From contig JANNPH010000002.1 of assembly GCA_031399965.1 (NCBI GenBank), positions 7,373-71,372 on the forward strand: a DNA stretch of 64,000 nt, read 5' to 3'. A model generated the notes under the pieces. The model was not told the origin of the DNA. It saw only the letters and a list, made by a program, of their open reading frames with translations, and made no database searches. Made by a program: the position numbers and the translations under genes. Positions 1 through 64,000 of this stretch are shown piece by piece. Position 1 is the stretch's first letter. Every line of letters starts with the position of its first letter. Origin of the DNA: Gloeobacteraceae cyanobacterium SOY_34_metabat_159. GTDB lineage: Bacteria > Cyanobacteriota > Cyanobacteriia > Gloeobacterales > Gloeobacteraceae.

Positions 1-224
1 TCGGCCAGCAAGCAACGATTACCGGCGAAGGCTTTACCGGAGAACTGGAAGGTGATGTCGTGCGGGTCGGGCTCTCGGTGTCCGCCCAGAGCGTGCTTGC
101 CAGTAGACCGGGAGCGGACAGCGACCGCAAAGTCGTGGAGGTGCGCGTCCGCCTCACCCCGGCCTCCTCGCGGCGGGCAGCGGGACTGACCAACCACCAG
201 GTCGAAGCGAGGATCCGGCTTTGA
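1..224 (+). CDS. devB: DevB-like membrane fusion protein (HlyD family), C-terminal fragment running off the window
   Basis: Frame 3 is open from the window edge and ends ...DRKVVEVRVRLTPASSRRAAGLTNHQVEARIRL*, a typical DevB-family C-terminus. Its stop (222-224) overlaps the devC-like start at 221. Confidence 0.75.
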   Translation, partial: GQQATITGEGFTGELEGDVVRVGLSVSAQSVLASRPGADSDRKVVEVRVRLTPASSRRAAGLTNHQVEARIRL

Positions 225-1384
225 AAGTAACCTGGGTCCGCTTCAAAACGCCGCTGGCCTGGCTGCAGGTGACCCGCGAGAAGACCCGCCTCGCGGTGGC
301 CCTGGCGGGTATCGCCTTCGCCAACATCCTGATGTTTATGCAGTTGGGCTTTCTGGGGGCGCTCTTCACGAGCATTACCATTCCCCACAAGAGCCTCCAG
401 GGCGACCTGGTGATCGTCCAGGCGCAGTACGAGACGCTCTTTTCAATTCGTAGCTTCAGCCGCGACCGCCTGCTTGCCGCCCTCGCCTGCCCGGAGGTCG
501 CCTCGGTCAATCCGCTTTCGGTTGCCCCGGCCATCTGGCGCAACCCGGTTACGCGCACCGGCCGCGCCATCCTGGTGTTCGGAGTAAGTCCCGAGCGCCC
601 GGCCTTTGCCGCAGCCGTGGCCGACCTCGAACCGCTCAAAATTCCTGACCGGGTGCTTTTCGACCGCGCTGCCCGGCCCGAGTACGGCCCGGTCGCCTCG
701 ACCTACGCAGCAGGAGAGCGGGTCGTTACCGAGCTGAGTGACCGCCAGGTCGAAGTGGAGGGACTATTTTCGGTCGGTCCTTCTTTTGCGGCCGACGGCA
801 ACATCATCACTTCCGAGACGACCTTCTTGCGGCTCTTCCCGGAGCGTTCTCCCAGCAAGATCGAGGTCGGGCTTTTGATGCTCAAGCCGGGGGCGGACCC
901 GATCCAGGTCCAGAGGGAACTGGCAGGACGGTTGCCCCCAGATGTCAAGGTGCTCACCCCGCAGAGCTTTGCCCAACTGGAGGCCGACTACTGGGCAGGC
1001 AGCACAGGCATCGGCTTCATCTTCGGGCTGGGGACGATCGTCGGTTTCGTGGTCGGGGCTGTGATCGTCTACCAGATCCTTTACGCCGATGTCGCCGACC
1101 ACCTGAGCGAGTACGCGACTTTGAAGGCAATGGGTTATACCGACCGCTACCTGTTCGGGGTCGTGGTCCAGGAGGGACTGATCCTGGCTGTGCTCGGGTT
1201 CGTGCCAGGGGTAGTGCTCTCGCTCGGGCTCTACGTTGTTGCCCGAGAGGCGACCCTCTTTCCGATTTCCATGCCTTTTGATCGCCTGGTGCTGGTGCTG
1301 GTGCTCACCGTCGGGATGTGTGCTGCTTCGGCCCTGATTGCTGCTCGCAAACTGCAGGCGGCTGACCCCGCCGATATTTTCTGA
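221..1384 (+). CDS. devC: DevC-like ABC exporter permease (FtsX-type)
   Basis: 387 aa. It has an N-terminal TM segment, a large periplasmic loop and a C-terminal FtsX-like 3-TM bundle (GIGFIFGLGTIVGFVVGAVIVYQIL...LKAMGY). It sits between devB-like and devA-like genes. Confidence 0.85.
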   Translation: MKVTWVRFKTPLAWLQVTREKTRLAVALAGIAFANILMFMQLGFLGALFTSITIPHKSLQGDLVIVQAQYETLFSIRSFSRDRLLAALACPEVASVNPLSVAPAIWRNPVTRTGRAILVFGVSPERPAFAAAVADLEPLKIPDRVLFDRAARPEYGPVASTYAAGERVVTELSDRQVEVEGLFSVGPSFAADGNIITSETTFLRLFPERSPSKIEVGLLMLKPGADPIQVQRELAGRLPPDVKVLTPQSFAQLEADYWAGSTGIGFIFGLGTIVGFVVGAVIVYQILYADVADHLSEYATLKAMGYTDRYLFGVVVQEGLILAVLGFVPGVVLSLGLYVVAREATLFPISMPFDRLVLVLVLTVGMCAASALIAARKLQAADPADIF

Positions 1385-1391
1385 TCTCGAA

Positions 1392-2081
1392 ATGTTAAGG
1401 AGCACTCTCGTGGAAGAACCGGTCGTGACCATCGCCGCGCTGAACCACCGCTTCGGCGACAAAAATCTTGAACGGCAGGTGCTCTTCGAGATCGATCTCA
1501 AAGTCCAGCCTGGGGAAATCGTTTTACTCACCGGCCCCTCCGGTTGCGGCAAGACGACCCTGCTCACCCTGGTGGGCGGACTGCGCTCGGTGCAGCAGGG
1601 CAGCCTCGTCGTCCTAGATCAGCAGTTGGGCGGAGCAAGTCCTCCAGAACTGGTAAACGTCCGCCGCCAGATTGGCTACATCTTCCAGTCCCACAACCTG
1701 CTGCAGTTTCTCACCGCCCGCCAGAATGTGCGGATGGCTCTCGAACTGGACCCCAGGGCAACTGACATCGAAAACCGGACACAGCAGATCCTCGAAGCGG
1801 TAGGCCTCGGGGAGCGTCTCGACGACTATCCCGAGAAACTTTCCGGCGGCCAGAAACAGCGAGTGGCCATCGCCCGCGCTCTTGCCCACCGCCCGGCCCT
1901 GGTGCTCGCCGACGAACCGACGGCTGCCCTCGACAGCAAGTCCGGTCGCGCGGTGGTCGAGCTGATGCAGCACCTGTCCCGTGTCCAGCGCACAGCAGTC
2001 TTGATGGTGACCCACGACAACCGCATCCTCGACATCGCCGACCGGGTGATCAAGATGGAGGACGGTTATATCTGCACCTGA
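1392..2081 (+). CDS. devA: DevA-like ABC transporter ATP-binding protein
   Basis: Walker A GPSGCGKTT, signature LSGGQKQRVAIARAL, Walker B LVLADEPT. The ATG at 1392 lies just after the devC stop; the ORF-track start at 1338 overlaps devC. Confidence 0.9.
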   Translation: MLRSTLVEEPVVTIAALNHRFGDKNLERQVLFEIDLKVQPGEIVLLTGPSGCGKTTLLTLVGGLRSVQQGSLVVLDQQLGGASPPELVNVRRQIGYIFQSHNLLQFLTARQNVRMALELDPRATDIENRTQQILEAVGLGERLDDYPEKLSGGQKQRVAIARALAHRPALVLADEPTAALDSKSGRAVVELMQHLSRVQRTAVLMVTHDNRILDIADRVIKMEDGYICT

Positions 2082-2178
2082 GCAGCAGGTATTTCCGGCT
2101 GCCGAGATTTTGTGAAATTTTAAAAATCCGGCTGTAAAGTATTTTTGCTGTGCCAACGCGTCTTTTGTCTGATCTCTC

Positions 2179-3897
2179 ATGAGCGCATTGCGCACCCGTG
2201 CCGGTTCCATTTTGCTCGCCTGCGCCCTGCTGGCTTGTCCCGTCTTCGCCCAGGACCCCGACACACTGCAAACCACGGTTCCCAACAATGTCTGGGAATT
2301 TGAAAATGTCTATCCCACTTCCTGGCACGCTCAGGTACTTGCCGACATCAGAAACCTCCTGAGCCCTGGAGAGAAAGATCTCTTCAAGGGCAATGCAGCT
2401 TTGTCGCGCTACCGGTTTGCTGAGGCCCTGGCTCAGGTGCTGGGCGAATCGGATCGACAACTGGAGACTGGAACTGCTACCGCCTGGACGCGCTCCCAGT
2501 TAGACGCGCTTACCCGACTGGCACAGGAGTTTGAAGCGGAACTGGCGGTATTGCGCACAAACACAACCCGGCTGGAGGGCCGGCTCGCACAAGTCGAGGA
2601 GAGCCGTTTCAGCTCGTTTTCCAAGCTCGACGGCTCGGTGGTGATGGCTATCACCGGCGGCGGCGGCTGTTCAGGCTGCACCATCCGTACGGGCGTGCCG
2701 GCCGAATCGTTCCCCGCTTCCCCCGCTTTCGGCGACGCCCTGGAGGCAGTGACTTTGCCCATCAACCAGGCCAACACAAGTTTCGTCGGTCGCACCACGC
2801 TCAACTTGCGGGCCTCTTTCACAGGCAACGATGAGTTGCGTCTGCGCATGCGGGGCGTCACCGGTCAGGACATTAGCGCCGCCCTGCCGGGTATCGCCAG
2901 CGGCATCGGCGTGCTCATCTTCGCCGGTGGTCCCCAGGGTACTTCCTTCGACGGCTCTACTATCGGGGTGAGCACGAGCGGTAATGCCAGCTTCAATATC
3001 GACGAAGTGCGCTACATCTTCAGCGTCAGCGAGTCGCTGCGCTTCTACGTCGGGCCGCGACTGGAGATTTCCGAATACCTCGACACCAATAGCTTCGCCA
3101 ACAGTGAAGAGATTGACGTCACAGGGGGCCTGTTCACCAATAGCCCGCTACTGACCTTCGTCTTCTTTGGCCCCGGTGTCGGTTTCGACTGGGATATCGG
3201 CGACGCGCTCTCACTGCGAGGCATCTACATTGCCAACAACGGTGGAGCCGCAACGGGCAATGTCCGCACCGATACTAACCAGTTCGGGGTGCCGGTGGGT
3301 GGCTTCGGGGCCGGTGGGCTCTTCGGCGGTGAGACAACGCTGGTCGGGGAGCTGGAGGTTCGCCCCGGCCCCGGTGCCGCCATCAAACTGCAGTATGGGC
3401 ATCTGGTGGACCAGGGCGGGATTCTGGGGTCGATTACCCTGCCCTCGCTGATTTCCAACAGCGTCACCGATGCCTGGGGTGTCAATTTCGAGTGGGCGGT
3501 GACCCCCTCTCTGGCTGTATTCGGCCGCTACAGCTTCGGCAACGTCAGCGTCAACGGGTTGCCCGACGCCCAGGCCCTGTTCTCGACTGTCACTCTGAAT
3601 ACCTGGCAGGCCGGCTTGACGCTGCCAGATTTTGGGGGTGAGGGCAATGCACTTGCCGTGACCGTGGCACAACCGTTGCGAGCCTTCACCGGCACTGTGG
3701 ACGGTCTACTCGGGCCGGGAGTGCGCACTTCGCTGGTGCCGAGCGGTGTCGAGACCGATGTTCAGGTCTTCTGGCGCTTCCAACTGAGCGACCGGCTCAG
3801 CATCACCCCGATGGTGCAGTTCATCGCCCAACCGGTCAATTCGCAAAGCAGCAACGGCTTAACCATCGGCGTATTGCGGGCAGTCTTCAGCTTCTAG
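2179..3897 (+). CDS. Cyanobacterial outer-membrane porin (N-terminal SLH domain plus OprB-type beta-barrel)
   Basis: Signal peptide ...CPVFAQ, SLH-like segment (WHAQVLADI...SRYRFAEALAQVL), coiled-coil linker, Gly/Ser/Thr-rich alternating barrel region, and C-terminal aromatic ...AVFSF. Confidence 0.85.
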   Translation: MSALRTRAGSILLACALLACPVFAQDPDTLQTTVPNNVWEFENVYPTSWHAQVLADIRNLLSPGEKDLFKGNAALSRYRFAEALAQVLGESDRQLETGTATAWTRSQLDALTRLAQEFEAELAVLRTNTTRLEGRLAQVEESRFSSFSKLDGSVVMAITGGGGCSGCTIRTGVPAESFPASPAFGDALEAVTLPINQANTSFVGRTTLNLRASFTGNDELRLRMRGVTGQDISAALPGIASGIGVLIFAGGPQGTSFDGSTIGVSTSGNASFNIDEVRYIFSVSESLRFYVGPRLEISEYLDTNSFANSEEIDVTGGLFTNSPLLTFVFFGPGVGFDWDIGDALSLRGIYIANNGGAATGNVRTDTNQFGVPVGGFGAGGLFGGETTLVGELEVRPGPGAAIKLQYGHLVDQGGILGSITLPSLISNSVTDAWGVNFEWAVTPSLAVFGRYSFGNVSVNGLPDAQALFSTVTLNTWQAGLTLPDFGGEGNALAVTVAQPLRAFTGTVDGLLGPGVRTSLVPSGVETDVQVFWRFQLSDRLSITPMVQFIAQPVNSQSSNGLTIGVLRAVFSF

Positions 3898-4245
3898 ACG
3901 AGCTGCGAGCAGGCCCTTCAGCGAGCCTGGAACAGCGTCGCCGGGTCGCCGCGCAATGGACAGAGGGTGCCGGACAGCTCCGGACAGGTCTTCTTACGAT
4001 GGAGCAGACAGCTTCGAGGGCTGTCCATGAGAGAACCCACCAGAACAGGCACAACAGCGAACCCGGCCAGGGGCGGACCCGAGAGCGAGAACAGCTTCCA
4101 GTCGCGCGCCGATTTTTTTACAACACCCCAGGCAGCCCGCCGGGTACATTTACGCTGCGTCGGCAATTGTTGGCGCTCCTGTCTGAGTCAACACCGATCT
4201 AGCAGGGGCAACCGTGAGAGACTGGTTTAATCCCCGAAGCATTCA

Positions 4246-5004
4246 TTGAGCCTGACAGTACTTTTAGCGGAGATTGCCGTGAATTCCAATCGCTCGGTAA
4301 AGCGCTCTGGTGAGCCAGAGGTTACCTCGGAGCGTCGTCAGGTCCAGAGGCCAGATCTGCGTGAATATCTTTTGCTCTTGAAATATGTCCTCAAGTACCT
4401 GACCGTGTTGAGAAAACAGCCTGAGCGCACGGAGTGTGTATTCTTACTACGCGCCTACGCCGACATCCTCATCCCCGGCCGTCACCTCGAATGCTTCCTG
4501 CAAGAGCACCCGCCCCTCCCCCAAGCGGGCGAGTTGGCGCAGTGCGCGCAGGGCAGTCTGGGTCACGCCTACGCCCGGCACCTGCGCTCCCTGGGGCAGC
4601 AGGACGGTACCGACATTGACTCGTACCGGTTGCAGGCAATTGCCATGGAAGAACCGCAGGGGGTAGCCCTGCGCCGTCGCTTCGAGGACGACCGCATCCG
4701 CCATCGCCAGGCAGTCCTGGCTAACCAGCATGACCTCTATCACCTCCTTACCGACTACGACACAAGCGATATTGGCGAGGTCAGCCTGCTTGCGTTTCAG
4801 GCTGCCCAGGTCGGCAACGGACTGAATATCCTGATTGGGTTGGGCGGCATCTTTCGCACCCTCGGTCGTGGGCAGTGGCGAGGGGTGTTCTCGGTCTGGT
4901 CGAGTTACCGCCGGGGCAAACAGACGAAGACACTGTTGACGACTGATTGGGAAAGCCGCTGGCACCAGCCGCTCGACCGGGTGCGCACAGAACTGGGTCT
5001 TTAG
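4246..5004 (+). CDS. Coq4-family protein
   Basis: Contains HDLYHLLTDYDTSDIGE, an exact HDxxH-x11-E Coq4 zinc-ligand motif. The start codon is uncertain (TTG at 4246; other in-frame starts lie downstream). Confidence 0.65.
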   Translation: MSLTVLLAEIAVNSNRSVKRSGEPEVTSERRQVQRPDLREYLLLLKYVLKYLTVLRKQPERTECVFLLRAYADILIPGRHLECFLQEHPPLPQAGELAQCAQGSLGHAYARHLRSLGQQDGTDIDSYRLQAIAMEEPQGVALRRRFEDDRIRHRQAVLANQHDLYHLLTDYDTSDIGEVSLLAFQAAQVGNGLNILIGLGGIFRTLGRGQWRGVFSVWSSYRRGKQTKTLLTTDWESRWHQPLDRVRTELGL

Positions 5005-5107
5005 TGTTGGGTGGCTTAAGACGGCACACCAAAGCGTAGATGGCGGTAATGCCGCCGGTGTAGCACTGATCACCGGGCTTACCCTGTCTGTGCATGGTGG
5101 GCTGAGA

Positions 5108-8100
5108 TTAAGTCAGCAGTCCATTTAATAGAGCATCCACCTGCGCATCGGACAACTGATCTAGATCCTCCAGCAGCTGCCCGGCATTCTCTTCAGTCAC
5201 CGCCACGCTTGCCCAGTGGTGCTCGGCTCGCGCTTTGAGGAGCGTGAGCTGGTGCAGGTTGTGCAGCACGGCCTCCGAATCGACCCCAAAGTCGATCAAG
5301 CAGGCCACTTCATTGACACCAATCGCCTGCAGCCGCTCGATCATCGGCCAGCAGGTGTCCGGCGTCCCAAAAAGTGCACTGGTCCGGAAGTAGCGCTCGA
5401 AGGCGTAGGTGAGTAAATCCGCTCGCTCGGTCGCACTCAGTTGCTCGGGGTCTTTTCGGGCCATCGACCGCCAGAGGTCTACAGAACTCTCTAGATATGC
5501 CGTGAATGGACCCCGCACCGCCTCGCGCACTGCCTCCAACTCCTCACCAACAAACGTGTGCAGCATCAAACTCACCTGCCCGGTTTTCGGGTCATGTCCG
5601 TGCGCTGAGCGCGCCATCCGGTAAGCAGCGATCTTCGGTGCCAGCTCCTCGACCGACTGAAACAATAGAGCCGTCAAAACATTCGCGCCAATCGCCCCGG
5701 CCTCAGAAAAGCGCTCCGCCCCACCGCTACAGGTAATCCAGATTTCGAGTTCCGGTTGCATCGGTAGGGGAAAGACTCTCACCTCCTGCAACTGCGCATT
5801 GCCGTCGGCAACGGAAATCGCTTCACCGCGCCAGAGCTTGCGTACGGTCTCAACCTGCTTGAAGAGCACATCCCGGCGATTGGCGTAGTGCTCGGGTGCA
5901 AGTACGAAGTCGTTCGCGTTCCAGCCCGTGGCGAAGGCGAGGTCCACCCGTCCGTGCGAGAGATTATCGACCACCGACCACTCCTCGACCACGCGGATCG
6001 GATTGTGTAGCGGCAGGACGACGCTCCCGGCCCGCAGCCGGACCCGATCAGTCGTCACCGCGAGCGCCGCACTCAACACGGACGGGTTTGGGTAGAGGCC
6101 GCCAAAAGCGTGAAAGTGGCGTTCAGGTGTCCAGACGGCGCTGAAGCCGTGATCGTCGGCAAACCTGGCCCCCTCCAGGAAAAGCCGGTACTTGCCCTGG
6201 TCAAATTCAGCCGCGTTGCTTGAAAAGTAGAAGAGGCTGAATTGCAGACCCTGGGACATCTCTCGGGGAGTGATTGCGGGCGCAGGACTTAGCACTTCTC
6301 GAACCGGACGGGATGGCGGCAGTACCGGTACGGCAGGCAAGGTCAACCCGGTCGCCATCTCTGCTGCCAGGTCGGCGACGCTGATGTCTTCTAGAAAGCG
6401 CGTCATCGGCAGGGCAATTTCAAGCTGTGCTTCGATCTGGCCTTTCAGTTCGACCGCCATCAACGAGTCGAGCCCCAGGTTGTTCAGGTACTGGTCAGGG
6501 TGCAACCGGGAGGCGGGAATCTTCAGCATCCGGGCGAGCTGTGCCTGCAGGTAGGACTGCAAAAATAGCGGGCGTTCGTCCGGAGGAAGCTCCAGTAGTG
6601 TTGAACGCCGCGGTGCTTCAATATCCACGACTAGTTCATCTAGAACACTGCTATCTACAACTTCCAGGCTGCCGCTCAAGAAACCGGCGCGGCAGGCGTG
6701 GCGCTGGATTTTGCCGCTCGAAGTCTTGGGGATGCTGCTGGTCTTGAGGAGCACGACCGCGTAGACTTCCAGTTCGTGCTCGCGGGCGACAGCCTGGCGA
6801 ATAGCGCTCACCACCGCCTCGAGATCCATTTCGCGGTGGTGGCGCACCAGTTCCTGCACGACGACCAGTCGCTCAGAGGGCTGCTCAATTGAAAAAGCGG
6901 CGTTGCTGCCCGCTAGAAGGGCCGGATGGCTCAGTTCCACCGTCCGTTCGATGTCTTGCGGGTAGTGGTTGCGGCCCCGAATGACGATCAGATCTTTCAG
7001 GCGTCCGGTGACGAAGAGTTCGCCCTCGTGCAAAAACCCAAGGTCGCCGGTGCGCAAGTATGGTTCAGCATCGCCAGTAAGGCGAGCTTCAAAGGTCTCA
7101 CGGCTCACCTCTGGCCGGTTGAAGTAACCTCGGGCAATATTTGGACCGGAGAGCCAGACCTCGCCAACCTGACCACCGGCACAGGGCAGGCATGTTACCG
7201 GATCGACGATCACCACCTGCTGCCCTGCCGGTGCACCGCCGCAACCCACCAGGGACCGGGAACCCTCGGCACCGGGCTGGGCGATGACCACCTGCCCGAG
7301 GGTGAGGGGAGCCGCCTCGACCCGGCAGGTTTTGAACTGGACTGTGCTGTTGCCGCCCGTGGCGAGTAGAGTCGCCTCGGCAAGCCCGTAGCAGGGGTAG
7401 AACGCCTCGGCCCGGAAGCCGCAGGGAGCAAAAGTGGCGGCAAAGCGTTCGAGGGTTTCGGCGCGGACGGGTTCAGCGCCATTGAAGGCGAGTCGCCAGC
7501 AACTGAGGTCGAGGGCTGCCAGTTGCTCCTGACTCACTTTGCGCTCGCACAGGTCGTAGGCAAAATTCGGCCCGCCGCTCGTGGTGATCCGGTAGCGCGA
7601 AATCGCCTCAAGCCAGCGCAGGGGCCGCTGCAAAAAAGCGGCAGGCGACATCAAGATGACCGGAGCCCCGACGTAGAGCGGTTCGAGGATGCCGCCGATA
7701 AGCCCCATGTCGTGGTAGGGCGGTAGCCAGAATAGGCCGCGACTGTCGTCGGGCGTGTCCGCGAAACAACGCTGAATTGCCGCGAGGTTAGAAAGAAGAT
7801 TGCCGTGGGTGAGCATCACTCCCTTGGGATCTGCTGTCGAACCCGAGGTGTACTGCAAGAAGGCGAGCGTCTCGCAGTCAAGTCGCGGCTCGTGCCACTC
7901 AGAAGCGGCCGACGTGGCAACCGTGTCGGTGGCCAGCCATTCAAGACCAGCAAGCTCGATGGGTTGGTGAACGCGCATGCCAAAAAGAGCTTCCGTGGTC
8001 AGGGCAATAGCAACCTCGGCGTCTCCCACGATGGCTTGCAATCGCTGGGCTGAACGGTTGCGCCGGGGCGGGTAGGCGGGTACCGCCACCAGACCCGCGT

Positions 8101-8341
8101 AGAGGCAACCGAAGAACGCTTCGAGGTAGTCGAGACCAGGTGGGTAAAGGAGCAAGGCCCGCTCACCTGCTGGTAGGCGTTCTTGTAGGCGGGCCGCCAG
8201 GGCGCGGGCGCGCCGGTCGAGTTGCCCGTAAGTGAGCGCTGATTCGGTCTCGCCGTCGGCTAAGAACGTGTAGGCGAGCCGGTCGGGTTGCTGGTGGGCG
8301 CGCATCTGCAGTAGAGCGACCAGGGTCGCGGTGTCCAGCAT
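5108..8341 (-). CDS. Tri-domain fatty acyl-AMP ligase (FAAL) - acyl carrier protein - luciferase-like (LLM, FMN-dependent) monooxygenase
   Basis: FAAL cores YTSGSTADPKGVMLTHGNL, GRLKDLIVIRGRNHYPQDIE and SSGKIQR. Carrier motif LGLDSLMAVELK. LLM region FSLFYFSS...GFSAVWTPERHFHAFGGLYPNPSV. The ATG at 8341 lies 5 nt after the PPTase stop. Confidence 0.9.
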   Translation of the reverse strand: MLDTATLVALLQMRAHQQPDRLAYTFLADGETESALTYGQLDRRARALAARLQERLPAGERALLLYPPGLDYLEAFFGCLYAGLVAVPAYPPRRNRSAQRLQAIVGDAEVAIALTTEALFGMRVHQPIELAGLEWLATDTVATSAASEWHEPRLDCETLAFLQYTSGSTADPKGVMLTHGNLLSNLAAIQRCFADTPDDSRGLFWLPPYHDMGLIGGILEPLYVGAPVILMSPAAFLQRPLRWLEAISRYRITTSGGPNFAYDLCERKVSQEQLAALDLSCWRLAFNGAEPVRAETLERFAATFAPCGFRAEAFYPCYGLAEATLLATGGNSTVQFKTCRVEAAPLTLGQVVIAQPGAEGSRSLVGCGGAPAGQQVVIVDPVTCLPCAGGQVGEVWLSGPNIARGYFNRPEVSRETFEARLTGDAEPYLRTGDLGFLHEGELFVTGRLKDLIVIRGRNHYPQDIERTVELSHPALLAGSNAAFSIEQPSERLVVVQELVRHHREMDLEAVVSAIRQAVAREHELEVYAVVLLKTSSIPKTSSGKIQRHACRAGFLSGSLEVVDSSVLDELVVDIEAPRRSTLLELPPDERPLFLQSYLQAQLARMLKIPASRLHPDQYLNNLGLDSLMAVELKGQIEAQLEIALPMTRFLEDISVADLAAEMATGLTLPAVPVLPPSRPVREVLSPAPAITPREMSQGLQFSLFYFSSNAAEFDQGKYRLFLEGARFADDHGFSAVWTPERHFHAFGGLYPNPSVLSAALAVTTDRVRLRAGSVVLPLHNPIRVVEEWSVVDNLSHGRVDLAFATGWNANDFVLAPEHYANRRDVLFKQVETVRKLWRGEAISVADGNAQLQEVRVFPLPMQPELEIWITCSGGAERFSEAGAIGANVLTALLFQSVEELAPKIAAYRMARSAHGHDPKTGQVSLMLHTFVGEELEAVREAVRGPFTAYLESSVDLWRSMARKDPEQLSATERADLLTYAFERYFRTSALFGTPDTCWPMIERLQAIGVNEVACLIDFGVDSEAVLHNLHQLTLLKARAEHHWASVAVTEENAGQLLEDLDQLSDAQVDALLNGLLT

Positions 8342-8346
8342 CGTTA

Positions 8347-9087
8347 CTACTCCGGGAAATTCCAGCACTGCAGTTGCCAGCCGCGACCAAAGACAGCGAG
8401 GGCTGCCATGTAGTCCGGATGCGGCTCCAAACTAGCAAGCGACCAGCGCGCCGCTTCTTCTGCGACCGGACGGGTATTGAGTAGAGCGGCCGGTTCCTCC
8501 GGCAAAACGGACACATCAAACTGGTCGAGTGGCAGGCTGAGCCCCTTGCCCGTCGCCTTCAAGTAAGCTTCTTTGCGGGTCCAGCAGGTATAGAAAGCCT
8601 GCTGCCGCCGCTCGGCCGGGAGCGACCGGAGGACGATATTTTCCCGCTCCGAGAAGCAGCGCTCAGCCAGGTCGTCGACTTCTTTAAGCGAAGCAATGCG
8701 CTCAATATCCACTCCGACCTCCCGCTCCAGGGCAACTGCGTAGAGCGCCAGTTCTCCTGAGTGTGAGACGTTGAAGTGTAGCCCGTTTCCACCAGCCAGG
8801 GCCGGCTTGCCCTGGGGACCGTAGCGAAATTGCAGGCAGTCAGGCGACACCTGCAAGTAGCGGCCGAGGACGGTTCTCAGTAGGCCCCGACCCACAACAA
8901 AGCGCCGCCTGTCGCGCTCAAAGTGAAAGCGCTCGGCCCGCTGCCGCTCGTCAGTCGAGAGCAGCATTTGTAGCTTTTGAGTGTCAGCAGAGGACCGATC
9001 GAGCCTGGCCACCCAGACGTGTACCGCGTCGGGCGATAGCTCCGGGATGCTCGCAGGCGGTGGCCTGAAACCTTCAACAGTCGCCAT
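8347..9087 (-). CDS. 4'-phosphopantetheinyl transferase (Sfp type)
   Basis: Motifs FNVSHSG, GVDIERI and WTRKEAYLKATGKG. Confidence 0.9.
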   Translation of the reverse strand: MATVEGFRPPPASIPELSPDAVHVWVARLDRSSADTQKLQMLLSTDERQRAERFHFERDRRRFVVGRGLLRTVLGRYLQVSPDCLQFRYGPQGKPALAGGNGLHFNVSHSGELALYAVALEREVGVDIERIASLKEVDDLAERCFSERENIVLRSLPAERRQQAFYTCWTRKEAYLKATGKGLSLPLDQFDVSVLPEEPAALLNTRPVAEEAARWSLASLEPHPDYMAALAVFGRGWQLQCWNFPE

Positions 9088-9889
9088 CGTGCACTAGCCC
9101 GAGGAGGTCCGCCGAGACTGCTTCGAGCAGCCCATCGCGGTCGGTGTGGATAAAAAAGTGGCCGCCCGCAAACAGGCGCACGCTCAAGGGCTGAGACGTC
9201 TGCAGTTGCCAGGCTGCCAGGTCGGCCCGGCTCACCCCGGTGTCTTCATCGCCCCCAAAAGCCGAAATTGGGCAATCGAGTGGTGCGCGTTCTGAGTAGA
9301 CGTAGGTCTCAGCAATCGAAAAATCGCCGCGCAACACCGGCAGCAACACCTGCATCAATTCTTGATGCTGCAAGATCGGCTCGGGTGTACCTCCCAGGCG
9401 ACGCAGGGCATCGATAAAAGGCGCGTCCGGTAACTGGTGGATTGGTGCCTCGCGCCGAGGAAGTTGGGGTGCGCCGCGACCGGAGACCAGCAGCGCAACG
9501 GGAGTAGGCAGTTGTCGAGCGCGCAGGGCGCAAGCCACCTCGAAGGCGACAATCGCTCCGAGGCTATGGCCAAAAAAGGCAAAAGGCTTATCCAGGTGCT
9601 CGGCCAGTTCGCTCAGCAACCCCTGCACGAGGCCTGCCAGATCACGGATCAGTACTTCTTTGAAGCGACCCTCCCGGCCAGGGGGCTGCACCGCGCAGAC
9701 CTCGACGGTGGGCGGGAGCGCTTGCGGCCAGGTCCGAAAAATCGAAGCTCCACCGCCCGCGTACGGAAAGCAAATCAGGCGCAACCGGGCCTGCGGATTG
9801 GGCCTCGGGTAGCTCACCCACGCGCTTGGGCTGGAGCCCCAGTGCCCAACTCCCGTAGGGGAGCACGTATCTTGATTCACCACGAACAT
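9074..9889 (-). CDS. Type II thioesterase (alpha/beta hydrolase)
   Basis: LICFPYAGGGASIFRTW, nucleophile elbow GHSLGAIVAFE, and C-terminal GGHFF. The start is set to the Met at 9889 because the longer ORF-track version overlaps the MbtH gene. Confidence 0.85.
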   Translation of the reverse strand: MFVVNQDTCSPTGVGHWGSSPSAWVSYPRPNPQARLRLICFPYAGGGASIFRTWPQALPPTVEVCAVQPPGREGRFKEVLIRDLAGLVQGLLSELAEHLDKPFAFFGHSLGAIVAFEVACALRARQLPTPVALLVSGRGAPQLPRREAPIHQLPDAPFIDALRRLGGTPEPILQHQELMQVLLPVLRGDFSIAETYVYSERAPLDCPISAFGGDEDTGVSRADLAAWQLQTSQPLSVRLFAGGHFFIHTDRDGLLEAVSADLLGLVHDGDC

Positions 9890-9947
9890 CCCTTGTTCAT
9901 GAGGGCCACCCGTGAAGACAGTTTCCGGCGAGTACCCGTCCAGCCCC

Positions 9948-10181
9948 TCATTCGGGCGATCGGGCAGCTTCCATCCGCTGCCGCAGGCTGAGAGGCCGCA
10001 TGTCTGTCCAGACTTCTTTAATGTAGGCCAGGCACTCGGCCTTGGTGCCGCTCTTGCCACCATCCTGCCAGCCGAGCGCGTTCTCCCGCTCAGCAGGCCA
10101 GATCGAGTACTGCTCCTCGTGGTTCAAGACGACTTTGTAAAGGGTTTGATCTTCGCTATCCGCTGTACTCATTGCTTGCAT
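9948..10181 (-). CDS. MbtH-like protein
   Basis: 77 aa with [24 protein letters not shown]...[20 protein letters not shown], the MbtH signature tryptophans. Confidence 0.9.
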
Positions 10182-10489
10182 CCGGGGTCAGTTGCCATTT
10201 AGCCCGTAGATCATAGGGCTCCCCGTCGCCCGCGTATAGTAATGTCCGCTACAGGCAAGAAACTGGGTATCGGCCTCCGGGTTGCCTCAAGGCCGCCGCC
10301 TCATGGGTAAATTCACGCTGACCCCTGAGCGCCGGACGCTCCGTGCCCTTGCGGTCGGGGAGGAGGCGCGACTAGCTTCGCTCATTGCATTTGCGCACCT
10401 GAAGTCTGAAATCATGTCAGACTCACTCCACAACAGGTTTCGATCGGCAGAGAGTGAGGCAGGGCGATTGTGATGGAGTCGAAGTCTTG

Positions 10490-11284
10490 ATGGCAGTTCA
10501 ACCGGTAGTCACCCCAAAGCCGATGCTCAAATGGGCGGGCGGCAAGCGTTGGCTGGTGCCGAGGCTGACAGCGGTCTGGAATCAGCACGCCCACCGGCGA
10601 CTCGTCGAACCTTTCGTGGGCGGCATGGCGGTCTCCCTCAGCCTGCAGCCGCAAGATGCCCTGCTGAGTGACAACAACCCCCACCTCATCAACTTTTACA
10701 CCTGGGTCCAGCGGGGGCTGACTGTCGAGATTGACCCCAGAAACGATTCGCAGTACTACTACGCCTGCCGGGCCAGGTTTAACGCACTTATCCTGGCGGG
10801 CGGACACCAGACGGCCGAGGCGGCTCAGCTTTTCTACTACCTGAACCGGACTACCTACAACGGATTGACGCGCTTCAACAGCAAAGGCACCTTCAATGCC
10901 CCTTTCGGACAATACAGGACAATCCACTACGCGACTGATTTTCTTGACTATGTCCCGGTGCTTGCGAACTGGACTTTTCAACAGGCGGATTTCGCTGAGT
11001 TGCAACTGGAGGCCGGTGATTTTATCTATGCCGACCCACCCTACGACGTCGAATTCACGATGTATAGCGCGGGGGGATTTGCCTGGCACGACCAGGAGCG
11101 GCTCGTCGAGTGGTTGGCCCGACATCCCGGTCCGGTAGTGCTCTCCAACCAGGCAACAGCGCGGATCCTTGCACTTTACGAAGCGGCAGGATTTACCATC
11201 GAGCTGCTCGACGCACCCCGCCGCATCGCCTGTAATGGCGACCGCACCCCAGCAAGAGAAGTGCTGGCCAGCAGAAACATCTGA
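10490..11284 (+). CDS. dam: DNA adenine methyltransferase (Dam family)
   Basis: N-terminal KWAGGKRWL, FVGGMAV (SAM-binding) and catalytic DPPY (IYADPPYD). Confidence 0.85.
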   Translation: MAVQPVVTPKPMLKWAGGKRWLVPRLTAVWNQHAHRRLVEPFVGGMAVSLSLQPQDALLSDNNPHLINFYTWVQRGLTVEIDPRNDSQYYYACRARFNALILAGGHQTAEAAQLFYYLNRTTYNGLTRFNSKGTFNAPFGQYRTIHYATDFLDYVPVLANWTFQQADFAELQLEAGDFIYADPPYDVEFTMYSAGGFAWHDQERLVEWLARHPGPVVLSNQATARILALYEAAGFTIELLDAPRRIACNGDRTPAREVLASRNI

Positions 11285-11310
11285 CGAGCGAACCGCGCTA
11301 AGATCGCTGC

Positions 11311-11901
11311 ATGCTCAAGGGTGTCAGTCTCTATCTAGTCGGCATGATGGGGTCGGGTAAATCGACGGTCGGTCGCCTGGTGGCCGCCAGACTCGGTTAC
11401 CACTTTCTCGACCTCGACGAACTGATCGAGAAGATCAGCGGCCTTTCAATCCCCCAGATCTTCGCCGAGCGCGGCGAAGTCGCCTTTCGCGAACTCGAAA
11501 CCCAGGTGCTGATGCAGGTGGCACCCTATACACGGGTCGTCGTCTCCACCGGCGGCGGTGTCGTGCTCACCCCCCGCAACTGGGGTCACCTGCGCCACGG
11601 CGTCGTGGTCTGGCTCGACGCACCGGTCGAAACTCTGGCAAGGCGAGCCCTCCAAAACCCCGGTACCCGCCCGCTGCTTACCGTTGCTGACCCCCAGGCA
11701 AAGCTTGCCCAGTTGCTCGAAGAACGCAAACCGCTCTATACCCAGGCTGATATCAGAGTCGAAGCGCAAGGCCCACCGGCTACAGTCGCAGAATCGGTAC
11801 TCATCCGTCTGGCAGAGCGTCTGGCGGAGGACCAGGAGGACCAGGAGGACGCGCAGTTGAACAATTGTCCACCATCCCTCCAGACTGAAGAGACCAGCTA
11901 G
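11311..11901 (+). CDS. aroK: Shikimate kinase
   Basis: LVGMMGSGKSTVGR P-loop and STGGGVV motif. Confidence 0.9.
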   Translation: MLKGVSLYLVGMMGSGKSTVGRLVAARLGYHFLDLDELIEKISGLSIPQIFAERGEVAFRELETQVLMQVAPYTRVVVSTGGGVVLTPRNWGHLRHGVVVWLDAPVETLARRALQNPGTRPLLTVADPQAKLAQLLEERKPLYTQADIRVEAQGPPATVAESVLIRLAERLAEDQEDQEDAQLNNCPPSLQTEETS

Positions 11902-11913
11902 CCGAGCAATTTT

Positions 11914-12198
11914 ATGAGCCCGATTGCACCCCAACCCCTTGAGCGCTTGATTGCCGTCTGCGAGCGGCAGTCTGAGACCGCTGAGCGCCAGCACCGCAGT
12001 ATCGAGGTGCTCGCGTCCGGTTTTATCGAGCAGGCGCGGGCGATTACCGAGATGGCACACACGACGCGCACGGTGGTGGAGACAGTTCGTCGGGCGGCCG
12101 AGGCGAGCGAATCGGCGGCCCTGCTCACCCGGCGCAATACCGAGGCCATCCGGGCGCTTATCGAGCTATTGCAGCGGACGCACCGTGACGATGGGTGA
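11914..12198 (+). CDS. Small helical hypothetical protein
   Basis: 94-aa ORF with host-like codon usage. Its stop overlaps the next gene's ATG (ATGGGTGA), suggesting translational coupling. I recognise no family. Confidence 0.45.
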   Translation: MSPIAPQPLERLIAVCERQSETAERQHRSIEVLASGFIEQARAITEMAHTTRTVVETVRRAAEASESAALLTRRNTEAIRALIELLQRTHRDDG

Positions 12199-13447
12199 AC
12201 CTTTCGATGTATTGATCCTCTCCAACGGTCCGGGGGAAGTCAGTACCTGGGTGCGCCCCGTCGCCCGCGAACTGAGCGAACGCTGGCCGGGAGCACGCAT
12301 CTCGCTGATTCTCGCTCCCGATGTCAACAGTTCCGGCAAAGAGGCCGAGATGGCGGCGGGCTTTGTCGGGATCGCTCGCGTGCAACCGGCAAAAGACTAT
12401 CTCAAATTTTTGTTGACCGGGCGCACCGCTCAAAACTGGGACTGGGCCAGGCGCGGTATCGTGCTCTTTTTGGGAGGAGATCAGGGGTTTTCCGCTTTTA
12501 TTGCCCGCCGCATGGGTTACCCGATCGTCGCCTACGCCGAGTGGGAAGCGCGCTGGCCCCGCTGGTTCAATCGCTTCGGCCTGCGCGAAGAATCGGTGCG
12601 CGGGCGCTCTACTAAAGAGCGCTTCAGTGGCCAGTTTCAGGTGGTCGGCGACTTGATGATCGACGCGGTGCAGCCTGACCCCGCCGCGCGAGAACGCCTG
12701 CGCACGCTGCTTGGAGCAGGTCAGGCCGGAGTCGTGGCGCTGCTGCCCGGCTCCAAACCACTCAAGCTTTCCCTCGGCATTCCACTTTTTCTGGGGGCTA
12801 TCGACCGACTGGCACGCGAGCGCCCCGGCCTGTCCTTTTTCATCCCGGTCGCTCCTGGCTTGAGCGGCGACGACCTGGCCCGCTACGCACGGCCCGACAA
12901 CCCCGACCTCGCTCTAGTCGGTGGCGAGAGTGCCGTTTTGCACTCGGAGCACGGGGCTGATTATCTGGTGTGCCCGAGCGGGACGCGGGTGCGGCTGTTT
13001 TACGAGCGTCCCGCCTACGACTTGCTGGCGCTGAGCGACCTGGCCCTCACGACCGTGGGGGCCAACACGGCCGAACTCGGTATCCTCGGCGTGCCGATGG
13101 TGGTCGTCATTCCCACCAACCGCTGGGATGTGATGCGCGCCTGGGACGGGGTGCCGGGACTTTTGAGCGCTCTACCCGTGGTCGGGGGTGCAGTCGCCTC
13201 TTTTATCAATCGACGCATCGTGGGGCGGCTGGGCCTATTGGCCTGGCCCAATATCCGCGCCGGCCGCATGGTCGTGCCGGAGTTGTGCCGCCACCTCACA
13301 GCGAGCGACCTGGTGCCGGTGCTCAGCGAGTGGCTCGACGACCCCGAGCGGCGCACCCGCACTTCAATAGAACTAAAAGAGGTAATGGGAAAAACCGGGG
13401 CGGTCAAAGCCTTCGTGGATCTGGCCGATGCAGTTCTACGCTGCTGA
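12191..13447 (+). CDS. Lipid-A-disaccharide synthase-related protein (LpxB-like glycosyltransferase)
   Basis: MGEPFDVLILSNGPGEVSTWVRPV... matches the N-terminus of the cyanobacterial LpxB-related family. The gene lies next to lpxD. The ORF-track start at 11951 is an Arg-rich extension overlapping the previous ORF. Confidence 0.7.
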   Translation: MGEPFDVLILSNGPGEVSTWVRPVARELSERWPGARISLILAPDVNSSGKEAEMAAGFVGIARVQPAKDYLKFLLTGRTAQNWDWARRGIVLFLGGDQGFSAFIARRMGYPIVAYAEWEARWPRWFNRFGLREESVRGRSTKERFSGQFQVVGDLMIDAVQPDPAARERLRTLLGAGQAGVVALLPGSKPLKLSLGIPLFLGAIDRLARERPGLSFFIPVAPGLSGDDLARYARPDNPDLALVGGESAVLHSEHGADYLVCPSGTRVRLFYERPAYDLLALSDLALTTVGANTAELGILGVPMVVVIPTNRWDVMRAWDGVPGLLSALPVVGGAVASFINRRIVGRLGLLAWPNIRAGRMVVPELCRHLTASDLVPVLSEWLDDPERRTRTSIELKEVMGKTGAVKAFVDLADAVLRC

Positions 13448-13495
13448 CGACGATGCTGTAGAATCTGCCTAATAGTCTTCAGGGCAATCGTCTCG

Positions 13496-14521
13496 ATGAA
13501 GCTTGGGCAACTGGCAGAGCAGTTGAGTTGTGCGGTGGAAGGCAACTCCGATGTCGAGATTCGCGGCCTGGCCTCTATCCAACAGGCCGGTCCCGGCGAA
13601 TTGAGCTTTATCGAGGGCGATAAGCACATCCGGCTCATCAAAGGGACCCGCGCCGAAGCGCTCATCCTCCACCCCAAGATTCTCGACCCCGGCCTGCCCT
13701 GTCTGCGCACTGAAAACCCCCGCCTTGTCTTTGCTCGTGCTCTCGCCCTTTTCTATCAGCCCCGTCGCCCGCGTCCGGGCATTCACCCGACCGCCGTCAT
13801 CGGTCAAAACGTGCGCATCGACAGTACCGCCCACCTCGGTCCGCACGTAGTCGTCGGCGACGACACCGTCATCGAAGCAGGTGTGATTATTCACCCCAAC
13901 TGCACCCTCTACGAAGGGGTGCGCGTCGGAGCCCACACCGTCATCCATGCCAACTGCGCCATCCACGAACGCACCGAGATTGGTGCTGAGTGCATCTTGC
14001 AGTCGGGCGTGGTGCTCGGCGGCGAGGGCTTCGGCTTTGTGCCGATGGCCGACGGCTCCTGGCACAAGATGCCGCAGTCGGGATATGTGGTGGTTGGCGA
14101 CGGTGTCGAAGTCGGCGCCAATACAACCATCGACCGGCCGGCGGTCGGCTCTACTGAGATCGGCTGCGGCACCAAAATTGACAACCTGGTGATGGTCGGC
14201 CACGGCTGCTCGACCGGCGAACACTGTCTGCTGGTCTCCCAGGTCGGCCTCGCAGGCGGTGCCCGACTCGGCCGAAACGTCATGCTGGCCGGTCAGGTCG
14301 GCGTGGCCGACCACGTCACCATCGGCGACCGGGCCGTCGCCACTGCCCAATCCGGCATCCCGAGCGATATCGAGGCCGGCACCCTCGTCTCCGGCTACCC
14401 GGCGATGCCCCACTCCATCTTTCTGCGGGTAGCTGCCATCTACCGGAGGCTACCTGAGCTTTATGCCGCAGTCCGCGACTTGCAGCGCAAGGTCAGCGCC
14501 CTTCAGCACCGCGCCGATTGA
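13496..14521 (+). CDS. lpxD: UDP-3-O-acylglucosamine N-acyltransferase
   Basis: LpxD N-terminal domain (LASIQQAGPGELSFIEGDKH) followed by long left-handed beta-helix hexapeptide repeats. Confidence 0.9.
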   Translation: MKLGQLAEQLSCAVEGNSDVEIRGLASIQQAGPGELSFIEGDKHIRLIKGTRAEALILHPKILDPGLPCLRTENPRLVFARALALFYQPRRPRPGIHPTAVIGQNVRIDSTAHLGPHVVVGDDTVIEAGVIIHPNCTLYEGVRVGAHTVIHANCAIHERTEIGAECILQSGVVLGGEGFGFVPMADGSWHKMPQSGYVVVGDGVEVGANTTIDRPAVGSTEIGCGTKIDNLVMVGHGCSTGEHCLLVSQVGLAGGARLGRNVMLAGQVGVADHVTIGDRAVATAQSGIPSDIEAGTLVSGYPAMPHSIFLRVAAIYRRLPELYAAVRDLQRKVSALQHRAD

Positions 14522-14564
14522 GCGGTTGTGCTAACTTCGTGGCTGTCTCGCGATTTTTAGGCGC

Positions 14565-14723
14565 ATGATCGAGCAAAAAGACGACGCAAAAGTGCCCCTC
14601 TTCGGCTTTACACCCTTCGCCGAACTGTTGAATGGTCGCCTGGCGATGATCGGGTTCGTCTTGACTTTGATTATCGAGGCGAGCACCCGCCAGAGCCTTC
14701 TGCAGTGGCTGGGTTTCCAGTAG
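14565..14723 (+). CDS. hli: High-light-inducible protein (HLIP, CAB/ELIP/HLIP family)
   Basis: 52 aa, below the ORF-track cutoff: MIEQKDDAKVPLFGFTPFAELLNGRLAMIGFVLTLIIE..., containing the chlorophyll-binding motif ExxNGRxAMxGF. Confidence 0.85.
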   Translation: MIEQKDDAKVPLFGFTPFAELLNGRLAMIGFVLTLIIEASTRQSLLQWLGFQ

Positions 14724-15295
14724 CTCCAAGGCCCCAACTCTTACTCGCGTCAGCCTCGCCCCGGCGGCGAGAGCTACTGCTGCAGTTGGGTGTCGAATTT
14801 CGGGTGGTGCCGAGTGCCTATCCGGAGCAGATGGATAATGCAAGCGACCCTGGCGAGCTGGTCGTTCAGAATAGTCTCGGCAAAGCCCGCGACGTGCAGG
14901 CCCGCGAACCGGGCCTGATTCTCGGTGCTGACACGATTGTCGTCCTGGATGGAACTATCTACGGCAAACCGCGGGACACAGGCGAGGCGGTGCACATGCT
15001 CACCAAGCTGCAAGGCCGCTGGCACACTGTCCACACTGGTCAGGCCCTAGTGGACGCTCACCGGGAGTGCGCCCGGCATCGCTCGACGCGTGTCCGGTTG
15101 CGGACAATGAGCACAGATCAAATCCGCGCCTACGTATCGAGCGGCGAACCGCTCGACAAAGCGGGAGCCTACGCCATCCAGGGGCTTGGTGCGGCTCTGG
15201 TCGAGGCAATCGACGGCTGTTATACGACCGTGGTCGGCCTATCGTTGCCGATGCTAGTCGATATGCTCTTTGAATTTGAGCAATTTGTCTTCTAA
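14705..15295 (+). CDS. maf: Maf-like nucleoside triphosphate pyrophosphatase
   Basis: LLLASASPRRRELL, GADTIV and KAGAYAIQG motifs. The GTG start at 14705 overlaps the hli stop, so the start is uncertain. Confidence 0.85.
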   Translation: MAGFPVAPRPQLLLASASPRRRELLLQLGVEFRVVPSAYPEQMDNASDPGELVVQNSLGKARDVQAREPGLILGADTIVVLDGTIYGKPRDTGEAVHMLTKLQGRWHTVHTGQALVDAHRECARHRSTRVRLRTMSTDQIRAYVSSGEPLDKAGAYAIQGLGAALVEAIDGCYTTVVGLSLPMLVDMLFEFEQFVF

Positions 15296-15405
15296 GCAGA
15301 TGTACGCTTCCCCGCAGCGGCAAGTACCTGCATTCCCCCAGTTCTGGGCTTGACAGGGGATAGCATGGAGTCAGTCTCTTTCGAGCCGTCGGCTTCGATT
15401 CCCCC

Positions 15406-15768
15406 ATGTTGCACTTCATGCGTATTGCCGTTCTGACTTTCAGCATCGCGGTGCTCACCACGGTCCAGCCGGCCCGTGCCGACGTCTGGCAGGGGAGCGG
15501 TCAGGTTGTCAGTGGTCCCGGTGCGGGTGCGACGGTGCCTTTGACGGTCGATTATGACGGTCAAAATTTAAAAACGCTTTCCGGTCCTACGCTCGAAGGT
15601 TCGCAAGTCCGCATCGAGCAGCAGGGCGACTCGCTGGAACTGACCCTTTTTCGCAGCAATAACCAGATAGTCAAATACCGGCTCAGGCGTGTAAGTACGA
15701 GCAACGACAATCGCCGCAGCCAGGTCGGTCTCGGGACCGGTGCGCCCGGCCGTCTGGCCAGCCGCTAG
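15406..15768 (+). CDS. Secreted hypothetical protein
   Basis: Signal peptide (IAVLTFSIAVLTTVQPARA). I recognise no family. Confidence 0.5.
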   Translation: MLHFMRIAVLTFSIAVLTTVQPARADVWQGSGQVVSGPGAGATVPLTVDYDGQNLKTLSGPTLEGSQVRIEQQGDSLELTLFRSNNQIVKYRLRRVSTSNDNRRSQVGLGTGAPGRLASR

Positions 15769-15801
15769 GATAGCTTTGAGGTGTCGGGCGGCCGGTAAAT
15801 T

Positions 15802-16479
15802 TTGAGACTCGGAATCTTTACAGATGTACACGGCGACCTGCATGCGCTCCACAAGGTGCTGAACGCTCTGGAACAGGCGCGGGCAGACGCCCTCGTCTGC
15901 CTGGGTGACCTGGTGGTCCACGGCCAGCGTCCCAACGAAGTGGTCGATCTCGTCCGTGCCCTTGCAATCCCGACCGTCGGCGGCAACCACGACCACGGGG
16001 CCATCCACTACGGCCGCGATCCGGGCTTACAGTTTTTCAATCCCAAGTCCGAACTGCATACCGCCCTCACCCAACCCCGCCTCAGCCCGGAAAATCGCGC
16101 TTTTTTGAGTACCCTGCCCGAAACACTGACTCCCCATGCGCAGGTGCATTGCGTCCACGCCTCTTACCGCGACCGCTACGCATTGCTCTATTCATCGGTG
16201 GTAGTGGATCAGGTACTGGAAGACGCAATCGCTCCAGTGACGCTATCGGGCCATACCCACCGCACCCGCATCCACGTGCTCGGCGCGGGTGGCGAAGCGT
16301 CGGAAGTTGACCCCTGGGCAGCAGGCGGGACCAGTTTTACTTGCGAACTTGACTGGGACCAGGAGAAATATATCCTCAATTGCGGCAACACTTCTCAACT
16401 GCTTTACGACCGGCTACCGTCAGTCTGCGGTCTACTCGACACCGGCAACCAGACGATCACCTGGAAGCGCGTATATTAA
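15802..16479 (+). CDS. Metallophosphoesterase (YfcE-like)
   Basis: Motifs GIFTDVHGD, CLGDLV, GGNHD and SGHTH. TTG start. Confidence 0.8.
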   Translation: MRLGIFTDVHGDLHALHKVLNALEQARADALVCLGDLVVHGQRPNEVVDLVRALAIPTVGGNHDHGAIHYGRDPGLQFFNPKSELHTALTQPRLSPENRAFLSTLPETLTPHAQVHCVHASYRDRYALLYSSVVVDQVLEDAIAPVTLSGHTHRTRIHVLGAGGEASEVDPWAAGGTSFTCELDWDQEKYILNCGNTSQLLYDRLPSVCGLLDTGNQTITWKRVY

Positions 16480-16524
16480 CGGACCGTATATCAACGGATA
16501 TTGTGAAGCGCGTATGTTGGCGGA
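16467..16524 (+). repeat. Three copies of a 14-nt motif CGTAT(A/G)T(T/C)(A/G)(A/G)CGGA
   Basis: cgtatattaacgga (16470), cgtatatcaacgga (16485) and cgtatgttggcgga (16511). Copies 1 and 3 are each preceded by gcg. The copies lie upstream of the 16593 membrane-protein gene. Confidence 0.5.
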
Positions 16525-16592
16525 TGTTTTCGCGGGGCACCAGAGGCGAGAATCGGCCTAGCCTCTCTCAACCGGGCATCGCGCGGTCAACC

Positions 16593-16955
16593 ATGATGAT
16601 AGACACCCACGTCAGAACGATTCAGCGCCTCCACAGAGCCCAGAAAGTCCGGCGCACCGCACGCCTCAGCCGACGCACCAACGCGGTCGTCGAGTTTGCG
16701 GTCTCGGTTGTGAGCTTACTGCTGCTTGCCGGGTTCATACTCGACCTCATCGACTGGTCTCGCAACCACGATGTCGTCACAGCCCTGCTGCATCGCTTTG
16801 CAGACTTCCTGGTCCTGCCTTTTCACACCTGGCTCAGCTACTTGACGGTCTCTTTCACTGGCGGCGTCTTTTCGCCGATCTATCTCATCGCGGCTGCCAC
16901 TTATATCCTGTTCGGCCTGGCAACGTCGGCACTGGTCCGCCGCCTGCTCCGCTAG
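16593..16955 (+). CDS. Small membrane protein (hypothetical)
   Basis: Two to three hydrophobic helices (FAVSVVSLLLLAGFILDLI; IYLIAAATYILFGLATSALV). The ATG at 16593 was chosen over the longer track ORF. Confidence 0.5.
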   Translation: MMIDTHVRTIQRLHRAQKVRRTARLSRRTNAVVEFAVSVVSLLLLAGFILDLIDWSRNHDVVTALLHRFADFLVLPFHTWLSYLTVSFTGGVFSPIYLIAAATYILFGLATSALVRRLLR

Positions 16956-16964
16956 AAGGCAATC

Positions 16965-18569
16965 TCAGGCACGTACTTTTTGAGAATAGAACGAGGCAGA
17001 TTCCTGCCCGCTCGCGCATTCGCGGGCAAACGAGATCAGGTGGTGGCTCACGAGCGCGACGTGAATCAGTTCTTCGATCTTGCCGGCCTGCAGAGCAGGG
17101 GCTGCCATCTTCCAGAACGTTTCGCGGTAGTCGCCGAGAATACCGACCTGCCAGAAAATATTGCTCAGTAGCGTGACGCCTTTGACGATGTTGTCCCAGG
17201 AGGTGCGCTCGGGGCTATTGGGGACCGTGATCCGGTTCGGGTAGGTGTGGACCAGGTTGTAGGCAAAGCGCTCATAGAGAAATTCGGGCGAATACGCAGT
17301 CGAGATACACTGACGCCACATCTCGACCACCTGATCGTGGGGCAGGCGAAATTCGACGTTCGACTCGCGCGCTTCATCGAAGACGAGGCGGCCTTCGCGC
17401 TCCAGCCGGTCCCAGAGCGGGGTGCGCGGCAGGGCATGCAGCAGATTGATGGTCAGCATCGGCATCTGCGAGTGGCGGATGAATTCGAGGATGCGCTTTG
17501 GGGTGTCGGGAGTGTCGGTGTCGAGGCCCATGATGATCCCTGAGACCACTTCCATGCCGTAAGAATTGAGTTTCTTGATCGCCTCCAGAATCGGCATGCT
17601 CAGGTTATGAGTCTTTGAAATCGATTTAAGCGCCTCCGGTTCGGGGGTCTCGATGCCGCAGAAGACCGTGCAAAAGTAGGCTTCGCGCATCTGCTCCAGG
17701 ATTTTGGGACTCTGGGCGATGTTGAGGGTCGCCTCACAGGCAAACTGGATCGGGTAGCCGTTGCGCTTTTGCCAGGCGATCAGGTGTGGCAACAGTTCGC
17801 CCACGGCCCGGCGGTTGCCGATGAAGTTGTCGTCCACGAAGTAGACCGCTCCGGGGTTGCCTGAGCGCAGCATCGCGTCGAGTTCGGCGGTGACCTGCTC
17901 GGGCGTCTTCAGACGTGGGTTACTGCCGTAAAGAGCAGGGATGTCGCAGAATTCGCAGTTGTAAGGGCAGCCGCTCGAGAACTGCACGTTCGCGAGGAAG
18001 TAATTTTTCATCTCGACTAAGTGGTAGGCCGGGACCGGGAACTCGTCGAGGGGTAGGCGTTCTTGCGTCTCGAAGCGAATCTGGGCCTGCGGGCGCTCGT
18101 TGTGCTGGTCGATATAGGCAATCATCGCGTCGGTGGCATCGCCGAGTTCGCCCAGGTGCAAAAGGTCGAAGTCGGGGTAATATTCCGGGCAGCCGGACAC
18201 CGACGGCCCACCGAGGGCGGTGAGCTTGCCGTAGCGGTGCGCAAGCCGGTTGATGCGCTCGATTTGCGGCCTCTGGATGTGCATGCCGCTCACGATTACC
18301 GCGTCCGCCCAGCGGTAATCGGCGTCGGTTGCCTGCCGGACGTTCTGGTCGATGAAGCGTACCTCCCAGGTGGCGGGCAGGTAGGCGGCGACGACCAGGA
18401 TGCCCTGGGGGGGCATGAAGGCGCGTACGTTGCCGCCCATCAGCGGATAGGCGTGCTCGAAAGTCCCGAAGGAGGGGCTGTAGGCCGGGAAGACACAGAG
18501 GATACGCCGGGAGTGGCGGGGTGCGTAGCTAGTCCGCTTGCCGGTGTGCGCCGGGGCTGCTTGCGTCAT
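16965..18569 (-). CDS. B12-binding-domain radical SAM protein
   Basis: N-terminal cobalamin-binding-like domain, SSGCPYNCEFCDIP (CxxxCxxC cluster) and a long C-terminal extension. Confidence 0.85.
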   Translation of the reverse strand: MTQAAPAHTGKRTSYAPRHSRRILCVFPAYSPSFGTFEHAYPLMGGNVRAFMPPQGILVVAAYLPATWEVRFIDQNVRQATDADYRWADAVIVSGMHIQRPQIERINRLAHRYGKLTALGGPSVSGCPEYYPDFDLLHLGELGDATDAMIAYIDQHNERPQAQIRFETQERLPLDEFPVPAYHLVEMKNYFLANVQFSSGCPYNCEFCDIPALYGSNPRLKTPEQVTAELDAMLRSGNPGAVYFVDDNFIGNRRAVGELLPHLIAWQKRNGYPIQFACEATLNIAQSPKILEQMREAYFCTVFCGIETPEPEALKSISKTHNLSMPILEAIKKLNSYGMEVVSGIIMGLDTDTPDTPKRILEFIRHSQMPMLTINLLHALPRTPLWDRLEREGRLVFDEARESNVEFRLPHDQVVEMWRQCISTAYSPEFLYERFAYNLVHTYPNRITVPNSPERTSWDNIVKGVTLLSNIFWQVGILGDYRETFWKMAAPALQAGKIEELIHVALVSHHLISFARECASGQESASFYSQKVRA

Positions 18570-18598
18570 CGGTTTCTCCTTCGGTATTCGGTATTCAG

Positions 18599-19822
18599 TC
18601 AGGCTTCATCGAGGGCGGCGACGCCGGGGAGGGTCTTGCCTTCGAGAAATTCGAGCGAGGCACCGCCGCCGGTGCTCACATGACTCAGTTTATCCACGAC
18701 CCCGGCCTTCTCAGCGGCCGAGGCGCTGTCACCGCCGCCGACAATCGAGAGGTTGTCGCTCTCGGCGAGGGCATGGGCCACTGCAAAAGTGCCGCTGCTG
18801 AAACCGGGTAGCTCGAAGACACCCATCGGGCCATTCCAGATCACGGTACCTGCTTTTTTCACCTCGGCGACGTAAAGTGCTTCGCTCTTCGGTCCGATAT
18901 CGAGGGCCATCTGGCCATCGGGGATGTCGGCGTCGGCGGTGATCGGCGGCTCCGGGAGGTCGCCGAATTTGTCATTGGTGCGGTGGTCAACCGGCAATAA
19001 GAAGGTGACACCCCGCGCCTTGGCGTCAGCGAGCAGGTCGAGGGCGAGTTGTAGTAGATCGATGGTGCTGCCGTCTTTTTTGGTCGTGCTCGTCTCACAG
19101 CGCGAGGCACCAATTTCGTGACCCTGGGCCTTCAAAAACGTGTAGGCCATCGCTCCGCCGATGACGATGGCATCGACTTTGGTAAGCATGTTCTGGATGA
19201 GCTGGATTTTATCGCTCACTTTTGCGCCGCCCATGATGGCGAGCACCGGCCGAACCGGGTTTTCGAGCGCCCGGCCCAGGTATTCAAGTTCTTTTTGCAG
19301 GAGCAAACCGGCCACAGATGGACGCAAGTAGCGGGCGACGCCCTCGGTCGAGGCGTGGGCGCGGTGGGCGGTGCCGAAGGCGTCGTTGACGTAGAGTTCG
19401 GCGAGGGAAGCAAGCTTCTGGGCAAATTCGGGATTATTCTTTTCTTCTTCGGGGTAGAAGCGGACATTTTCCAGTAGGAGCACATCGCCGTCTTGCAGTT
19501 CACGGACCGCTGCTTCCACTTCTGGCCCAATCACATCGTCCACTTTATGAACGGTCTTGCCGAGCAGTTCACCCAGGCGGGTCGCGACCGGCGTCAGGCG
19601 CAGAGCGTCTTCAAACCCTTTCGGCCGCCCGAGGTGGCTTGTCAAAATCACCCGTGCCCCGTTGTCTATCAGGTGCTGAATGGTCGGCAGGGCCGCCCGG
19701 ATACGCGTGTCGTCAGTAATCGCGCCGCTCTCGTCGAGCGGGACGTTGAAGTCTACACGCACCAGGGCGCGCTTGCCCTTCAGGTCTGCAGCACCCAGGG
19801 CCGTCACAGATTTTTTCGCCAC
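18599..19822 (-). CDS. pgk: Phosphoglycerate kinase
   Basis: [16 protein letters not shown] and GGGDSA...[14 protein letters not shown] motifs. Confidence 0.95.
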
Positions 19823-19907
19823 TACTTGGTCCTCCCGTCACGTCACGTCCGCACGGATCATTTTGTATTACTGTGTGCCCTGACGTCAAAAGAGCAGTCC
19901 CGGCGCC

Positions 19908-20741
19908 TCATCCGGTCGCACCAAAGCCAAGGTAAATCCAGTCGCCAATCGGTACGAGCGTACTCTGCTGATAGAGCAACGGTCGGTAGGCGAGGGCGAC
20001 AGTACCGGTAAATGGGGTGCCCTGGGACTCTAGCTCTTCGCGCAGGCGCCCGGTGAGCGGGTGGCAGCCTTCTCGGTCTTGATAGAAAGCGCACTGGGAG
20101 ATGACGGCACCGAGGTCGCCGCGGGCGAGTCCAAAAGTCTGATGCCCGCGCCGCCGAAAACAGATGAGGAACGGATTTTCAATCGCCTGACCCTGGGGGC
20201 GATACTGAGCGAGCCAGTCGTCCACGGGCATCCCAGTACACCGCGCCACCTGCGCAAAAGCGCGGCTCAGCTTGTCGGGCTGACTACCGGCAAAACATAA
20301 AGCACCGATGCGCAGACCCAGGCCGACGGTGTCGCTATCGACCTGGGACCACTCGGCCTGGCGGTGGCGGGAGGGCAGGGGCCTGGTCGCATCGAGGATG
20401 CGGCCGTCAAAGTGAAGCCAGCGGAAGGCGAGGCTCTGATTGAGGGGTGTAGTGGGGTTGACGATAGGACCGGGCGGCGTCAGCCGGCAGGGTCGGTCGA
20501 GGGCAGCACCGATGGCGCTCACGAGGCTCTCGGTGTTCCAGTAGCTGGGGTCATAGCGCAACAGGAGGCTGCCGCTTGCAATACTCGCGCAGACATCGTG
20601 CAGCCCCGGCAGCAAAATCAGGGCGTGTTCGAGACGCTCAGCCCAACCGGGGTCGGTTTCTAGACCATTGAGAGCAAGATGTAGACGCCCCGGCACACGG
20701 TTGGCAAGAGGCCAGATAGCAATCGGCATATTCATGATCAA
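19908..20741 (-). CDS. Hypothetical protein: HMA-like N-terminus plus P-type-ATPase nucleotide-binding-like domain
   Basis: The N-terminus resembles a ferredoxin-fold metal-binding domain but has no CxxC. The C-terminal half (ENPFLICFRRRGHQTFGLARGDLGAVISQCAFYQD...) resembles a P-type ATPase N-domain. There are no TM segments and no DKTGT. Confidence 0.5.
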   Translation of the reverse strand: MIMNMPIAIWPLANRVPGRLHLALNGLETDPGWAERLEHALILLPGLHDVCASIASGSLLLRYDPSYWNTESLVSAIGAALDRPCRLTPPGPIVNPTTPLNQSLAFRWLHFDGRILDATRPLPSRHRQAEWSQVDSDTVGLGLRIGALCFAGSQPDKLSRAFAQVARCTGMPVDDWLAQYRPQGQAIENPFLICFRRRGHQTFGLARGDLGAVISQCAFYQDREGCHPLTGRLREELESQGTPFTGTVALAYRPLLYQQSTLVPIGDWIYLGFGATG

Positions 20742-21063
20742 GAACGCAGAGGGGATACAGCTACTGGGGTGGTTAACCGTAGCGTCCTCTCAGTATGAAC
20801 GCGGGGATCGCTTGATCTGAGCGGTTTTGAGAATTTTTTAATGATCGCTCGACGCTAAAAATATTTAGGCCCAAACCTAAACAATCTCTAAAGAAATTTT
20901 AGTTTCCAACCATCAGAATAAAGCTCGCCGAAATATGAGTTTTTCTAAATATTTTGAAACATTTTGTGGTCCGGCAGCCCGATCTGTTCCGGTAGATTTT
21001 TCTTCGCTGATCGGGGCCGGTTTCTTGCGAACTTTGAGCGATACAACAGTATTGATAGACGAC

Positions 21064-21081
21064 AAACCCCCAGAACGGGGG
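21064..21081 (-). terminator. Possible acpP terminator hairpin
   Basis: On the minus strand, CCCCC-gttct-GGGGG is followed by TTTGT, about 50 nt after the acpP stop. The stem is short. Confidence 0.35.
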
Positions 21082-21129
21082 TGAAGTCAAGTTCTGCTGG
21101 AGGCAGGATGTGGGCGTCTTCGCCTCAGA

Positions 21130-21384
21130 TCAGCCCTTGGGGTCGCCTTTGCGCTTGAGCACGTAGTCGCAGGCGTCGCCGACCGTGGTGATCTTCTCAG
21201 CATCCTCGTCCGGGATTTCCGTCTCGAACTCCTGTTCAAGGGCCATCACCAGTTCGACTTGATCGAGGGAATCAGCTCCCAGATCGTTGGCGAAGCTCGA
21301 TTCGCGGGCTACTTCTGAGTCCTCGACGGACAGTTGCTCGACGACAATTTTCTTGACGCGTAAGTAGACTTCTTCATCGTTCAT
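21130..21384 (-). CDS. acpP: Acyl carrier protein
   Basis: [37 protein letters not shown], the canonical AcpP DSL motif. Starts at Met MNDEE. Confidence 0.9.
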
Positions 21385-21485
21385 GCGGTTGCCTCCTGAT
21401 AGATTCGGCTCTTGGTTGTCTGTAAAAGATCCGATCGCTGATAGTACACTGCTTGGACGCTTTGAGCCAGCCCCATGCCCGCCCA

Positions 21486-22124
21486 CTATAGCTGTGCGGC
21501 CAGTTCCGCTTCGACCTGGGCGAGTACTCGGCTCGAACGCACCGGCAGGCGCTCGCGTTCCGACTGCACGTCCTCCCAGCTATCGAGGTCGCGCTCGATC
21601 TCCAGTCGGCCCAGAGCCAGACCCAGGGTGCAGGCGCGTCTCTCGGTTTCAGCCAGAAGTCGCGGCGTACTCATCGGCAGACCACAAAATAAATCCACCG
21701 GCTCACGCAGAGCGACCAGATAGTAACCGCCGTCAAGACTCGGGCCAATGGCGACTGGACAGGTTTCAAGTCGGGCCATGGCACTCGTCCAGAGGTGATC
21801 ATTCACCAGGTGCGGGCTGTCGCTACCGATGCAGACAGTCGGGCCGGGAAAGCTCCGAAAAGCGTTCCAGAGCCGTTCGTCCAGTCCTGTGCCCTGTTGT
21901 TCCACCAGTTCATAATGCCCACGCCAGGGCGTAAACCAGTCGGGGTCACCTGCGTAGGCGATTACCCGCCGCACCCCGAAGTTTCTGGCTTGCTCCAGGG
22001 TGTCGCCCAGGAACGCTTCGTAAAGCCGGTAAGCCTGTAAGTCGCTCAGGGGAGGACACAGGCGAGTTTTGACTGCCCCGAGCTGGGGAGCTTTTGCCAG
22101 GATCAGCAGGAGCGGAGATTCCAC
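21486..22124 (-). CDS. DUF2064-family putative glycosyltransferase
   Basis: N-terminal [23 protein letters not shown] is typical of the DUF2064/TIGR04282 family. Confidence 0.7.
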
Positions 22125-22178
22125 AGGAGCGGTGCTAGAATTGCCGTACTTTATCTAGCTTAAAGAAGCACGCGATAC

Positions 22179-23525
22179 ATGTTTGCCGGGTTCTTGCTTA
22201 TCCTGGCCGTATTGATACTGGGGGGGGTAATCGCCACACTGGGCGATCGAATCGGCACAAAGATCGGCAAAAAGCGACTGAGCCTCTTCAACCTGCGCCC
22301 GCGCTATACGGCAACCCTGGTGACGATCTGCACGGGCATGATGATCGCCGGTGTTTCGATGGGCCTTATTTTGCTGGTCTCGGACCGCATTCGGGTCGCG
22401 CTTTTTACCTACGACCAGCTCCAGGCAGACCTCTCGAACGCCTCGCGCCAGAAAGAAGCGGCCGAGGGCGAACTCAACAAAGCCGCCACGCAACGGGTCG
22501 AAGCCCAACGGCTGCTGCGCCTTGCTCTCACCGAGCGCACCCGTGCCGAAGCCAATCTCTCTGAAATCAACCGCGAGCTGACCGAGGCAAAGCGCCAACA
22601 GGCCACAGGCCAGCAGAAGCTCATTGAGACCCAGGGCCAGCTCAAGACGCTCGAATCGCAAAAGCAAAATTTGCTCAAAGACGAGGCGGCTCTTAAGACG
22701 GCCCTGCAGTCGCTCAAAGGTGAACGGCGCAATTTAATTGCCACTCTCAACCGCAGCCGGGTCACGCTTGCCCGCCTGCAGCGCCAGCAAAGCTGGCTCG
22801 CCGCGCTGATTGAAAAGCAGGGTGAGGACTTGAATACTTACAAGACCGGCATCGGCATCTTGAGCAGCAACGTCGACAACCTGCGCAGCGGCGATGTGAT
22901 CTTTCAATCCAACCAGACAGTCGCGATGGCCAGGGTGCCAGGCGGTCTGCCATTGCCGAAAGTTCAGGAAATCTTCGATAGCCTGCTGAGCGGCATCGAC
23001 CTTGAGGCGCGCAAAGCCGGTGCCAGACCCGAGGGAGGAAGCGGCAACGCCGTGCTGATTTACCCGACGGAGGTCCGCCGGTTGCTCGCACAGTTGGCAG
23101 CCCCCGGCACCCATGCCGTGCAGATATTTGCAGTCGATAACTCCCTGCGCGGCGAACCGCTCTGGGTCCAGGGTCGGGTAGTACCCAACCGTCTTTTGTT
23201 TCACGAAGGCGAAGTGATTGCTTCTCGGCAGTTTGACGAGACCGTGCTCAAAAAAGAATCCGAACTGAATAAGCGCCTCATCGAGCTTTTCGGTGACGCC
23301 AACCTGCAGGCGCGCCGGGCCGGTATCCTGACCGGGCGCGACGCCAAGGTGGGCGAATTTTCTGAACTCGACCTCCAGCAGTTGCTCAGTGAGCTGAAAA
23401 GCAAGCCAACCGACGACCCAATTACTATCCAGGCCATCTCCAAGCAAGACGTCTACACGATTGGCCCGCTCAAGCTGATGCTGGTCGCTGTGCAAAATGG
23501 CCGCGTGATCAGCAGGGCCGGGTAG
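22179..23525 (+). CDS. DUF3084-family membrane/coiled-coil protein
   Basis: N-terminus GDRIGTKIGKKRLSLFNLRPRYTA, followed by a long coiled coil. This is a conserved cyanobacterial architecture. Confidence 0.75.
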   Translation: MFAGFLLILAVLILGGVIATLGDRIGTKIGKKRLSLFNLRPRYTATLVTICTGMMIAGVSMGLILLVSDRIRVALFTYDQLQADLSNASRQKEAAEGELNKAATQRVEAQRLLRLALTERTRAEANLSEINRELTEAKRQQATGQQKLIETQGQLKTLESQKQNLLKDEAALKTALQSLKGERRNLIATLNRSRVTLARLQRQQSWLAALIEKQGEDLNTYKTGIGILSSNVDNLRSGDVIFQSNQTVAMARVPGGLPLPKVQEIFDSLLSGIDLEARKAGARPEGGSGNAVLIYPTEVRRLLAQLAAPGTHAVQIFAVDNSLRGEPLWVQGRVVPNRLLFHEGEVIASRQFDETVLKKESELNKRLIELFGDANLQARRAGILTGRDAKVGEFSELDLQQLLSELKSKPTDDPITIQAISKQDVYTIGPLKLMLVAVQNGRVISRAG

Positions 23526-23936
23526 ATGATTCTTGGCATCGATCCTGGCAAAGACAAGTGCGGCCTGGCCCTGGTCGGTCTCGACCGCAAGCTCCACCTG
23601 CGCTCGGTGGTGGCAAGCAGCGACTTACTGCGCCAGCTCAACCGTCTGGTCGAAGAGTTTCAGGTGGCGACAGTTGCCATCGGCAACCAGACCACCTCAA
23701 AGTACTGGCAGGAGCAGCTGTTGGCGAATTTTCCCAGTTTGCGGGTCGTGAGTGTACCGGAGGAAAATAGCTCCCAGCAAGCGCGCCTGCGCTACTGGCA
23801 ATTCAATCCGCCCAGGGGGTTGCAGCGCCTGATCCCGATAGGGATGCGCGTACCGCCGGCCGCCTACGACGATGTGGTCGCCGTTATCTTAGTCGAGCGC
23901 TACTTCCAGATGCTGGCCGACGTCAATCAGCGTTGA
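23526..23936 (+). CDS. RNase H-fold nuclease, Holliday-junction-resolvase-like (YqgF/RuvX-like)
   Basis: MILGIDPGKDKCGLALV N-terminal acidic motif. The start directly abuts the DUF3084 stop. Confidence 0.55.
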   Translation: MILGIDPGKDKCGLALVGLDRKLHLRSVVASSDLLRQLNRLVEEFQVATVAIGNQTTSKYWQEQLLANFPSLRVVSVPEENSSQQARLRYWQFNPPRGLQRLIPIGMRVPPAAYDDVVAVILVERYFQMLADVNQR

Positions 23937-23998
23937 AGCTCATCTCGGGCAAGCGAGGCTAAGATTACAATTAGTAAAGTTTTAGTGAGCCACCCATT

Positions 23999-24919
23999 AT
24001 GACCGTTACCTATCCGCGGAAATTCCGCGATCAGTTTGGGGCGCGCGAGATTCTGTCGATGGTTGTGCGGGACCGGGAAATCCACAACATCACGCTCAAC
24101 CGCTACCGTTACTCCGAGCAGCGCGCCTGCAAGGACCTGACCGACGTTGTCGAACGGCTCGACGGCCAGAACCGCGAGCTAATTCGCGACCTCTCGCGCC
24201 ACATCAGCGACGAGGCCCGCCACGCCCTGTGGCTCACGGAGTTGCTTTACGACCTTGGGGCCGAATTGAATACGCCTCCTGGGCCTTCCTACATCGACGA
24301 ATTCGAGCGACTGATCGACGATGACGGCGGTGCACCTGGCCGCGACCTCGATATCGACTACTTCGTGATCGAGACTCTTGCGGCGATTAACGTCACCGAA
24401 AAGCGCGGCTGCCTCTATTTTTCGGCACACATCCACGCCCTCAAGCAGGCCGAGCAGACCCCTGAAAACGTGAAAGTGCGCAAAACCATCGAGCAGATCA
24501 TGCCCGAGGAAGCCGGTCACGTCCGCTGGGGAAACCGCTGGCTCGCCGAGATGGCCCGCACCAGTCCTGAAAACCGCGAGCGCGTCGAGGCGGCCAAGCG
24601 CCGATACAGCGCAATCGAACAGGCTGCCTTCGAGGTCGGCATGGATATCACCCTCGGTGCTGAGATGCGCCGCTTCCAGCGCCTCGTCGAGATTGCCGAG
24701 ACCCTGCCAGTTCTGAGCCGCCCGACCTACTTGCTTGAGCACCTGCCGCGCATCCTACCGGAAACGCAGATGGCCCGCCTGAGCATCGCCCAGATGGTCT
24801 TCCAGCGCGACCCCGTCCAGTTTATGCGCCAGGTCCTGCCGGCGCTCTTCAACCTCACCCAGACGCCTCCTAAAGAAGAGTCCACCGAGGCTGCCTACCT
24901 GCGGCGGGTTTCTGCTTAG
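23999..24919 (+). CDS. Ferritin-like di-iron domain protein
   Basis: Two ExxH motifs (DEARHALW and EEAGHVRW) in predicted helical segments. Confidence 0.6.
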   Translation: MTVTYPRKFRDQFGAREILSMVVRDREIHNITLNRYRYSEQRACKDLTDVVERLDGQNRELIRDLSRHISDEARHALWLTELLYDLGAELNTPPGPSYIDEFERLIDDDGGAPGRDLDIDYFVIETLAAINVTEKRGCLYFSAHIHALKQAEQTPENVKVRKTIEQIMPEEAGHVRWGNRWLAEMARTSPENRERVEAAKRRYSAIEQAAFEVGMDITLGAEMRRFQRLVEIAETLPVLSRPTYLLEHLPRILPETQMARLSIAQMVFQRDPVQFMRQVLPALFNLTQTPPKEESTEAAYLRRVSA

Positions 24920-25305
24920 GACGCTCGGCGGAAACTGATCTTCGGGATACCCGATAAATCGAATGCCTCGACACCTTCCGGCCCCAGGGCCTGCAGTGCG
25001 TCGAGGCATTCGCTGCTTCGGTTTAAAAGGGTTTCGACATCGACCCCGACGTACTCGGGCGCAAAGTAATCGAGGCGCTCGATACCAGTCGAGAGCAAGA
25101 TCACGCAACCTTTCCAGTTGCGGTTGCCGAGGTGATAGTAGGCGACTGCAAGTTGGATGACGCCCTGATAGAAAAGCCTGAGCGGGTGCAGGGCATCCAT
25201 CCAGAGCACTTCAAGGGTGTCGTGACAGGCATAGAAGTCGCCTCGATTGAATTCTTCGAGGCCACGCCAGAAAGCTTGCGGCAGCGGCTCAGCGGCTGGC
25301 GGCAT
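24916..25305 (-). CDS. DUF309 domain protein
   Basis: FNRGDFYACHDTLEVLW...YQGVIQLAVAYYHLGNRNWKG matches the DUF309 pattern. Confidence 0.75.
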   Translation of the reverse strand: MPPAAEPLPQAFWRGLEEFNRGDFYACHDTLEVLWMDALHPLRLFYQGVIQLAVAYYHLGNRNWKGCVILLSTGIERLDYFAPEYVGVDVETLLNRSSECLDALQALGPEGVEAFDLSGIPKISFRRAS

Positions 25306-25753
25306 TCACCTGCAGGCGGATCGTGGCGACCACGTCGCTGTAGATGCGGATTTTGACGGCGAAGTCACCGGTGGTCTTAATCGGTTCTTCGATCGTGATT
25401 TCGCGGCGGTCGACGGTAACGCCCGTTCTCTGGAGCACCACATCAGCCACATCCTGGTTGGTGACCGTGCCAAAAAGCTGGCTGCCGTCTTCGCCGACCT
25501 GGGCGAAGACTTCGTAGAAGCTCCGGCTCTCCAGACTCTTCTTGGTTTCAAGGGCCTCGGCGCGCAGTTTCGCCTGAATCTCGCGCTGCTTGGCCAGGCG
25601 CGTCTCCGCTTCTTTAATCAGGCCCGGCGTTGCCTTGACGGCAAAGCCATGGGGAATCAGGTAGTTGCGTGCGTAACCGGGAGAAACCTCGACAAGGGTA
25701 CCGGCTTTACCTAGCGTGTCCACATCTTTTTTCAGAACGATCTTCGTACCCAT
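25289..25753 (-). CDS. rplI: 50S ribosomal protein L9
   Basis: KIVLKKDVDTLGKAGTLVEVSPGYARNYLIPHGFA. Confidence 0.95.
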   Translation of the reverse strand: MGTKIVLKKDVDTLGKAGTLVEVSPGYARNYLIPHGFAVKATPGLIKEAETRLAKQREIQAKLRAEALETKKSLESRSFYEVFAQVGEDGSQLFGTVTNQDVADVVLQRTGVTVDRREITIEEPIKTTGDFAVKIRIYSDVVATIRLQVNAASR

Positions 25754-25861
25754 GCCGCACTCGCGTTGTAAATGTCACAGTCCGCCATTATAGAGGATTA
25801 TTCGCTCAAAGCCCGCAGTTCGGTGACCAGCGATTCATGACTTTTATAACCGCCCCACCGC

Positions 25862-26004
25862 CGGATTCGACCTGATCGAGGCACGATAAACCCTGGCAAG
25901 CTCGGTGTCGTCGATTGCTCGAACTGTTCGAGCAATGCGATCAACTCGGACGACGAAAGAAACCCGAAGACCCTACTGCGCTCCTGTTCCTGGAATTTGC
26001 CGTC
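25862..26004 (-). pseudogene. Remnant of the 3' end of a Uma2-family endonuclease gene
   Basis: About 143 nt align in direct orientation with 28556-28698, the 3' end of the intact Uma2 gene. The alignment has scattered mismatches and a 1-nt indel. No upstream coding part is present. Confidence 0.7.
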
Positions 26005-26078
26005 TTAAGTCTTCTCTAAGGTTTTACTGTATGAGCCAGACTGATGCGCAGCTCTGCAGCCCCTAATACCTTTGAAAA

Positions 26079-27629
26079 TTACTTTAGCTTGGGCACCAGG
26101 AATCTCAGTCTTCCGCCGATGATTATCGGCTCATGTTCATCGAATACAGCAAATAGACGTGGGATGAAGCTTTTGAATGTCCCATATTTCTCCCGGTTCC
26201 TCTCATACTCATCCAGGCGTTCGACGAGGTAGGGCAGCCAGACGAAACCTTTTAGGTTCGCGTAGTCTCCAAGTCTGTCCAGAGCGCTCGAATTTTCGCC
26301 ATAGAGTTGCAAGAGGCGAATCTCGCCCGAGCGCACCATCAGTTCGTATACGACTGAATCCCACGCACCATAGGCCTGAGGCTCCATGACTTCCCTCAGA
26401 GCAGGAAACCAATCGGCGTGCTTGTTTACTTCTTTCACAGAGTCCACCGCCGGGTTGGTGAACGAGTGGCTGAATTCGTGAAAAATCATGGTTACCAATT
26501 CTTCCCGGTCGTATCCGTACTTGCCCTGTTGATAGAACTGTGGAGCACCGACGTTGTAGACGCGCTCGCCGCTGGATTCGGTGACACGCAATCCGTAGTT
26601 GCTACCGCCGAACATAGGAGCAATCACAACCGAGTACCCGGCCTTGCGTTCGCCGTAGAACCTTTCGATCAGGGCCAGTACGTCATCTCCGGGTGCCTGA
26701 GCCCGGTAACCCGTGATCAGTTCCCTGTAGAAAGCCTCATGAGCCTTGAAGAAGTCCATGAACTTCGTCTCGCGGGCAAAGTCTCGGAAAGCGGCAGCCA
26801 GGGCATCGAGTTTCGCCTGCCCCAGCCCGCGCTTCAGCGTCTCTGCATCGAGTGCCGCACATTGCCTGAGTTCGGGTGGAGAACAGTAGTGCAGTATCCA
26901 TCCTACGGGCGCGTTGTAGTCGAATTCCTTATCTAGGAGCGCATCTAATTGCTGGACAGCGGCGTGGTCTTTGTAGGGTGCAAACGCCACCTGCAAGTCT
27001 CGCTCGTAGGCTGAACCATGGCGGCTCCAGGAGCCTTGCTGAGGCCACTTTGTCAGGCTCTGAACAGCAGCCAGTAGCTCCACGCGCGGATCAACTGCCA
27101 CCTCCAGGTGCGGTCCACCTGGGTTGGGAGGAGTTACCTTCACTGTCCGACTGTCCCGATACTCGGCTGCAGTACGCGTCCCGTCTTCCTTCCAAAAGAG
27201 CCAGTTTCCCTGCTGCAGCCCGTCCCGGTAATTTCCCTGTGCCGCCTTCTGCCCGTTCTCGTGCCAGTAAACTGCAGGCCCCTCCAGTCTTCCATTCTGG
27301 TAGTGAAGGTCGCTGGCTTTCTGGCTATTCTCAAACCATTGAATGAACGGTCCATCGGCTAGACCATTGCGGTACTGTCTCTCCTGCCGCTTCTGACCAT
27401 TTTTGTGCCAGAGGAGGTTGGGACCGGAGAGTATTTCCTGCCCGAAGGCATCTCGCCCTTTGCAGTACAGTCGATAACCCTTGGGTGGGGCATCTCCCAC
27501 CTGAAAGGTGCCCTCAGGACAGACAGACGAATTACGGGGTACGGTCTGGGACAAAGTGTGGCTACTACCTAATGCAAGTATGGCCAGGACGAAACCGCAT
27601 ACCTGCCAAATTTGCTTAAGTCGCTTCAT
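26079..27629 (-). CDS. Secreted protein: MORN-variant (YwqK-like) repeats plus C-terminal putative zinc metallopeptidase domain
   Basis: Signal peptide, repeats (HKNGQKRQERQYRNGLADGPF / WHENGQKAAQGNYRDGLQQGNW) and an HExxH site (FHEFSHSF). Confidence 0.7.
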   Translation of the reverse strand: MKRLKQIWQVCGFVLAILALGSSHTLSQTVPRNSSVCPEGTFQVGDAPPKGYRLYCKGRDAFGQEILSGPNLLWHKNGQKRQERQYRNGLADGPFIQWFENSQKASDLHYQNGRLEGPAVYWHENGQKAAQGNYRDGLQQGNWLFWKEDGTRTAAEYRDSRTVKVTPPNPGGPHLEVAVDPRVELLAAVQSLTKWPQQGSWSRHGSAYERDLQVAFAPYKDHAAVQQLDALLDKEFDYNAPVGWILHYCSPPELRQCAALDAETLKRGLGQAKLDALAAAFRDFARETKFMDFFKAHEAFYRELITGYRAQAPGDDVLALIERFYGERKAGYSVVIAPMFGGSNYGLRVTESSGERVYNVGAPQFYQQGKYGYDREELVTMIFHEFSHSFTNPAVDSVKEVNKHADWFPALREVMEPQAYGAWDSVVYELMVRSGEIRLLQLYGENSSALDRLGDYANLKGFVWLPYLVERLDEYERNREKYGTFKSFIPRLFAVFDEHEPIIIGGRLRFLVPKLK

Positions 27630-27885
27630 GCCTTTGCGTTCACCTCACTCCCTGGCTCTTTTTTTGCACAGATGTGAATTTACCGCTGATCTATGGCTGG
27701 AGTCTGCTAAATCCCCATCTTGATTGCCAACGCCTGTGGTGCCGGACACGCGGAGGCAGCCGAACACTCCCTTGCGAGTCTCGCCTTCGCGGGCAATGCG
27801 CCTCTCGCCGATACGGAAAGTTTTAGTGCCCTCCTGGCCTCGCGCATGCGCAAGGCCGAAGGCTGAGTAGTATCCTGCAGTAGCC

Positions 27886-28290
27886 TTACGGCTTCGCGGT
27901 GTGCCAGATGCCGCCGACACCATCACCCGTGGTATCGCCCGGCTTTTGATCTTTAACCCACCGGTAGAGGGGTTTGCCATCGTAAGCCCACTGCCCGGAG
28001 CCGTCGTCGCGCTTCACGACCGTGTATTTCCCAACCGGGACAGCCTCAGGTTTCGCCGACAGCGGCGGCCAGTTCTGAGCACATTGATCGTTGCAGTTCG
28101 ATTTGCCTGTGCCATCGCGGTCGAATATATAAAGGGTCTTACCTTCGCTGTCGGTCAAAATTGTCCCTCCAGCCACCTGACCGGCCTTGACCGCCGCCGG
28201 TTGTAGCGGCTGTGTTGTCTGGGCTGAGGCACCGACGGCCAGGATCAGAATTGGTAGCAGTCCGCTCATGACGATGTGTGCTTTAAGCAT
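27886..28290 (-). CDS. Secreted lipoprotein-like repeat protein (COG4315 type, Y-x-F/W-x-x-D repeats)
   Basis: Signal peptide, TLYIFDRDG...CNDQCAQNWPP and PLYRWVKDQKPGD. Confidence 0.75.
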   Translation of the reverse strand: MLKAHIVMSGLLPILILAVGASAQTTQPLQPAAVKAGQVAGGTILTDSEGKTLYIFDRDGTGKSNCNDQCAQNWPPLSAKPEAVPVGKYTVVKRDDGSGQWAYDGKPLYRWVKDQKPGDTTGDGVGGIWHTAKP

Positions 28291-28537
28291 GAAATATCTC
28301 CCGAAAATCTATTTATGGTCACCGTGCCGGTCGGATCGAGTTGGAGGTTGTCCAACACAATCAGTACAAACGAACCCTGTCACGTCAAGAGGGTCGTACT
28401 GATAATGGATAGGCCGCTACGGTGCTGTTTTTAAAAGATTCTCACCTGGAAAGAGTAGGGTAGACCGTGCTCCGCCCGGAGTAAACCTTGCTATTTCCCC
28501 TTTGTGCAGCGCTGCTTACCAGATCACCGGCAGTTTT

Positions 28538-36316: not shown

Positions 36317-37159
36317 TTAGCGTGGAGTCAGGAGAATTTCCTTGAAGGTGTAGCTCTGGGAATCAACCAGAACGTTGCATCTCTGGGTTGCGTAGCCGGG
36401 GCAATCCAACTCCAGTACGTAGTGACCGAGGGCAAGATTGTCGAAGAAGAACAATCCTTCCTGGTTGCTAGTCGCCGCCTTCTCGGTACCGGCAATCGCC
36501 ACTTTCGTCGCCGCAAGCGGCAAAGTGGTGATTGCATTTTTGACCACCCCGGCCACGGCCACCCGCCGGGTCCGCACCGCATCGGCGCCACCGTCCGCCG
36601 TATCCGAGCGCAGGCGGGTAATCCGCTCCCACACCAGGGGTACGGGCGCGGCCGGGTTCGGGTTGACCGGGGCTGTGACTGTCACCATCAGGGCCGGGCG
36701 CAACGGTACTCCGAGGGCAAGCCACAAGGTGCTGATGTCGAGAGGCCGCACGGAACTCACCGTCATCGTCAGGTTGCCGAAGCCGCGCAAGGCCGGGGCT
36801 AAGAGGTCTTCGCGCAGCGAACGGTGGCGCAACAGCAGACTGAGCGCTTCAGAGAGCAGGTGGTGTTCTCCGAGCACCGTGCGGTCCCAGGCCGTGACCA
36901 GAAAAGAGACGTCAAACCAGATCGGTAGCCAGCCGACGGCGGCCATCGGACGGTCATCGACATAGCGGCGCTCGACCTGACGGCCCGAGTGCGGTACCTG
37001 CGCGTTTTCGCGCAGGTCATAAAAGTAGACATTCAGCCCTGGCCGGTCACCCGCCGCCTGCCTTTCGCCGGGGGACGCGAAATCAATTTGCTCGGTACTG
37101 GTGAGGGAAGTTCCCCCGGCCAGGATCTCGGCCAGGGTCTGGACCAGGGCTGTAATCAT
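36317..37159 (-). CDS. Pvc16/Afp16-like tail cap (DUF4255) fused to a carboxypeptidase-regulatory-like beta-sandwich
   Basis: The N-terminus has DUF4255-like features (LNVYFYDLRENA...WFDVSFLVTAW). The C-terminal ~90 aa (VAGVVKN...GLFFFDNLALGHYVLELDCPGY) resembles a CarboxypepD_reg fold. Confidence 0.7.
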   Translation of the reverse strand: MITALVQTLAEILAGGTSLTSTEQIDFASPGERQAAGDRPGLNVYFYDLRENAQVPHSGRQVERRYVDDRPMAAVGWLPIWFDVSFLVTAWDRTVLGEHHLLSEALSLLLRHRSLREDLLAPALRGFGNLTMTVSSVRPLDISTLWLALGVPLRPALMVTVTAPVNPNPAAPVPLVWERITRLRSDTADGGADAVRTRRVAVAGVVKNAITTLPLAATKVAIAGTEKAATSNQEGLFFFDNLALGHYVLELDCPGYATQRCNVLVDSQSYTFKEILLTPR

Positions 37160-37441
37160 CTGTGGTCCGGTTTTAAGTTCTGCATGTATTGGACTATCCA
37201 GTCCTAGATTATGGAGAGAGGCACACCGATGGTTATTAGACTTTGGTCGGAGATTTTTCCCCGCCTGCGTGCTCCAGAAAACCGCGTATCAGGCCAGAAC
37301 CTCTATACTCGTAGCAACCGACGAGCCCGCCCTGGGTTGCAGGATGGTTCGCCTTTCCCTAGACGTGCACGCCGCTCCGATTGCCATGGTGACTGTGTGT
37401 CAACTCTCGATACGCGTACGAACACCTCCAGACGCCGTCCC

Positions 37442-38554
37442 ATGAAAGTTTCTTTCTCGCCCGCGACGACTGCCCCGGCCGCCCCGGCCGGCCTCAAACC
37501 GCTCCAGAGCCTCTGCCAGTTGCAGGCCGAGCAGCTGGTGTCGCAACTGCCGGTCCGCTGTCTGCTGATTGCCTACTACGACCCCAAGCTTGGCACCCGG
37601 CAGTATGTGACCCACTATGCCCCTGGTGCAGCCCACCTGCCGGGCGAGACGCTCGAATTTTTGACCTCCCAGACCTGGCTCGATGAAACCGTTCCCGCTA
37701 CTACCCTTCAGGATTTGTCTCTCAAGTCTGTTGCCGGTGTAGGCTATCTCTGTCCGCTCATCCCTCGTGACCCGCACCCGGAGTATCTATTCCTGATTTC
37801 AGAAGTGGCCTTGTCGCCCGATCACAAGCAACTGGTCGAGCGGACGGCGGCACTGCTTGCGCGGCACCTGGAGTTGCACCAGCAGTGTTGGCGGCAAAAG
37901 TCGGAAATCGAGCTATTGGAGCAGGTCGTCCAGCGCACCGGCCATCAGCTGCGCAACCCGCTGGCGCTCATCAGTCTCTACGCTGAAAACCTTTGTATCG
38001 GCCTCGCCAATAGTCCGGCCTCAGAACAGGCAACGATCATTCGCGAGACGGTCAATACCCTCAATACCAACCTGACCGAGCTTATCTACTGTGGCCAGGG
38101 CGCGCGCCTGCAGGCAACCCGGCAGGATCTCAGAGCCATTGTCGAAGAGAGCATCGAGGGTCTACGACCGTGGATTGAATGCAAGCAACTGCACATCCGC
38201 TATCCAGATTCGGCTCTGATGCTCGCGGTCGATCGCCTGCAACTCAAGCAGGTCTTCGACAACCTACTCAGCAACGCCGTCCACTTTTCGCCACCCACGG
38301 GCACGATTGACCTGCGTTGGCGCTCTTTTCAAGACGAAGTGCTCATCGAAGTCAGCGATCAGGGGCCGGGGCTTTCGACCCAGGACCTCCAGCAGGTCTT
38401 CACGCCGTTTTACTCGCGCCGACCGGGCGGCACCGGTCTGGGACTCGCGATTGCCAAAAAAATCATCCTCGATCACCAGGGCAGTCTCTGGGTACAGAAC
38501 CTGCCGACCGGCGGCGCTCAGTTTTCTATAAGCCTGCCGCGCGGCTCCCGATGA
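37442..38554 (+). CDS. Sensor histidine kinase (GAF-like N-terminus, HisKA, HATPase_c)
   Basis: H-box HQLRNPLALI, N-box NLLSNAVHF, G-boxes DQGPGL and GTGLGLAI. The ATG at 37442 was chosen; the stop overlaps the regulator start (ATGA). Confidence 0.85.
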   Translation: MKVSFSPATTAPAAPAGLKPLQSLCQLQAEQLVSQLPVRCLLIAYYDPKLGTRQYVTHYAPGAAHLPGETLEFLTSQTWLDETVPATTLQDLSLKSVAGVGYLCPLIPRDPHPEYLFLISEVALSPDHKQLVERTAALLARHLELHQQCWRQKSEIELLEQVVQRTGHQLRNPLALISLYAENLCIGLANSPASEQATIIRETVNTLNTNLTELIYCGQGARLQATRQDLRAIVEESIEGLRPWIECKQLHIRYPDSALMLAVDRLQLKQVFDNLLSNAVHFSPPTGTIDLRWRSFQDEVLIEVSDQGPGLSTQDLQQVFTPFYSRRPGGTGLGLAIAKKIILDHQGSLWVQNLPTGGAQFSISLPRGSR

Positions 38555-39249
38555 GCCTGGGGAGGGCAATGGGTATGGCGACGATGACGCTCTCGATATT
38601 ATTAGTAGACGACGAGCAACGGTTTCGCCAGGGCATCCGCACGCTACTCGGTTTCTACAGCGCCAGCGGACCGACGACCTTTGAAATTATCGGTGAAGCG
38701 GCCTCAGTCGAGCAGGCAGTCTCTCTGGTAAGTGAACAGCGCCCGGCCCTGGTGCTCCTGGATATGGAACTGGCGCGCAGCGACGGCGTCGAGCTACTCA
38801 CCCAGCTGAGATCGGTCAACTATGGCGGTAAGGTGCTGGTGCTTTCAGCTCATCAAGAAGACGACTGGGTCTTCCGGGCAATGCAGGCCGGTGCCTCGGG
38901 CTATGTCTTCAAGACCCACCTGGCCACCCAGTTGTGCGAAGCCATTGCCACGATCATGCGCGACGAAATTTATCTGCCGCCCGAAGTCGCCACCCAATTC
39001 TTTCGGCTGTTTCATTACTATGCCGGCCGCTCTGTGCAGGCACGCGCCCAGATTCACCTCACCGAGCGCGAACAGGAAGTCCTGCACTGGCTGGTGCGCG
39101 GTGCTTCTAATGAAGAAATCGCCAAACACCTCTACATCACGATTGCGACCGTAAAAGCACACCTGACGGCGATATTTGAGAAGTTACAGGTGACCAGTCG
39201 GACCCAGGCCATCGTGGCTGCCCTCAAACTCGGACTGGTGCAGGCGTAA
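38551..39249 (+). CDS. LuxR/NarL-family response regulator
   Basis: Receiver domain (ILLVDDE, LVLLDMEL) plus LuxR HTH (LTEREQEVLHWLVRGASNEEIAKHLYITIATVKAHL). Confidence 0.9.
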   Translation: MSLGRAMGMATMTLSILLVDDEQRFRQGIRTLLGFYSASGPTTFEIIGEAASVEQAVSLVSEQRPALVLLDMELARSDGVELLTQLRSVNYGGKVLVLSAHQEDDWVFRAMQAGASGYVFKTHLATQLCEAIATIMRDEIYLPPEVATQFFRLFHYYAGRSVQARAQIHLTEREQEVLHWLVRGASNEEIAKHLYITIATVKAHLTAIFEKLQVTSRTQAIVAALKLGLVQA

Positions 39250-39267
39250 GTCGGGTAGCCGGAGCCT

Positions 39268-39297
39268 AAAAAGCCGCCGACAGCGGCTGTCGGCGGC
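39268..39297 (-). terminator. Intrinsic terminator after the G8 gene, possibly bidirectional
   Basis: An 11-bp GC stem (39273-39283 / 39287-39297) with a 3-nt loop. The minus strand reads the hairpin followed by TTTTT (A-run at 39268-39272 on plus). Confidence 0.7.
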
Positions 39298-39344
39298 GGG
39301 TCTTGATCAGTAAGCGGAGCGCTCATGCCCGGGAACGCGCCAGA

Positions 39345-41732
39345 TTAAAGCACTGGGCAACTGGCAAGGTTGCAGACGACAGCCTGCCTGCCACCCCCAG
39401 ATTCTCTACCGTTGCCGACGAGGCGCACGTACAACTGTTGATTGGTTGCATTCAGGAAGTAGCCTAAGCCGGTACCGGCGTTAAAGGCGGCCTCGCTGCT
39501 GTAGCGGGAGTACGGCTGACCATCCAACTGGTTGGTCACCGATACTTCCGAGTAGGGCCAGGCAAACTTGAATACGGCCCAATTTGAGGAAGGTGCATTC
39601 AGACCCATCGTAAAAGTAGCGAACGGATCGTCCGGTTGAATAGTGTAGGTCCGGTTCAACAGGATATTTGAACTGCTGTAGCCGATGCCGTTCGGTGCGT
39701 ACCCGCCTGGGATCCGGCCTCTGACCCCGTCGTCGCGGACGAACGTCATTGACCCGAACGCCTGCCCGAGGATGGGCGCCACTTCAAACCCGCCGTACTG
39801 ATGAGGGCACCAGTAGGCGTTCGAACCTGGCTTAACCGTGCAGGCTGCTGTGCTGAGCAGCGGGTGGGCATTCACAAAAGCTCCCGGTTGACCGGAACTA
39901 TAAGTGCCTGGTTGGCTGGGGCTTGCAAACAAACCATCTGTATCCACGACAACGAACGTACGGTATTCGGCAGCCGGATCGGAGACTGCCGGAAACCAGG
40001 TTGGTTGCGCATTGAGCATGCTCGTGGCACTCAGTGAGGAGCGCGAACTACTACTGTGACCTTCATTGACGTAGAAGGCGACGGCACGACCAACCTGATG
40101 CGGTTCGGTATTTTGAGAGGCATCAAAATTGACAAAGCTGACATTTTCTGCGCGCAGCCACCCGTCATATTCTTCCATGCCTCTGATGATTCCACCGTTC
40201 CAGGCAGACTCAGTAAAGACGCTATTGGGACCGGGGGAACTGTCGGGGTTCGCACTTTTGCCGACAATCAGCGAGTCGCGAAGCGTCGCGTTCTCACCGA
40301 AAAACCCGGCGAGGTTGTTCGCAAGCCGAGCATTGACGGCGGTGTGATTGCCGCAACAGCCGAGCCAGATCCCTTTGCGGGCATTTTTGTAGGCGGTGAC
40401 GTCGGTAAAGGTGCCACTCACGTTGTAGTGCGAGACGTTCAAGCCCGTGCCGGAGTCCCAGTCACCGTAGTTTGAATGGGCGATGTTACCCCTGAATTCG
40501 CCGAGCGGTGCAGTCCTCGGCGAGTAGCTGTTGGTCGCCGAGACGCCGGTCGGGTATTCAGGAAGGTCGTACCAGAAGCCGAAACTCTCAGAACCGGCAG
40601 CAACGTTGTTGCGGAAGATGTTATTCGGGTTGGAAATCCAGTAAGTCGAGGGGAAACTGTCAGATTCGATGATGTTGACTTCCGGCCTGCGGGTGAGGAT
40701 GCCGAGATTGCCTTCAAATACGTTGCCGGTTTCGACGCCGTCTTCTAAGAAGAAGCAGTGCCCGAAAGTGTTGTAGGTAACGTTTGACGTTATCTGTACC
40801 TGGTTGGTGCCGTGGAGAGTCACGCAGCGGTTGTAGCTGTGATGGATGCTGGAGTTTTTCAGAAAGCTGTTTGCTCCTGCAGACCCGAGCAGATGTGCGT
40901 GCAGGGGATAGCGGCCAGAACGGCCTTTCTGCCCTACTCGATAAAACTCGACTCGATCGAGGTGAAACTGTCCGCCGCCCATGACCATCATGTGGGCACC
41001 GAAACCGGTCTGTTCGGACGAGTCATCACCGGCAATGACGATGTTACGGCTGAGCAGGCCGACCTCGGCACGCTCGTCGAGTTGTTTGTTGTCGTAGGTC
41101 TGCAACTCTCCCCAGTGCAAGTCTTGTACCGGTTGCTTGAGCGCAACTGAATTTCCGGCGACCGAGTTGACCTGTATGACATTGGCTTGATACGGGTTGA
41201 AGTCGGTCGAAGTGATGACGATCCAATCGTCAGCTTGCCAGTCCACCGCTCTTTCGAGCACAATTTGCGAACTGCCGATCGCTGCTGTCGCGTTCAGGTG
41301 TGTCCAGCTGACGCGGGGCGAACCGTACATCTCAACAGTGCCGCCCATTACACCGATCATCTTGGTGCCCATCCCCATCACATCTTCGTCCGGGTTATTG
41401 CCGGTGAGCATGATCGTGGCCCGCTGCTGAAACGGCTCGGCCGCCGTACCGATCTGCAGTAAACCGTGCACCAGGATCCAGTCGCTCGTCAGCGAAAGAT
41501 CCTGGCGAGCAAAAGACAACGTGCCATTGATTTGAACGCTTTTTAAGGGCGGCGGACTGACGTCGAGCACAACAGTCTTGCCTTGTGGAATGACCACCGA
41601 CTGTCCTGGCTGCGGAACCTGTCCTCCCCAGGTCGCCGGGTTTGACCACAGTTCTCCGGCTGTCTGCGCAAAAACAGGTAGAGTAGCCAACTGCAAAAAG
41701 AACAACGTTGATACAGCAAATTTTCTGAACAC
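39345..41732 (-). CDS. Secreted G8-domain / right-handed parallel beta-helix protein
   Basis: Signal peptide (...LPVFAQ). The N-terminus WSNPATWGGQVPQPGQSVVIPQGKTVVLDVSPPPLKSVQINGTLSF matches the G8 pattern. It is followed by many beta-helix-like Gly/Asn-rich turns. Confidence 0.75.
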   Translation of the reverse strand: MFRKFAVSTLFFLQLATLPVFAQTAGELWSNPATWGGQVPQPGQSVVIPQGKTVVLDVSPPPLKSVQINGTLSFARQDLSLTSDWILVHGLLQIGTAAEPFQQRATIMLTGNNPDEDVMGMGTKMIGVMGGTVEMYGSPRVSWTHLNATAAIGSSQIVLERAVDWQADDWIVITSTDFNPYQANVIQVNSVAGNSVALKQPVQDLHWGELQTYDNKQLDERAEVGLLSRNIVIAGDDSSEQTGFGAHMMVMGGGQFHLDRVEFYRVGQKGRSGRYPLHAHLLGSAGANSFLKNSSIHHSYNRCVTLHGTNQVQITSNVTYNTFGHCFFLEDGVETGNVFEGNLGILTRRPEVNIIESDSFPSTYWISNPNNIFRNNVAAGSESFGFWYDLPEYPTGVSATNSYSPRTAPLGEFRGNIAHSNYGDWDSGTGLNVSHYNVSGTFTDVTAYKNARKGIWLGCCGNHTAVNARLANNLAGFFGENATLRDSLIVGKSANPDSSPGPNSVFTESAWNGGIIRGMEEYDGWLRAENVSFVNFDASQNTEPHQVGRAVAFYVNEGHSSSSRSSLSATSMLNAQPTWFPAVSDPAAEYRTFVVVDTDGLFASPSQPGTYSSGQPGAFVNAHPLLSTAACTVKPGSNAYWCPHQYGGFEVAPILGQAFGSMTFVRDDGVRGRIPGGYAPNGIGYSSSNILLNRTYTIQPDDPFATFTMGLNAPSSNWAVFKFAWPYSEVSVTNQLDGQPYSRYSSEAAFNAGTGLGYFLNATNQQLYVRLVGNGRESGGGRQAVVCNLASCPVL

Positions 41733-42205
41733 TGAACCCCCTGGGCAACATTACTTCGATTGAGACGACAACAGGTCCATTAATACTTGATGGACATATC
41801 GTAAGCATCCGTGAGATTACCAGGCAATAATTAGATTGACTCGGGTTATATCCTGGCTTGCGTATAATTGCGCAAAACAGGCTTGCATACAATATCCATC
41901 ACAACTTCCCCCACATATAAGGGAGGTCGTATATGCGAGGCTGGTCACGTTTTTTCTGCGCATATAGCTTCAGAGAAAGTACATATATTTCTATAGCTTC
42001 GAGATTTGTTTTCGTTTGAGGCTAATAGCGGTTCAGTGTGGAATTTTCTTGAGAAAACTTCTTGCACAAACGGGACGCCAGTGTCGAAATTTTGGGCGTG
42101 GTGTGACTGCGCCCAGCCGGCCTACCCCAGAGCAACACCAGAGATAGATGAAGCACCCCAGCCAACTGAACGACAGTTGAGGAGAACTTTCAGCACAGCC
42201 TCACG

Positions 42206-42436
42206 ATGGAAACCCAGACCCAAAAGACCATCAGCAACCTGGAGTACGACTTGCTCACAGCCCTTCACAATAAAGCTGAGGCCGTGAATGCTTACGACCA
42301 GTACATTCAGGACGCTCAGCAGATGAACTCTCAACCCTGCGTTCAGCTATTTGAAAAGCTCAAGCAGCAGGACCTTGAGATGTCCCAGGAAATCCGCTAT
42401 CACCTGATGCAGGTGATGCAGCACGGTCGTATGTGA
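42206..42436 (+). CDS. Small helical hypothetical protein
   Basis: 76-aa ORF. No family recognised. Confidence 0.45.
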   Translation: METQTQKTISNLEYDLLTALHNKAEAVNAYDQYIQDAQQMNSQPCVQLFEKLKQQDLEMSQEIRYHLMQVMQHGRM

Positions 42437-42440
42437 TGTT

Positions 42441-42479
42441 CGAGCGGGTTCAACTGGAAAACGCAGCCGAACCCGCTCG
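42441..42479 (+). terminator. Perfect 11-bp inverted repeat after the 42206 ORF
   Basis: cgagcgggttc (42441-42451) and gaacccgctcg (42469-42479) with a 17-nt loop. No T-tract follows. Confidence 0.35.
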
Positions 42480-42520
42480 CGGTAAGATACTTCGGTACTA
42501 TCAGTCCGACGGCTCCCTTC

Positions 42521-42868
42521 ATGAGTGAAGTCTTAAAAGTCGATCCAGAAGCACGCAAGCTCAGTTTCGGAGAGCAAACGGCTTCTCTTGAAGAACCGTT
42601 TGCGGCCCTCCTGGTCGAAGCGCTCCTGACGATGCTTCCGGCTGAAAAGTTAGCAATGATGGCACCGACGACGACGCGCGGCTACACGCTACCCAACATC
42701 ACCCAGCTCGATTACGACCAACTGGTTGCCGCCCTCCAGCAGATCAACGGACAGCTACAGGCAGAGGTGCTGCGCACTAACTTTCGGGCGCGTGGTCCCG
42801 GTGAGCCGCTACAGGCCAAGATCCTGCTTGCAGACAAGAGCATCGTCAAAGGCGTCAATCGGGCTTAA
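42521..42868 (+). CDS. Hypothetical protein
   Basis: 115-aa ORF. No family recognised. Confidence 0.4.
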   Translation: MSEVLKVDPEARKLSFGEQTASLEEPFAALLVEALLTMLPAEKLAMMAPTTTRGYTLPNITQLDYDQLVAALQQINGQLQAEVLRTNFRARGPGEPLQAKILLADKSIVKGVNRA

Positions 42869-43781
42869 GAAAATTGACGAGCGTCCTGGTGACTGCCTCA
42901 GGCTGGTGTTCTTGAGGGTAGTGCCCGGCTTTTTCGACAAGCACAAGCTTGATTTGCGGATGATCGTCGGCAAACTTCTGAACCATAGCGAGGGGCAGAT
43001 AGCGATCCTTTTCTCCCCAGATGACTCGAACTGGGAAGCGGTCGTCCCAGCTGGAAAAACCAGCCTCGATTTCACTCAAAGCCTTCTGAAGCCCCAGGTT
43101 GCGAATCGTGGTCATCAGCGCCCGACCGGCATCGCCGCTTGCACTGTAGGGGCGTCGGTACGCGCCGAGGTCGCCAAGGTCGATAGCAAAACCACCCCAT
43201 TCGAGCGCTTCATCGACCGAGAGCGGATTTTGAACGAGCATATCCCCAAGTAACGGTAGGCCGAGTTGCTTCAAGCGCCAGGGTAGTTTTGCGGTGGTGC
43301 TGAGGGGCGTATTGAGAATGGCGAGCCGTTCGATCCGGTCGGGATGCCGCAGGGCGTACTGAATACCTGCGGAGCCGAGAAAGCCCTGCACGACCAGGGA
43401 AAATTTGCGAATCTCAAGCCTGTCCAGCAAGGCTTCGAGCGCCTCGACAAATGCGTCGGGAGTATAGGCAAACTCGGAAAGCTCGGGCTTTTGAGAATTG
43501 CCGAAGCCGATCCAGTCGGGTGCTATTGTCCGCAAACCGGTCTCTGCCAGACGCGGGAGCACTGCGCGCCAGGCATAGCTATAGGCGGGGAGTCCATGCA
43601 ACAGCACCACCGGCACCCGCGCTGCCGGTACCGGATTGGCCTCCTGGTAAGACCAGCGGAGCGCTCCGACGGTGAGGGTCTGTTCGTTGATGAGCACGAT
43701 GAGGGCAGTATAAGGATTGGCCCCACGGGCGAATTGCTCCGTGGACGGACTAAGCTCGTCCAATTCTAACCAGCCGGGCAA
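42855..43781 (-). CDS. Alpha/beta hydrolase (haloalkane-dehalogenase-like fold)
   Basis: VVLLHGLPAYSYAWRAV and a central elbow region VVQGFLGS. Confidence 0.8.
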   Translation of the reverse strand: MPGWLELDELSPSTEQFARGANPYTALIVLINEQTLTVGALRWSYQEANPVPAARVPVVLLHGLPAYSYAWRAVLPRLAETGLRTIAPDWIGFGNSQKPELSEFAYTPDAFVEALEALLDRLEIRKFSLVVQGFLGSAGIQYALRHPDRIERLAILNTPLSTTAKLPWRLKQLGLPLLGDMLVQNPLSVDEALEWGGFAIDLGDLGAYRRPYSASGDAGRALMTTIRNLGLQKALSEIEAGFSSWDDRFPVRVIWGEKDRYLPLAMVQKFADDHPQIKLVLVEKAGHYPQEHQPEAVTRTLVNFLKPD

Positions 43782-43787
43782 CGGGCT

Positions 43788-44534
43788 CTACCAGGGCAGT
43801 GGTTCGCTGAAGTGCAGGTAAGCGCCGCTTGGACCGTCCGCGGGTAGGGTCGCCAGTTGCACTCCGGTTTTGGCGCCGTCCTCAAGGCTCATTGGGGCCT
43901 GACCGCCGCCGAGTTCGGTCTGTACCCAGCCGGGGTGAGCGCTATTGACTTTGATCTGTGACTCGCGCAGGGCATGGGCGAGGTGAACGGTAAAGGCGTT
44001 GACGGCAACTTTCGAGGCGTCGTAGGCGAAGGGCTTGGAATCGTAGACTGGCGATTGGGGGTCGGCCTGCAGAGTGAGCGAGCCCTGGATGCTCGACATA
44101 TTGACGATCCGCCCCTGTTCGCTTTTGCGGATCAGGGGCAGAAAGGCTTGCGTGACAGCAACCAGTCCAAAGAAATTGGCGTCGAAAGTTTGACGCAGCG
44201 TGTCAGGTGAGACGGTCAGGGCGGTGTTACCGATCCAGTCGTGCTCGAGCATGACCCCGGCATTGTTGACGAGAATGTCGAGCCGTCCGAGGGTGTCCTC
44301 GATCTGCTTAACAGCTGCTTCGATCGAAGCGCTGTCGGTGACATTGAGGGCGAGCGGCCGAGCGTCTATCCCGGCTGCCTGCAGTTCGCTTACCGCCTGT
44401 TGAGCCTTGGCAAGGTCCCGCGCTCCGACAACAACCGTGATATCCGCCTTGCCCAACTGGCGGCTCATCTCCAGGCCCAGGCCCTTGTTTGCCCCGGTCA
44501 CCAGGGCAACTTTGCGCTGCAATTGGTCTGCCAT
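43788..44534 (-). CDS. Short-chain dehydrogenase/reductase
   Basis: TGANKGLG, NNAG and YDASK (catalytic YxxxK). Confidence 0.9.
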   Translation of the reverse strand: MADQLQRKVALVTGANKGLGLEMSRQLGKADITVVVGARDLAKAQQAVSELQAAGIDARPLALNVTDSASIEAAVKQIEDTLGRLDILVNNAGVMLEHDWIGNTALTVSPDTLRQTFDANFFGLVAVTQAFLPLIRKSEQGRIVNMSSIQGSLTLQADPQSPVYDSKPFAYDASKVAVNAFTVHLAHALRESQIKVNSAHPGWVQTELGGGQAPMSLEDGAKTGVQLATLPADGPSGAYLHFSEPLPW

Positions 44535-44621
44535 CGTTATCTTCTCCTGATCGGCAATGGCCCTCTAGCTTAGAAGGCCATTACTACTAGATAAAGAAAG
44601 ACTCAGTCGCTGTCTAGCTAG

Positions 44622-45173
44622 CTAAAGGGCTAGGTCACCGCTCTGTGGTAATGCCTGAATATAGGCGACAGCAAGCGGTGTAGCCTGCTGTTCAATCTCG
44701 GCCATGATAGAGCGGTCATGCGCAGTCCAGACTCTCGGCGCTCCGAAGACACAGGGCTGCAGGATGCCCCAGAGCTGACCGTCCTGGCGCAGATGGGCGT
44801 GAATCAGGGCACGGTGTCCAAAATTTTCTCGCTCGAAGGCGCGGTTGACGACTTTCGGATCGGCCGTCTCGACATCCTCGACGTAGACCGACGCCTCCAG
44901 ATGCAGGGCTGCGGCGAAGAGCGGGTCTTCTTGAGCAAGAGAATCAGGCTCAGTGCGCCAATCAGGGCTGGTTACATCCGGAAATTGCGGGTCGCGCCGC
45001 CAGCAGTAAGGAGTTCGACCGACCCGTGTTCGCGGGTTGCGCAGGTACAAAAAACAGCGGTCACAAGCAAGCACTTCGCCGAGGGCAGGTAGCAGAGTGG
45101 CGAAGATTGCCCCCGGTTCCTGGTCAGTCTGCAAAATCTTCGCGAGAGACACCGGTAGAAAAAATCCGCTCAT
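44622..45173 (-). CDS. GAF-domain protein
   Basis: Single-domain ~180-aa protein with GAF-like pattern (CDRCFLYL...). Assigned by eye only. Confidence 0.5.
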   Translation of the reverse strand: MSGFFLPVSLAKILQTDQEPGAIFATLLPALGEVLACDRCFLYLRNPRTRVGRTPYCWRRDPQFPDVTSPDWRTEPDSLAQEDPLFAAALHLEASVYVEDVETADPKVVNRAFERENFGHRALIHAHLRQDGQLWGILQPCVFGAPRVWTAHDRSIMAEIEQQATPLAVAYIQALPQSGDLAL

Positions 45174-45375
45174 CGAGCCATCGGGATAACGCCGAGGCCC
45201 AGTGTAGCGCTAAGCGCAGACAGTGCCGACTGCAGGCGAGTGGGTCGTTTGCCTCTACCGATCGATACTGGTACCTGTTGCGGTGAGCGCTCTAAGCTGC
45301 CTGAGTATCCGGTGAGTAGTCGAGAAGAGACTGCCTCCAGGGCACATCAGCCGTCACCCCCAAAAAAAATCAGCC

Positions 45376-46101
45376 ATGATCGTCAGACAGACTCAGACCG
45401 GTTGGGAAATTATCTATCATCGTGCCCACGCTTTGCTGGCCGCTCAGATAGCTGGCCACTGGCGCAGAAGCGAAGCGCCCGCCCGCATCTATGAGACTAT
45501 CGCCGCCATTTCACATCACGACGATCTCGAACGCGAGTGGGAAGGCAACCACCTCACAGAGGCAGGTACCCCCCAGGACTTCATGCTCGACTCCGAGACG
45601 CCAGTCGAGAAGCTCAATGCCCAAGTTGCCTCCGCTCTCTACCGGGGACGGTGGGTCGCCCTGCTCACCTCGATGCACATGAGCCGCCTGAACGGCTCAA
45701 AGCGTGGAGAATCCGCTGAGCTTGATCGCTTTCTAGATGAGCAGAGCGAAAACCAGAAGCGCTGGCGCAAAGAACTGAAAATCTCCAAAGAACCCGTCGA
45801 TGCGGCCTACGCCTTCATGCAGTGGTGCGACCGGCTCTCGCTTATCCTCTGCCAGGGAGAACTACCGGCCGACGAGCGGGCGCTGGAGATTTCAAAAGGG
45901 CCGGATGAACAGCGCTACGACATCGTCCAGTCCGAGGACGGCCTGTTGCGGGTAATGCCCTGGCCTTTTGAAGAGGCACAGTTCGTCGTCGTCGTCGAAG
46001 CAACCTCCCTCACCCAGGTCAGGTTTGACGACAGCGCGAGTCTCACCAAAGCCTTACTCGAAGGCCCCATCAAGACTCTCGAATGGACCTTCGCCCGTTG
46101 A
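45376..46101 (+). CDS. DUF3891-like protein
   Basis: N-terminus MIVRQTQTGWEIIYHRAHALLAAQIAGHW...ISHHD resembles the DUF3891 family. Confidence 0.55.
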   Translation: MIVRQTQTGWEIIYHRAHALLAAQIAGHWRRSEAPARIYETIAAISHHDDLEREWEGNHLTEAGTPQDFMLDSETPVEKLNAQVASALYRGRWVALLTSMHMSRLNGSKRGESAELDRFLDEQSENQKRWRKELKISKEPVDAAYAFMQWCDRLSLILCQGELPADERALEISKGPDEQRYDIVQSEDGLLRVMPWPFEEAQFVVVVEATSLTQVRFDDSASLTKALLEGPIKTLEWTFAR

Positions 46102-46137
46102 CCTGGCTTTAAAAATCGGTCCATGTAGAGTAGACAG

Positions 46138-47061
46138 CTACTGCCCAGTTTTCGCCTGTTCCAGCCTCAGCCGCTCCTGCAACCGGCGATTGGCCATACT
46201 CGCGTATGTGCGGCAGCCCTGAGCGTCGATGAATGGATTGACGGCTGAGCCTTTTTGACGGCGTTCCAGTTTCTCAAACAGTTCGGAAAAATCTGGGTGA
46301 ACGCTCAACAGGATGTCACAGGACAGGTTGCCGACCTGGGCAATGCTCCGTTCAAATTGGCCGGAGATATCTGGGTGTCGACTATCCCCGGTGAAGCGGA
46401 AATCCGCAGCGGAAACCGGGTTGAGGCTATCTGCATACACCACGGACACGCATTTCTGCTCGCAGGACTGCCAGGTCCAGGTGGTGCTGCCGGGGGTGTG
46501 GCCGGGGGTGAGGTGGGCGGTCACCGACACATCGCCCAAGGACACTTTCTCGCCATTCTGCACCACCCGCACTTGCGGCACCTTTGGAAAGCCGGCGTTT
46601 TCGAATTTGTCGTACTGGGGGTCGTCTGGACCTGGTTGCCCATCCTGAAGAGCCTGTGCTCCGAGAGTACTGGCAATCACGACGGCACCACTGTCCCGCT
46701 GCAGCCCGGCGATGCCGCCGGCATGGTCATAGTGGGCGTGGGAATTCAAAATCAACCGGACATCTTCGATTCGAAAGCCCAGTTTCCGGATATTCGCTTC
46801 GATGAGGGGAATCGACTGGGGCAGGCCACCGTCCAAGAGGATCAGGCCCTTTGAGGTTGCAATCAGGACGACGCTCAGCCCGCGCACCCCGACGTAATAA
46901 GTGTTGCCATGCACACGAAAGGGAGCCTGCGGTCGGTTCCAGTCGTTGCATGAGGAGCAGCGAATCGGGGCAACCAGCGCAGTGGTATCTGCCGCAGTCG
47001 CGGGGTTCAGTACCATGGCGGCAAGGACGCAAGCCATAACGCTCGGCAACCAGACTCTCAT
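46138..47061 (-). CDS. Subclass B3-like metallo-beta-lactamase
   Basis: Signal peptide, NSHAHYDHAGG (HxHxDH), downstream TPGHTPG, and SVHPD. Confidence 0.8.
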   Translation of the reverse strand: MRVWLPSVMACVLAAMVLNPATAADTTALVAPIRCSSCNDWNRPQAPFRVHGNTYYVGVRGLSVVLIATSKGLILLDGGLPQSIPLIEANIRKLGFRIEDVRLILNSHAHYDHAGGIAGLQRDSGAVVIASTLGAQALQDGQPGPDDPQYDKFENAGFPKVPQVRVVQNGEKVSLGDVSVTAHLTPGHTPGSTTWTWQSCEQKCVSVVYADSLNPVSAADFRFTGDSRHPDISGQFERSIAQVGNLSCDILLSVHPDFSELFEKLERRQKGSAVNPFIDAQGCRTYASMANRRLQERLRLEQAKTGQ

Positions 47062-47326
47062 TACAGATCCTCCAGGAAGACAGTCAGCTATCTCAGGACA
47101 ACCCTATGCTGGACCCGTGAACTGAGACAGGGATTAATCTCCACTAAGCACGGGAGCAAAAATCCATATCCCTGCATAGAGGACAGCCCTCCCAAAAGCT
47201 GAAGCTCCAACCTTCGTACAGAGAGATGCCGACCAGGCTGTCGCTGGAAGCTTCCCAAAAAGGGACCGTATACCACCTGCCTGGACCGCCTAAAGAAGTA
47301 TGCTTGCCCATGAAGCATTCCAGCAG

Positions 47327-47357
47327 AAAGCGGCTCCCTGGAAGCCAGGAAAGCCGC
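47327..47357 (-). terminator. Hairpin downstream of tRNA-Ser
   Basis: GCGGCT.CCTGG-aag-CCAGG..AGCCGC (47330-47357). On the minus strand it is followed by TTT. Confidence 0.45.
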
Positions 47358-47381
47358 ATAGCGCTTGTCTTATGGGTCTTA

Positions 47382-47473
47382 AGGAGAGAGAGGGATTCGA
47401 ACCCTCGATAGGAAGTTACCTGTCCTATAACAGATTAGCAATCTGTCGCTTTCGACCACTCAGCCATCTCTCC
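47382..47473 (-). tRNA. tRNA-Ser (anticodon GCU)
   Basis: Minus strand: GGAGAGA acceptor, GCTGAGTGGTCGAAAGC D-arm, anticodon stem-loop CAGATTGCTAATCTG (GCT), long variable arm, GAGGGTTCGAATCCCTC T-arm, TCTCTCC. No encoded CCA. Confidence 0.9.
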
Positions 47474-47527
47474 AGCGGATCGCTTAAAAATACTATCACA
47501 CCCACTAATCGGGGTGTGAACCCCCAG

Positions 47528-47574
47528 ACAAAACAACGGCCGGCAAGTACCTTCGAGCCCTGGCCGGGCCGTTG
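47528..47574 (-). terminator. rpsU intrinsic terminator
   Basis: Minus strand: CAACGGCCCGGC ... GCCGGCCGTTG stem with one bulge, followed by TTTTG, about 20 nt after the rpsU stop. Confidence 0.6.
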
Positions 47575-47596
47575 CTTGACTGTTGGCTAGATGCGG

Positions 47597-47770
47597 CTAA
47601 CGGCGGCGTTTGCGGGCCGCTTCCGACTTGCGTTTGCGGCGGGCGCTCGGTTTCTCGTAGCGCTCGCGGCGCTTGATCTCAGAGAGAATACCCGCTTTTT
47701 GGATCTTCTTTTTGAAGCGCTTCAGGGCCGACTCGATCGATTCGTTTTCACCCAGGCGAACTTCGGTCAT
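47597..47770 (-). CDS. rpsU: 30S ribosomal protein S21
   Basis: 57 aa, below the ORF-track cutoff: [57 protein letters not shown]. Confidence 0.9.
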
Positions 47771-47815
47771 CGCTCAACTCACCTCCTTTGCGCAACTACA
47801 GGTGGACATTCCACC

Positions 47816-48121
47816 CTATTCGTAAACTTCGAGTTGGACATCCTGATCGGCCGCACGGGCAGCACATTCAAGGACGCTCCGGATAGCGTTGATGGTTCGG
47901 CCACCGCGGCCGAAAACCCGGCCCTTGTCGAGCGGGGCAAAGGCAACCCGCAGGCGGACCTTGCGGCCGCCAAGGGTCTTTTCGGCGCTGATCACGAGCT
48001 TTTCAGGCATATCGAGCAATGGCTGGATCAAAAAGACCGCCAGGGCTCGATAGTCCGGAAAAGTGTGGGTGGGCTCAGAACTAGTCACCGGTCGTCTCGG
48101 GTGAGGAGTATACCTGGGCAC
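47816..48121 (-). CDS. KH-domain RNA-binding protein (YlqC-like)
   Basis: [15 protein letters not shown]...[18 protein letters not shown] (GxxG KH motif). It sits in the usual position after rpsP. The start is uncertain because it overlaps the rpsP end. Confidence 0.8.
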
Positions 48122-48341
48122 GGGTCAAAATGCCGCGCACGGTCTCAGAGGGCTGGGCGCCGGTTGAGAGCCATTTGCGGGCGGCTTCGACGTCGATTCG
48201 GACAGCCGTCTGGCCTTTTTCGACGTTGGCGCGTGGGTCGTAGAAACCGATCTCCTCGATGACGGCACCGTCCCGCCGGGCGCGGCTATCGGTGACGACA
48301 ATGCGGTAGACGGGCTTTTTCTTCGCGCCGATACGCTTCAA
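48081..48341 (-). CDS. rpsP: 30S ribosomal protein S16
   Basis: [24 protein letters not shown]. The true start is probably a near-cognate codon a few codons upstream (see findings). Confidence 0.9.
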
Positions 48342-48389
48342 GCGAATTGCAACAGCGATCGCTATTCACCTCCTTAAATATCGATAGTT

Positions 48390-49889
48390 TTAACGAGATC
48401 CCCCGAATCCTTTGCCCTTTTTCTTGCCTTTGGAGGGCTTAGGGGGCTTGGGAGGAGTGGGTTTTTTCGGGGAAGACTGTTGGCCGCGCCAGCCGGGGCC
48501 AAGCGACGGATTGGGGCCGGGCGGCATCTGGCGACCACCGCCGCCACCGCCGCCGAAAAGGTTGCCGAGGCCGCCCATGCCACCGCCCGGCCCACCGCCA
48601 CCCATCATTTTCATCATCTGGCGCATGCGGCCGAAATCGTTGAGGAGCTTGCCGACATCTTCAAGACCGACGCCGGAACCCCTGGCGATGCGGCGCTTGC
48701 GCGAGACATTGATGAGGTCGGGGTTGCAGCGCTCTGCTTTGGTCATGGAACCAATCATCGCCTCGGCGCGCTTGAGCTGGACTTCGCCCTGGCGTACCTG
48801 GTCGTCGGTGATCTTGCCCATGCCGGGCATCATCTTGAGGAGACCACCGAGCGAGCCCATGTTTTTAATCATGCGCATCTGCTTGATGAAATCCTCAAAG
48901 TCAAACTGCGCCGAGAGCAGCTTCTGCTCCATCTTGGCAGCGTCGGCAAAGTCGATCTCTTCCTGGGCTTTCTCAACCAGGGTCAGCACGTCGCCCATAC
49001 CGAGAATGCGCGAGGCCATGCGCTCAGGGTAAAAAGGCTGAAGGGCTTCCACCTTCTCTCCGACACCGACGAACTTAATGGGCTGACCTGAAATCTTGCG
49101 CACCGAGAGTGCCGCCCCACCCCGCGTGTCGCCGTCGAGCTTGGTGAGGATAGCACCGGTAATACCGAGGCGGTCGTGAAAGGCACGGGTCAGGTTTGCC
49201 GCTTCCTGGCCGGTCATCGCATCGACAACCAGTAAAATCTCATCCGGATCGACGGCTGCCTTGATGCGCTCAAGTTCTGCCATCATCGCGTCGTCTATCG
49301 AAAGGCGACCGGCCGTATCGATGATGAGCGTGTCGTGGTTGCCTTCAATGGCTCGTTCTAGAGCGTGGCGGGCAATATCCACCGGGTCGGCGTCAGAGCC
49401 CTCGGCAAAGACCGGTACTTTGATCTGGCCGCCCAGGGTCTGCAACTGGTCGATGGCTGCCGGGCGGTAGACGTCAGCAGCGGCGAGCAGCGGCTTCTTG
49501 CCGTTTTTCTGTAAATAGAGTGCGAGCTTGGCGGTCGCAGTCGTTTTACCGGTTCCTTGCAAGCCTGCCATCAGGATCACAGCCGGTCGGCCGGAGCGTT
49601 TGGCCTCGGCAAGCGGCACGTTTTCGTCGCCCATCAGGGCGACAAGCTGGTCGTAGACGATCTTGATGAATTGCTGATCGGGCGAGACGCCGCTCACCAC
49701 TTCAGAGCCAAGGGCGTCGTCGCGGACATCGGCGATGAACTCTTTGGCAACCTGCAAGTTGACGTCCGCTTCCAGTAGCGCACGCCGAACATCGCGCAGA
49801 GCTTCGTCGATGTTGCTCTCGCTAATACGGTCCTGGCCGCGCAGTTTGCGCCAGGCACCTTCTAATTTTTCACTGAGCGCTTCAAACAT
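48390..49889 (-). CDS. ffh: Signal recognition particle protein Ffh
   Basis: MFEALSEKL..., GLQGTGKTT, DTAGR, TKLDGDTRGG, a Met-rich M domain, and a Gly/Pro/Lys-rich tail. Confidence 0.95.
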   Translation of the reverse strand: MFEALSEKLEGAWRKLRGQDRISESNIDEALRDVRRALLEADVNLQVAKEFIADVRDDALGSEVVSGVSPDQQFIKIVYDQLVALMGDENVPLAEAKRSGRPAVILMAGLQGTGKTTATAKLALYLQKNGKKPLLAAADVYRPAAIDQLQTLGGQIKVPVFAEGSDADPVDIARHALERAIEGNHDTLIIDTAGRLSIDDAMMAELERIKAAVDPDEILLVVDAMTGQEAANLTRAFHDRLGITGAILTKLDGDTRGGAALSVRKISGQPIKFVGVGEKVEALQPFYPERMASRILGMGDVLTLVEKAQEEIDFADAAKMEQKLLSAQFDFEDFIKQMRMIKNMGSLGGLLKMMPGMGKITDDQVRQGEVQLKRAEAMIGSMTKAERCNPDLINVSRKRRIARGSGVGLEDVGKLLNDFGRMRQMMKMMGGGGPGGGMGGLGNLFGGGGGGGRQMPPGPNPSLGPGWRGQQSSPKKPTPPKPPKPSKGKKKGKGFGGSR

Positions 49890-50105
49890 TGGGTCTTGCA
49901 AGGCAGATTGCTAGTATCGCACGAAAAAAATCTCCCCAGCAAGTCCTGGCGACCGCACAGGCGGCTGGTCAGTTTCACTTCTGGAAATCGCTGTTCGCTG
50001 ATTGTAAAGATTTTCGACTTCAGGAGGCGTATTTCAGCAGGTGGATGTGGAGTTGGGTAGAAATCTCTAACATCTAGACATAATCGTTTGCCAGGAGATA
50101 GCAAC

Positions 50106-50267
50106 ATGTTGAACTTGCTCTGGACCGTTGTTGTATTGATGGTCATCGCAGCACTGCTCGGTTTCGGCGGCGTGGTTTCCGCACTGCAGAGCGTTGCCTG
50201 GTTCTTAATCGTGGGCGCGTTCGTGCTTGCGCTACTCGGGTTTATCAGCGGTCGTCGCGTCGTCTAG
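50106..50267 (+). CDS. DUF1328 (UPF0391) small membrane protein
   Basis: 53 aa, below the ORF-track cutoff: MLNLLWTVVVLMVIAALLGFGGVVSALQSVAWFLIVGAFVLALLGFISGRRVV. An AGGAG lies 8 nt upstream. Confidence 0.8.
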   Translation: MLNLLWTVVVLMVIAALLGFGGVVSALQSVAWFLIVGAFVLALLGFISGRRVV

Positions 50268-50442
50268 AAGTACACCAGTCCTGGTTGAGATATGCAGCAC
50301 GTAGACCAGATGCGACGGCCTTGAAATTAGCTACTCCTGCAATGTTATGAAAGTAAGCCGTCGCGGGCTGGTCAGCAGTTACGACTCTTACTTGATTGTG
50401 GTGCTGGGACTGATTGCCTGAACCTGTTGACTCAATTATCTG

Positions 50443-50476
50443 GAAGCGTTCGAGATCTGTGGATCTCGAACGCTTC
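50443..50476. terminator. Perfect 15-bp hairpin between convergent genes
   Basis: gaagcgttcgagatc-tgtg-gatctcgaacgcttc. It lies between the DUF1328 gene (+) and the 50500 membrane-protein gene (-). The flanking T/A tracts are weak. Confidence 0.6.
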
Positions 50477-50499
50477 TAAAATTTCAGGCCTCAGTTGAA

Positions 50500-50979
50500 C
50501 TATCTGAAAATCCCGGCAAGCCAGGCTGTAAGCGGTGTGGAGGCGGCACCAGCCACAACCGACACAATCGCTCCGACAACGGCAGAAAAAATAGCAAGGG
50601 CGAAATCGCTCCTCTTTCTGCTGAGCAATAAACCAATGGAGAGATTGTCCTGGGGAGTGTTCGCAAGCATATTGCGATTGTATGAATTGGCTTCAGGTCC
50701 TTTCACAGTCGGTTTCCAGATGACGATAGTGACAACCGTCGCCCCGGCAATCAGACTGAATGGTAATAGGCCCCCGCTCTCGGTGACCAGGGCAAGTGGG
50801 ATGCAAATACCCAGAGCCGGCAGTAAAGTTTTCCAGACTGTACTCGTCACCTGAATGCGCAGGTCCTGATCGCTCTTCAGCGCCTGATCGGGAAGTCCAA
50901 CAAGCGCGCCAGGATCTTGCGGTCTTTGAGAAGCAGGCATCACCATCATCTCGCATCCAATTCGAGTAGATTCTATCAT
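50500..50979 (-). CDS. Membrane protein (hypothetical)
   Basis: C-terminal hydrophobic helices (LLPALGICIPLALV; AIFSAVVGAIVSVVAGAA). The start is uncertain, and the longer track ORF overlaps the next gene. Confidence 0.4.
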   Translation of the reverse strand: MIESTRIGCEMMVMPASQRPQDPGALVGLPDQALKSDQDLRIQVTSTVWKTLLPALGICIPLALVTESGGLLPFSLIAGATVVTIVIWKPTVKGPEANSYNRNMLANTPQDNLSIGLLLSRKRSDFALAIFSAVVGAIVSVVAGAASTPLTAWLAGIFR

Positions 50980-51010
50980 TGCGACCCCAGACATTCGCCA
51001 GGGAGCAGTA

Positions 51011-52111
51011 GTGAGCCACCTTTGTGTAGTCCCGGTCACTATTTCACGAGTGCATGGCACAAACAGAGGGAGCAGGCATGATAGATTTTTTGAATCTGCC
51101 AGGTTTGAGGCTTTGAGCGCGAAAGCTGAACTGCACCAACTTATTGACCGCTTCGCGGGCCGTTCTGTCCTGGTCATCGGCGACTTGACCCTCGATGAAT
51201 TTATGACCGGTCAGGCCGAACGCATTTCTCGCGAGGGTCCGGTCTTGATCTTGCGCCACGAGCATACGCGCCAGGTACCGGGTGGGGCTGCCAACGCCGC
51301 CTACAACCTGGCAAAACTTGGAGCGCAGGTGTCTCTGGTCGGGGTGGTTGGCGCTGACCTGCAGGCCCAAGCGCTGACCCGGCTACTGGCCGAGGCAGGC
51401 ATCGACACGACGGGGCTCGTTACAGACCCCGAGCGTCCGACAGTCACCAAGACCCGCATCGCCGCCCATAGTCGCCAGTCGGTCACCCAGCAGGTGGTGC
51501 GCATCGACCGCAAATCGGACCTGCCGGTAACGGATCTGCTGGCTGAAGCCCTCTCTGGGGCAATCGCACGCCTGGCCTCAGCCTCAGCCGCCGTGGTCTG
51601 CTCTGACTACCTTGAAGGGGTGCTGGCCGAGCGCACGATCGCAGCCGCCCTGGAGCACGAGCGGGTGATCGTCGATACCCATTCAGCCCTGGAACGCTAT
51701 CGGGGTGCCTTTATCTTTACGCCAAACCTGCCGGAGGCAGAGGCGGCAGTCGGCTACTCGCTCGCGACTGAGGCGACCCTCGCCCGCGCCGGTGACGATT
51801 TGCTCGCGAAGACTGGGGCCAAACACGTCCTGGTCACTCGCGGCGAGGACGGCATGACGCTCTTTACTCAGGGTGAAGCAAGCCGACACATCCCCGCCTT
51901 CAACCGCACCCAGGTCTTCGATGTGACCGGTGCGGGCGATACAGTGGTGGCGGCTCTCACCCTGGCTCTGACCAGCGGCGGCAGTGCCTACCAGGCGGCA
52001 ATCCTGGGGAACCTGGCGGCCAGTATCGTCGTGCGCCAGTTCGGGACGGCCACGACCGACATCGCCACACTCCATGCCCACCTCGAGGAGCTTTCGTGGA
52101 TAGACGGGTGA
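51011..52111 (+). CDS. hldA: D-beta-D-heptose 7-phosphate kinase (RfaE domain I, PfkB family)
   Basis: VLVIGDLTLDEF, GGAANAAYNL and FDVTGAGDTVVAAL. The start codon is uncertain. Confidence 0.8.
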   Translation: MSHLCVVPVTISRVHGTNRGSRHDRFFESARFEALSAKAELHQLIDRFAGRSVLVIGDLTLDEFMTGQAERISREGPVLILRHEHTRQVPGGAANAAYNLAKLGAQVSLVGVVGADLQAQALTRLLAEAGIDTTGLVTDPERPTVTKTRIAAHSRQSVTQQVVRIDRKSDLPVTDLLAEALSGAIARLASASAAVVCSDYLEGVLAERTIAAALEHERVIVDTHSALERYRGAFIFTPNLPEAEAAVGYSLATEATLARAGDDLLAKTGAKHVLVTRGEDGMTLFTQGEASRHIPAFNRTQVFDVTGAGDTVVAALTLALTSGGSAYQAAILGNLAASIVVRQFGTATTDIATLHAHLEELSWIDG

Positions 52112-52608
52112 TGACACTCTCGCAACTGCAAGCCCAGATTGCCGCCGAACCGGAGCGTTGGCGACCCCTGGTGCTCACCAACGGCTGCTTTGACATTCTG
52201 CATGCAGGCCACGCCCACTACCTTGCCCAGGCCCGCACCCTTGGCCGCACACTCGTCGTCGGCCTCAACAGCGACCAATCGGTGCGCCGCCTGAAAGGAG
52301 AATCGCGCCCGCTCAACAGTGAGGCTGCGCGTGCGGAGGTGCTTGCCGCCCTCAGAGCTGTGGATGGCGTCGTCATCTTTGAGGAAGCGACGGCAACCGG
52401 CCTGGTGGAGGCCATCAAACCCGATATCTATGTCAAGGGCGGTGACTACCGGGTCGAAGACCTGCCGGAGGCGATTGCCGTGGAGAAGAATGGGGGACGA
52501 GTAGCACTGGTGCCGGTGACCTGGCAGGTCTCGACGACTGCTCTAGTCGAACGCATCCGGGCCTCGACCGGGAAAAGCTTCACTGCGGATTCTTGCGGAC
52601 CTCACTGA
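52111..52608 (+). CDS. hldC: D-beta-D-heptose 1-phosphate adenylyltransferase (RfaE domain II)
   Basis: LTNGCFDILHAGHAHYL (cytidylyltransferase HxGH). Its ATG shares one nt with the kinase stop (GTGATGA). Confidence 0.85.
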   Translation: MTLSQLQAQIAAEPERWRPLVLTNGCFDILHAGHAHYLAQARTLGRTLVVGLNSDQSVRRLKGESRPLNSEAARAEVLAALRAVDGVVIFEEATATGLVEAIKPDIYVKGGDYRVEDLPEAIAVEKNGGRVALVPVTWQVSTTALVERIRASTGKSFTADSCGPH

Positions 52609-52699
52609 CCCTTTACGCAACCGGCCCGGTTTCAATCGAAACTGTGATCACGGGGATCGAATGACAGGAGCGGTTTTACACCAGTCTTCGCTATCCCCA

Positions 52700-52735
52700 G
52701 GCCCGGAAACTGAGAGGCAATCACCGGGCCTTTTT
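52700..52735 (+). terminator. Intrinsic terminator downstream of hldC
   Basis: ggcccgg (52700-52706) pairs with ccgggcc (52724-52730), followed by TTTTT. Confidence 0.5.
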
Positions 52736-52747
52736 CTCTTCTAAACG

Positions 52748-53656
52748 TTACTGAAAGGGCCCTGGCGAGCGCTCGACTTCGGCGAGCAGTTCGGGTAGGC
52801 GGGTACACCACTGGTCGTGGGTGACGCCGTTGCTCGCGATCAGGCCACCCCACAACTGCATGTCGGCCTTGTTGTAGACGAGGGCGGCACCGTCGAAGCG
52901 GCTGACGGTGCCACCTGCTTCCGAAAGCACGATCTGGGGAGCAGCCAGGTCCCATTCTTTGGGGGCGGTGCTGCCCGAGAGCCCGATGTAAATTTCCGCC
53001 TCACCAGCAGCAATCGAGCAGAGCTTGCAACCGAGGCCGCCGCGCACTATCTGCTCTTTTTTGGGCAGGCGGGCGAGCAGGGCATCGAGCCGCCAGTCGC
53101 GGTGGGTGCGGCTGACGATAAAACGGCACTCCTCAAGATTGGCTGTGTCGGTAACTCGCAGCGGGGTCTGGTTGCCAAGGCGGTCTTCGACAAAAGCGCC
53201 GGTGCCGACACGGGCGGAGTAGACCAGGTCTCGGGTCGGCCAGGCGACCGCCCCGAGAATAACCTGGCCGGATTCGACCAGGGCGATGTGCACGGCGAAT
53301 TCGCCGGTACGGTCGATAAAGTCGCGGGTGCCGTCGAGCGGGTCGATCACCCAGACCAGCGGGCGGTCGAAGCGCTCGTTACCGCCCAGGGTCTCCTCGC
53401 TCACGTAGGCAAAGTCCTCTTCCCCGCAGGCGGATTTGAGCTTTTCGAGGATGTAGCGGTCAGCGGCGGTGTCGGCGGTCGTCACCGGCCCGTCAAATTT
53501 TTCGCGCACCTCGGCCGGGTACTTGTAGTGCTGCATCAAGATATCGCCGGCTCCCCAGGCGGTCAGTCGGGCGATATCGAGCAATGATTCGAGCGATCGG
53601 TCCACAAGCAATTCCAGTCCCCGGACAACGAGAAGAAAGCCAAAATACCAGGCCAT
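52748..53656 (-). CDS. Inositol monophosphatase / 3'(2'),5'-bisphosphate nucleotidase family protein
   Basis: Motifs SEE, WVIDPLDGTRDF and WDLAAP. Confidence 0.85.
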   Translation of the reverse strand: MAWYFGFLLVVRGLELLVDRSLESLLDIARLTAWGAGDILMQHYKYPAEVREKFDGPVTTADTAADRYILEKLKSACGEEDFAYVSEETLGGNERFDRPLVWVIDPLDGTRDFIDRTGEFAVHIALVESGQVILGAVAWPTRDLVYSARVGTGAFVEDRLGNQTPLRVTDTANLEECRFIVSRTHRDWRLDALLARLPKKEQIVRGGLGCKLCSIAAGEAEIYIGLSGSTAPKEWDLAAPQIVLSEAGGTVSRFDGAALVYNKADMQLWGGLIASNGVTHDQWCTRLPELLAEVERSPGPFQ

Positions 53657-53722
53657 CTTATCGCTACTGTGAAAACTTCCCGCCGAAGAGCAGAGAATGA
53701 GACAGAATTACCGACTAAAGCG

Positions 53723-54034
53723 ATGAACAACTCGACGCGCCCCATCTTTCCTGACGGTCTACCCCCAGAACTCGAACCCGTCCTCGAAACGATCGTGGCA
53801 GCAGCGGACAAACACACTGGCGAACCGATCGAGTTGTTGCGGATCTTGCGCTTTCTGGAGAATCTGCACCAGTGGCTCAGAGATGGCTACTACATGGAGT
53901 CCCTGCCGACCAGCCGGCAGGAACTCTTTGAACTGTTGCTACTGATGGAGCAGCAGGGCAACTGGCCCAGTCTGCCGCGCACGCAACTGCACACCTTGCT
54001 GACCCAGCTTTACAGACCCGAACTATCAGACTGA
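53723..54034 (+). CDS. Hypothetical protein
   Basis: ORF starting at Met MNNSTRPIF. No family recognised. Confidence 0.45.
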   Translation: MNNSTRPIFPDGLPPELEPVLETIVAAADKHTGEPIELLRILRFLENLHQWLRDGYYMESLPTSRQELFELLLLMEQQGNWPSLPRTQLHTLLTQLYRPELSD

Positions 54035-54046
54035 GCGGGCTACAGC

Positions 54047-55216
54047 TTACGAGCGTCCGAGAAATGCGGCAATTTTTTCGATAGCGGCCTCGATCACTTC
54101 TTCAGAGTGCACCAGGGCAAAGCGCACATATCCCTCACCGGAGTTACCGAAACCAGAACCCGGAGCGAGGGCAACGCCGGTTGCCTCCACAAGCTCTGTA
54201 CAGAACTGCACAGAATCGCTCCAGGGAGCCGGCAGCGGTGCCCAGAGGTACATCGTCGCCTTCGGCACCGGCACCGTCCAGCCGGCTCGGGCCAGGGCGG
54301 CAACCGCCCGGTCCCGCCGACTCCGGAAAACGGCCAGGGCCGCGTCAATGTAGGCGGGTGGTGTGCGCAGGGCGGCCTCGGCACCGTCGAGAATGCCGCG
54401 GTACTGGTTGAAATCGATGTTTGCCTTGACCTGGCGTAGGGCGGCAATCAGTTCGCGGTTGCCGATTGCAAAGCCGACCCGGAAGCCACCCATGTGGTAG
54501 GACTTTGACAGGCTGAAAAATTCGATAGCAATGCTGCGCTCGCGGTCGGCCTGCAGGATAGAGGGCGGCTGCTCACCCTCCAGGACGAAGTCTGAGTAGG
54601 GAAAGTCGTGGACGAGAATGATGTCGTGGGTGCGGCAGAAGCGCACGGCACGCTCGAAAAATTCGAGGGTGGCGGTGGCGGCCGTCGGGTTGTGGGGATA
54701 GCTCAAGACCAGTAGGCGGCTCTGGGCAAGGACCGCTTCTGGGATCGCCTCCAGTTGGGGCAAGAAGCCGTGTTCGGCACTGAGGGCGAGTGGATAGATT
54801 TGCCCGCCCGCCAGGTACACACCGCCCGCATGGGAGGGATAGCCCGGGTCGAGCAACAGGGCGATATCACCCGGATTGAGCACCGCAAGCGGGATGTGCG
54901 CCGTGCCTTCTTGAGAACCGATCAGGGGCAAAATCTCGGTCTGAGGATCAACTGCGAGGCCAAAGCGGCCCAGGTACCACTCAGCACAGGTCTCGCGAAA
55001 GGAGCGTGTGCCTTGAAAGAGCAGATAGCCGTGGGAGGTGGTGTCGTCGAGAGCACCCCGAATTCTTTCAATAGCCGCCTTCGGCGGCGCAATATCCGAT
55101 GAACCGAGCGACATATCGATCACTGGGCGACCGGCCGCGCGTGCGCGGGCTTTCGCCTCGTCCATCAAGCTGAATACATTGGACTGGAGCTTATCCAGTC
55201 GATTGGCCAGACGCAT
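54047..55216 (-). CDS. Class I/II PLP aminotransferase
   Basis: SYPHNPT and SLSKSYHMGGFRVG (PLP lysine). It is a paralog of the gene at 29753-30931. Confidence 0.85.
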   Translation of the reverse strand: MRLANRLDKLQSNVFSLMDEAKARARAAGRPVIDMSLGSSDIAPPKAAIERIRGALDDTTSHGYLLFQGTRSFRETCAEWYLGRFGLAVDPQTEILPLIGSQEGTAHIPLAVLNPGDIALLLDPGYPSHAGGVYLAGGQIYPLALSAEHGFLPQLEAIPEAVLAQSRLLVLSYPHNPTAATATLEFFERAVRFCRTHDIILVHDFPYSDFVLEGEQPPSILQADRERSIAIEFFSLSKSYHMGGFRVGFAIGNRELIAALRQVKANIDFNQYRGILDGAEAALRTPPAYIDAALAVFRSRRDRAVAALARAGWTVPVPKATMYLWAPLPAPWSDSVQFCTELVEATGVALAPGSGFGNSGEGYVRFALVHSEEVIEAAIEKIAAFLGRS

Positions 55217-55360
55217 AAGGGCTCTCAGACTTCAGTTTGAATCTTAACCGCCACGGGCTGAAAATGCAGCCACGCATCCCGCTGTCCGGCACTGTGTGGT
55301 TTGCGTCGGCTATTACCGGTAGCGCGCCCCGCAAGCGAGTTACTTTCTATACTGCCCAGC

Positions 55361-56071
55361 ATGAACGCTCTACGCATCGCCGAACTACCGCCCAGCGAAC
55401 GCCCGCGCGAACGACTGCTCGAAGGCGGTTCGCGCTCCCTAGCGACGGCTGAACTGGTGGCCATCCTGCTCGGTAGTGGCCAGTCCACCGCTCAACTGAG
55501 TGCCCTCGGTCTTGCCCACCAGGTGATAAGCGCCCTCTGCCGCGCCGGGAGCGACCCACTCGTCCACCTGCGCGACGTCAGCCCAGCCGAACTGATGCTC
55601 CACCCCGGCATTGGACCAGCCAAGGCGGCGGCATTGCTCGCTGCGGTCGAACTGGGCCGCCGCGTCTTTCTCACCCGCCCGAGCGACTGCCCGGTCGTCG
55701 ATAGCCCCCAGGCAGTCAGCGCCGTGCTCGGCTCCGAACTCGCCTTTGCCCGCCAGGAGCAGTTTGCCGTGTTGCTGCTCGATGTCAAAAATCGGCTGAT
55801 CGCCCACCGGATCGTGAGTGTCGGCACCATCGACGAGACCCTGGCCCACCCCCGCGAGGTCTTCAGAGAAGCCATCCGCCAGGGAGCCGCGAACATCATC
55901 GTCGCCCACAACCACCCTTCCGGACTCACCGACCCGTCCCCGGAGGACCTGCGCCTCACGGTACAACTGATCGAGTGTGGCCGCACGCTGCAAATTCCCG
56001 TACTCGACCATGTCATCCTTGGCCACGGGCACTTTACCAGCCTGCGGCGGACGACGGCGCTCTGGAAATAG
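55361..56071 (+). CDS. radC: RadC-family JAB/MPN domain protein
   Basis: ELPPSERPRERL, ELVAILLGSG and the HNHPSG JAMM motif. Confidence 0.9.
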   Translation: MNALRIAELPPSERPRERLLEGGSRSLATAELVAILLGSGQSTAQLSALGLAHQVISALCRAGSDPLVHLRDVSPAELMLHPGIGPAKAAALLAAVELGRRVFLTRPSDCPVVDSPQAVSAVLGSELAFARQEQFAVLLLDVKNRLIAHRIVSVGTIDETLAHPREVFREAIRQGAANIIVAHNHPSGLTDPSPEDLRLTVQLIECGRTLQIPVLDHVILGHGHFTSLRRTTALWK

Positions 56072-56244
56072 ACAAAAAAGAGGCTGTGCTGGAAGAACAC
56101 AGCCATGGATTATCCACACGCCTCGTTAGACGCCGGGTTCCGCCCGCAAGTTCCGCGCATAGGCGCAGCAGTTCCTGCGCTCTAGAGCAACCGGTGCACC
56201 ACTGATCCGGAATTTAATGAGACATGGTCTTACGCGAGGTACCC

Positions 56245-56667
56245 ATGAAGATTGCACGACCGGCCAGTCGCTTTCTACTCCTTGGCCTTATCGGCCTGAG
56301 CACTGCACTCCCCGCATCGTCTCAACCTGAGACGGACATCAGCGGCACCTGGCAGGTTTCGATTCCCGAGTTCAAGCGCACTCCAAAAATCGAACTTGTC
56401 CAGCAAGGTAGCAAGCTGCGTGGTACGCTACGCGGTCCGGCAGGCGAGTTTCCCCTGGTCGGCACCGTCGAGAAAAGCAAGGTACGTCTGTCGGTTGATC
56501 TGCGCAGCGGCGTCGGACGTTTCCCGCGCAAGGTCAACCCCGATCAGGCAACCGCTGAGTTCGACGGCACGATCAAGGGCAAAACCATGCAGGGCACTGC
56601 TTCCTTTCCAGATATCGAGCCTGGACGCAAGACCGAGTGGACGGCCACCGCCCTCGGTAACAAGTAA
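56245..56667 (+). CDS. Secreted hypothetical protein
   Basis: Signal peptide MKIARPASRFLLLGLIGLSTALPASS. No family recognised. Confidence 0.5.
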   Translation: MKIARPASRFLLLGLIGLSTALPASSQPETDISGTWQVSIPEFKRTPKIELVQQGSKLRGTLRGPAGEFPLVGTVEKSKVRLSVDLRSGVGRFPRKVNPDQATAEFDGTIKGKTMQGTASFPDIEPGRKTEWTATALGNK

Positions 56668-56832
56668 ACCTGAACTAAAACAGGTCTCACTTTAGAAACT
56701 TTTAAGCGGGGATCAAAGTGCCGCCCGGTCTACTGTCGGGAGCGAGGACTACCCTGCACGGGCGAATGGTACTCTCCATTCTCCTGCTGTGGGGGTAAGA
56801 TAGCCCTAACCTTAAGCACAGCGGAGGCACAG

Positions 56833-57126
56833 ATGGCGCCAGCGACTCCCACGACCCAGGCTTCCCATACCCAGTCGGTCGTCGTCGTCACCACCAAGGA
56901 GCGGCTGGACGTCAAGGCAGGCCCCGATGGTCTCAAGGTCTCAGTCGGTGGTCGCCAGGTGCTCAAAGGTGATCTGCTGGTCGCCGAGGATGGCCAGTTG
57001 CAAAAGATAGTGGGCTTCCGCTCCCGCAGTACCAACGTGCGCGAACTTTTTCACACGCGCCGGGCGAGTGCCTTCGACGTCGCCCGCTACGTGCTCCTCG
57101 AACGACGCTGGCCAATTGCCATATAG
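56833..57126 (+). CDS. Hypothetical protein
   Basis: 97-aa ORF with GGAGG 8 nt upstream and host-like codon usage. Confidence 0.5.
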   Translation: MAPATPTTQASHTQSVVVVTTKERLDVKAGPDGLKVSVGGRQVLKGDLLVAEDGQLQKIVGFRSRSTNVRELFHTRRASAFDVARYVLLERRWPIAI

Positions 57127-57133
57127 ACAGTTC

Positions 57134-57805
57134 TTACTGGCCGAGTACCCGCAAAAAGCGCCGCAAACCGTCCAGAAAGCCTTCCCCTTTTGGTGAGAAA
57201 GCATTATCGATGTCTTCGCCGGTCGGTCTACCGGCCAGTTCTGAGAGCAGGGTGTAGTCGCCGTCTTTTTCTTCGCGCCAGAGCTGCCAGCGCCCAGGGT
57301 AGGCGCGGTAAGTAGCTCCGCTGTCAATAGGCTGAATCGCGTAGATAGTCTCGATAGTCGAGAGGAAACGGTCGCGCAGTTGGCGGCCCGTCAGCCCGAT
57401 ACCGACCACACCAGATTCCTGCAGGCGCGAATTGAGCAGGATAAACGGCTTGCCGGCTGCCCGCTGAGCCAGGGCCTCGACTGCTTCAACCTCGACGATG
57501 CTCGTCTCGATGAGTACGAATGCACTGTAGCGCTCGATGCTCGCACGCAACTCGCTGATGCCGCGCAGGTCGTATTCGACCCCCGCCAGTTCTCGACGGG
57601 CAAGGGCCGCCGCACCCGGATCGGTGAAGACCGCCACCCAGTCTGTGCCCAGTGAAGTAGCCAGGGCACGCACGAGGGTCAAGACTTCTACTCCCGGCAC
57701 CTTAATCTCGATTTGCAGGCGACTCTTACCGGCTTCGATTGCCGCGGTGAGCGCCTGGTTGCACTGGTCAAGGGTCTCGTCTAAGGTCCGGGGTAGTTCG
57801 CTCAT
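57134..57805 (-). CDS. DUF1995-like protein
   Basis: The N-terminus LPRTLDETLDQCNQALTAAIEAGKSRLQIEI resembles the DUF1995 pattern found in cyanobacteria and plastids. Confidence 0.6.
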   Translation of the reverse strand: MSELPRTLDETLDQCNQALTAAIEAGKSRLQIEIKVPGVEVLTLVRALATSLGTDWVAVFTDPGAAALARRELAGVEYDLRGISELRASIERYSAFVLIETSIVEVEAVEALAQRAAGKPFILLNSRLQESGVVGIGLTGRQLRDRFLSTIETIYAIQPIDSGATYRAYPGRWQLWREEKDGDYTLLSELAGRPTGEDIDNAFSPKGEGFLDGLRRFLRVLGQ

Positions 57806-58505
57806 CGGCCTGGCTATTGCGTGCTAATTGTTGCTTTAAGATAGCCTCCGCGAGCCACAAGTCAGCAGGAGTAGTCACTTTCAGGTTCGTCTCCTCACCT
57901 GGAATAACCGTGACCCTATGCCCGCGCAGTTCGCATAGAGCAGCATCGTCGGTCACACTGACGGACTGCTCAATAGCCCAGCGGTGGGCAGCGACGAGCA
58001 GTTCGACGGCAAAGCCCTGGGGTGTCTGAGCCGCCCACAACCTTTCGCGCGGGATAGTCGTCTCGATATAGCCCGTTTCCGGTTGCACCTGCTTAATCGT
58101 GTCCTTGACCGGCACCGCCGCGATAAAAGCGTTTGAGTGCAGAAGCGCCGCGCTGCAACGGTCAAAAAGAGCCGGGGTGGCAAGACAGCGCGCTCCGTCG
58201 TGGATAAGCACCGAGCGGGCCGCAGCCGGTAGCGCCAGCACTCCCCGGTAGACCGATTCCTGGCGGGTGGCACCGCCTTCTATCCAGAGCACCGGGGTCT
58301 TGAGCGGATAGTGCTGCAACAACTCGGCTATCGCTTCGTAATCGACCGGCTGGCCGACGATGCCAATCCAGGTAATCGACGGCGCGAGGTCGGCCGCCCG
58401 CAACGTCCAGGCCAGTACAGGCCGGTCCAATAGCGGCAGCAGCATCTTATTGCGGGCACTGCCCATCCGGCTACCGCGCCCCGCCGCAGGAATCAGGAGG
58501 TGCAC
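57768..58505 (-). CDS. ispD: 2-C-methyl-D-erythritol 4-phosphate cytidylyltransferase
   Basis: LIPAAGRGSRMG...NKMLL and VLIHDGARC. Confidence 0.9.
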   Translation of the reverse strand: MHLLIPAAGRGSRMGSARNKMLLPLLDRPVLAWTLRAADLAPSITWIGIVGQPVDYEAIAELLQHYPLKTPVLWIEGGATRQESVYRGVLALPAAARSVLIHDGARCLATPALFDRCSAALLHSNAFIAAVPVKDTIKQVQPETGYIETTIPRERLWAAQTPQGFAVELLVAAHRWAIEQSVSVTDDAALCELRGHRVTVIPGEETNLKVTTPADLWLAEAILKQQLARNSQADERTTPDLRRDP

Positions 58506-59020
58506 AGTTCACCCACGTAAGGCAACTCGCGGTAGCGCTCGGCAAGGTCCATGCCGTAGCCGATCACAAAGCGATCCTTGATGGTGAAACCACAGAAAGT
58601 TGGTTCGACCGCTACTGTGCGACGAGCCGGTTTGTCGAGCAGCGTGCAGACCTCAATGGAGGCCGGAGCACACTCACCAAGCGCTTCCAGGATACGGCTC
58701 ACCGTCTTGCCGGTATCGATGATGTCCTCGACGACCAGCAGGTGGCGACCGGCAAATTGACCCATCTGGGGAATATCGAGGTGCAGTGCCCCGGAGGTCG
58801 TGCCTGCGCGGTAGCTGCTCGCCCGCAGAAATTCAAAGTACAGCGGCACGCGCAACTGCCGGGACAGATCGGCCCCGAACATCAAAGCCCCCTTCAAGAC
58901 CGGTAGAACGATCAGCGGCTGTGACTCGGAAACAAGCGGTGCGTAGTACTCGTCCACTCGCTCTGCCAGCAAACGTACCTGCTGCGCAATCTGGACTTCC
59001 GAATAGAGGACTTTAATCAC
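58493..59020 (-). CDS. hpt: Hypoxanthine phosphoribosyltransferase
   Basis: PRPP-binding motif LLVVEDIIDTGKT. The size is typical of Hpt. Confidence 0.85.
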   Translation of the reverse strand: MIKVLYSEVQIAQQVRLLAERVDEYYAPLVSESQPLIVLPVLKGALMFGADLSRQLRVPLYFEFLRASSYRAGTTSGALHLDIPQMGQFAGRHLLVVEDIIDTGKTVSRILEALGECAPASIEVCTLLDKPARRTVAVEPTFCGFTIKDRFVIGYGMDLAERYRELPYVGELCTS

Positions 59021-59178
59021 CAGAAGGCGATGGAGAACGGCCCTGCTACTCTACCGCACCTGAATTGTCCTGATTGCATGGGACCAGTTTTAAAAATCAG
59101 CGTAATCACCGATACCAAAAACCGGTAAATCCCCTGGAAAATCTGGTAAAGTTTATTTAAGGAATTATGTGGAGAGTG

Positions 59179-59210
59179 CTGCGGGATCCTCCTGACCCCG
59201 CAGTTTTTTT
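59179..59210 (+). terminator. Plus-strand intrinsic terminator with no plus-strand gene upstream
   Basis: ctgcggg (59179-59185) pairs with cccgcag (59197-59203), followed by TTTTTTT (59204-59210). Both flanking genes are on the minus strand. Confidence 0.6.
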
Positions 59211-59322
59211 ATGCCTTCAAGAATTTCGACCGCATTGGTCCCAGCATTTCAAGCCAACTTCCACCGTAGAGACTGCTGCCAGTGACCGGGTTCTTCTGCA
59301 TGCGACTTCATTGCCTAGAAGA

Positions 59323-60588
59323 CTAAGGTCCTTGCGGGCCTTCCAGTTCTTTGAATCGAGGGTCGTCAAGTTCGTAGTCGCGCTGTTCGAGGGTTGACTG
59401 CTCGGTGGTGTAGATGATGTCGCTGCGGCCGATAATTTTCTTCTGAGTGTAGAGCCGGGCGTATTCGAGTTTGCGCTTCAGTTGGGCATTCAAGGTGCGC
59501 AACTGCTGGCCGAAAACTGAGCGGCTACGGTTGCGTTCGACGATCTGGCCGTTAAATTGCTGAATCACCAACCAGCGCACTGCCGGGATCAGTAAAAAGA
59601 GGGTGCCGTAGGCGACCAGCACCGGGGCCAGCAAATTCAAGATGGCCAACTCTTCCGGCACCACCCTCGACTGCAATAGAAAGTACAGGTACCAGGTGCC
59701 CACGAAGTTGAGTGCACCCAGGGCACCGGCGAGTACCAGTTTGCCGCTCGGGGCGTTGCTGAATTTCCAGAGTTGCTCCTGCAAAAAGGCCGGTAGGCGG
59801 GCCGGACTCGCGTTCTTAGCGGCTGCCTGTACCTGCAGTTGCGGGAAGCGATAGACTATATCGCCCTCGTCGCTCACCTCGGGGAAGCCGTCGAACTTGA
59901 CGAGGGCCGGGAGCACAAAGTCTTCGTTTTCAGTGCTTGCCTTCTCCAGGTAGGGTGCCAATTGTTCGGCGACGACGACACCCTCGTTGGCTTGAATCAC
60001 GCTGGCAACGGTTTGCCAGCGCGTTTCTTCCAGTTGGGCGTTCGGGTTGCCGTCCCCAAACAAAAATGAGAAGACGCTCTGCAAGAAACCGGGCTCGCGG
60101 GGGGCATTGTAGTCGCGCTCGGTGCCGTAGATAGGCGGCTGGAAGATGTACCAGAGGTCAAACCAGAGGAAACTCGGGATAAATCCTGGCCCCCCACCAC
60201 CCCGGTCACTGCGGCTATCGCCATCGTTGTCGCGGCTGCTGAGCAGTAGATAGATGCCGACGGCGACGATCGCAAGCGAGAGTACGAGCACGACGCCAAA
60301 GGAGATGCGGATCAAGTAGAAGATCGCTTTCCAAGCTTCGCGCAGGAAAGCTTTGAGCTGGGCATTGCGGTCGCGCGCCAGCAGTCGGTCGCGCAGATCT
60401 CGATCGAAGGCGTAGACGATCTCGCCGGTGCTGGAGACCTGCAGATGGCCCTCAGCGTCCTGGGCCAGACTATTAAGACCCTGCTGCACCAGGGACAGTT
60501 CCAGACCGCTGCGCGTGCTCACGTCACCAATGGTGACCCGGTAGTCTAGCGATTCAACTGCTTCAATGATTCGATCGCGCATCTGCAT
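59323..60588 (-). CDS. Conserved-looking membrane protein (hypothetical)
   Basis: 421 aa with several TM helices (FYLIRISFGVVLVLSLAIVAVGIYLLL; LVLAGALGALNFVGTWYLYFLL). Confidence 0.6.
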   Translation of the reverse strand: MQMRDRIIEAVESLDYRVTIGDVSTRSGLELSLVQQGLNSLAQDAEGHLQVSSTGEIVYAFDRDLRDRLLARDRNAQLKAFLREAWKAIFYLIRISFGVVLVLSLAIVAVGIYLLLSSRDNDGDSRSDRGGGGPGFIPSFLWFDLWYIFQPPIYGTERDYNAPREPGFLQSVFSFLFGDGNPNAQLEETRWQTVASVIQANEGVVVAEQLAPYLEKASTENEDFVLPALVKFDGFPEVSDEGDIVYRFPQLQVQAAAKNASPARLPAFLQEQLWKFSNAPSGKLVLAGALGALNFVGTWYLYFLLQSRVVPEELAILNLLAPVLVAYGTLFLLIPAVRWLVIQQFNGQIVERNRSRSVFGQQLRTLNAQLKRKLEYARLYTQKKIIGRSDIIYTTEQSTLEQRDYELDDPRFKELEGPQGP

Positions 60589-60792
60589 GGAGGCTGATTC
60601 CTTAGCGCTCTTCTTCCATGATAGGCGGGGACCCAGGTCGGGCGAAGCGGCACTCGTTTTTCCCTACTCCGCCTGGGAAGCTGGGGCCGGTCGTCCGACC
60701 GGCTGTTTTGCACGCACAAGTCAGTTGAGCCGGCGTTGCAGGTCGCCAACCCAGGTGGAGTTCAAACAACTCCTCCAGCCTCCCACTGAGAC

Positions 60793-63333
60793 TTATTCGC
60801 GGCGGACGGACGTTTCGAGTACGTCGAGGCGGCTTTTAAGGGTCCGGTTCTCTGCTTCGAGGCTCTCGATCGAGGTCCGCAGCTTCTTCAGTTCTTTATC
60901 CTGACCGACCTCGGAGCGAATCTTTTCAGCCACTTCGAGGGCTGAGCGCTTCACCCGTCCGTCTGCATCTTCCGAAGCGATCTGTTCTAGTAGCGGCAGA
61001 GCCTTGGAGGACTTCACAGAAGCGAGGGCACCAATCGTCGCCATGCGCGTCGAGAACTGGCCTTCCTGGGCCACTTCAGCCAGAGTATCGAGGATCTGCT
61101 GGTTCTCGCCCCCTTCGCCCGCCTTGCCAAGAGCACGAATGGCCGCCATGCGCAGGGACTGGGGAGTGCCGCGCCGGGTACGTTCACGAATGAGGGCAAC
61201 CGCCTCCGGGTCGTCCTTCAGCTCGGCAAGACCTGAAAGAGCCGCCCCACGCACCATATCGTTCCAGGAATTGCGCGCACCGAGCACCCCAGCGAGCAAT
61301 ACCCGCGATTCGGAGTGTTTGGCCTTACCGACTGCTTTCGCCGCTTCAGCACTCACCGAGTAACTGACATCTTCGAGGTAAGCCCTGATCACGGCGAACG
61401 TCTCAGCGGACTTGTCCTCGCTGAGTGCTTTGATGATGGCTGAGCGCACCTGAATCGCTGCTGTGTCGATGGCTTCACGTAGAACCGCGTAGGCGTAATC
61501 TTTTTTAGTCGCGCCGAGCGCCTGGGCTACTTCAGCACGTAGACCCCAGAAGCAACTTTCATCGAGCAGCACGGCCTTGAGGTCGCTCACGATTGCAGGG
61601 GTGACGACCTTGGCGAGAGCCTGAGCGGCAAAGATGCGACCCATCAAGTCGGGGTCATGGCTGAGCTGGTGCTTGAGAAATTCGACCGGCACTTCCAGTT
61701 CAACTGTCTTGAGCAGGTGGTTGCCGGGGTCGAAGCTGAAGAAGAGCGGCTTTGCTTCCATTGGAAAGCAAAAGGTCTGCTCTTTTTGTTGAATGCGCAC
61801 CGGCAAGAGGCGCGGAGTTACGTCACTGGTACCGAAACCGATGTTTACCAGCAAATTAAAGAGCACCGTCCCATCATCGACAGTCTGGGCCTGCACGACG
61901 GTCACTTTTGCCATTGAGGCTTCGCTGTCCCACTCGAAGCGCACCTTGAACTCTGGATAACCGCCCTTGAAGACGTACTGCTCAAAAAGAGGCAGCATGT
62001 TGCGCCCGGTCGCTTTCTCGATAGCCCTGAGCAGATCCGTGGTCTCGACGGTGCGGTGGGCGTTATCAGTTAAAAAGGTGCGCACGGCCCGGAAGAAAGC
62101 AGCGTCTCCCAGGTAGTGGCGCAGCATGTGGTAAACCGTGGAGCCTTTCTCGTACAGGTGCCGGTCGTAGAGTTCGATTGCTTCTTTATAGATATTGGTG
62201 ACAATCGGGCGGCGGTAGCGTTCGGCGTCTTCTTCGAGATAGGCCTGAGCAGTCTGGTAGCGGAAGTACGTGGCATCTGCCGGACCGTACTCGTGATCGC
62301 GCCAGAGCGACTCGAAGTAGGTGGCGGCTCCTTCTTTAATCCAGGCATGGGACCAGTGGCTGATCACCACCAGGTCACCGAACCACTGGTGAATCAGTTC
62401 GTGGGAGACCAGGTCCTCGGGCCAGCGGATCTCGGTGGCGGCCTGTTCATCGAGGAGACAGCGGTCGGTCTGGGTGGTGGCGCTGGTATTTTCCATCCCG
62501 CCAAAGATAAAGTCGGCAGCACAGACCTGGGCGTACTTCACAAACGGATAGCGCACACCGAATTGTTCTGAGAAAAAGGCGACCATGCGCGGGGTCTTAC
62601 CGAAAGTGCGCCGGGCCTCAGCCTCGCGGCCGGGAGTGACGTAGTAAGGAGTCGGAATATCCTCCCAGGCGTCTTGCACCTCGCTCAGTTCCGCTGCTAC
62701 CAGGGTGATGAGGTAACAGGGATGCACTTGGTCGAGTTGCCAGTGGTAAACCTTCGAGTTGTCGTCAGCCTCGACTGAAACCAGTACGCCGTTGGAAACC
62801 GTCTGAAAGCCCGCCGGCACCCGCACGCGCACTTCGGAAGTAGCCAGTTGCCCCGGATAGTCGAAACACGGAAACCAGAAGCGCGAATCCTCGTCCTCGC
62901 CCTGGGTCCAGACTTGTACCGGCTTATCAGGATAATCGGCTGTCGGACCGACAAAGTAGATGCCCCGGCGCGGACGCTCCAGGTGGTAATCGACCGCAAG
63001 CTCCACCACGGTACCGGGCAATAGTTGCCCATCGAGGCGCACCCGCAGCACGTTGCCGTCGTGGTCGAAAGACGCAGGTTCACCCGCAACCGTGACCCGG
63101 TCAATCGTCATCTCGACCGCGTCGAGGCTGACGGTGCGCAGGTTTTCCTGAACCAGTTCAAGCCGGGTATGACAGGTGCCGGTCAGTTTCTGAGCAGCAA
63201 TGTCGAGGTCGAGGTCGAGGGCAATATGCCTGACCCGGCCCGGCATATCCGGGGTGTACTGGGGACGGGCACCAGGAAGGGCAAATTCTCTATGAGTCAC
63301 GGCGCACGCGCTCCGAATCGGTCTGGGACTCAT
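60793..63333 (-). CDS. M1-family zinc aminopeptidase with C-terminal HEAT-like repeats and coiled coil
   Basis: GGMEN exopeptidase motif, HELIHQWFGDLV...WIKEGAATYFE (HExxH-x18-E), and a helical repeat tail. Confidence 0.9.
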   Translation of the reverse strand: MSPRPIRSACAVTHREFALPGARPQYTPDMPGRVRHIALDLDLDIAAQKLTGTCHTRLELVQENLRTVSLDAVEMTIDRVTVAGEPASFDHDGNVLRVRLDGQLLPGTVVELAVDYHLERPRRGIYFVGPTADYPDKPVQVWTQGEDEDSRFWFPCFDYPGQLATSEVRVRVPAGFQTVSNGVLVSVEADDNSKVYHWQLDQVHPCYLITLVAAELSEVQDAWEDIPTPYYVTPGREAEARRTFGKTPRMVAFFSEQFGVRYPFVKYAQVCAADFIFGGMENTSATTQTDRCLLDEQAATEIRWPEDLVSHELIHQWFGDLVVISHWSHAWIKEGAATYFESLWRDHEYGPADATYFRYQTAQAYLEEDAERYRRPIVTNIYKEAIELYDRHLYEKGSTVYHMLRHYLGDAAFFRAVRTFLTDNAHRTVETTDLLRAIEKATGRNMLPLFEQYVFKGGYPEFKVRFEWDSEASMAKVTVVQAQTVDDGTVLFNLLVNIGFGTSDVTPRLLPVRIQQKEQTFCFPMEAKPLFFSFDPGNHLLKTVELEVPVEFLKHQLSHDPDLMGRIFAAQALAKVVTPAIVSDLKAVLLDESCFWGLRAEVAQALGATKKDYAYAVLREAIDTAAIQVRSAIIKALSEDKSAETFAVIRAYLEDVSYSVSAEAAKAVGKAKHSESRVLLAGVLGARNSWNDMVRGAALSGLAELKDDPEAVALIRERTRRGTPQSLRMAAIRALGKAGEGGENQQILDTLAEVAQEGQFSTRMATIGALASVKSSKALPLLEQIASEDADGRVKRSALEVAEKIRSEVGQDKELKKLRTSIESLEAENRTLKSRLDVLETSVRRE

Positions 63334-63354
63334 TTATGGTAATCGGCCGGAGCA

Positions 63355-64000: not shown

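Follow-up and report, generated by a model that had tools for sequence, protein, structure and literature searches.

A minus-strand operon in the stretch of DNA analysed here (64,000 nucleotides, hereafter the window) encodes an MbtH-like protein, a type II thioesterase (TE), an Sfp-type phosphopantetheinyl transferase (PPTase) and a fusion of fatty acyl-AMP ligase (FAAL), acyl carrier protein (ACP) and luciferase-like monooxygenase (LLM). With middling confidence, we favor the reading that this operon is a detached lipo-initiation cassette, which would prepare 2-hydroxyacyl-S-ACP as the starter of an NRPS whose genes lie elsewhere. The parts of the cassette are ordinary and come from a widespread family, and they lie here without a peptide synthetase alongside.

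All four genes are intact (Table 1), and their domain scores in Pfam and NCBIfam profile searches lie far above chance, bearing out the gene content and domain calls of an earlier note on this DNA. Between the TE stop and the PPTase ATG there is a 14-nt overlap, only 5 nt separate the PPTase stop from the fusion ATG, and a gap of ~58 nt lies between the MbtH stop and the likely TE start. For the TE, an ORF start at 10063 was rejected, as that frame would run 116 nt into the MbtH gene and does not reach the TE domain until ORF residue 95; the true start is probably the ATG at 9889, giving 271 aa. The start codon of the fusion gene has a GGAG 8 nt upstream, and the protein is identical to database entry P0001 (1077 aa). 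The intactness of all four genes and their translational coupling count in favor of a detached cassette.

Table 1. Features of the operon and of its fusion protein, in window coordinates
Feature	Position	Strand	Basis
MbtH-like protein, 77 aa	9948..10181	-	PF03621, 71.6 bits (cutoff 27)
Stand-alone type II thioesterase, ~271 aa from probable ATG 9889	9074..9889	-	PF00975, 159.7 bits
Sfp/HetI-type 4'-phosphopantetheinyl transferase, 246 aa	8347..9087	-	PF01648, PF22624
FAAL-ACP-LLM fusion, 1077 aa, ATG 8341, stop codon TAA 5108-5110	5108..8341	-	Pfam and NCBIfam
FAAL domain (N-terminal AMP-binding core and DIP2-like C-terminal subdomain)	6659..8308	-	PF00501 and PF23024
FAAL-type insertion, ~22-25 residues (~T333-G357 of the 1077-aa protein), between motifs A5 and A6	7271..7345	-	MAFFT alignment
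Acyl carrier domain, LGLDSL phosphopantetheine attachment motif	6362..6553	-	PF00550
Luciferase-like FMN-dependent monooxygenase, MupA/Atu3671 family	5237..6241	-	TIGR04020
Acidic C-terminal tail AGQLLEDLDQLSDAQVDALLNGLLT, two short predicted helices	5111..5185	-	homologue comparison and AF2 model

The fusion protein comprises an AMP-binding core (231.7 bits, residues 21-416), a DIP2-like C-terminal subdomain (49 bits, residues 459-570), a PP-binding domain (53.6 bits, residues 606-669) and a Bac_luciferase domain (Pfam, 145.5 bits, residues 709-1019), where residues follow the 1086-aa numbering from GTG 8368. The best NCBIfam ANL matches of its N-terminus are FAAL families throughout, and the solved structures matched are 7R7E/F/G (661 bits) and the L. 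pneumophila FAAL 3KXW (496 bits), followed by FadD32, FadD23, FadD28 and 3PBK. At the site of the FAAL-type insertion, the four NRPS adenylation domains aligned with it (from L001, L002 and L004) are gapped by 22-25 residues. The FAAL call of the earlier note, which would have been refuted by a lack of this insertion, is upheld by both lines of evidence. The C-terminal domain scores 505 bits against the TIGR04020 model (cutoff 244), and its closest solved structure is the PuwE OX domain, 6KET (399.6 bits, E 1.4e-118), onto which an AF2 model of the LLM (pLDDT 77) aligns with TM scores of 0.81/0.88 and 51% identity in the structure alignment. Family model, sequence match and model match thus agree on the LLM class proposed for this domain.

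The same note had called the architecture uncommon, which proved incorrect: FAAL-ACP-LLM is a widespread, database-named arrangement. More than 90 protein clusters at 90% identity, from Cyanobacteria, Chloroflexota, Acidobacteriota and Actinobacteria, carry FAAL, ACP and LLM domains; among the 150 top-ranked clusters at 50% identity, no fewer than 14 match colinearly. The closest homologues, among them cyanobacterial loaders from a Leptolyngbyaceae MAG (P0004) and Microcoleus sp. (P0005) as well as P0015 and P0029, have the identical domain order at 54-59% full-length identity, and these four likewise have an acidic C-terminal tail and adjoining TEII or MbtH genes. Their clusters are uncharacterised. 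In every closest homologue with a readable downstream region (L001, L002/L003, L004/L005, L006, L007 and L009), a condensation domain begins 0-130 bp past the LLM, and in these loaders C-A-PCP NRPS genes follow within 130 bp, whereas a Coq4-like gene follows the window protein. A further difference is that MbtH, TEII, PPTase and loading gene form a single co-directional, overlapping operon in the window. The NRPS context of these homologues and the accessory genes shared with them (TEII in L002 and L006, MbtH in L004) support the cassette interpretation, whereas a rough NJ tree, which places the window protein on a long, deep branch outside the tail-bearing clades, counts against it. Elsewhere in the family, another cyanobacterium (L093) encodes a single-protein FAAL-LLM-ACP-TE amid housekeeping genes, more distant members (L094, L010, L011) occur without an NRPS, and ABC/MacB-type exporters lie within the related clusters L087 and L094.

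The starter logic recalls that of PvdL-type (NF004282) and daptomycin-style loading, in which a fatty acyl starter is passed from a FAAL and carrier to a starter condensation domain, and residues 14-673 of the fusion align at 600 bits with positions 9-655 of the NRPS model PRK05691. Those modules, however, have no oxygenase between carrier and C domain and are usually a covalent part of the NRPS.

The C-terminal tail of the fusion offers a further link to an NRPS. In the window protein it reads QLLxxLDQLSDxxVDxLLxxLL, and its helices are modeled by AF2 at moderate confidence. This motif ends every homologue that is followed by a separate NRPS gene, is missing where LLM and C domain are fused (L007, L009) and is likewise lacking in homologues that sit outside an NRPS context (P0062 in L091, P0076 in L094); P0035, P0048 and P0067, whose neighborhoods fell outside the context comparison, are tail-less too. 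The NRPSs downstream of tail-bearing homologues start with a basic helix, LSxxEKRALLAQLLxxK, complementary to the acidic tail. A search for an N-terminal docking-helix motif across the 64-kb window returned none, which counts against a detached cassette. On the strength of the correlation between tail and NRPS context over about eight contexts, the tail looks like a docking element, and its association with a separate NRPS gene adds to the case for a detached cassette.

The accessory genes point in the same direction. MbtH-like proteins are known to pair with NRPS adenylation domains rather than with FAALs, and have no known role where such a domain is lacking. The window MbtH has its signature motifs SIWP, GW and WTDMRP all intact and shares 76% identity with the MbtH gene adjoining the NRPS-coupled FAAL-ACP-LLM of L004. 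The TE contains the GHSLG, Asp and His triad motifs, and we assign it by homology to the editing type because its best solved-structure match is RifR (3FLA, 174 bits; then RedJ, SrfAD and YbtT) and because it shares 53% identity with the TEII genes found in the NRPS-coupled clusters L002 and L006. The PPTase scores 74.6 bits for ACPS and 52.5 bits for AASDHPPT_N and reaches 239.5 bits against the HetI equivalog model, under its cutoff of 370; none of its nearest relatives in the database exceeds 59% identity, and no Gloeobacter name occurs among them. The operon had been described as a self-contained set, and the four genes are indeed present and intact, but in origin it is probably not self-contained, because its nearest relatives form the front ends of NRPS clusters, its TE is of the editing type found in such clusters, MbtH-like proteins serve NRPS adenylation domains and the fusion protein retains a docking-like tail.

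Objections to a partner in trans come from the surroundings. The earlier note saw no condensation, ketosynthase or NRPS adenylation domain nearby, and the whole 64-kb window indeed lacks all three: the fusion gene is its biggest ORF, the remaining large ORFs are housekeeping genes, and tblastn with a C-A-PCP module query matched the FAAL alone. This absence and the convergent, unrelated Coq4-like gene directly downstream both weigh against a detached cassette, and an NRPS acting in trans would be out of the ordinary because cyanobacterial NRPS clusters are mostly contiguous. The absence speaks for the main alternative, the second of the two product fates that had been put forward for the operon and that we weigh here: an ancestral lipopeptide cluster whose NRPS genes were lost or never transferred would have left an NRPS-less remnant or been repurposed as a stand-alone pathway. 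We regard this as possible but the less probable of the two. The FAAL would load the ACP, the LLM would α-hydroxylate the chain and the TE would hydrolyse it to a free 2-hydroxy fatty acid, which could supply envelope lipids or leave via the adjacent DevBCA-type pump. The four intact genes are a minimal set for such a circuit, the L093 protein shows that thioesterase release is a real design, the distant members named above function without an NRPS, and devC, devA and a porin gene are sited 1-3 kb downstream. However, the TE is nearest to the editing TEIIs of NRPS clusters and shares only 37% identity with P0052's cis-releasing TE, the MbtH-like protein would be left without a known role, the docking-like tail is kept here yet missing from both NRPS-independent homologues with a visible neighborhood, and devBCA and the porin, which are common cyanobacterial housekeeping genes, lie on the opposite strand. 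It is unlikely that the operon is instead the margin of an ordinary contiguous cluster with NRPS genes just past the left end of the window, beyond devBCA and the porin. The window covers 64,000 of the 90,555 nt of the source contig (26.5 kb lie outside) and extends just 5.1 kb beyond the fusion gene on the downstream side, and exporters do occur in related clusters; but the NRPS is co-directional and within 130 bp in 6/6 related NRPS-coupled loci, while here five opposite-strand genes (Coq4-like, porin, devA, devC and devB) intervene.

The chemistry of the LLM is open to a similar weighing. MupA of the mupirocin trans-AT PKS, which belongs with the window LLM to the curated NCBIfam family TIGR04020, is a flavin-dependent enzyme that α-hydroxylates an ACP-bound thioester in vitro (PMC10952193), and in puwainaphycins the 2-hydroxyl of the 3-amino-2-hydroxy acyl unit is assigned to the PuwE Ox domain, which meets a carrier-tethered fatty acyl substrate at the start of a cyanobacterial lipopeptide pathway (PMC4219810). 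Because of this precedent within the family, we infer α-hydroxylation by the fusion LLM. The settings differ: MupA is free-standing and joins a KS0-ACP bimodule of the PKS in trans, whereas the window LLM is fused in cis to FAAL-ACP; in the puwainaphycin system FAAL and ACP are separate proteins (PuwC/PuwD), PKS extension and amination of the chain precede the Ox step, and the Ox domain is embedded in a PKS-AmT-Ox-NRPS protein, whereas the window Ox domain directly follows the loading ACP and KS, AT and aminotransferase are absent. Some other flavin-dependent oxygenation, such as Baeyer-Villiger-type insertion, over-oxidation to 2-keto or oxidative chain shortening, seems to us improbable. The luciferase-like fold is chemically diverse, with type II Baeyer-Villiger monooxygenases and aldehyde-oxidising luciferases among its structural neighbors at ~17-20% identity, and we found no paper characterising a FAAL-ACP-LLM tridomain; the differently acting enzymes are nonetheless remote fold neighbors only, whereas the close relatives, MupA and PuwE Ox, are tied to α-hydroxylation of carrier-bound thioesters.

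As a detached lipo-initiation cassette, the operon, which looks accessory to the core genome of its Gloeobacter-like host, would work as follows. The PPTase would convert the carrier domain of the fusion to its holo form, the FAAL domain would adenylate a free fatty acid and pass it to its own ACP without forming acyl-CoA, and the cis-fused, FMN-dependent LLM of MupA/PuwE type would hydroxylate the alpha carbon of the tethered thioester, yielding 2-hydroxyacyl-S-ACP. The type II thioesterase would clear mis-primed or stalled carriers, and the MbtH-like protein would act as a chaperone for the adenylation domains of the absent NRPS. This hypothetical partner would be encoded beyond the window, either past devBCA at a distance of over 5 kb or at a separate locus; the acidic two-helix tail may dock the fusion onto the basic N-terminal helix of its starter condensation domain, and its first amino acid would then be N-acylated with the hydroxy-fatty acid.

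The four minus-strand genes of the operon are intact by ORF reading and domain searches, with readable catalytic and signature motifs preserved in all four proteins, and the domain calls that the earlier note had made for each gene were upheld by these searches. The genes are tightly packed: the PPTase ATG at 9087 gives a 14-nt overlap with the thioesterase stop, and the fusion gene begins at ATG 8341, 5 nt past the PPTase stop and 8 nt behind a GGAG. For the thioesterase the most likely start is ATG 9889 rather than 10063, because the ORF from 10063 overlaps the MbtH gene by 116 nt and the domain starts at ORF residue 95. A consensus scan of the operon returned no promoter matches and fewer terminator-like matches than the shuffled expectation, and no flavin reductase gene lies within it.

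Features of the window and of homologous loci (residues of the fusion protein in the 1086-aa numbering, counted from the GTG at 8368)
Feature	Position	Strand	Evidence or content
MbtH gene	9948-10181	minus	
Thioesterase gene	9074-9889	minus	
PPTase gene	8347-9087	minus	
Fusion gene	5108-8341	minus	
AMP-binding (PF00501)	residues 21-416	minus	231.7 bits
DIP2-like C-terminal subdomain (PF23024)	residues 459-570	minus	49 bits
PP-binding carrier domain	residues 606-669	minus	53.6 bits
Luciferase-like monooxygenase	residues 709-1019	minus	145.5 bits
Downstream neighbours		opposite strand	3' end of devB-like gene, devC, devA, SomB-type porin, Coq4-like
Exporter and porin genes	1-3897	plus	devC TIGR01185, 492 bits; devA TIGR02982, 346 bits; porin NF033921
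Upstream neighbours			Dam methylase, shikimate kinase, lpxB, lpxD, maf, B12/radical-SAM gene, pgk
Dam-family adenine methyltransferase	10454-11284	plus	divergent from operon
B12/radical-SAM (DUF4070) gene	16965-18569		
DUF4070 gene and pgk	16965-19822		
Uma2-family putative endonuclease	28538-29179	minus	
Sheath protein and Pvc16_N-domain protein	34580-37159	minus	sheath PF04984, PF17482
G8 + CEMIP beta-helix protein	39345-41732	minus	795 aa
L010, alpha-oxoamine synthase fusion	9968-14362		Spongiactinospora
L011, alpha-oxoamine synthase fusion	9980-14398		Nocardia
L097, alpha-oxoamine synthase fusion	about 358-4000		
L093, FAAL-LLM-ACP-TE	10001-14017		cyanobacterial MAG GCA_039181635.1
L094, cluster with FAAL-ACP-LLM	1-19000		GCA_028285035.1
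L177, DUF4070 gene and pgk	10001-12945		G. kilaueensis

The N-terminal part of the fusion protein contains an ANL-superfamily adenylation core and C-terminal subdomain, with the lysine of PKTSSGKIQR among the conserved motifs visible. FAALs carry an insertion of ~20 residues in the N-terminal domain that other ANL enzymes are not known to have. Compared with four NRPS A domains, rather than with acyl-CoA synthetases, the window FAAL has 22-25 extra residues between motifs A5 and A6, at a position that we take to be the site of the FAAL-specific insertion; by this comparison the insertion, whose absence the earlier note had named as fatal to its assignment, is present. The best solved structures for the domain are FAALs (7R7E/F/G at 661 bits and the Legionella FAAL 3KXW at 496 bits), with further matches to FadD32 (~369 bits), FadD23 (343 bits), FadD28 and the E. 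coli FAAL 3PBK (291 bits), and the acyl-CoA synthetase FadD13 reached just 80 bits. NCBIfam FAAL families scored 405-448 bits against 167 for PRK06187, every one under its full-length cutoff, and PRK07768, a model named as a CoA ligase, scored 311 bits against the fusion protein, likewise below its full-length cutoff.

The C-terminal domain scores 505 bits (curated cutoff 244.45) against TIGR04020, the MupA/Atu3671 family of FMN-dependent luciferase-like monooxygenases, covering model positions 1-340 of 341, and 399.6 bits against PDB 6KET, the flavin-utilizing OX domain of PuwE, the puwainaphycin synthetase. The AF2 model (pLDDT 77.3) predicts a luciferase-like TIM-barrel fold with 6KET as the best Foldseek match (E 6.4e-35, TM 0.81/0.88), so that the LLM assignment of the earlier note is borne out by both family score and predicted fold. 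MupA, namesake of the family, performs alpha-hydroxylation of an ACP-bound thioester in vitro (PMC10952193), and the 2-hydroxyl that the 3-amino-2-hydroxy acyl unit of puwainaphycins bears is ascribed to the PuwE Ox domain (PMC4219810); annotations likewise place LLM domains in the starter regions of microginin and ralsolamycin (PMC9594780, PMC4989320). By analogy with the MupA biochemistry and the PuwE assignment, the window LLM would use reduced flavin for alpha-hydroxylation of a carrier-bound thioester, and we regard some other oxygenation by this domain as highly improbable.

The stand-alone thioesterase (PF00975, 159.7 bits) carries GHSLG, GGDED and GGH motifs and has the type II editing enzymes RifR, RedJ, SrfAD and YbtT as its best solved structures; from its sequence, Ser-Asp-His triad included, we predict that it is an editing thioesterase (TEII). 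The PPTase is a two-lobed Sfp-type enzyme (PF01648, 74.6 bits; PF22624, 52.5 bits), and since its score of 239.5 bits against the HetI equivalog model falls under the cutoff of 370 it is HetI-like and not to be classed as HetI. In P0301, a 408-aa protein, an Sfp-type PPTase and a thioesterase domain form one chain, which mirrors the overlapping TE-PPTase gene pair of the window. The MbtH protein scored 71.6 bits against PF03621 (cutoff 27) and retains the SIWP, GW and WTDMRP motifs.

Proteins that combine AMP-binding, PP-binding and LLM domains are numerous: a word-indexed search at the 90% identity level gave more than 90 clusters, spread over Cyanobacteria, Chloroflexota, Acidobacteriota and other groups and already listed by several sources as "natural product biosynthesis luciferase-like monooxygenase", and in an exhaustive search at least 14 of the best 150 representatives at 50% identity were colinear over query residues 5-1040, at lengths of 996-3686 aa. 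FAAL-ACP-LLM is a recognized and widespread lipo-initiation design, and the description of this architecture as uncommon in the earlier note therefore fails, whereas its functional sketch, an oxygenated acyl starter made for a remote assembly line or released by the thioesterase, is largely right. Searches of the accessible literature found no characterized FAAL-ACP-LLM tridomain. Among the closest relatives (54-59% identity) a condensation domain follows the LLM within 0-130 bp in the loci L001, L002/L003, L004/L005, L006, L007 and L009, and the NRPS-coupled clusters carry a TEII 53% identical to the window thioesterase or an MbtH 76% identical to the window protein. A neighbor-joining tree, built to see whether the window protein nests among the NRPS-coupled homologues, was uninformative: the protein split off basally on a long branch, and the alignment suffered from mixed domain orders.

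What distinguishes this locus is its detachment from any assembly line. The fusion gene is the largest ORF of the 64-kb window, in which no ORF exceeds 1086 aa; tblastn with the C-A-PCP module of a related locus matched the FAAL domain alone, no NRPS pseudogene fragments were found in the window, and ORF sizes, tblastn and Pfam scans of the neighbors revealed no condensation-adenylation-carrier module beside the loading genes. The statement in the earlier note that no assembly-line domain lies nearby thus extends across the whole 64 kb. Look-ups meant to reach a partner NRPS elsewhere in the genome gave no match for the exact fusion protein and just a 2.4-kb Logan contig for the porin, and scans of species-representative genomes and JGI metagenomes returned relatives of 60% identity or less only. 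By Pfam scans the neighbors of the operon are housekeeping genes, and the remainder of the window is likewise unrelated. Further along it, the phage-tail-like sheath gene and the adjoining Pvc16_N-domain gene look as if they belong to a contractile injection system or a tailocin-like element; the window also encodes a Uma2-family putative endonuclease and a protein whose pairing of G8 and CEMIP domains is unusual for a cyanobacterium.

The C-terminus of the fusion protein retains a feature associated with separate partner proteins. Past the LLM barrel it reads AGQLLEDLDQLSDAQVDALLNGLLT, and the same motif, of the approximate form QLLxxLDQ(L/M)S(D/E)xEVD(S/A)LLxxLL, closes essentially all of the ~30 closest homologues; AF2 models the tail as two short helices with moderate confidence. 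Where a tail-bearing homologue is followed by a separate NRPS, that NRPS opens with a basic helix of ~30 residues, LSxxEKRALLAQLLxxK, before its condensation domain, and the single-polypeptide LLM-C fusions of L007 and L009 have neither tail nor helix. P0062 and P0076, the two homologues seen in non-NRPS contexts, end directly after the LLM, as do P0035, P0048 and P0067, which were examined at the sequence level. From these patterns we infer that tail and basic helix may form a charge-complementary docking pair (for docking domains in general see the review PMC9113145). TubC_N-type docking was rejected for the partner NRPSs, as those beside tail-bearing homologues carry no TubC_N domain, their basic helix is not TubC_N, and the one TubC_N case, L090, is a system with a different order. 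No matching N-terminal docking-helix motif was found within the window.

The host is a Gloeobacter-like cyanobacterium, as evidenced by 88% identity of the window PGK to that of Gloeobacter kilaueensis and by synteny of the DUF455-DUF3084-PGK-rSAM block with that species. The closest relatives of the PPTase are at most 59% identical, none bearing the name Gloeobacter, and no relative of the fusion protein exceeds about 59%. Set against the PGK value, these identities mark the operon as accessory to the Gloeobacter core. Its GC3 (0.68-0.71) and the codon usage of the fusion gene (r=0.89 against housekeeping genes) are host-like, and any transfer was therefore not recent. The idea, drawn from fusions and neighbors in P0040 and L094, that the operon is linked to the B12/radical-SAM (DUF4070) gene was rejected since this gene belongs, independently of the operon, to the PGK-rSAM block syntenic with G. 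kilaueensis; it directly adjoins pgk in both genomes as a conserved pair. On the other flank, the 3' end of a devB-like gene, devC, devA and a SomB-type 'iron uptake porin' converge on the operon, and this DevBCA-type exporter and porin may be functionally tied to it, for example by exporting a lipidic product.

More distant family members occur in NRPS-free contexts. L093 encodes, amid housekeeping genes, a single 1338-aa FAAL-LLM-ACP-TE protein that appears to modify fatty acids as a genuinely self-contained enzyme; its domain order is permuted and a FAD-dependent oxidoreductase gene comes next. L094 joins a tail-less FAAL-ACP-LLM protein, several sulfotransferases and a MacB/FtsX exporter in one cluster that looks like an uncharacterized sulfated-lipid pathway, and it also holds a glycosyltransferase, two DUF4070 genes and a FAAL-ACP-aminotransferase protein. 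L010, L011 and L097 join the tridomain to an alpha-oxoamine synthase (PF00155) and have no NRPS within 10 kb; L010 and L011 also share an aldehyde dehydrogenase gene as conserved neighbor. Should the LLM act as an alpha-hydroxylase, such four-domain enzymes would yield 4-hydroxy-3-keto sphingoid-like amines from a single protein.

We hold with moderate confidence that this is a detached lipo-initiation operon feeding an NRPS which, given that none is present in the window, must be encoded elsewhere. The PPTase would prime the carrier domain of the fusion protein, the FAAL would adenylate a fatty acid and is predicted to transfer the acyl group to its own carrier and not to make acyl-CoA, and the LLM would place a 2-hydroxyl on the tethered chain; the tail would then dock the fusion protein onto the starter condensation domain of the NRPS. 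Editing of stalled carriers would fall to the thioesterase, and the MbtH protein would assist the adenylation domains of the partner. An NRPS lying just past the left edge of the window is improbable, as five opposite-strand genes would intervene before the loading gene and the NRPS is directly downstream in six of the six related NRPS-coupled loci.

Alternatively, the NRPS may have been lost and the operon may free 2-hydroxy fatty acids through its thioesterase, for which L093 offers a precedent and the adjoining exporter genes a possible outlet; we consider this somewhat unlikely, since the thioesterase is of the editing type and both the MbtH gene and the C-terminal tail have been kept. A more speculative account, which we doubt, has the operon act as a self-sufficient synthase of 2-hydroxy fatty acids in this thylakoid-less, Gloeobacter-like host, an assembly-line front end turned into a pathway modifying primary lipids, with the TEII as dedicated release enzyme, MbtH and tail having new partners or none, and products that might reach the envelope via the neighboring DevBCA-type exporter.

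Neither a remote partner nor the lack of one would overturn current understanding. The compact, PPTase-equipped tridomain would be a handy system for showing oxygenase action on a tethered fatty acid. If the lipo-initiation operon does feed a remote NRPS, the two would constitute a split lipopeptide pathway joined by a docking tail, useful for genome-mining rules and for lipo-initiation engineering. If there is no partner, the operon would exemplify assembly-line parts decaying into, or being reused as, a small fatty-acid hydroxylation pathway.
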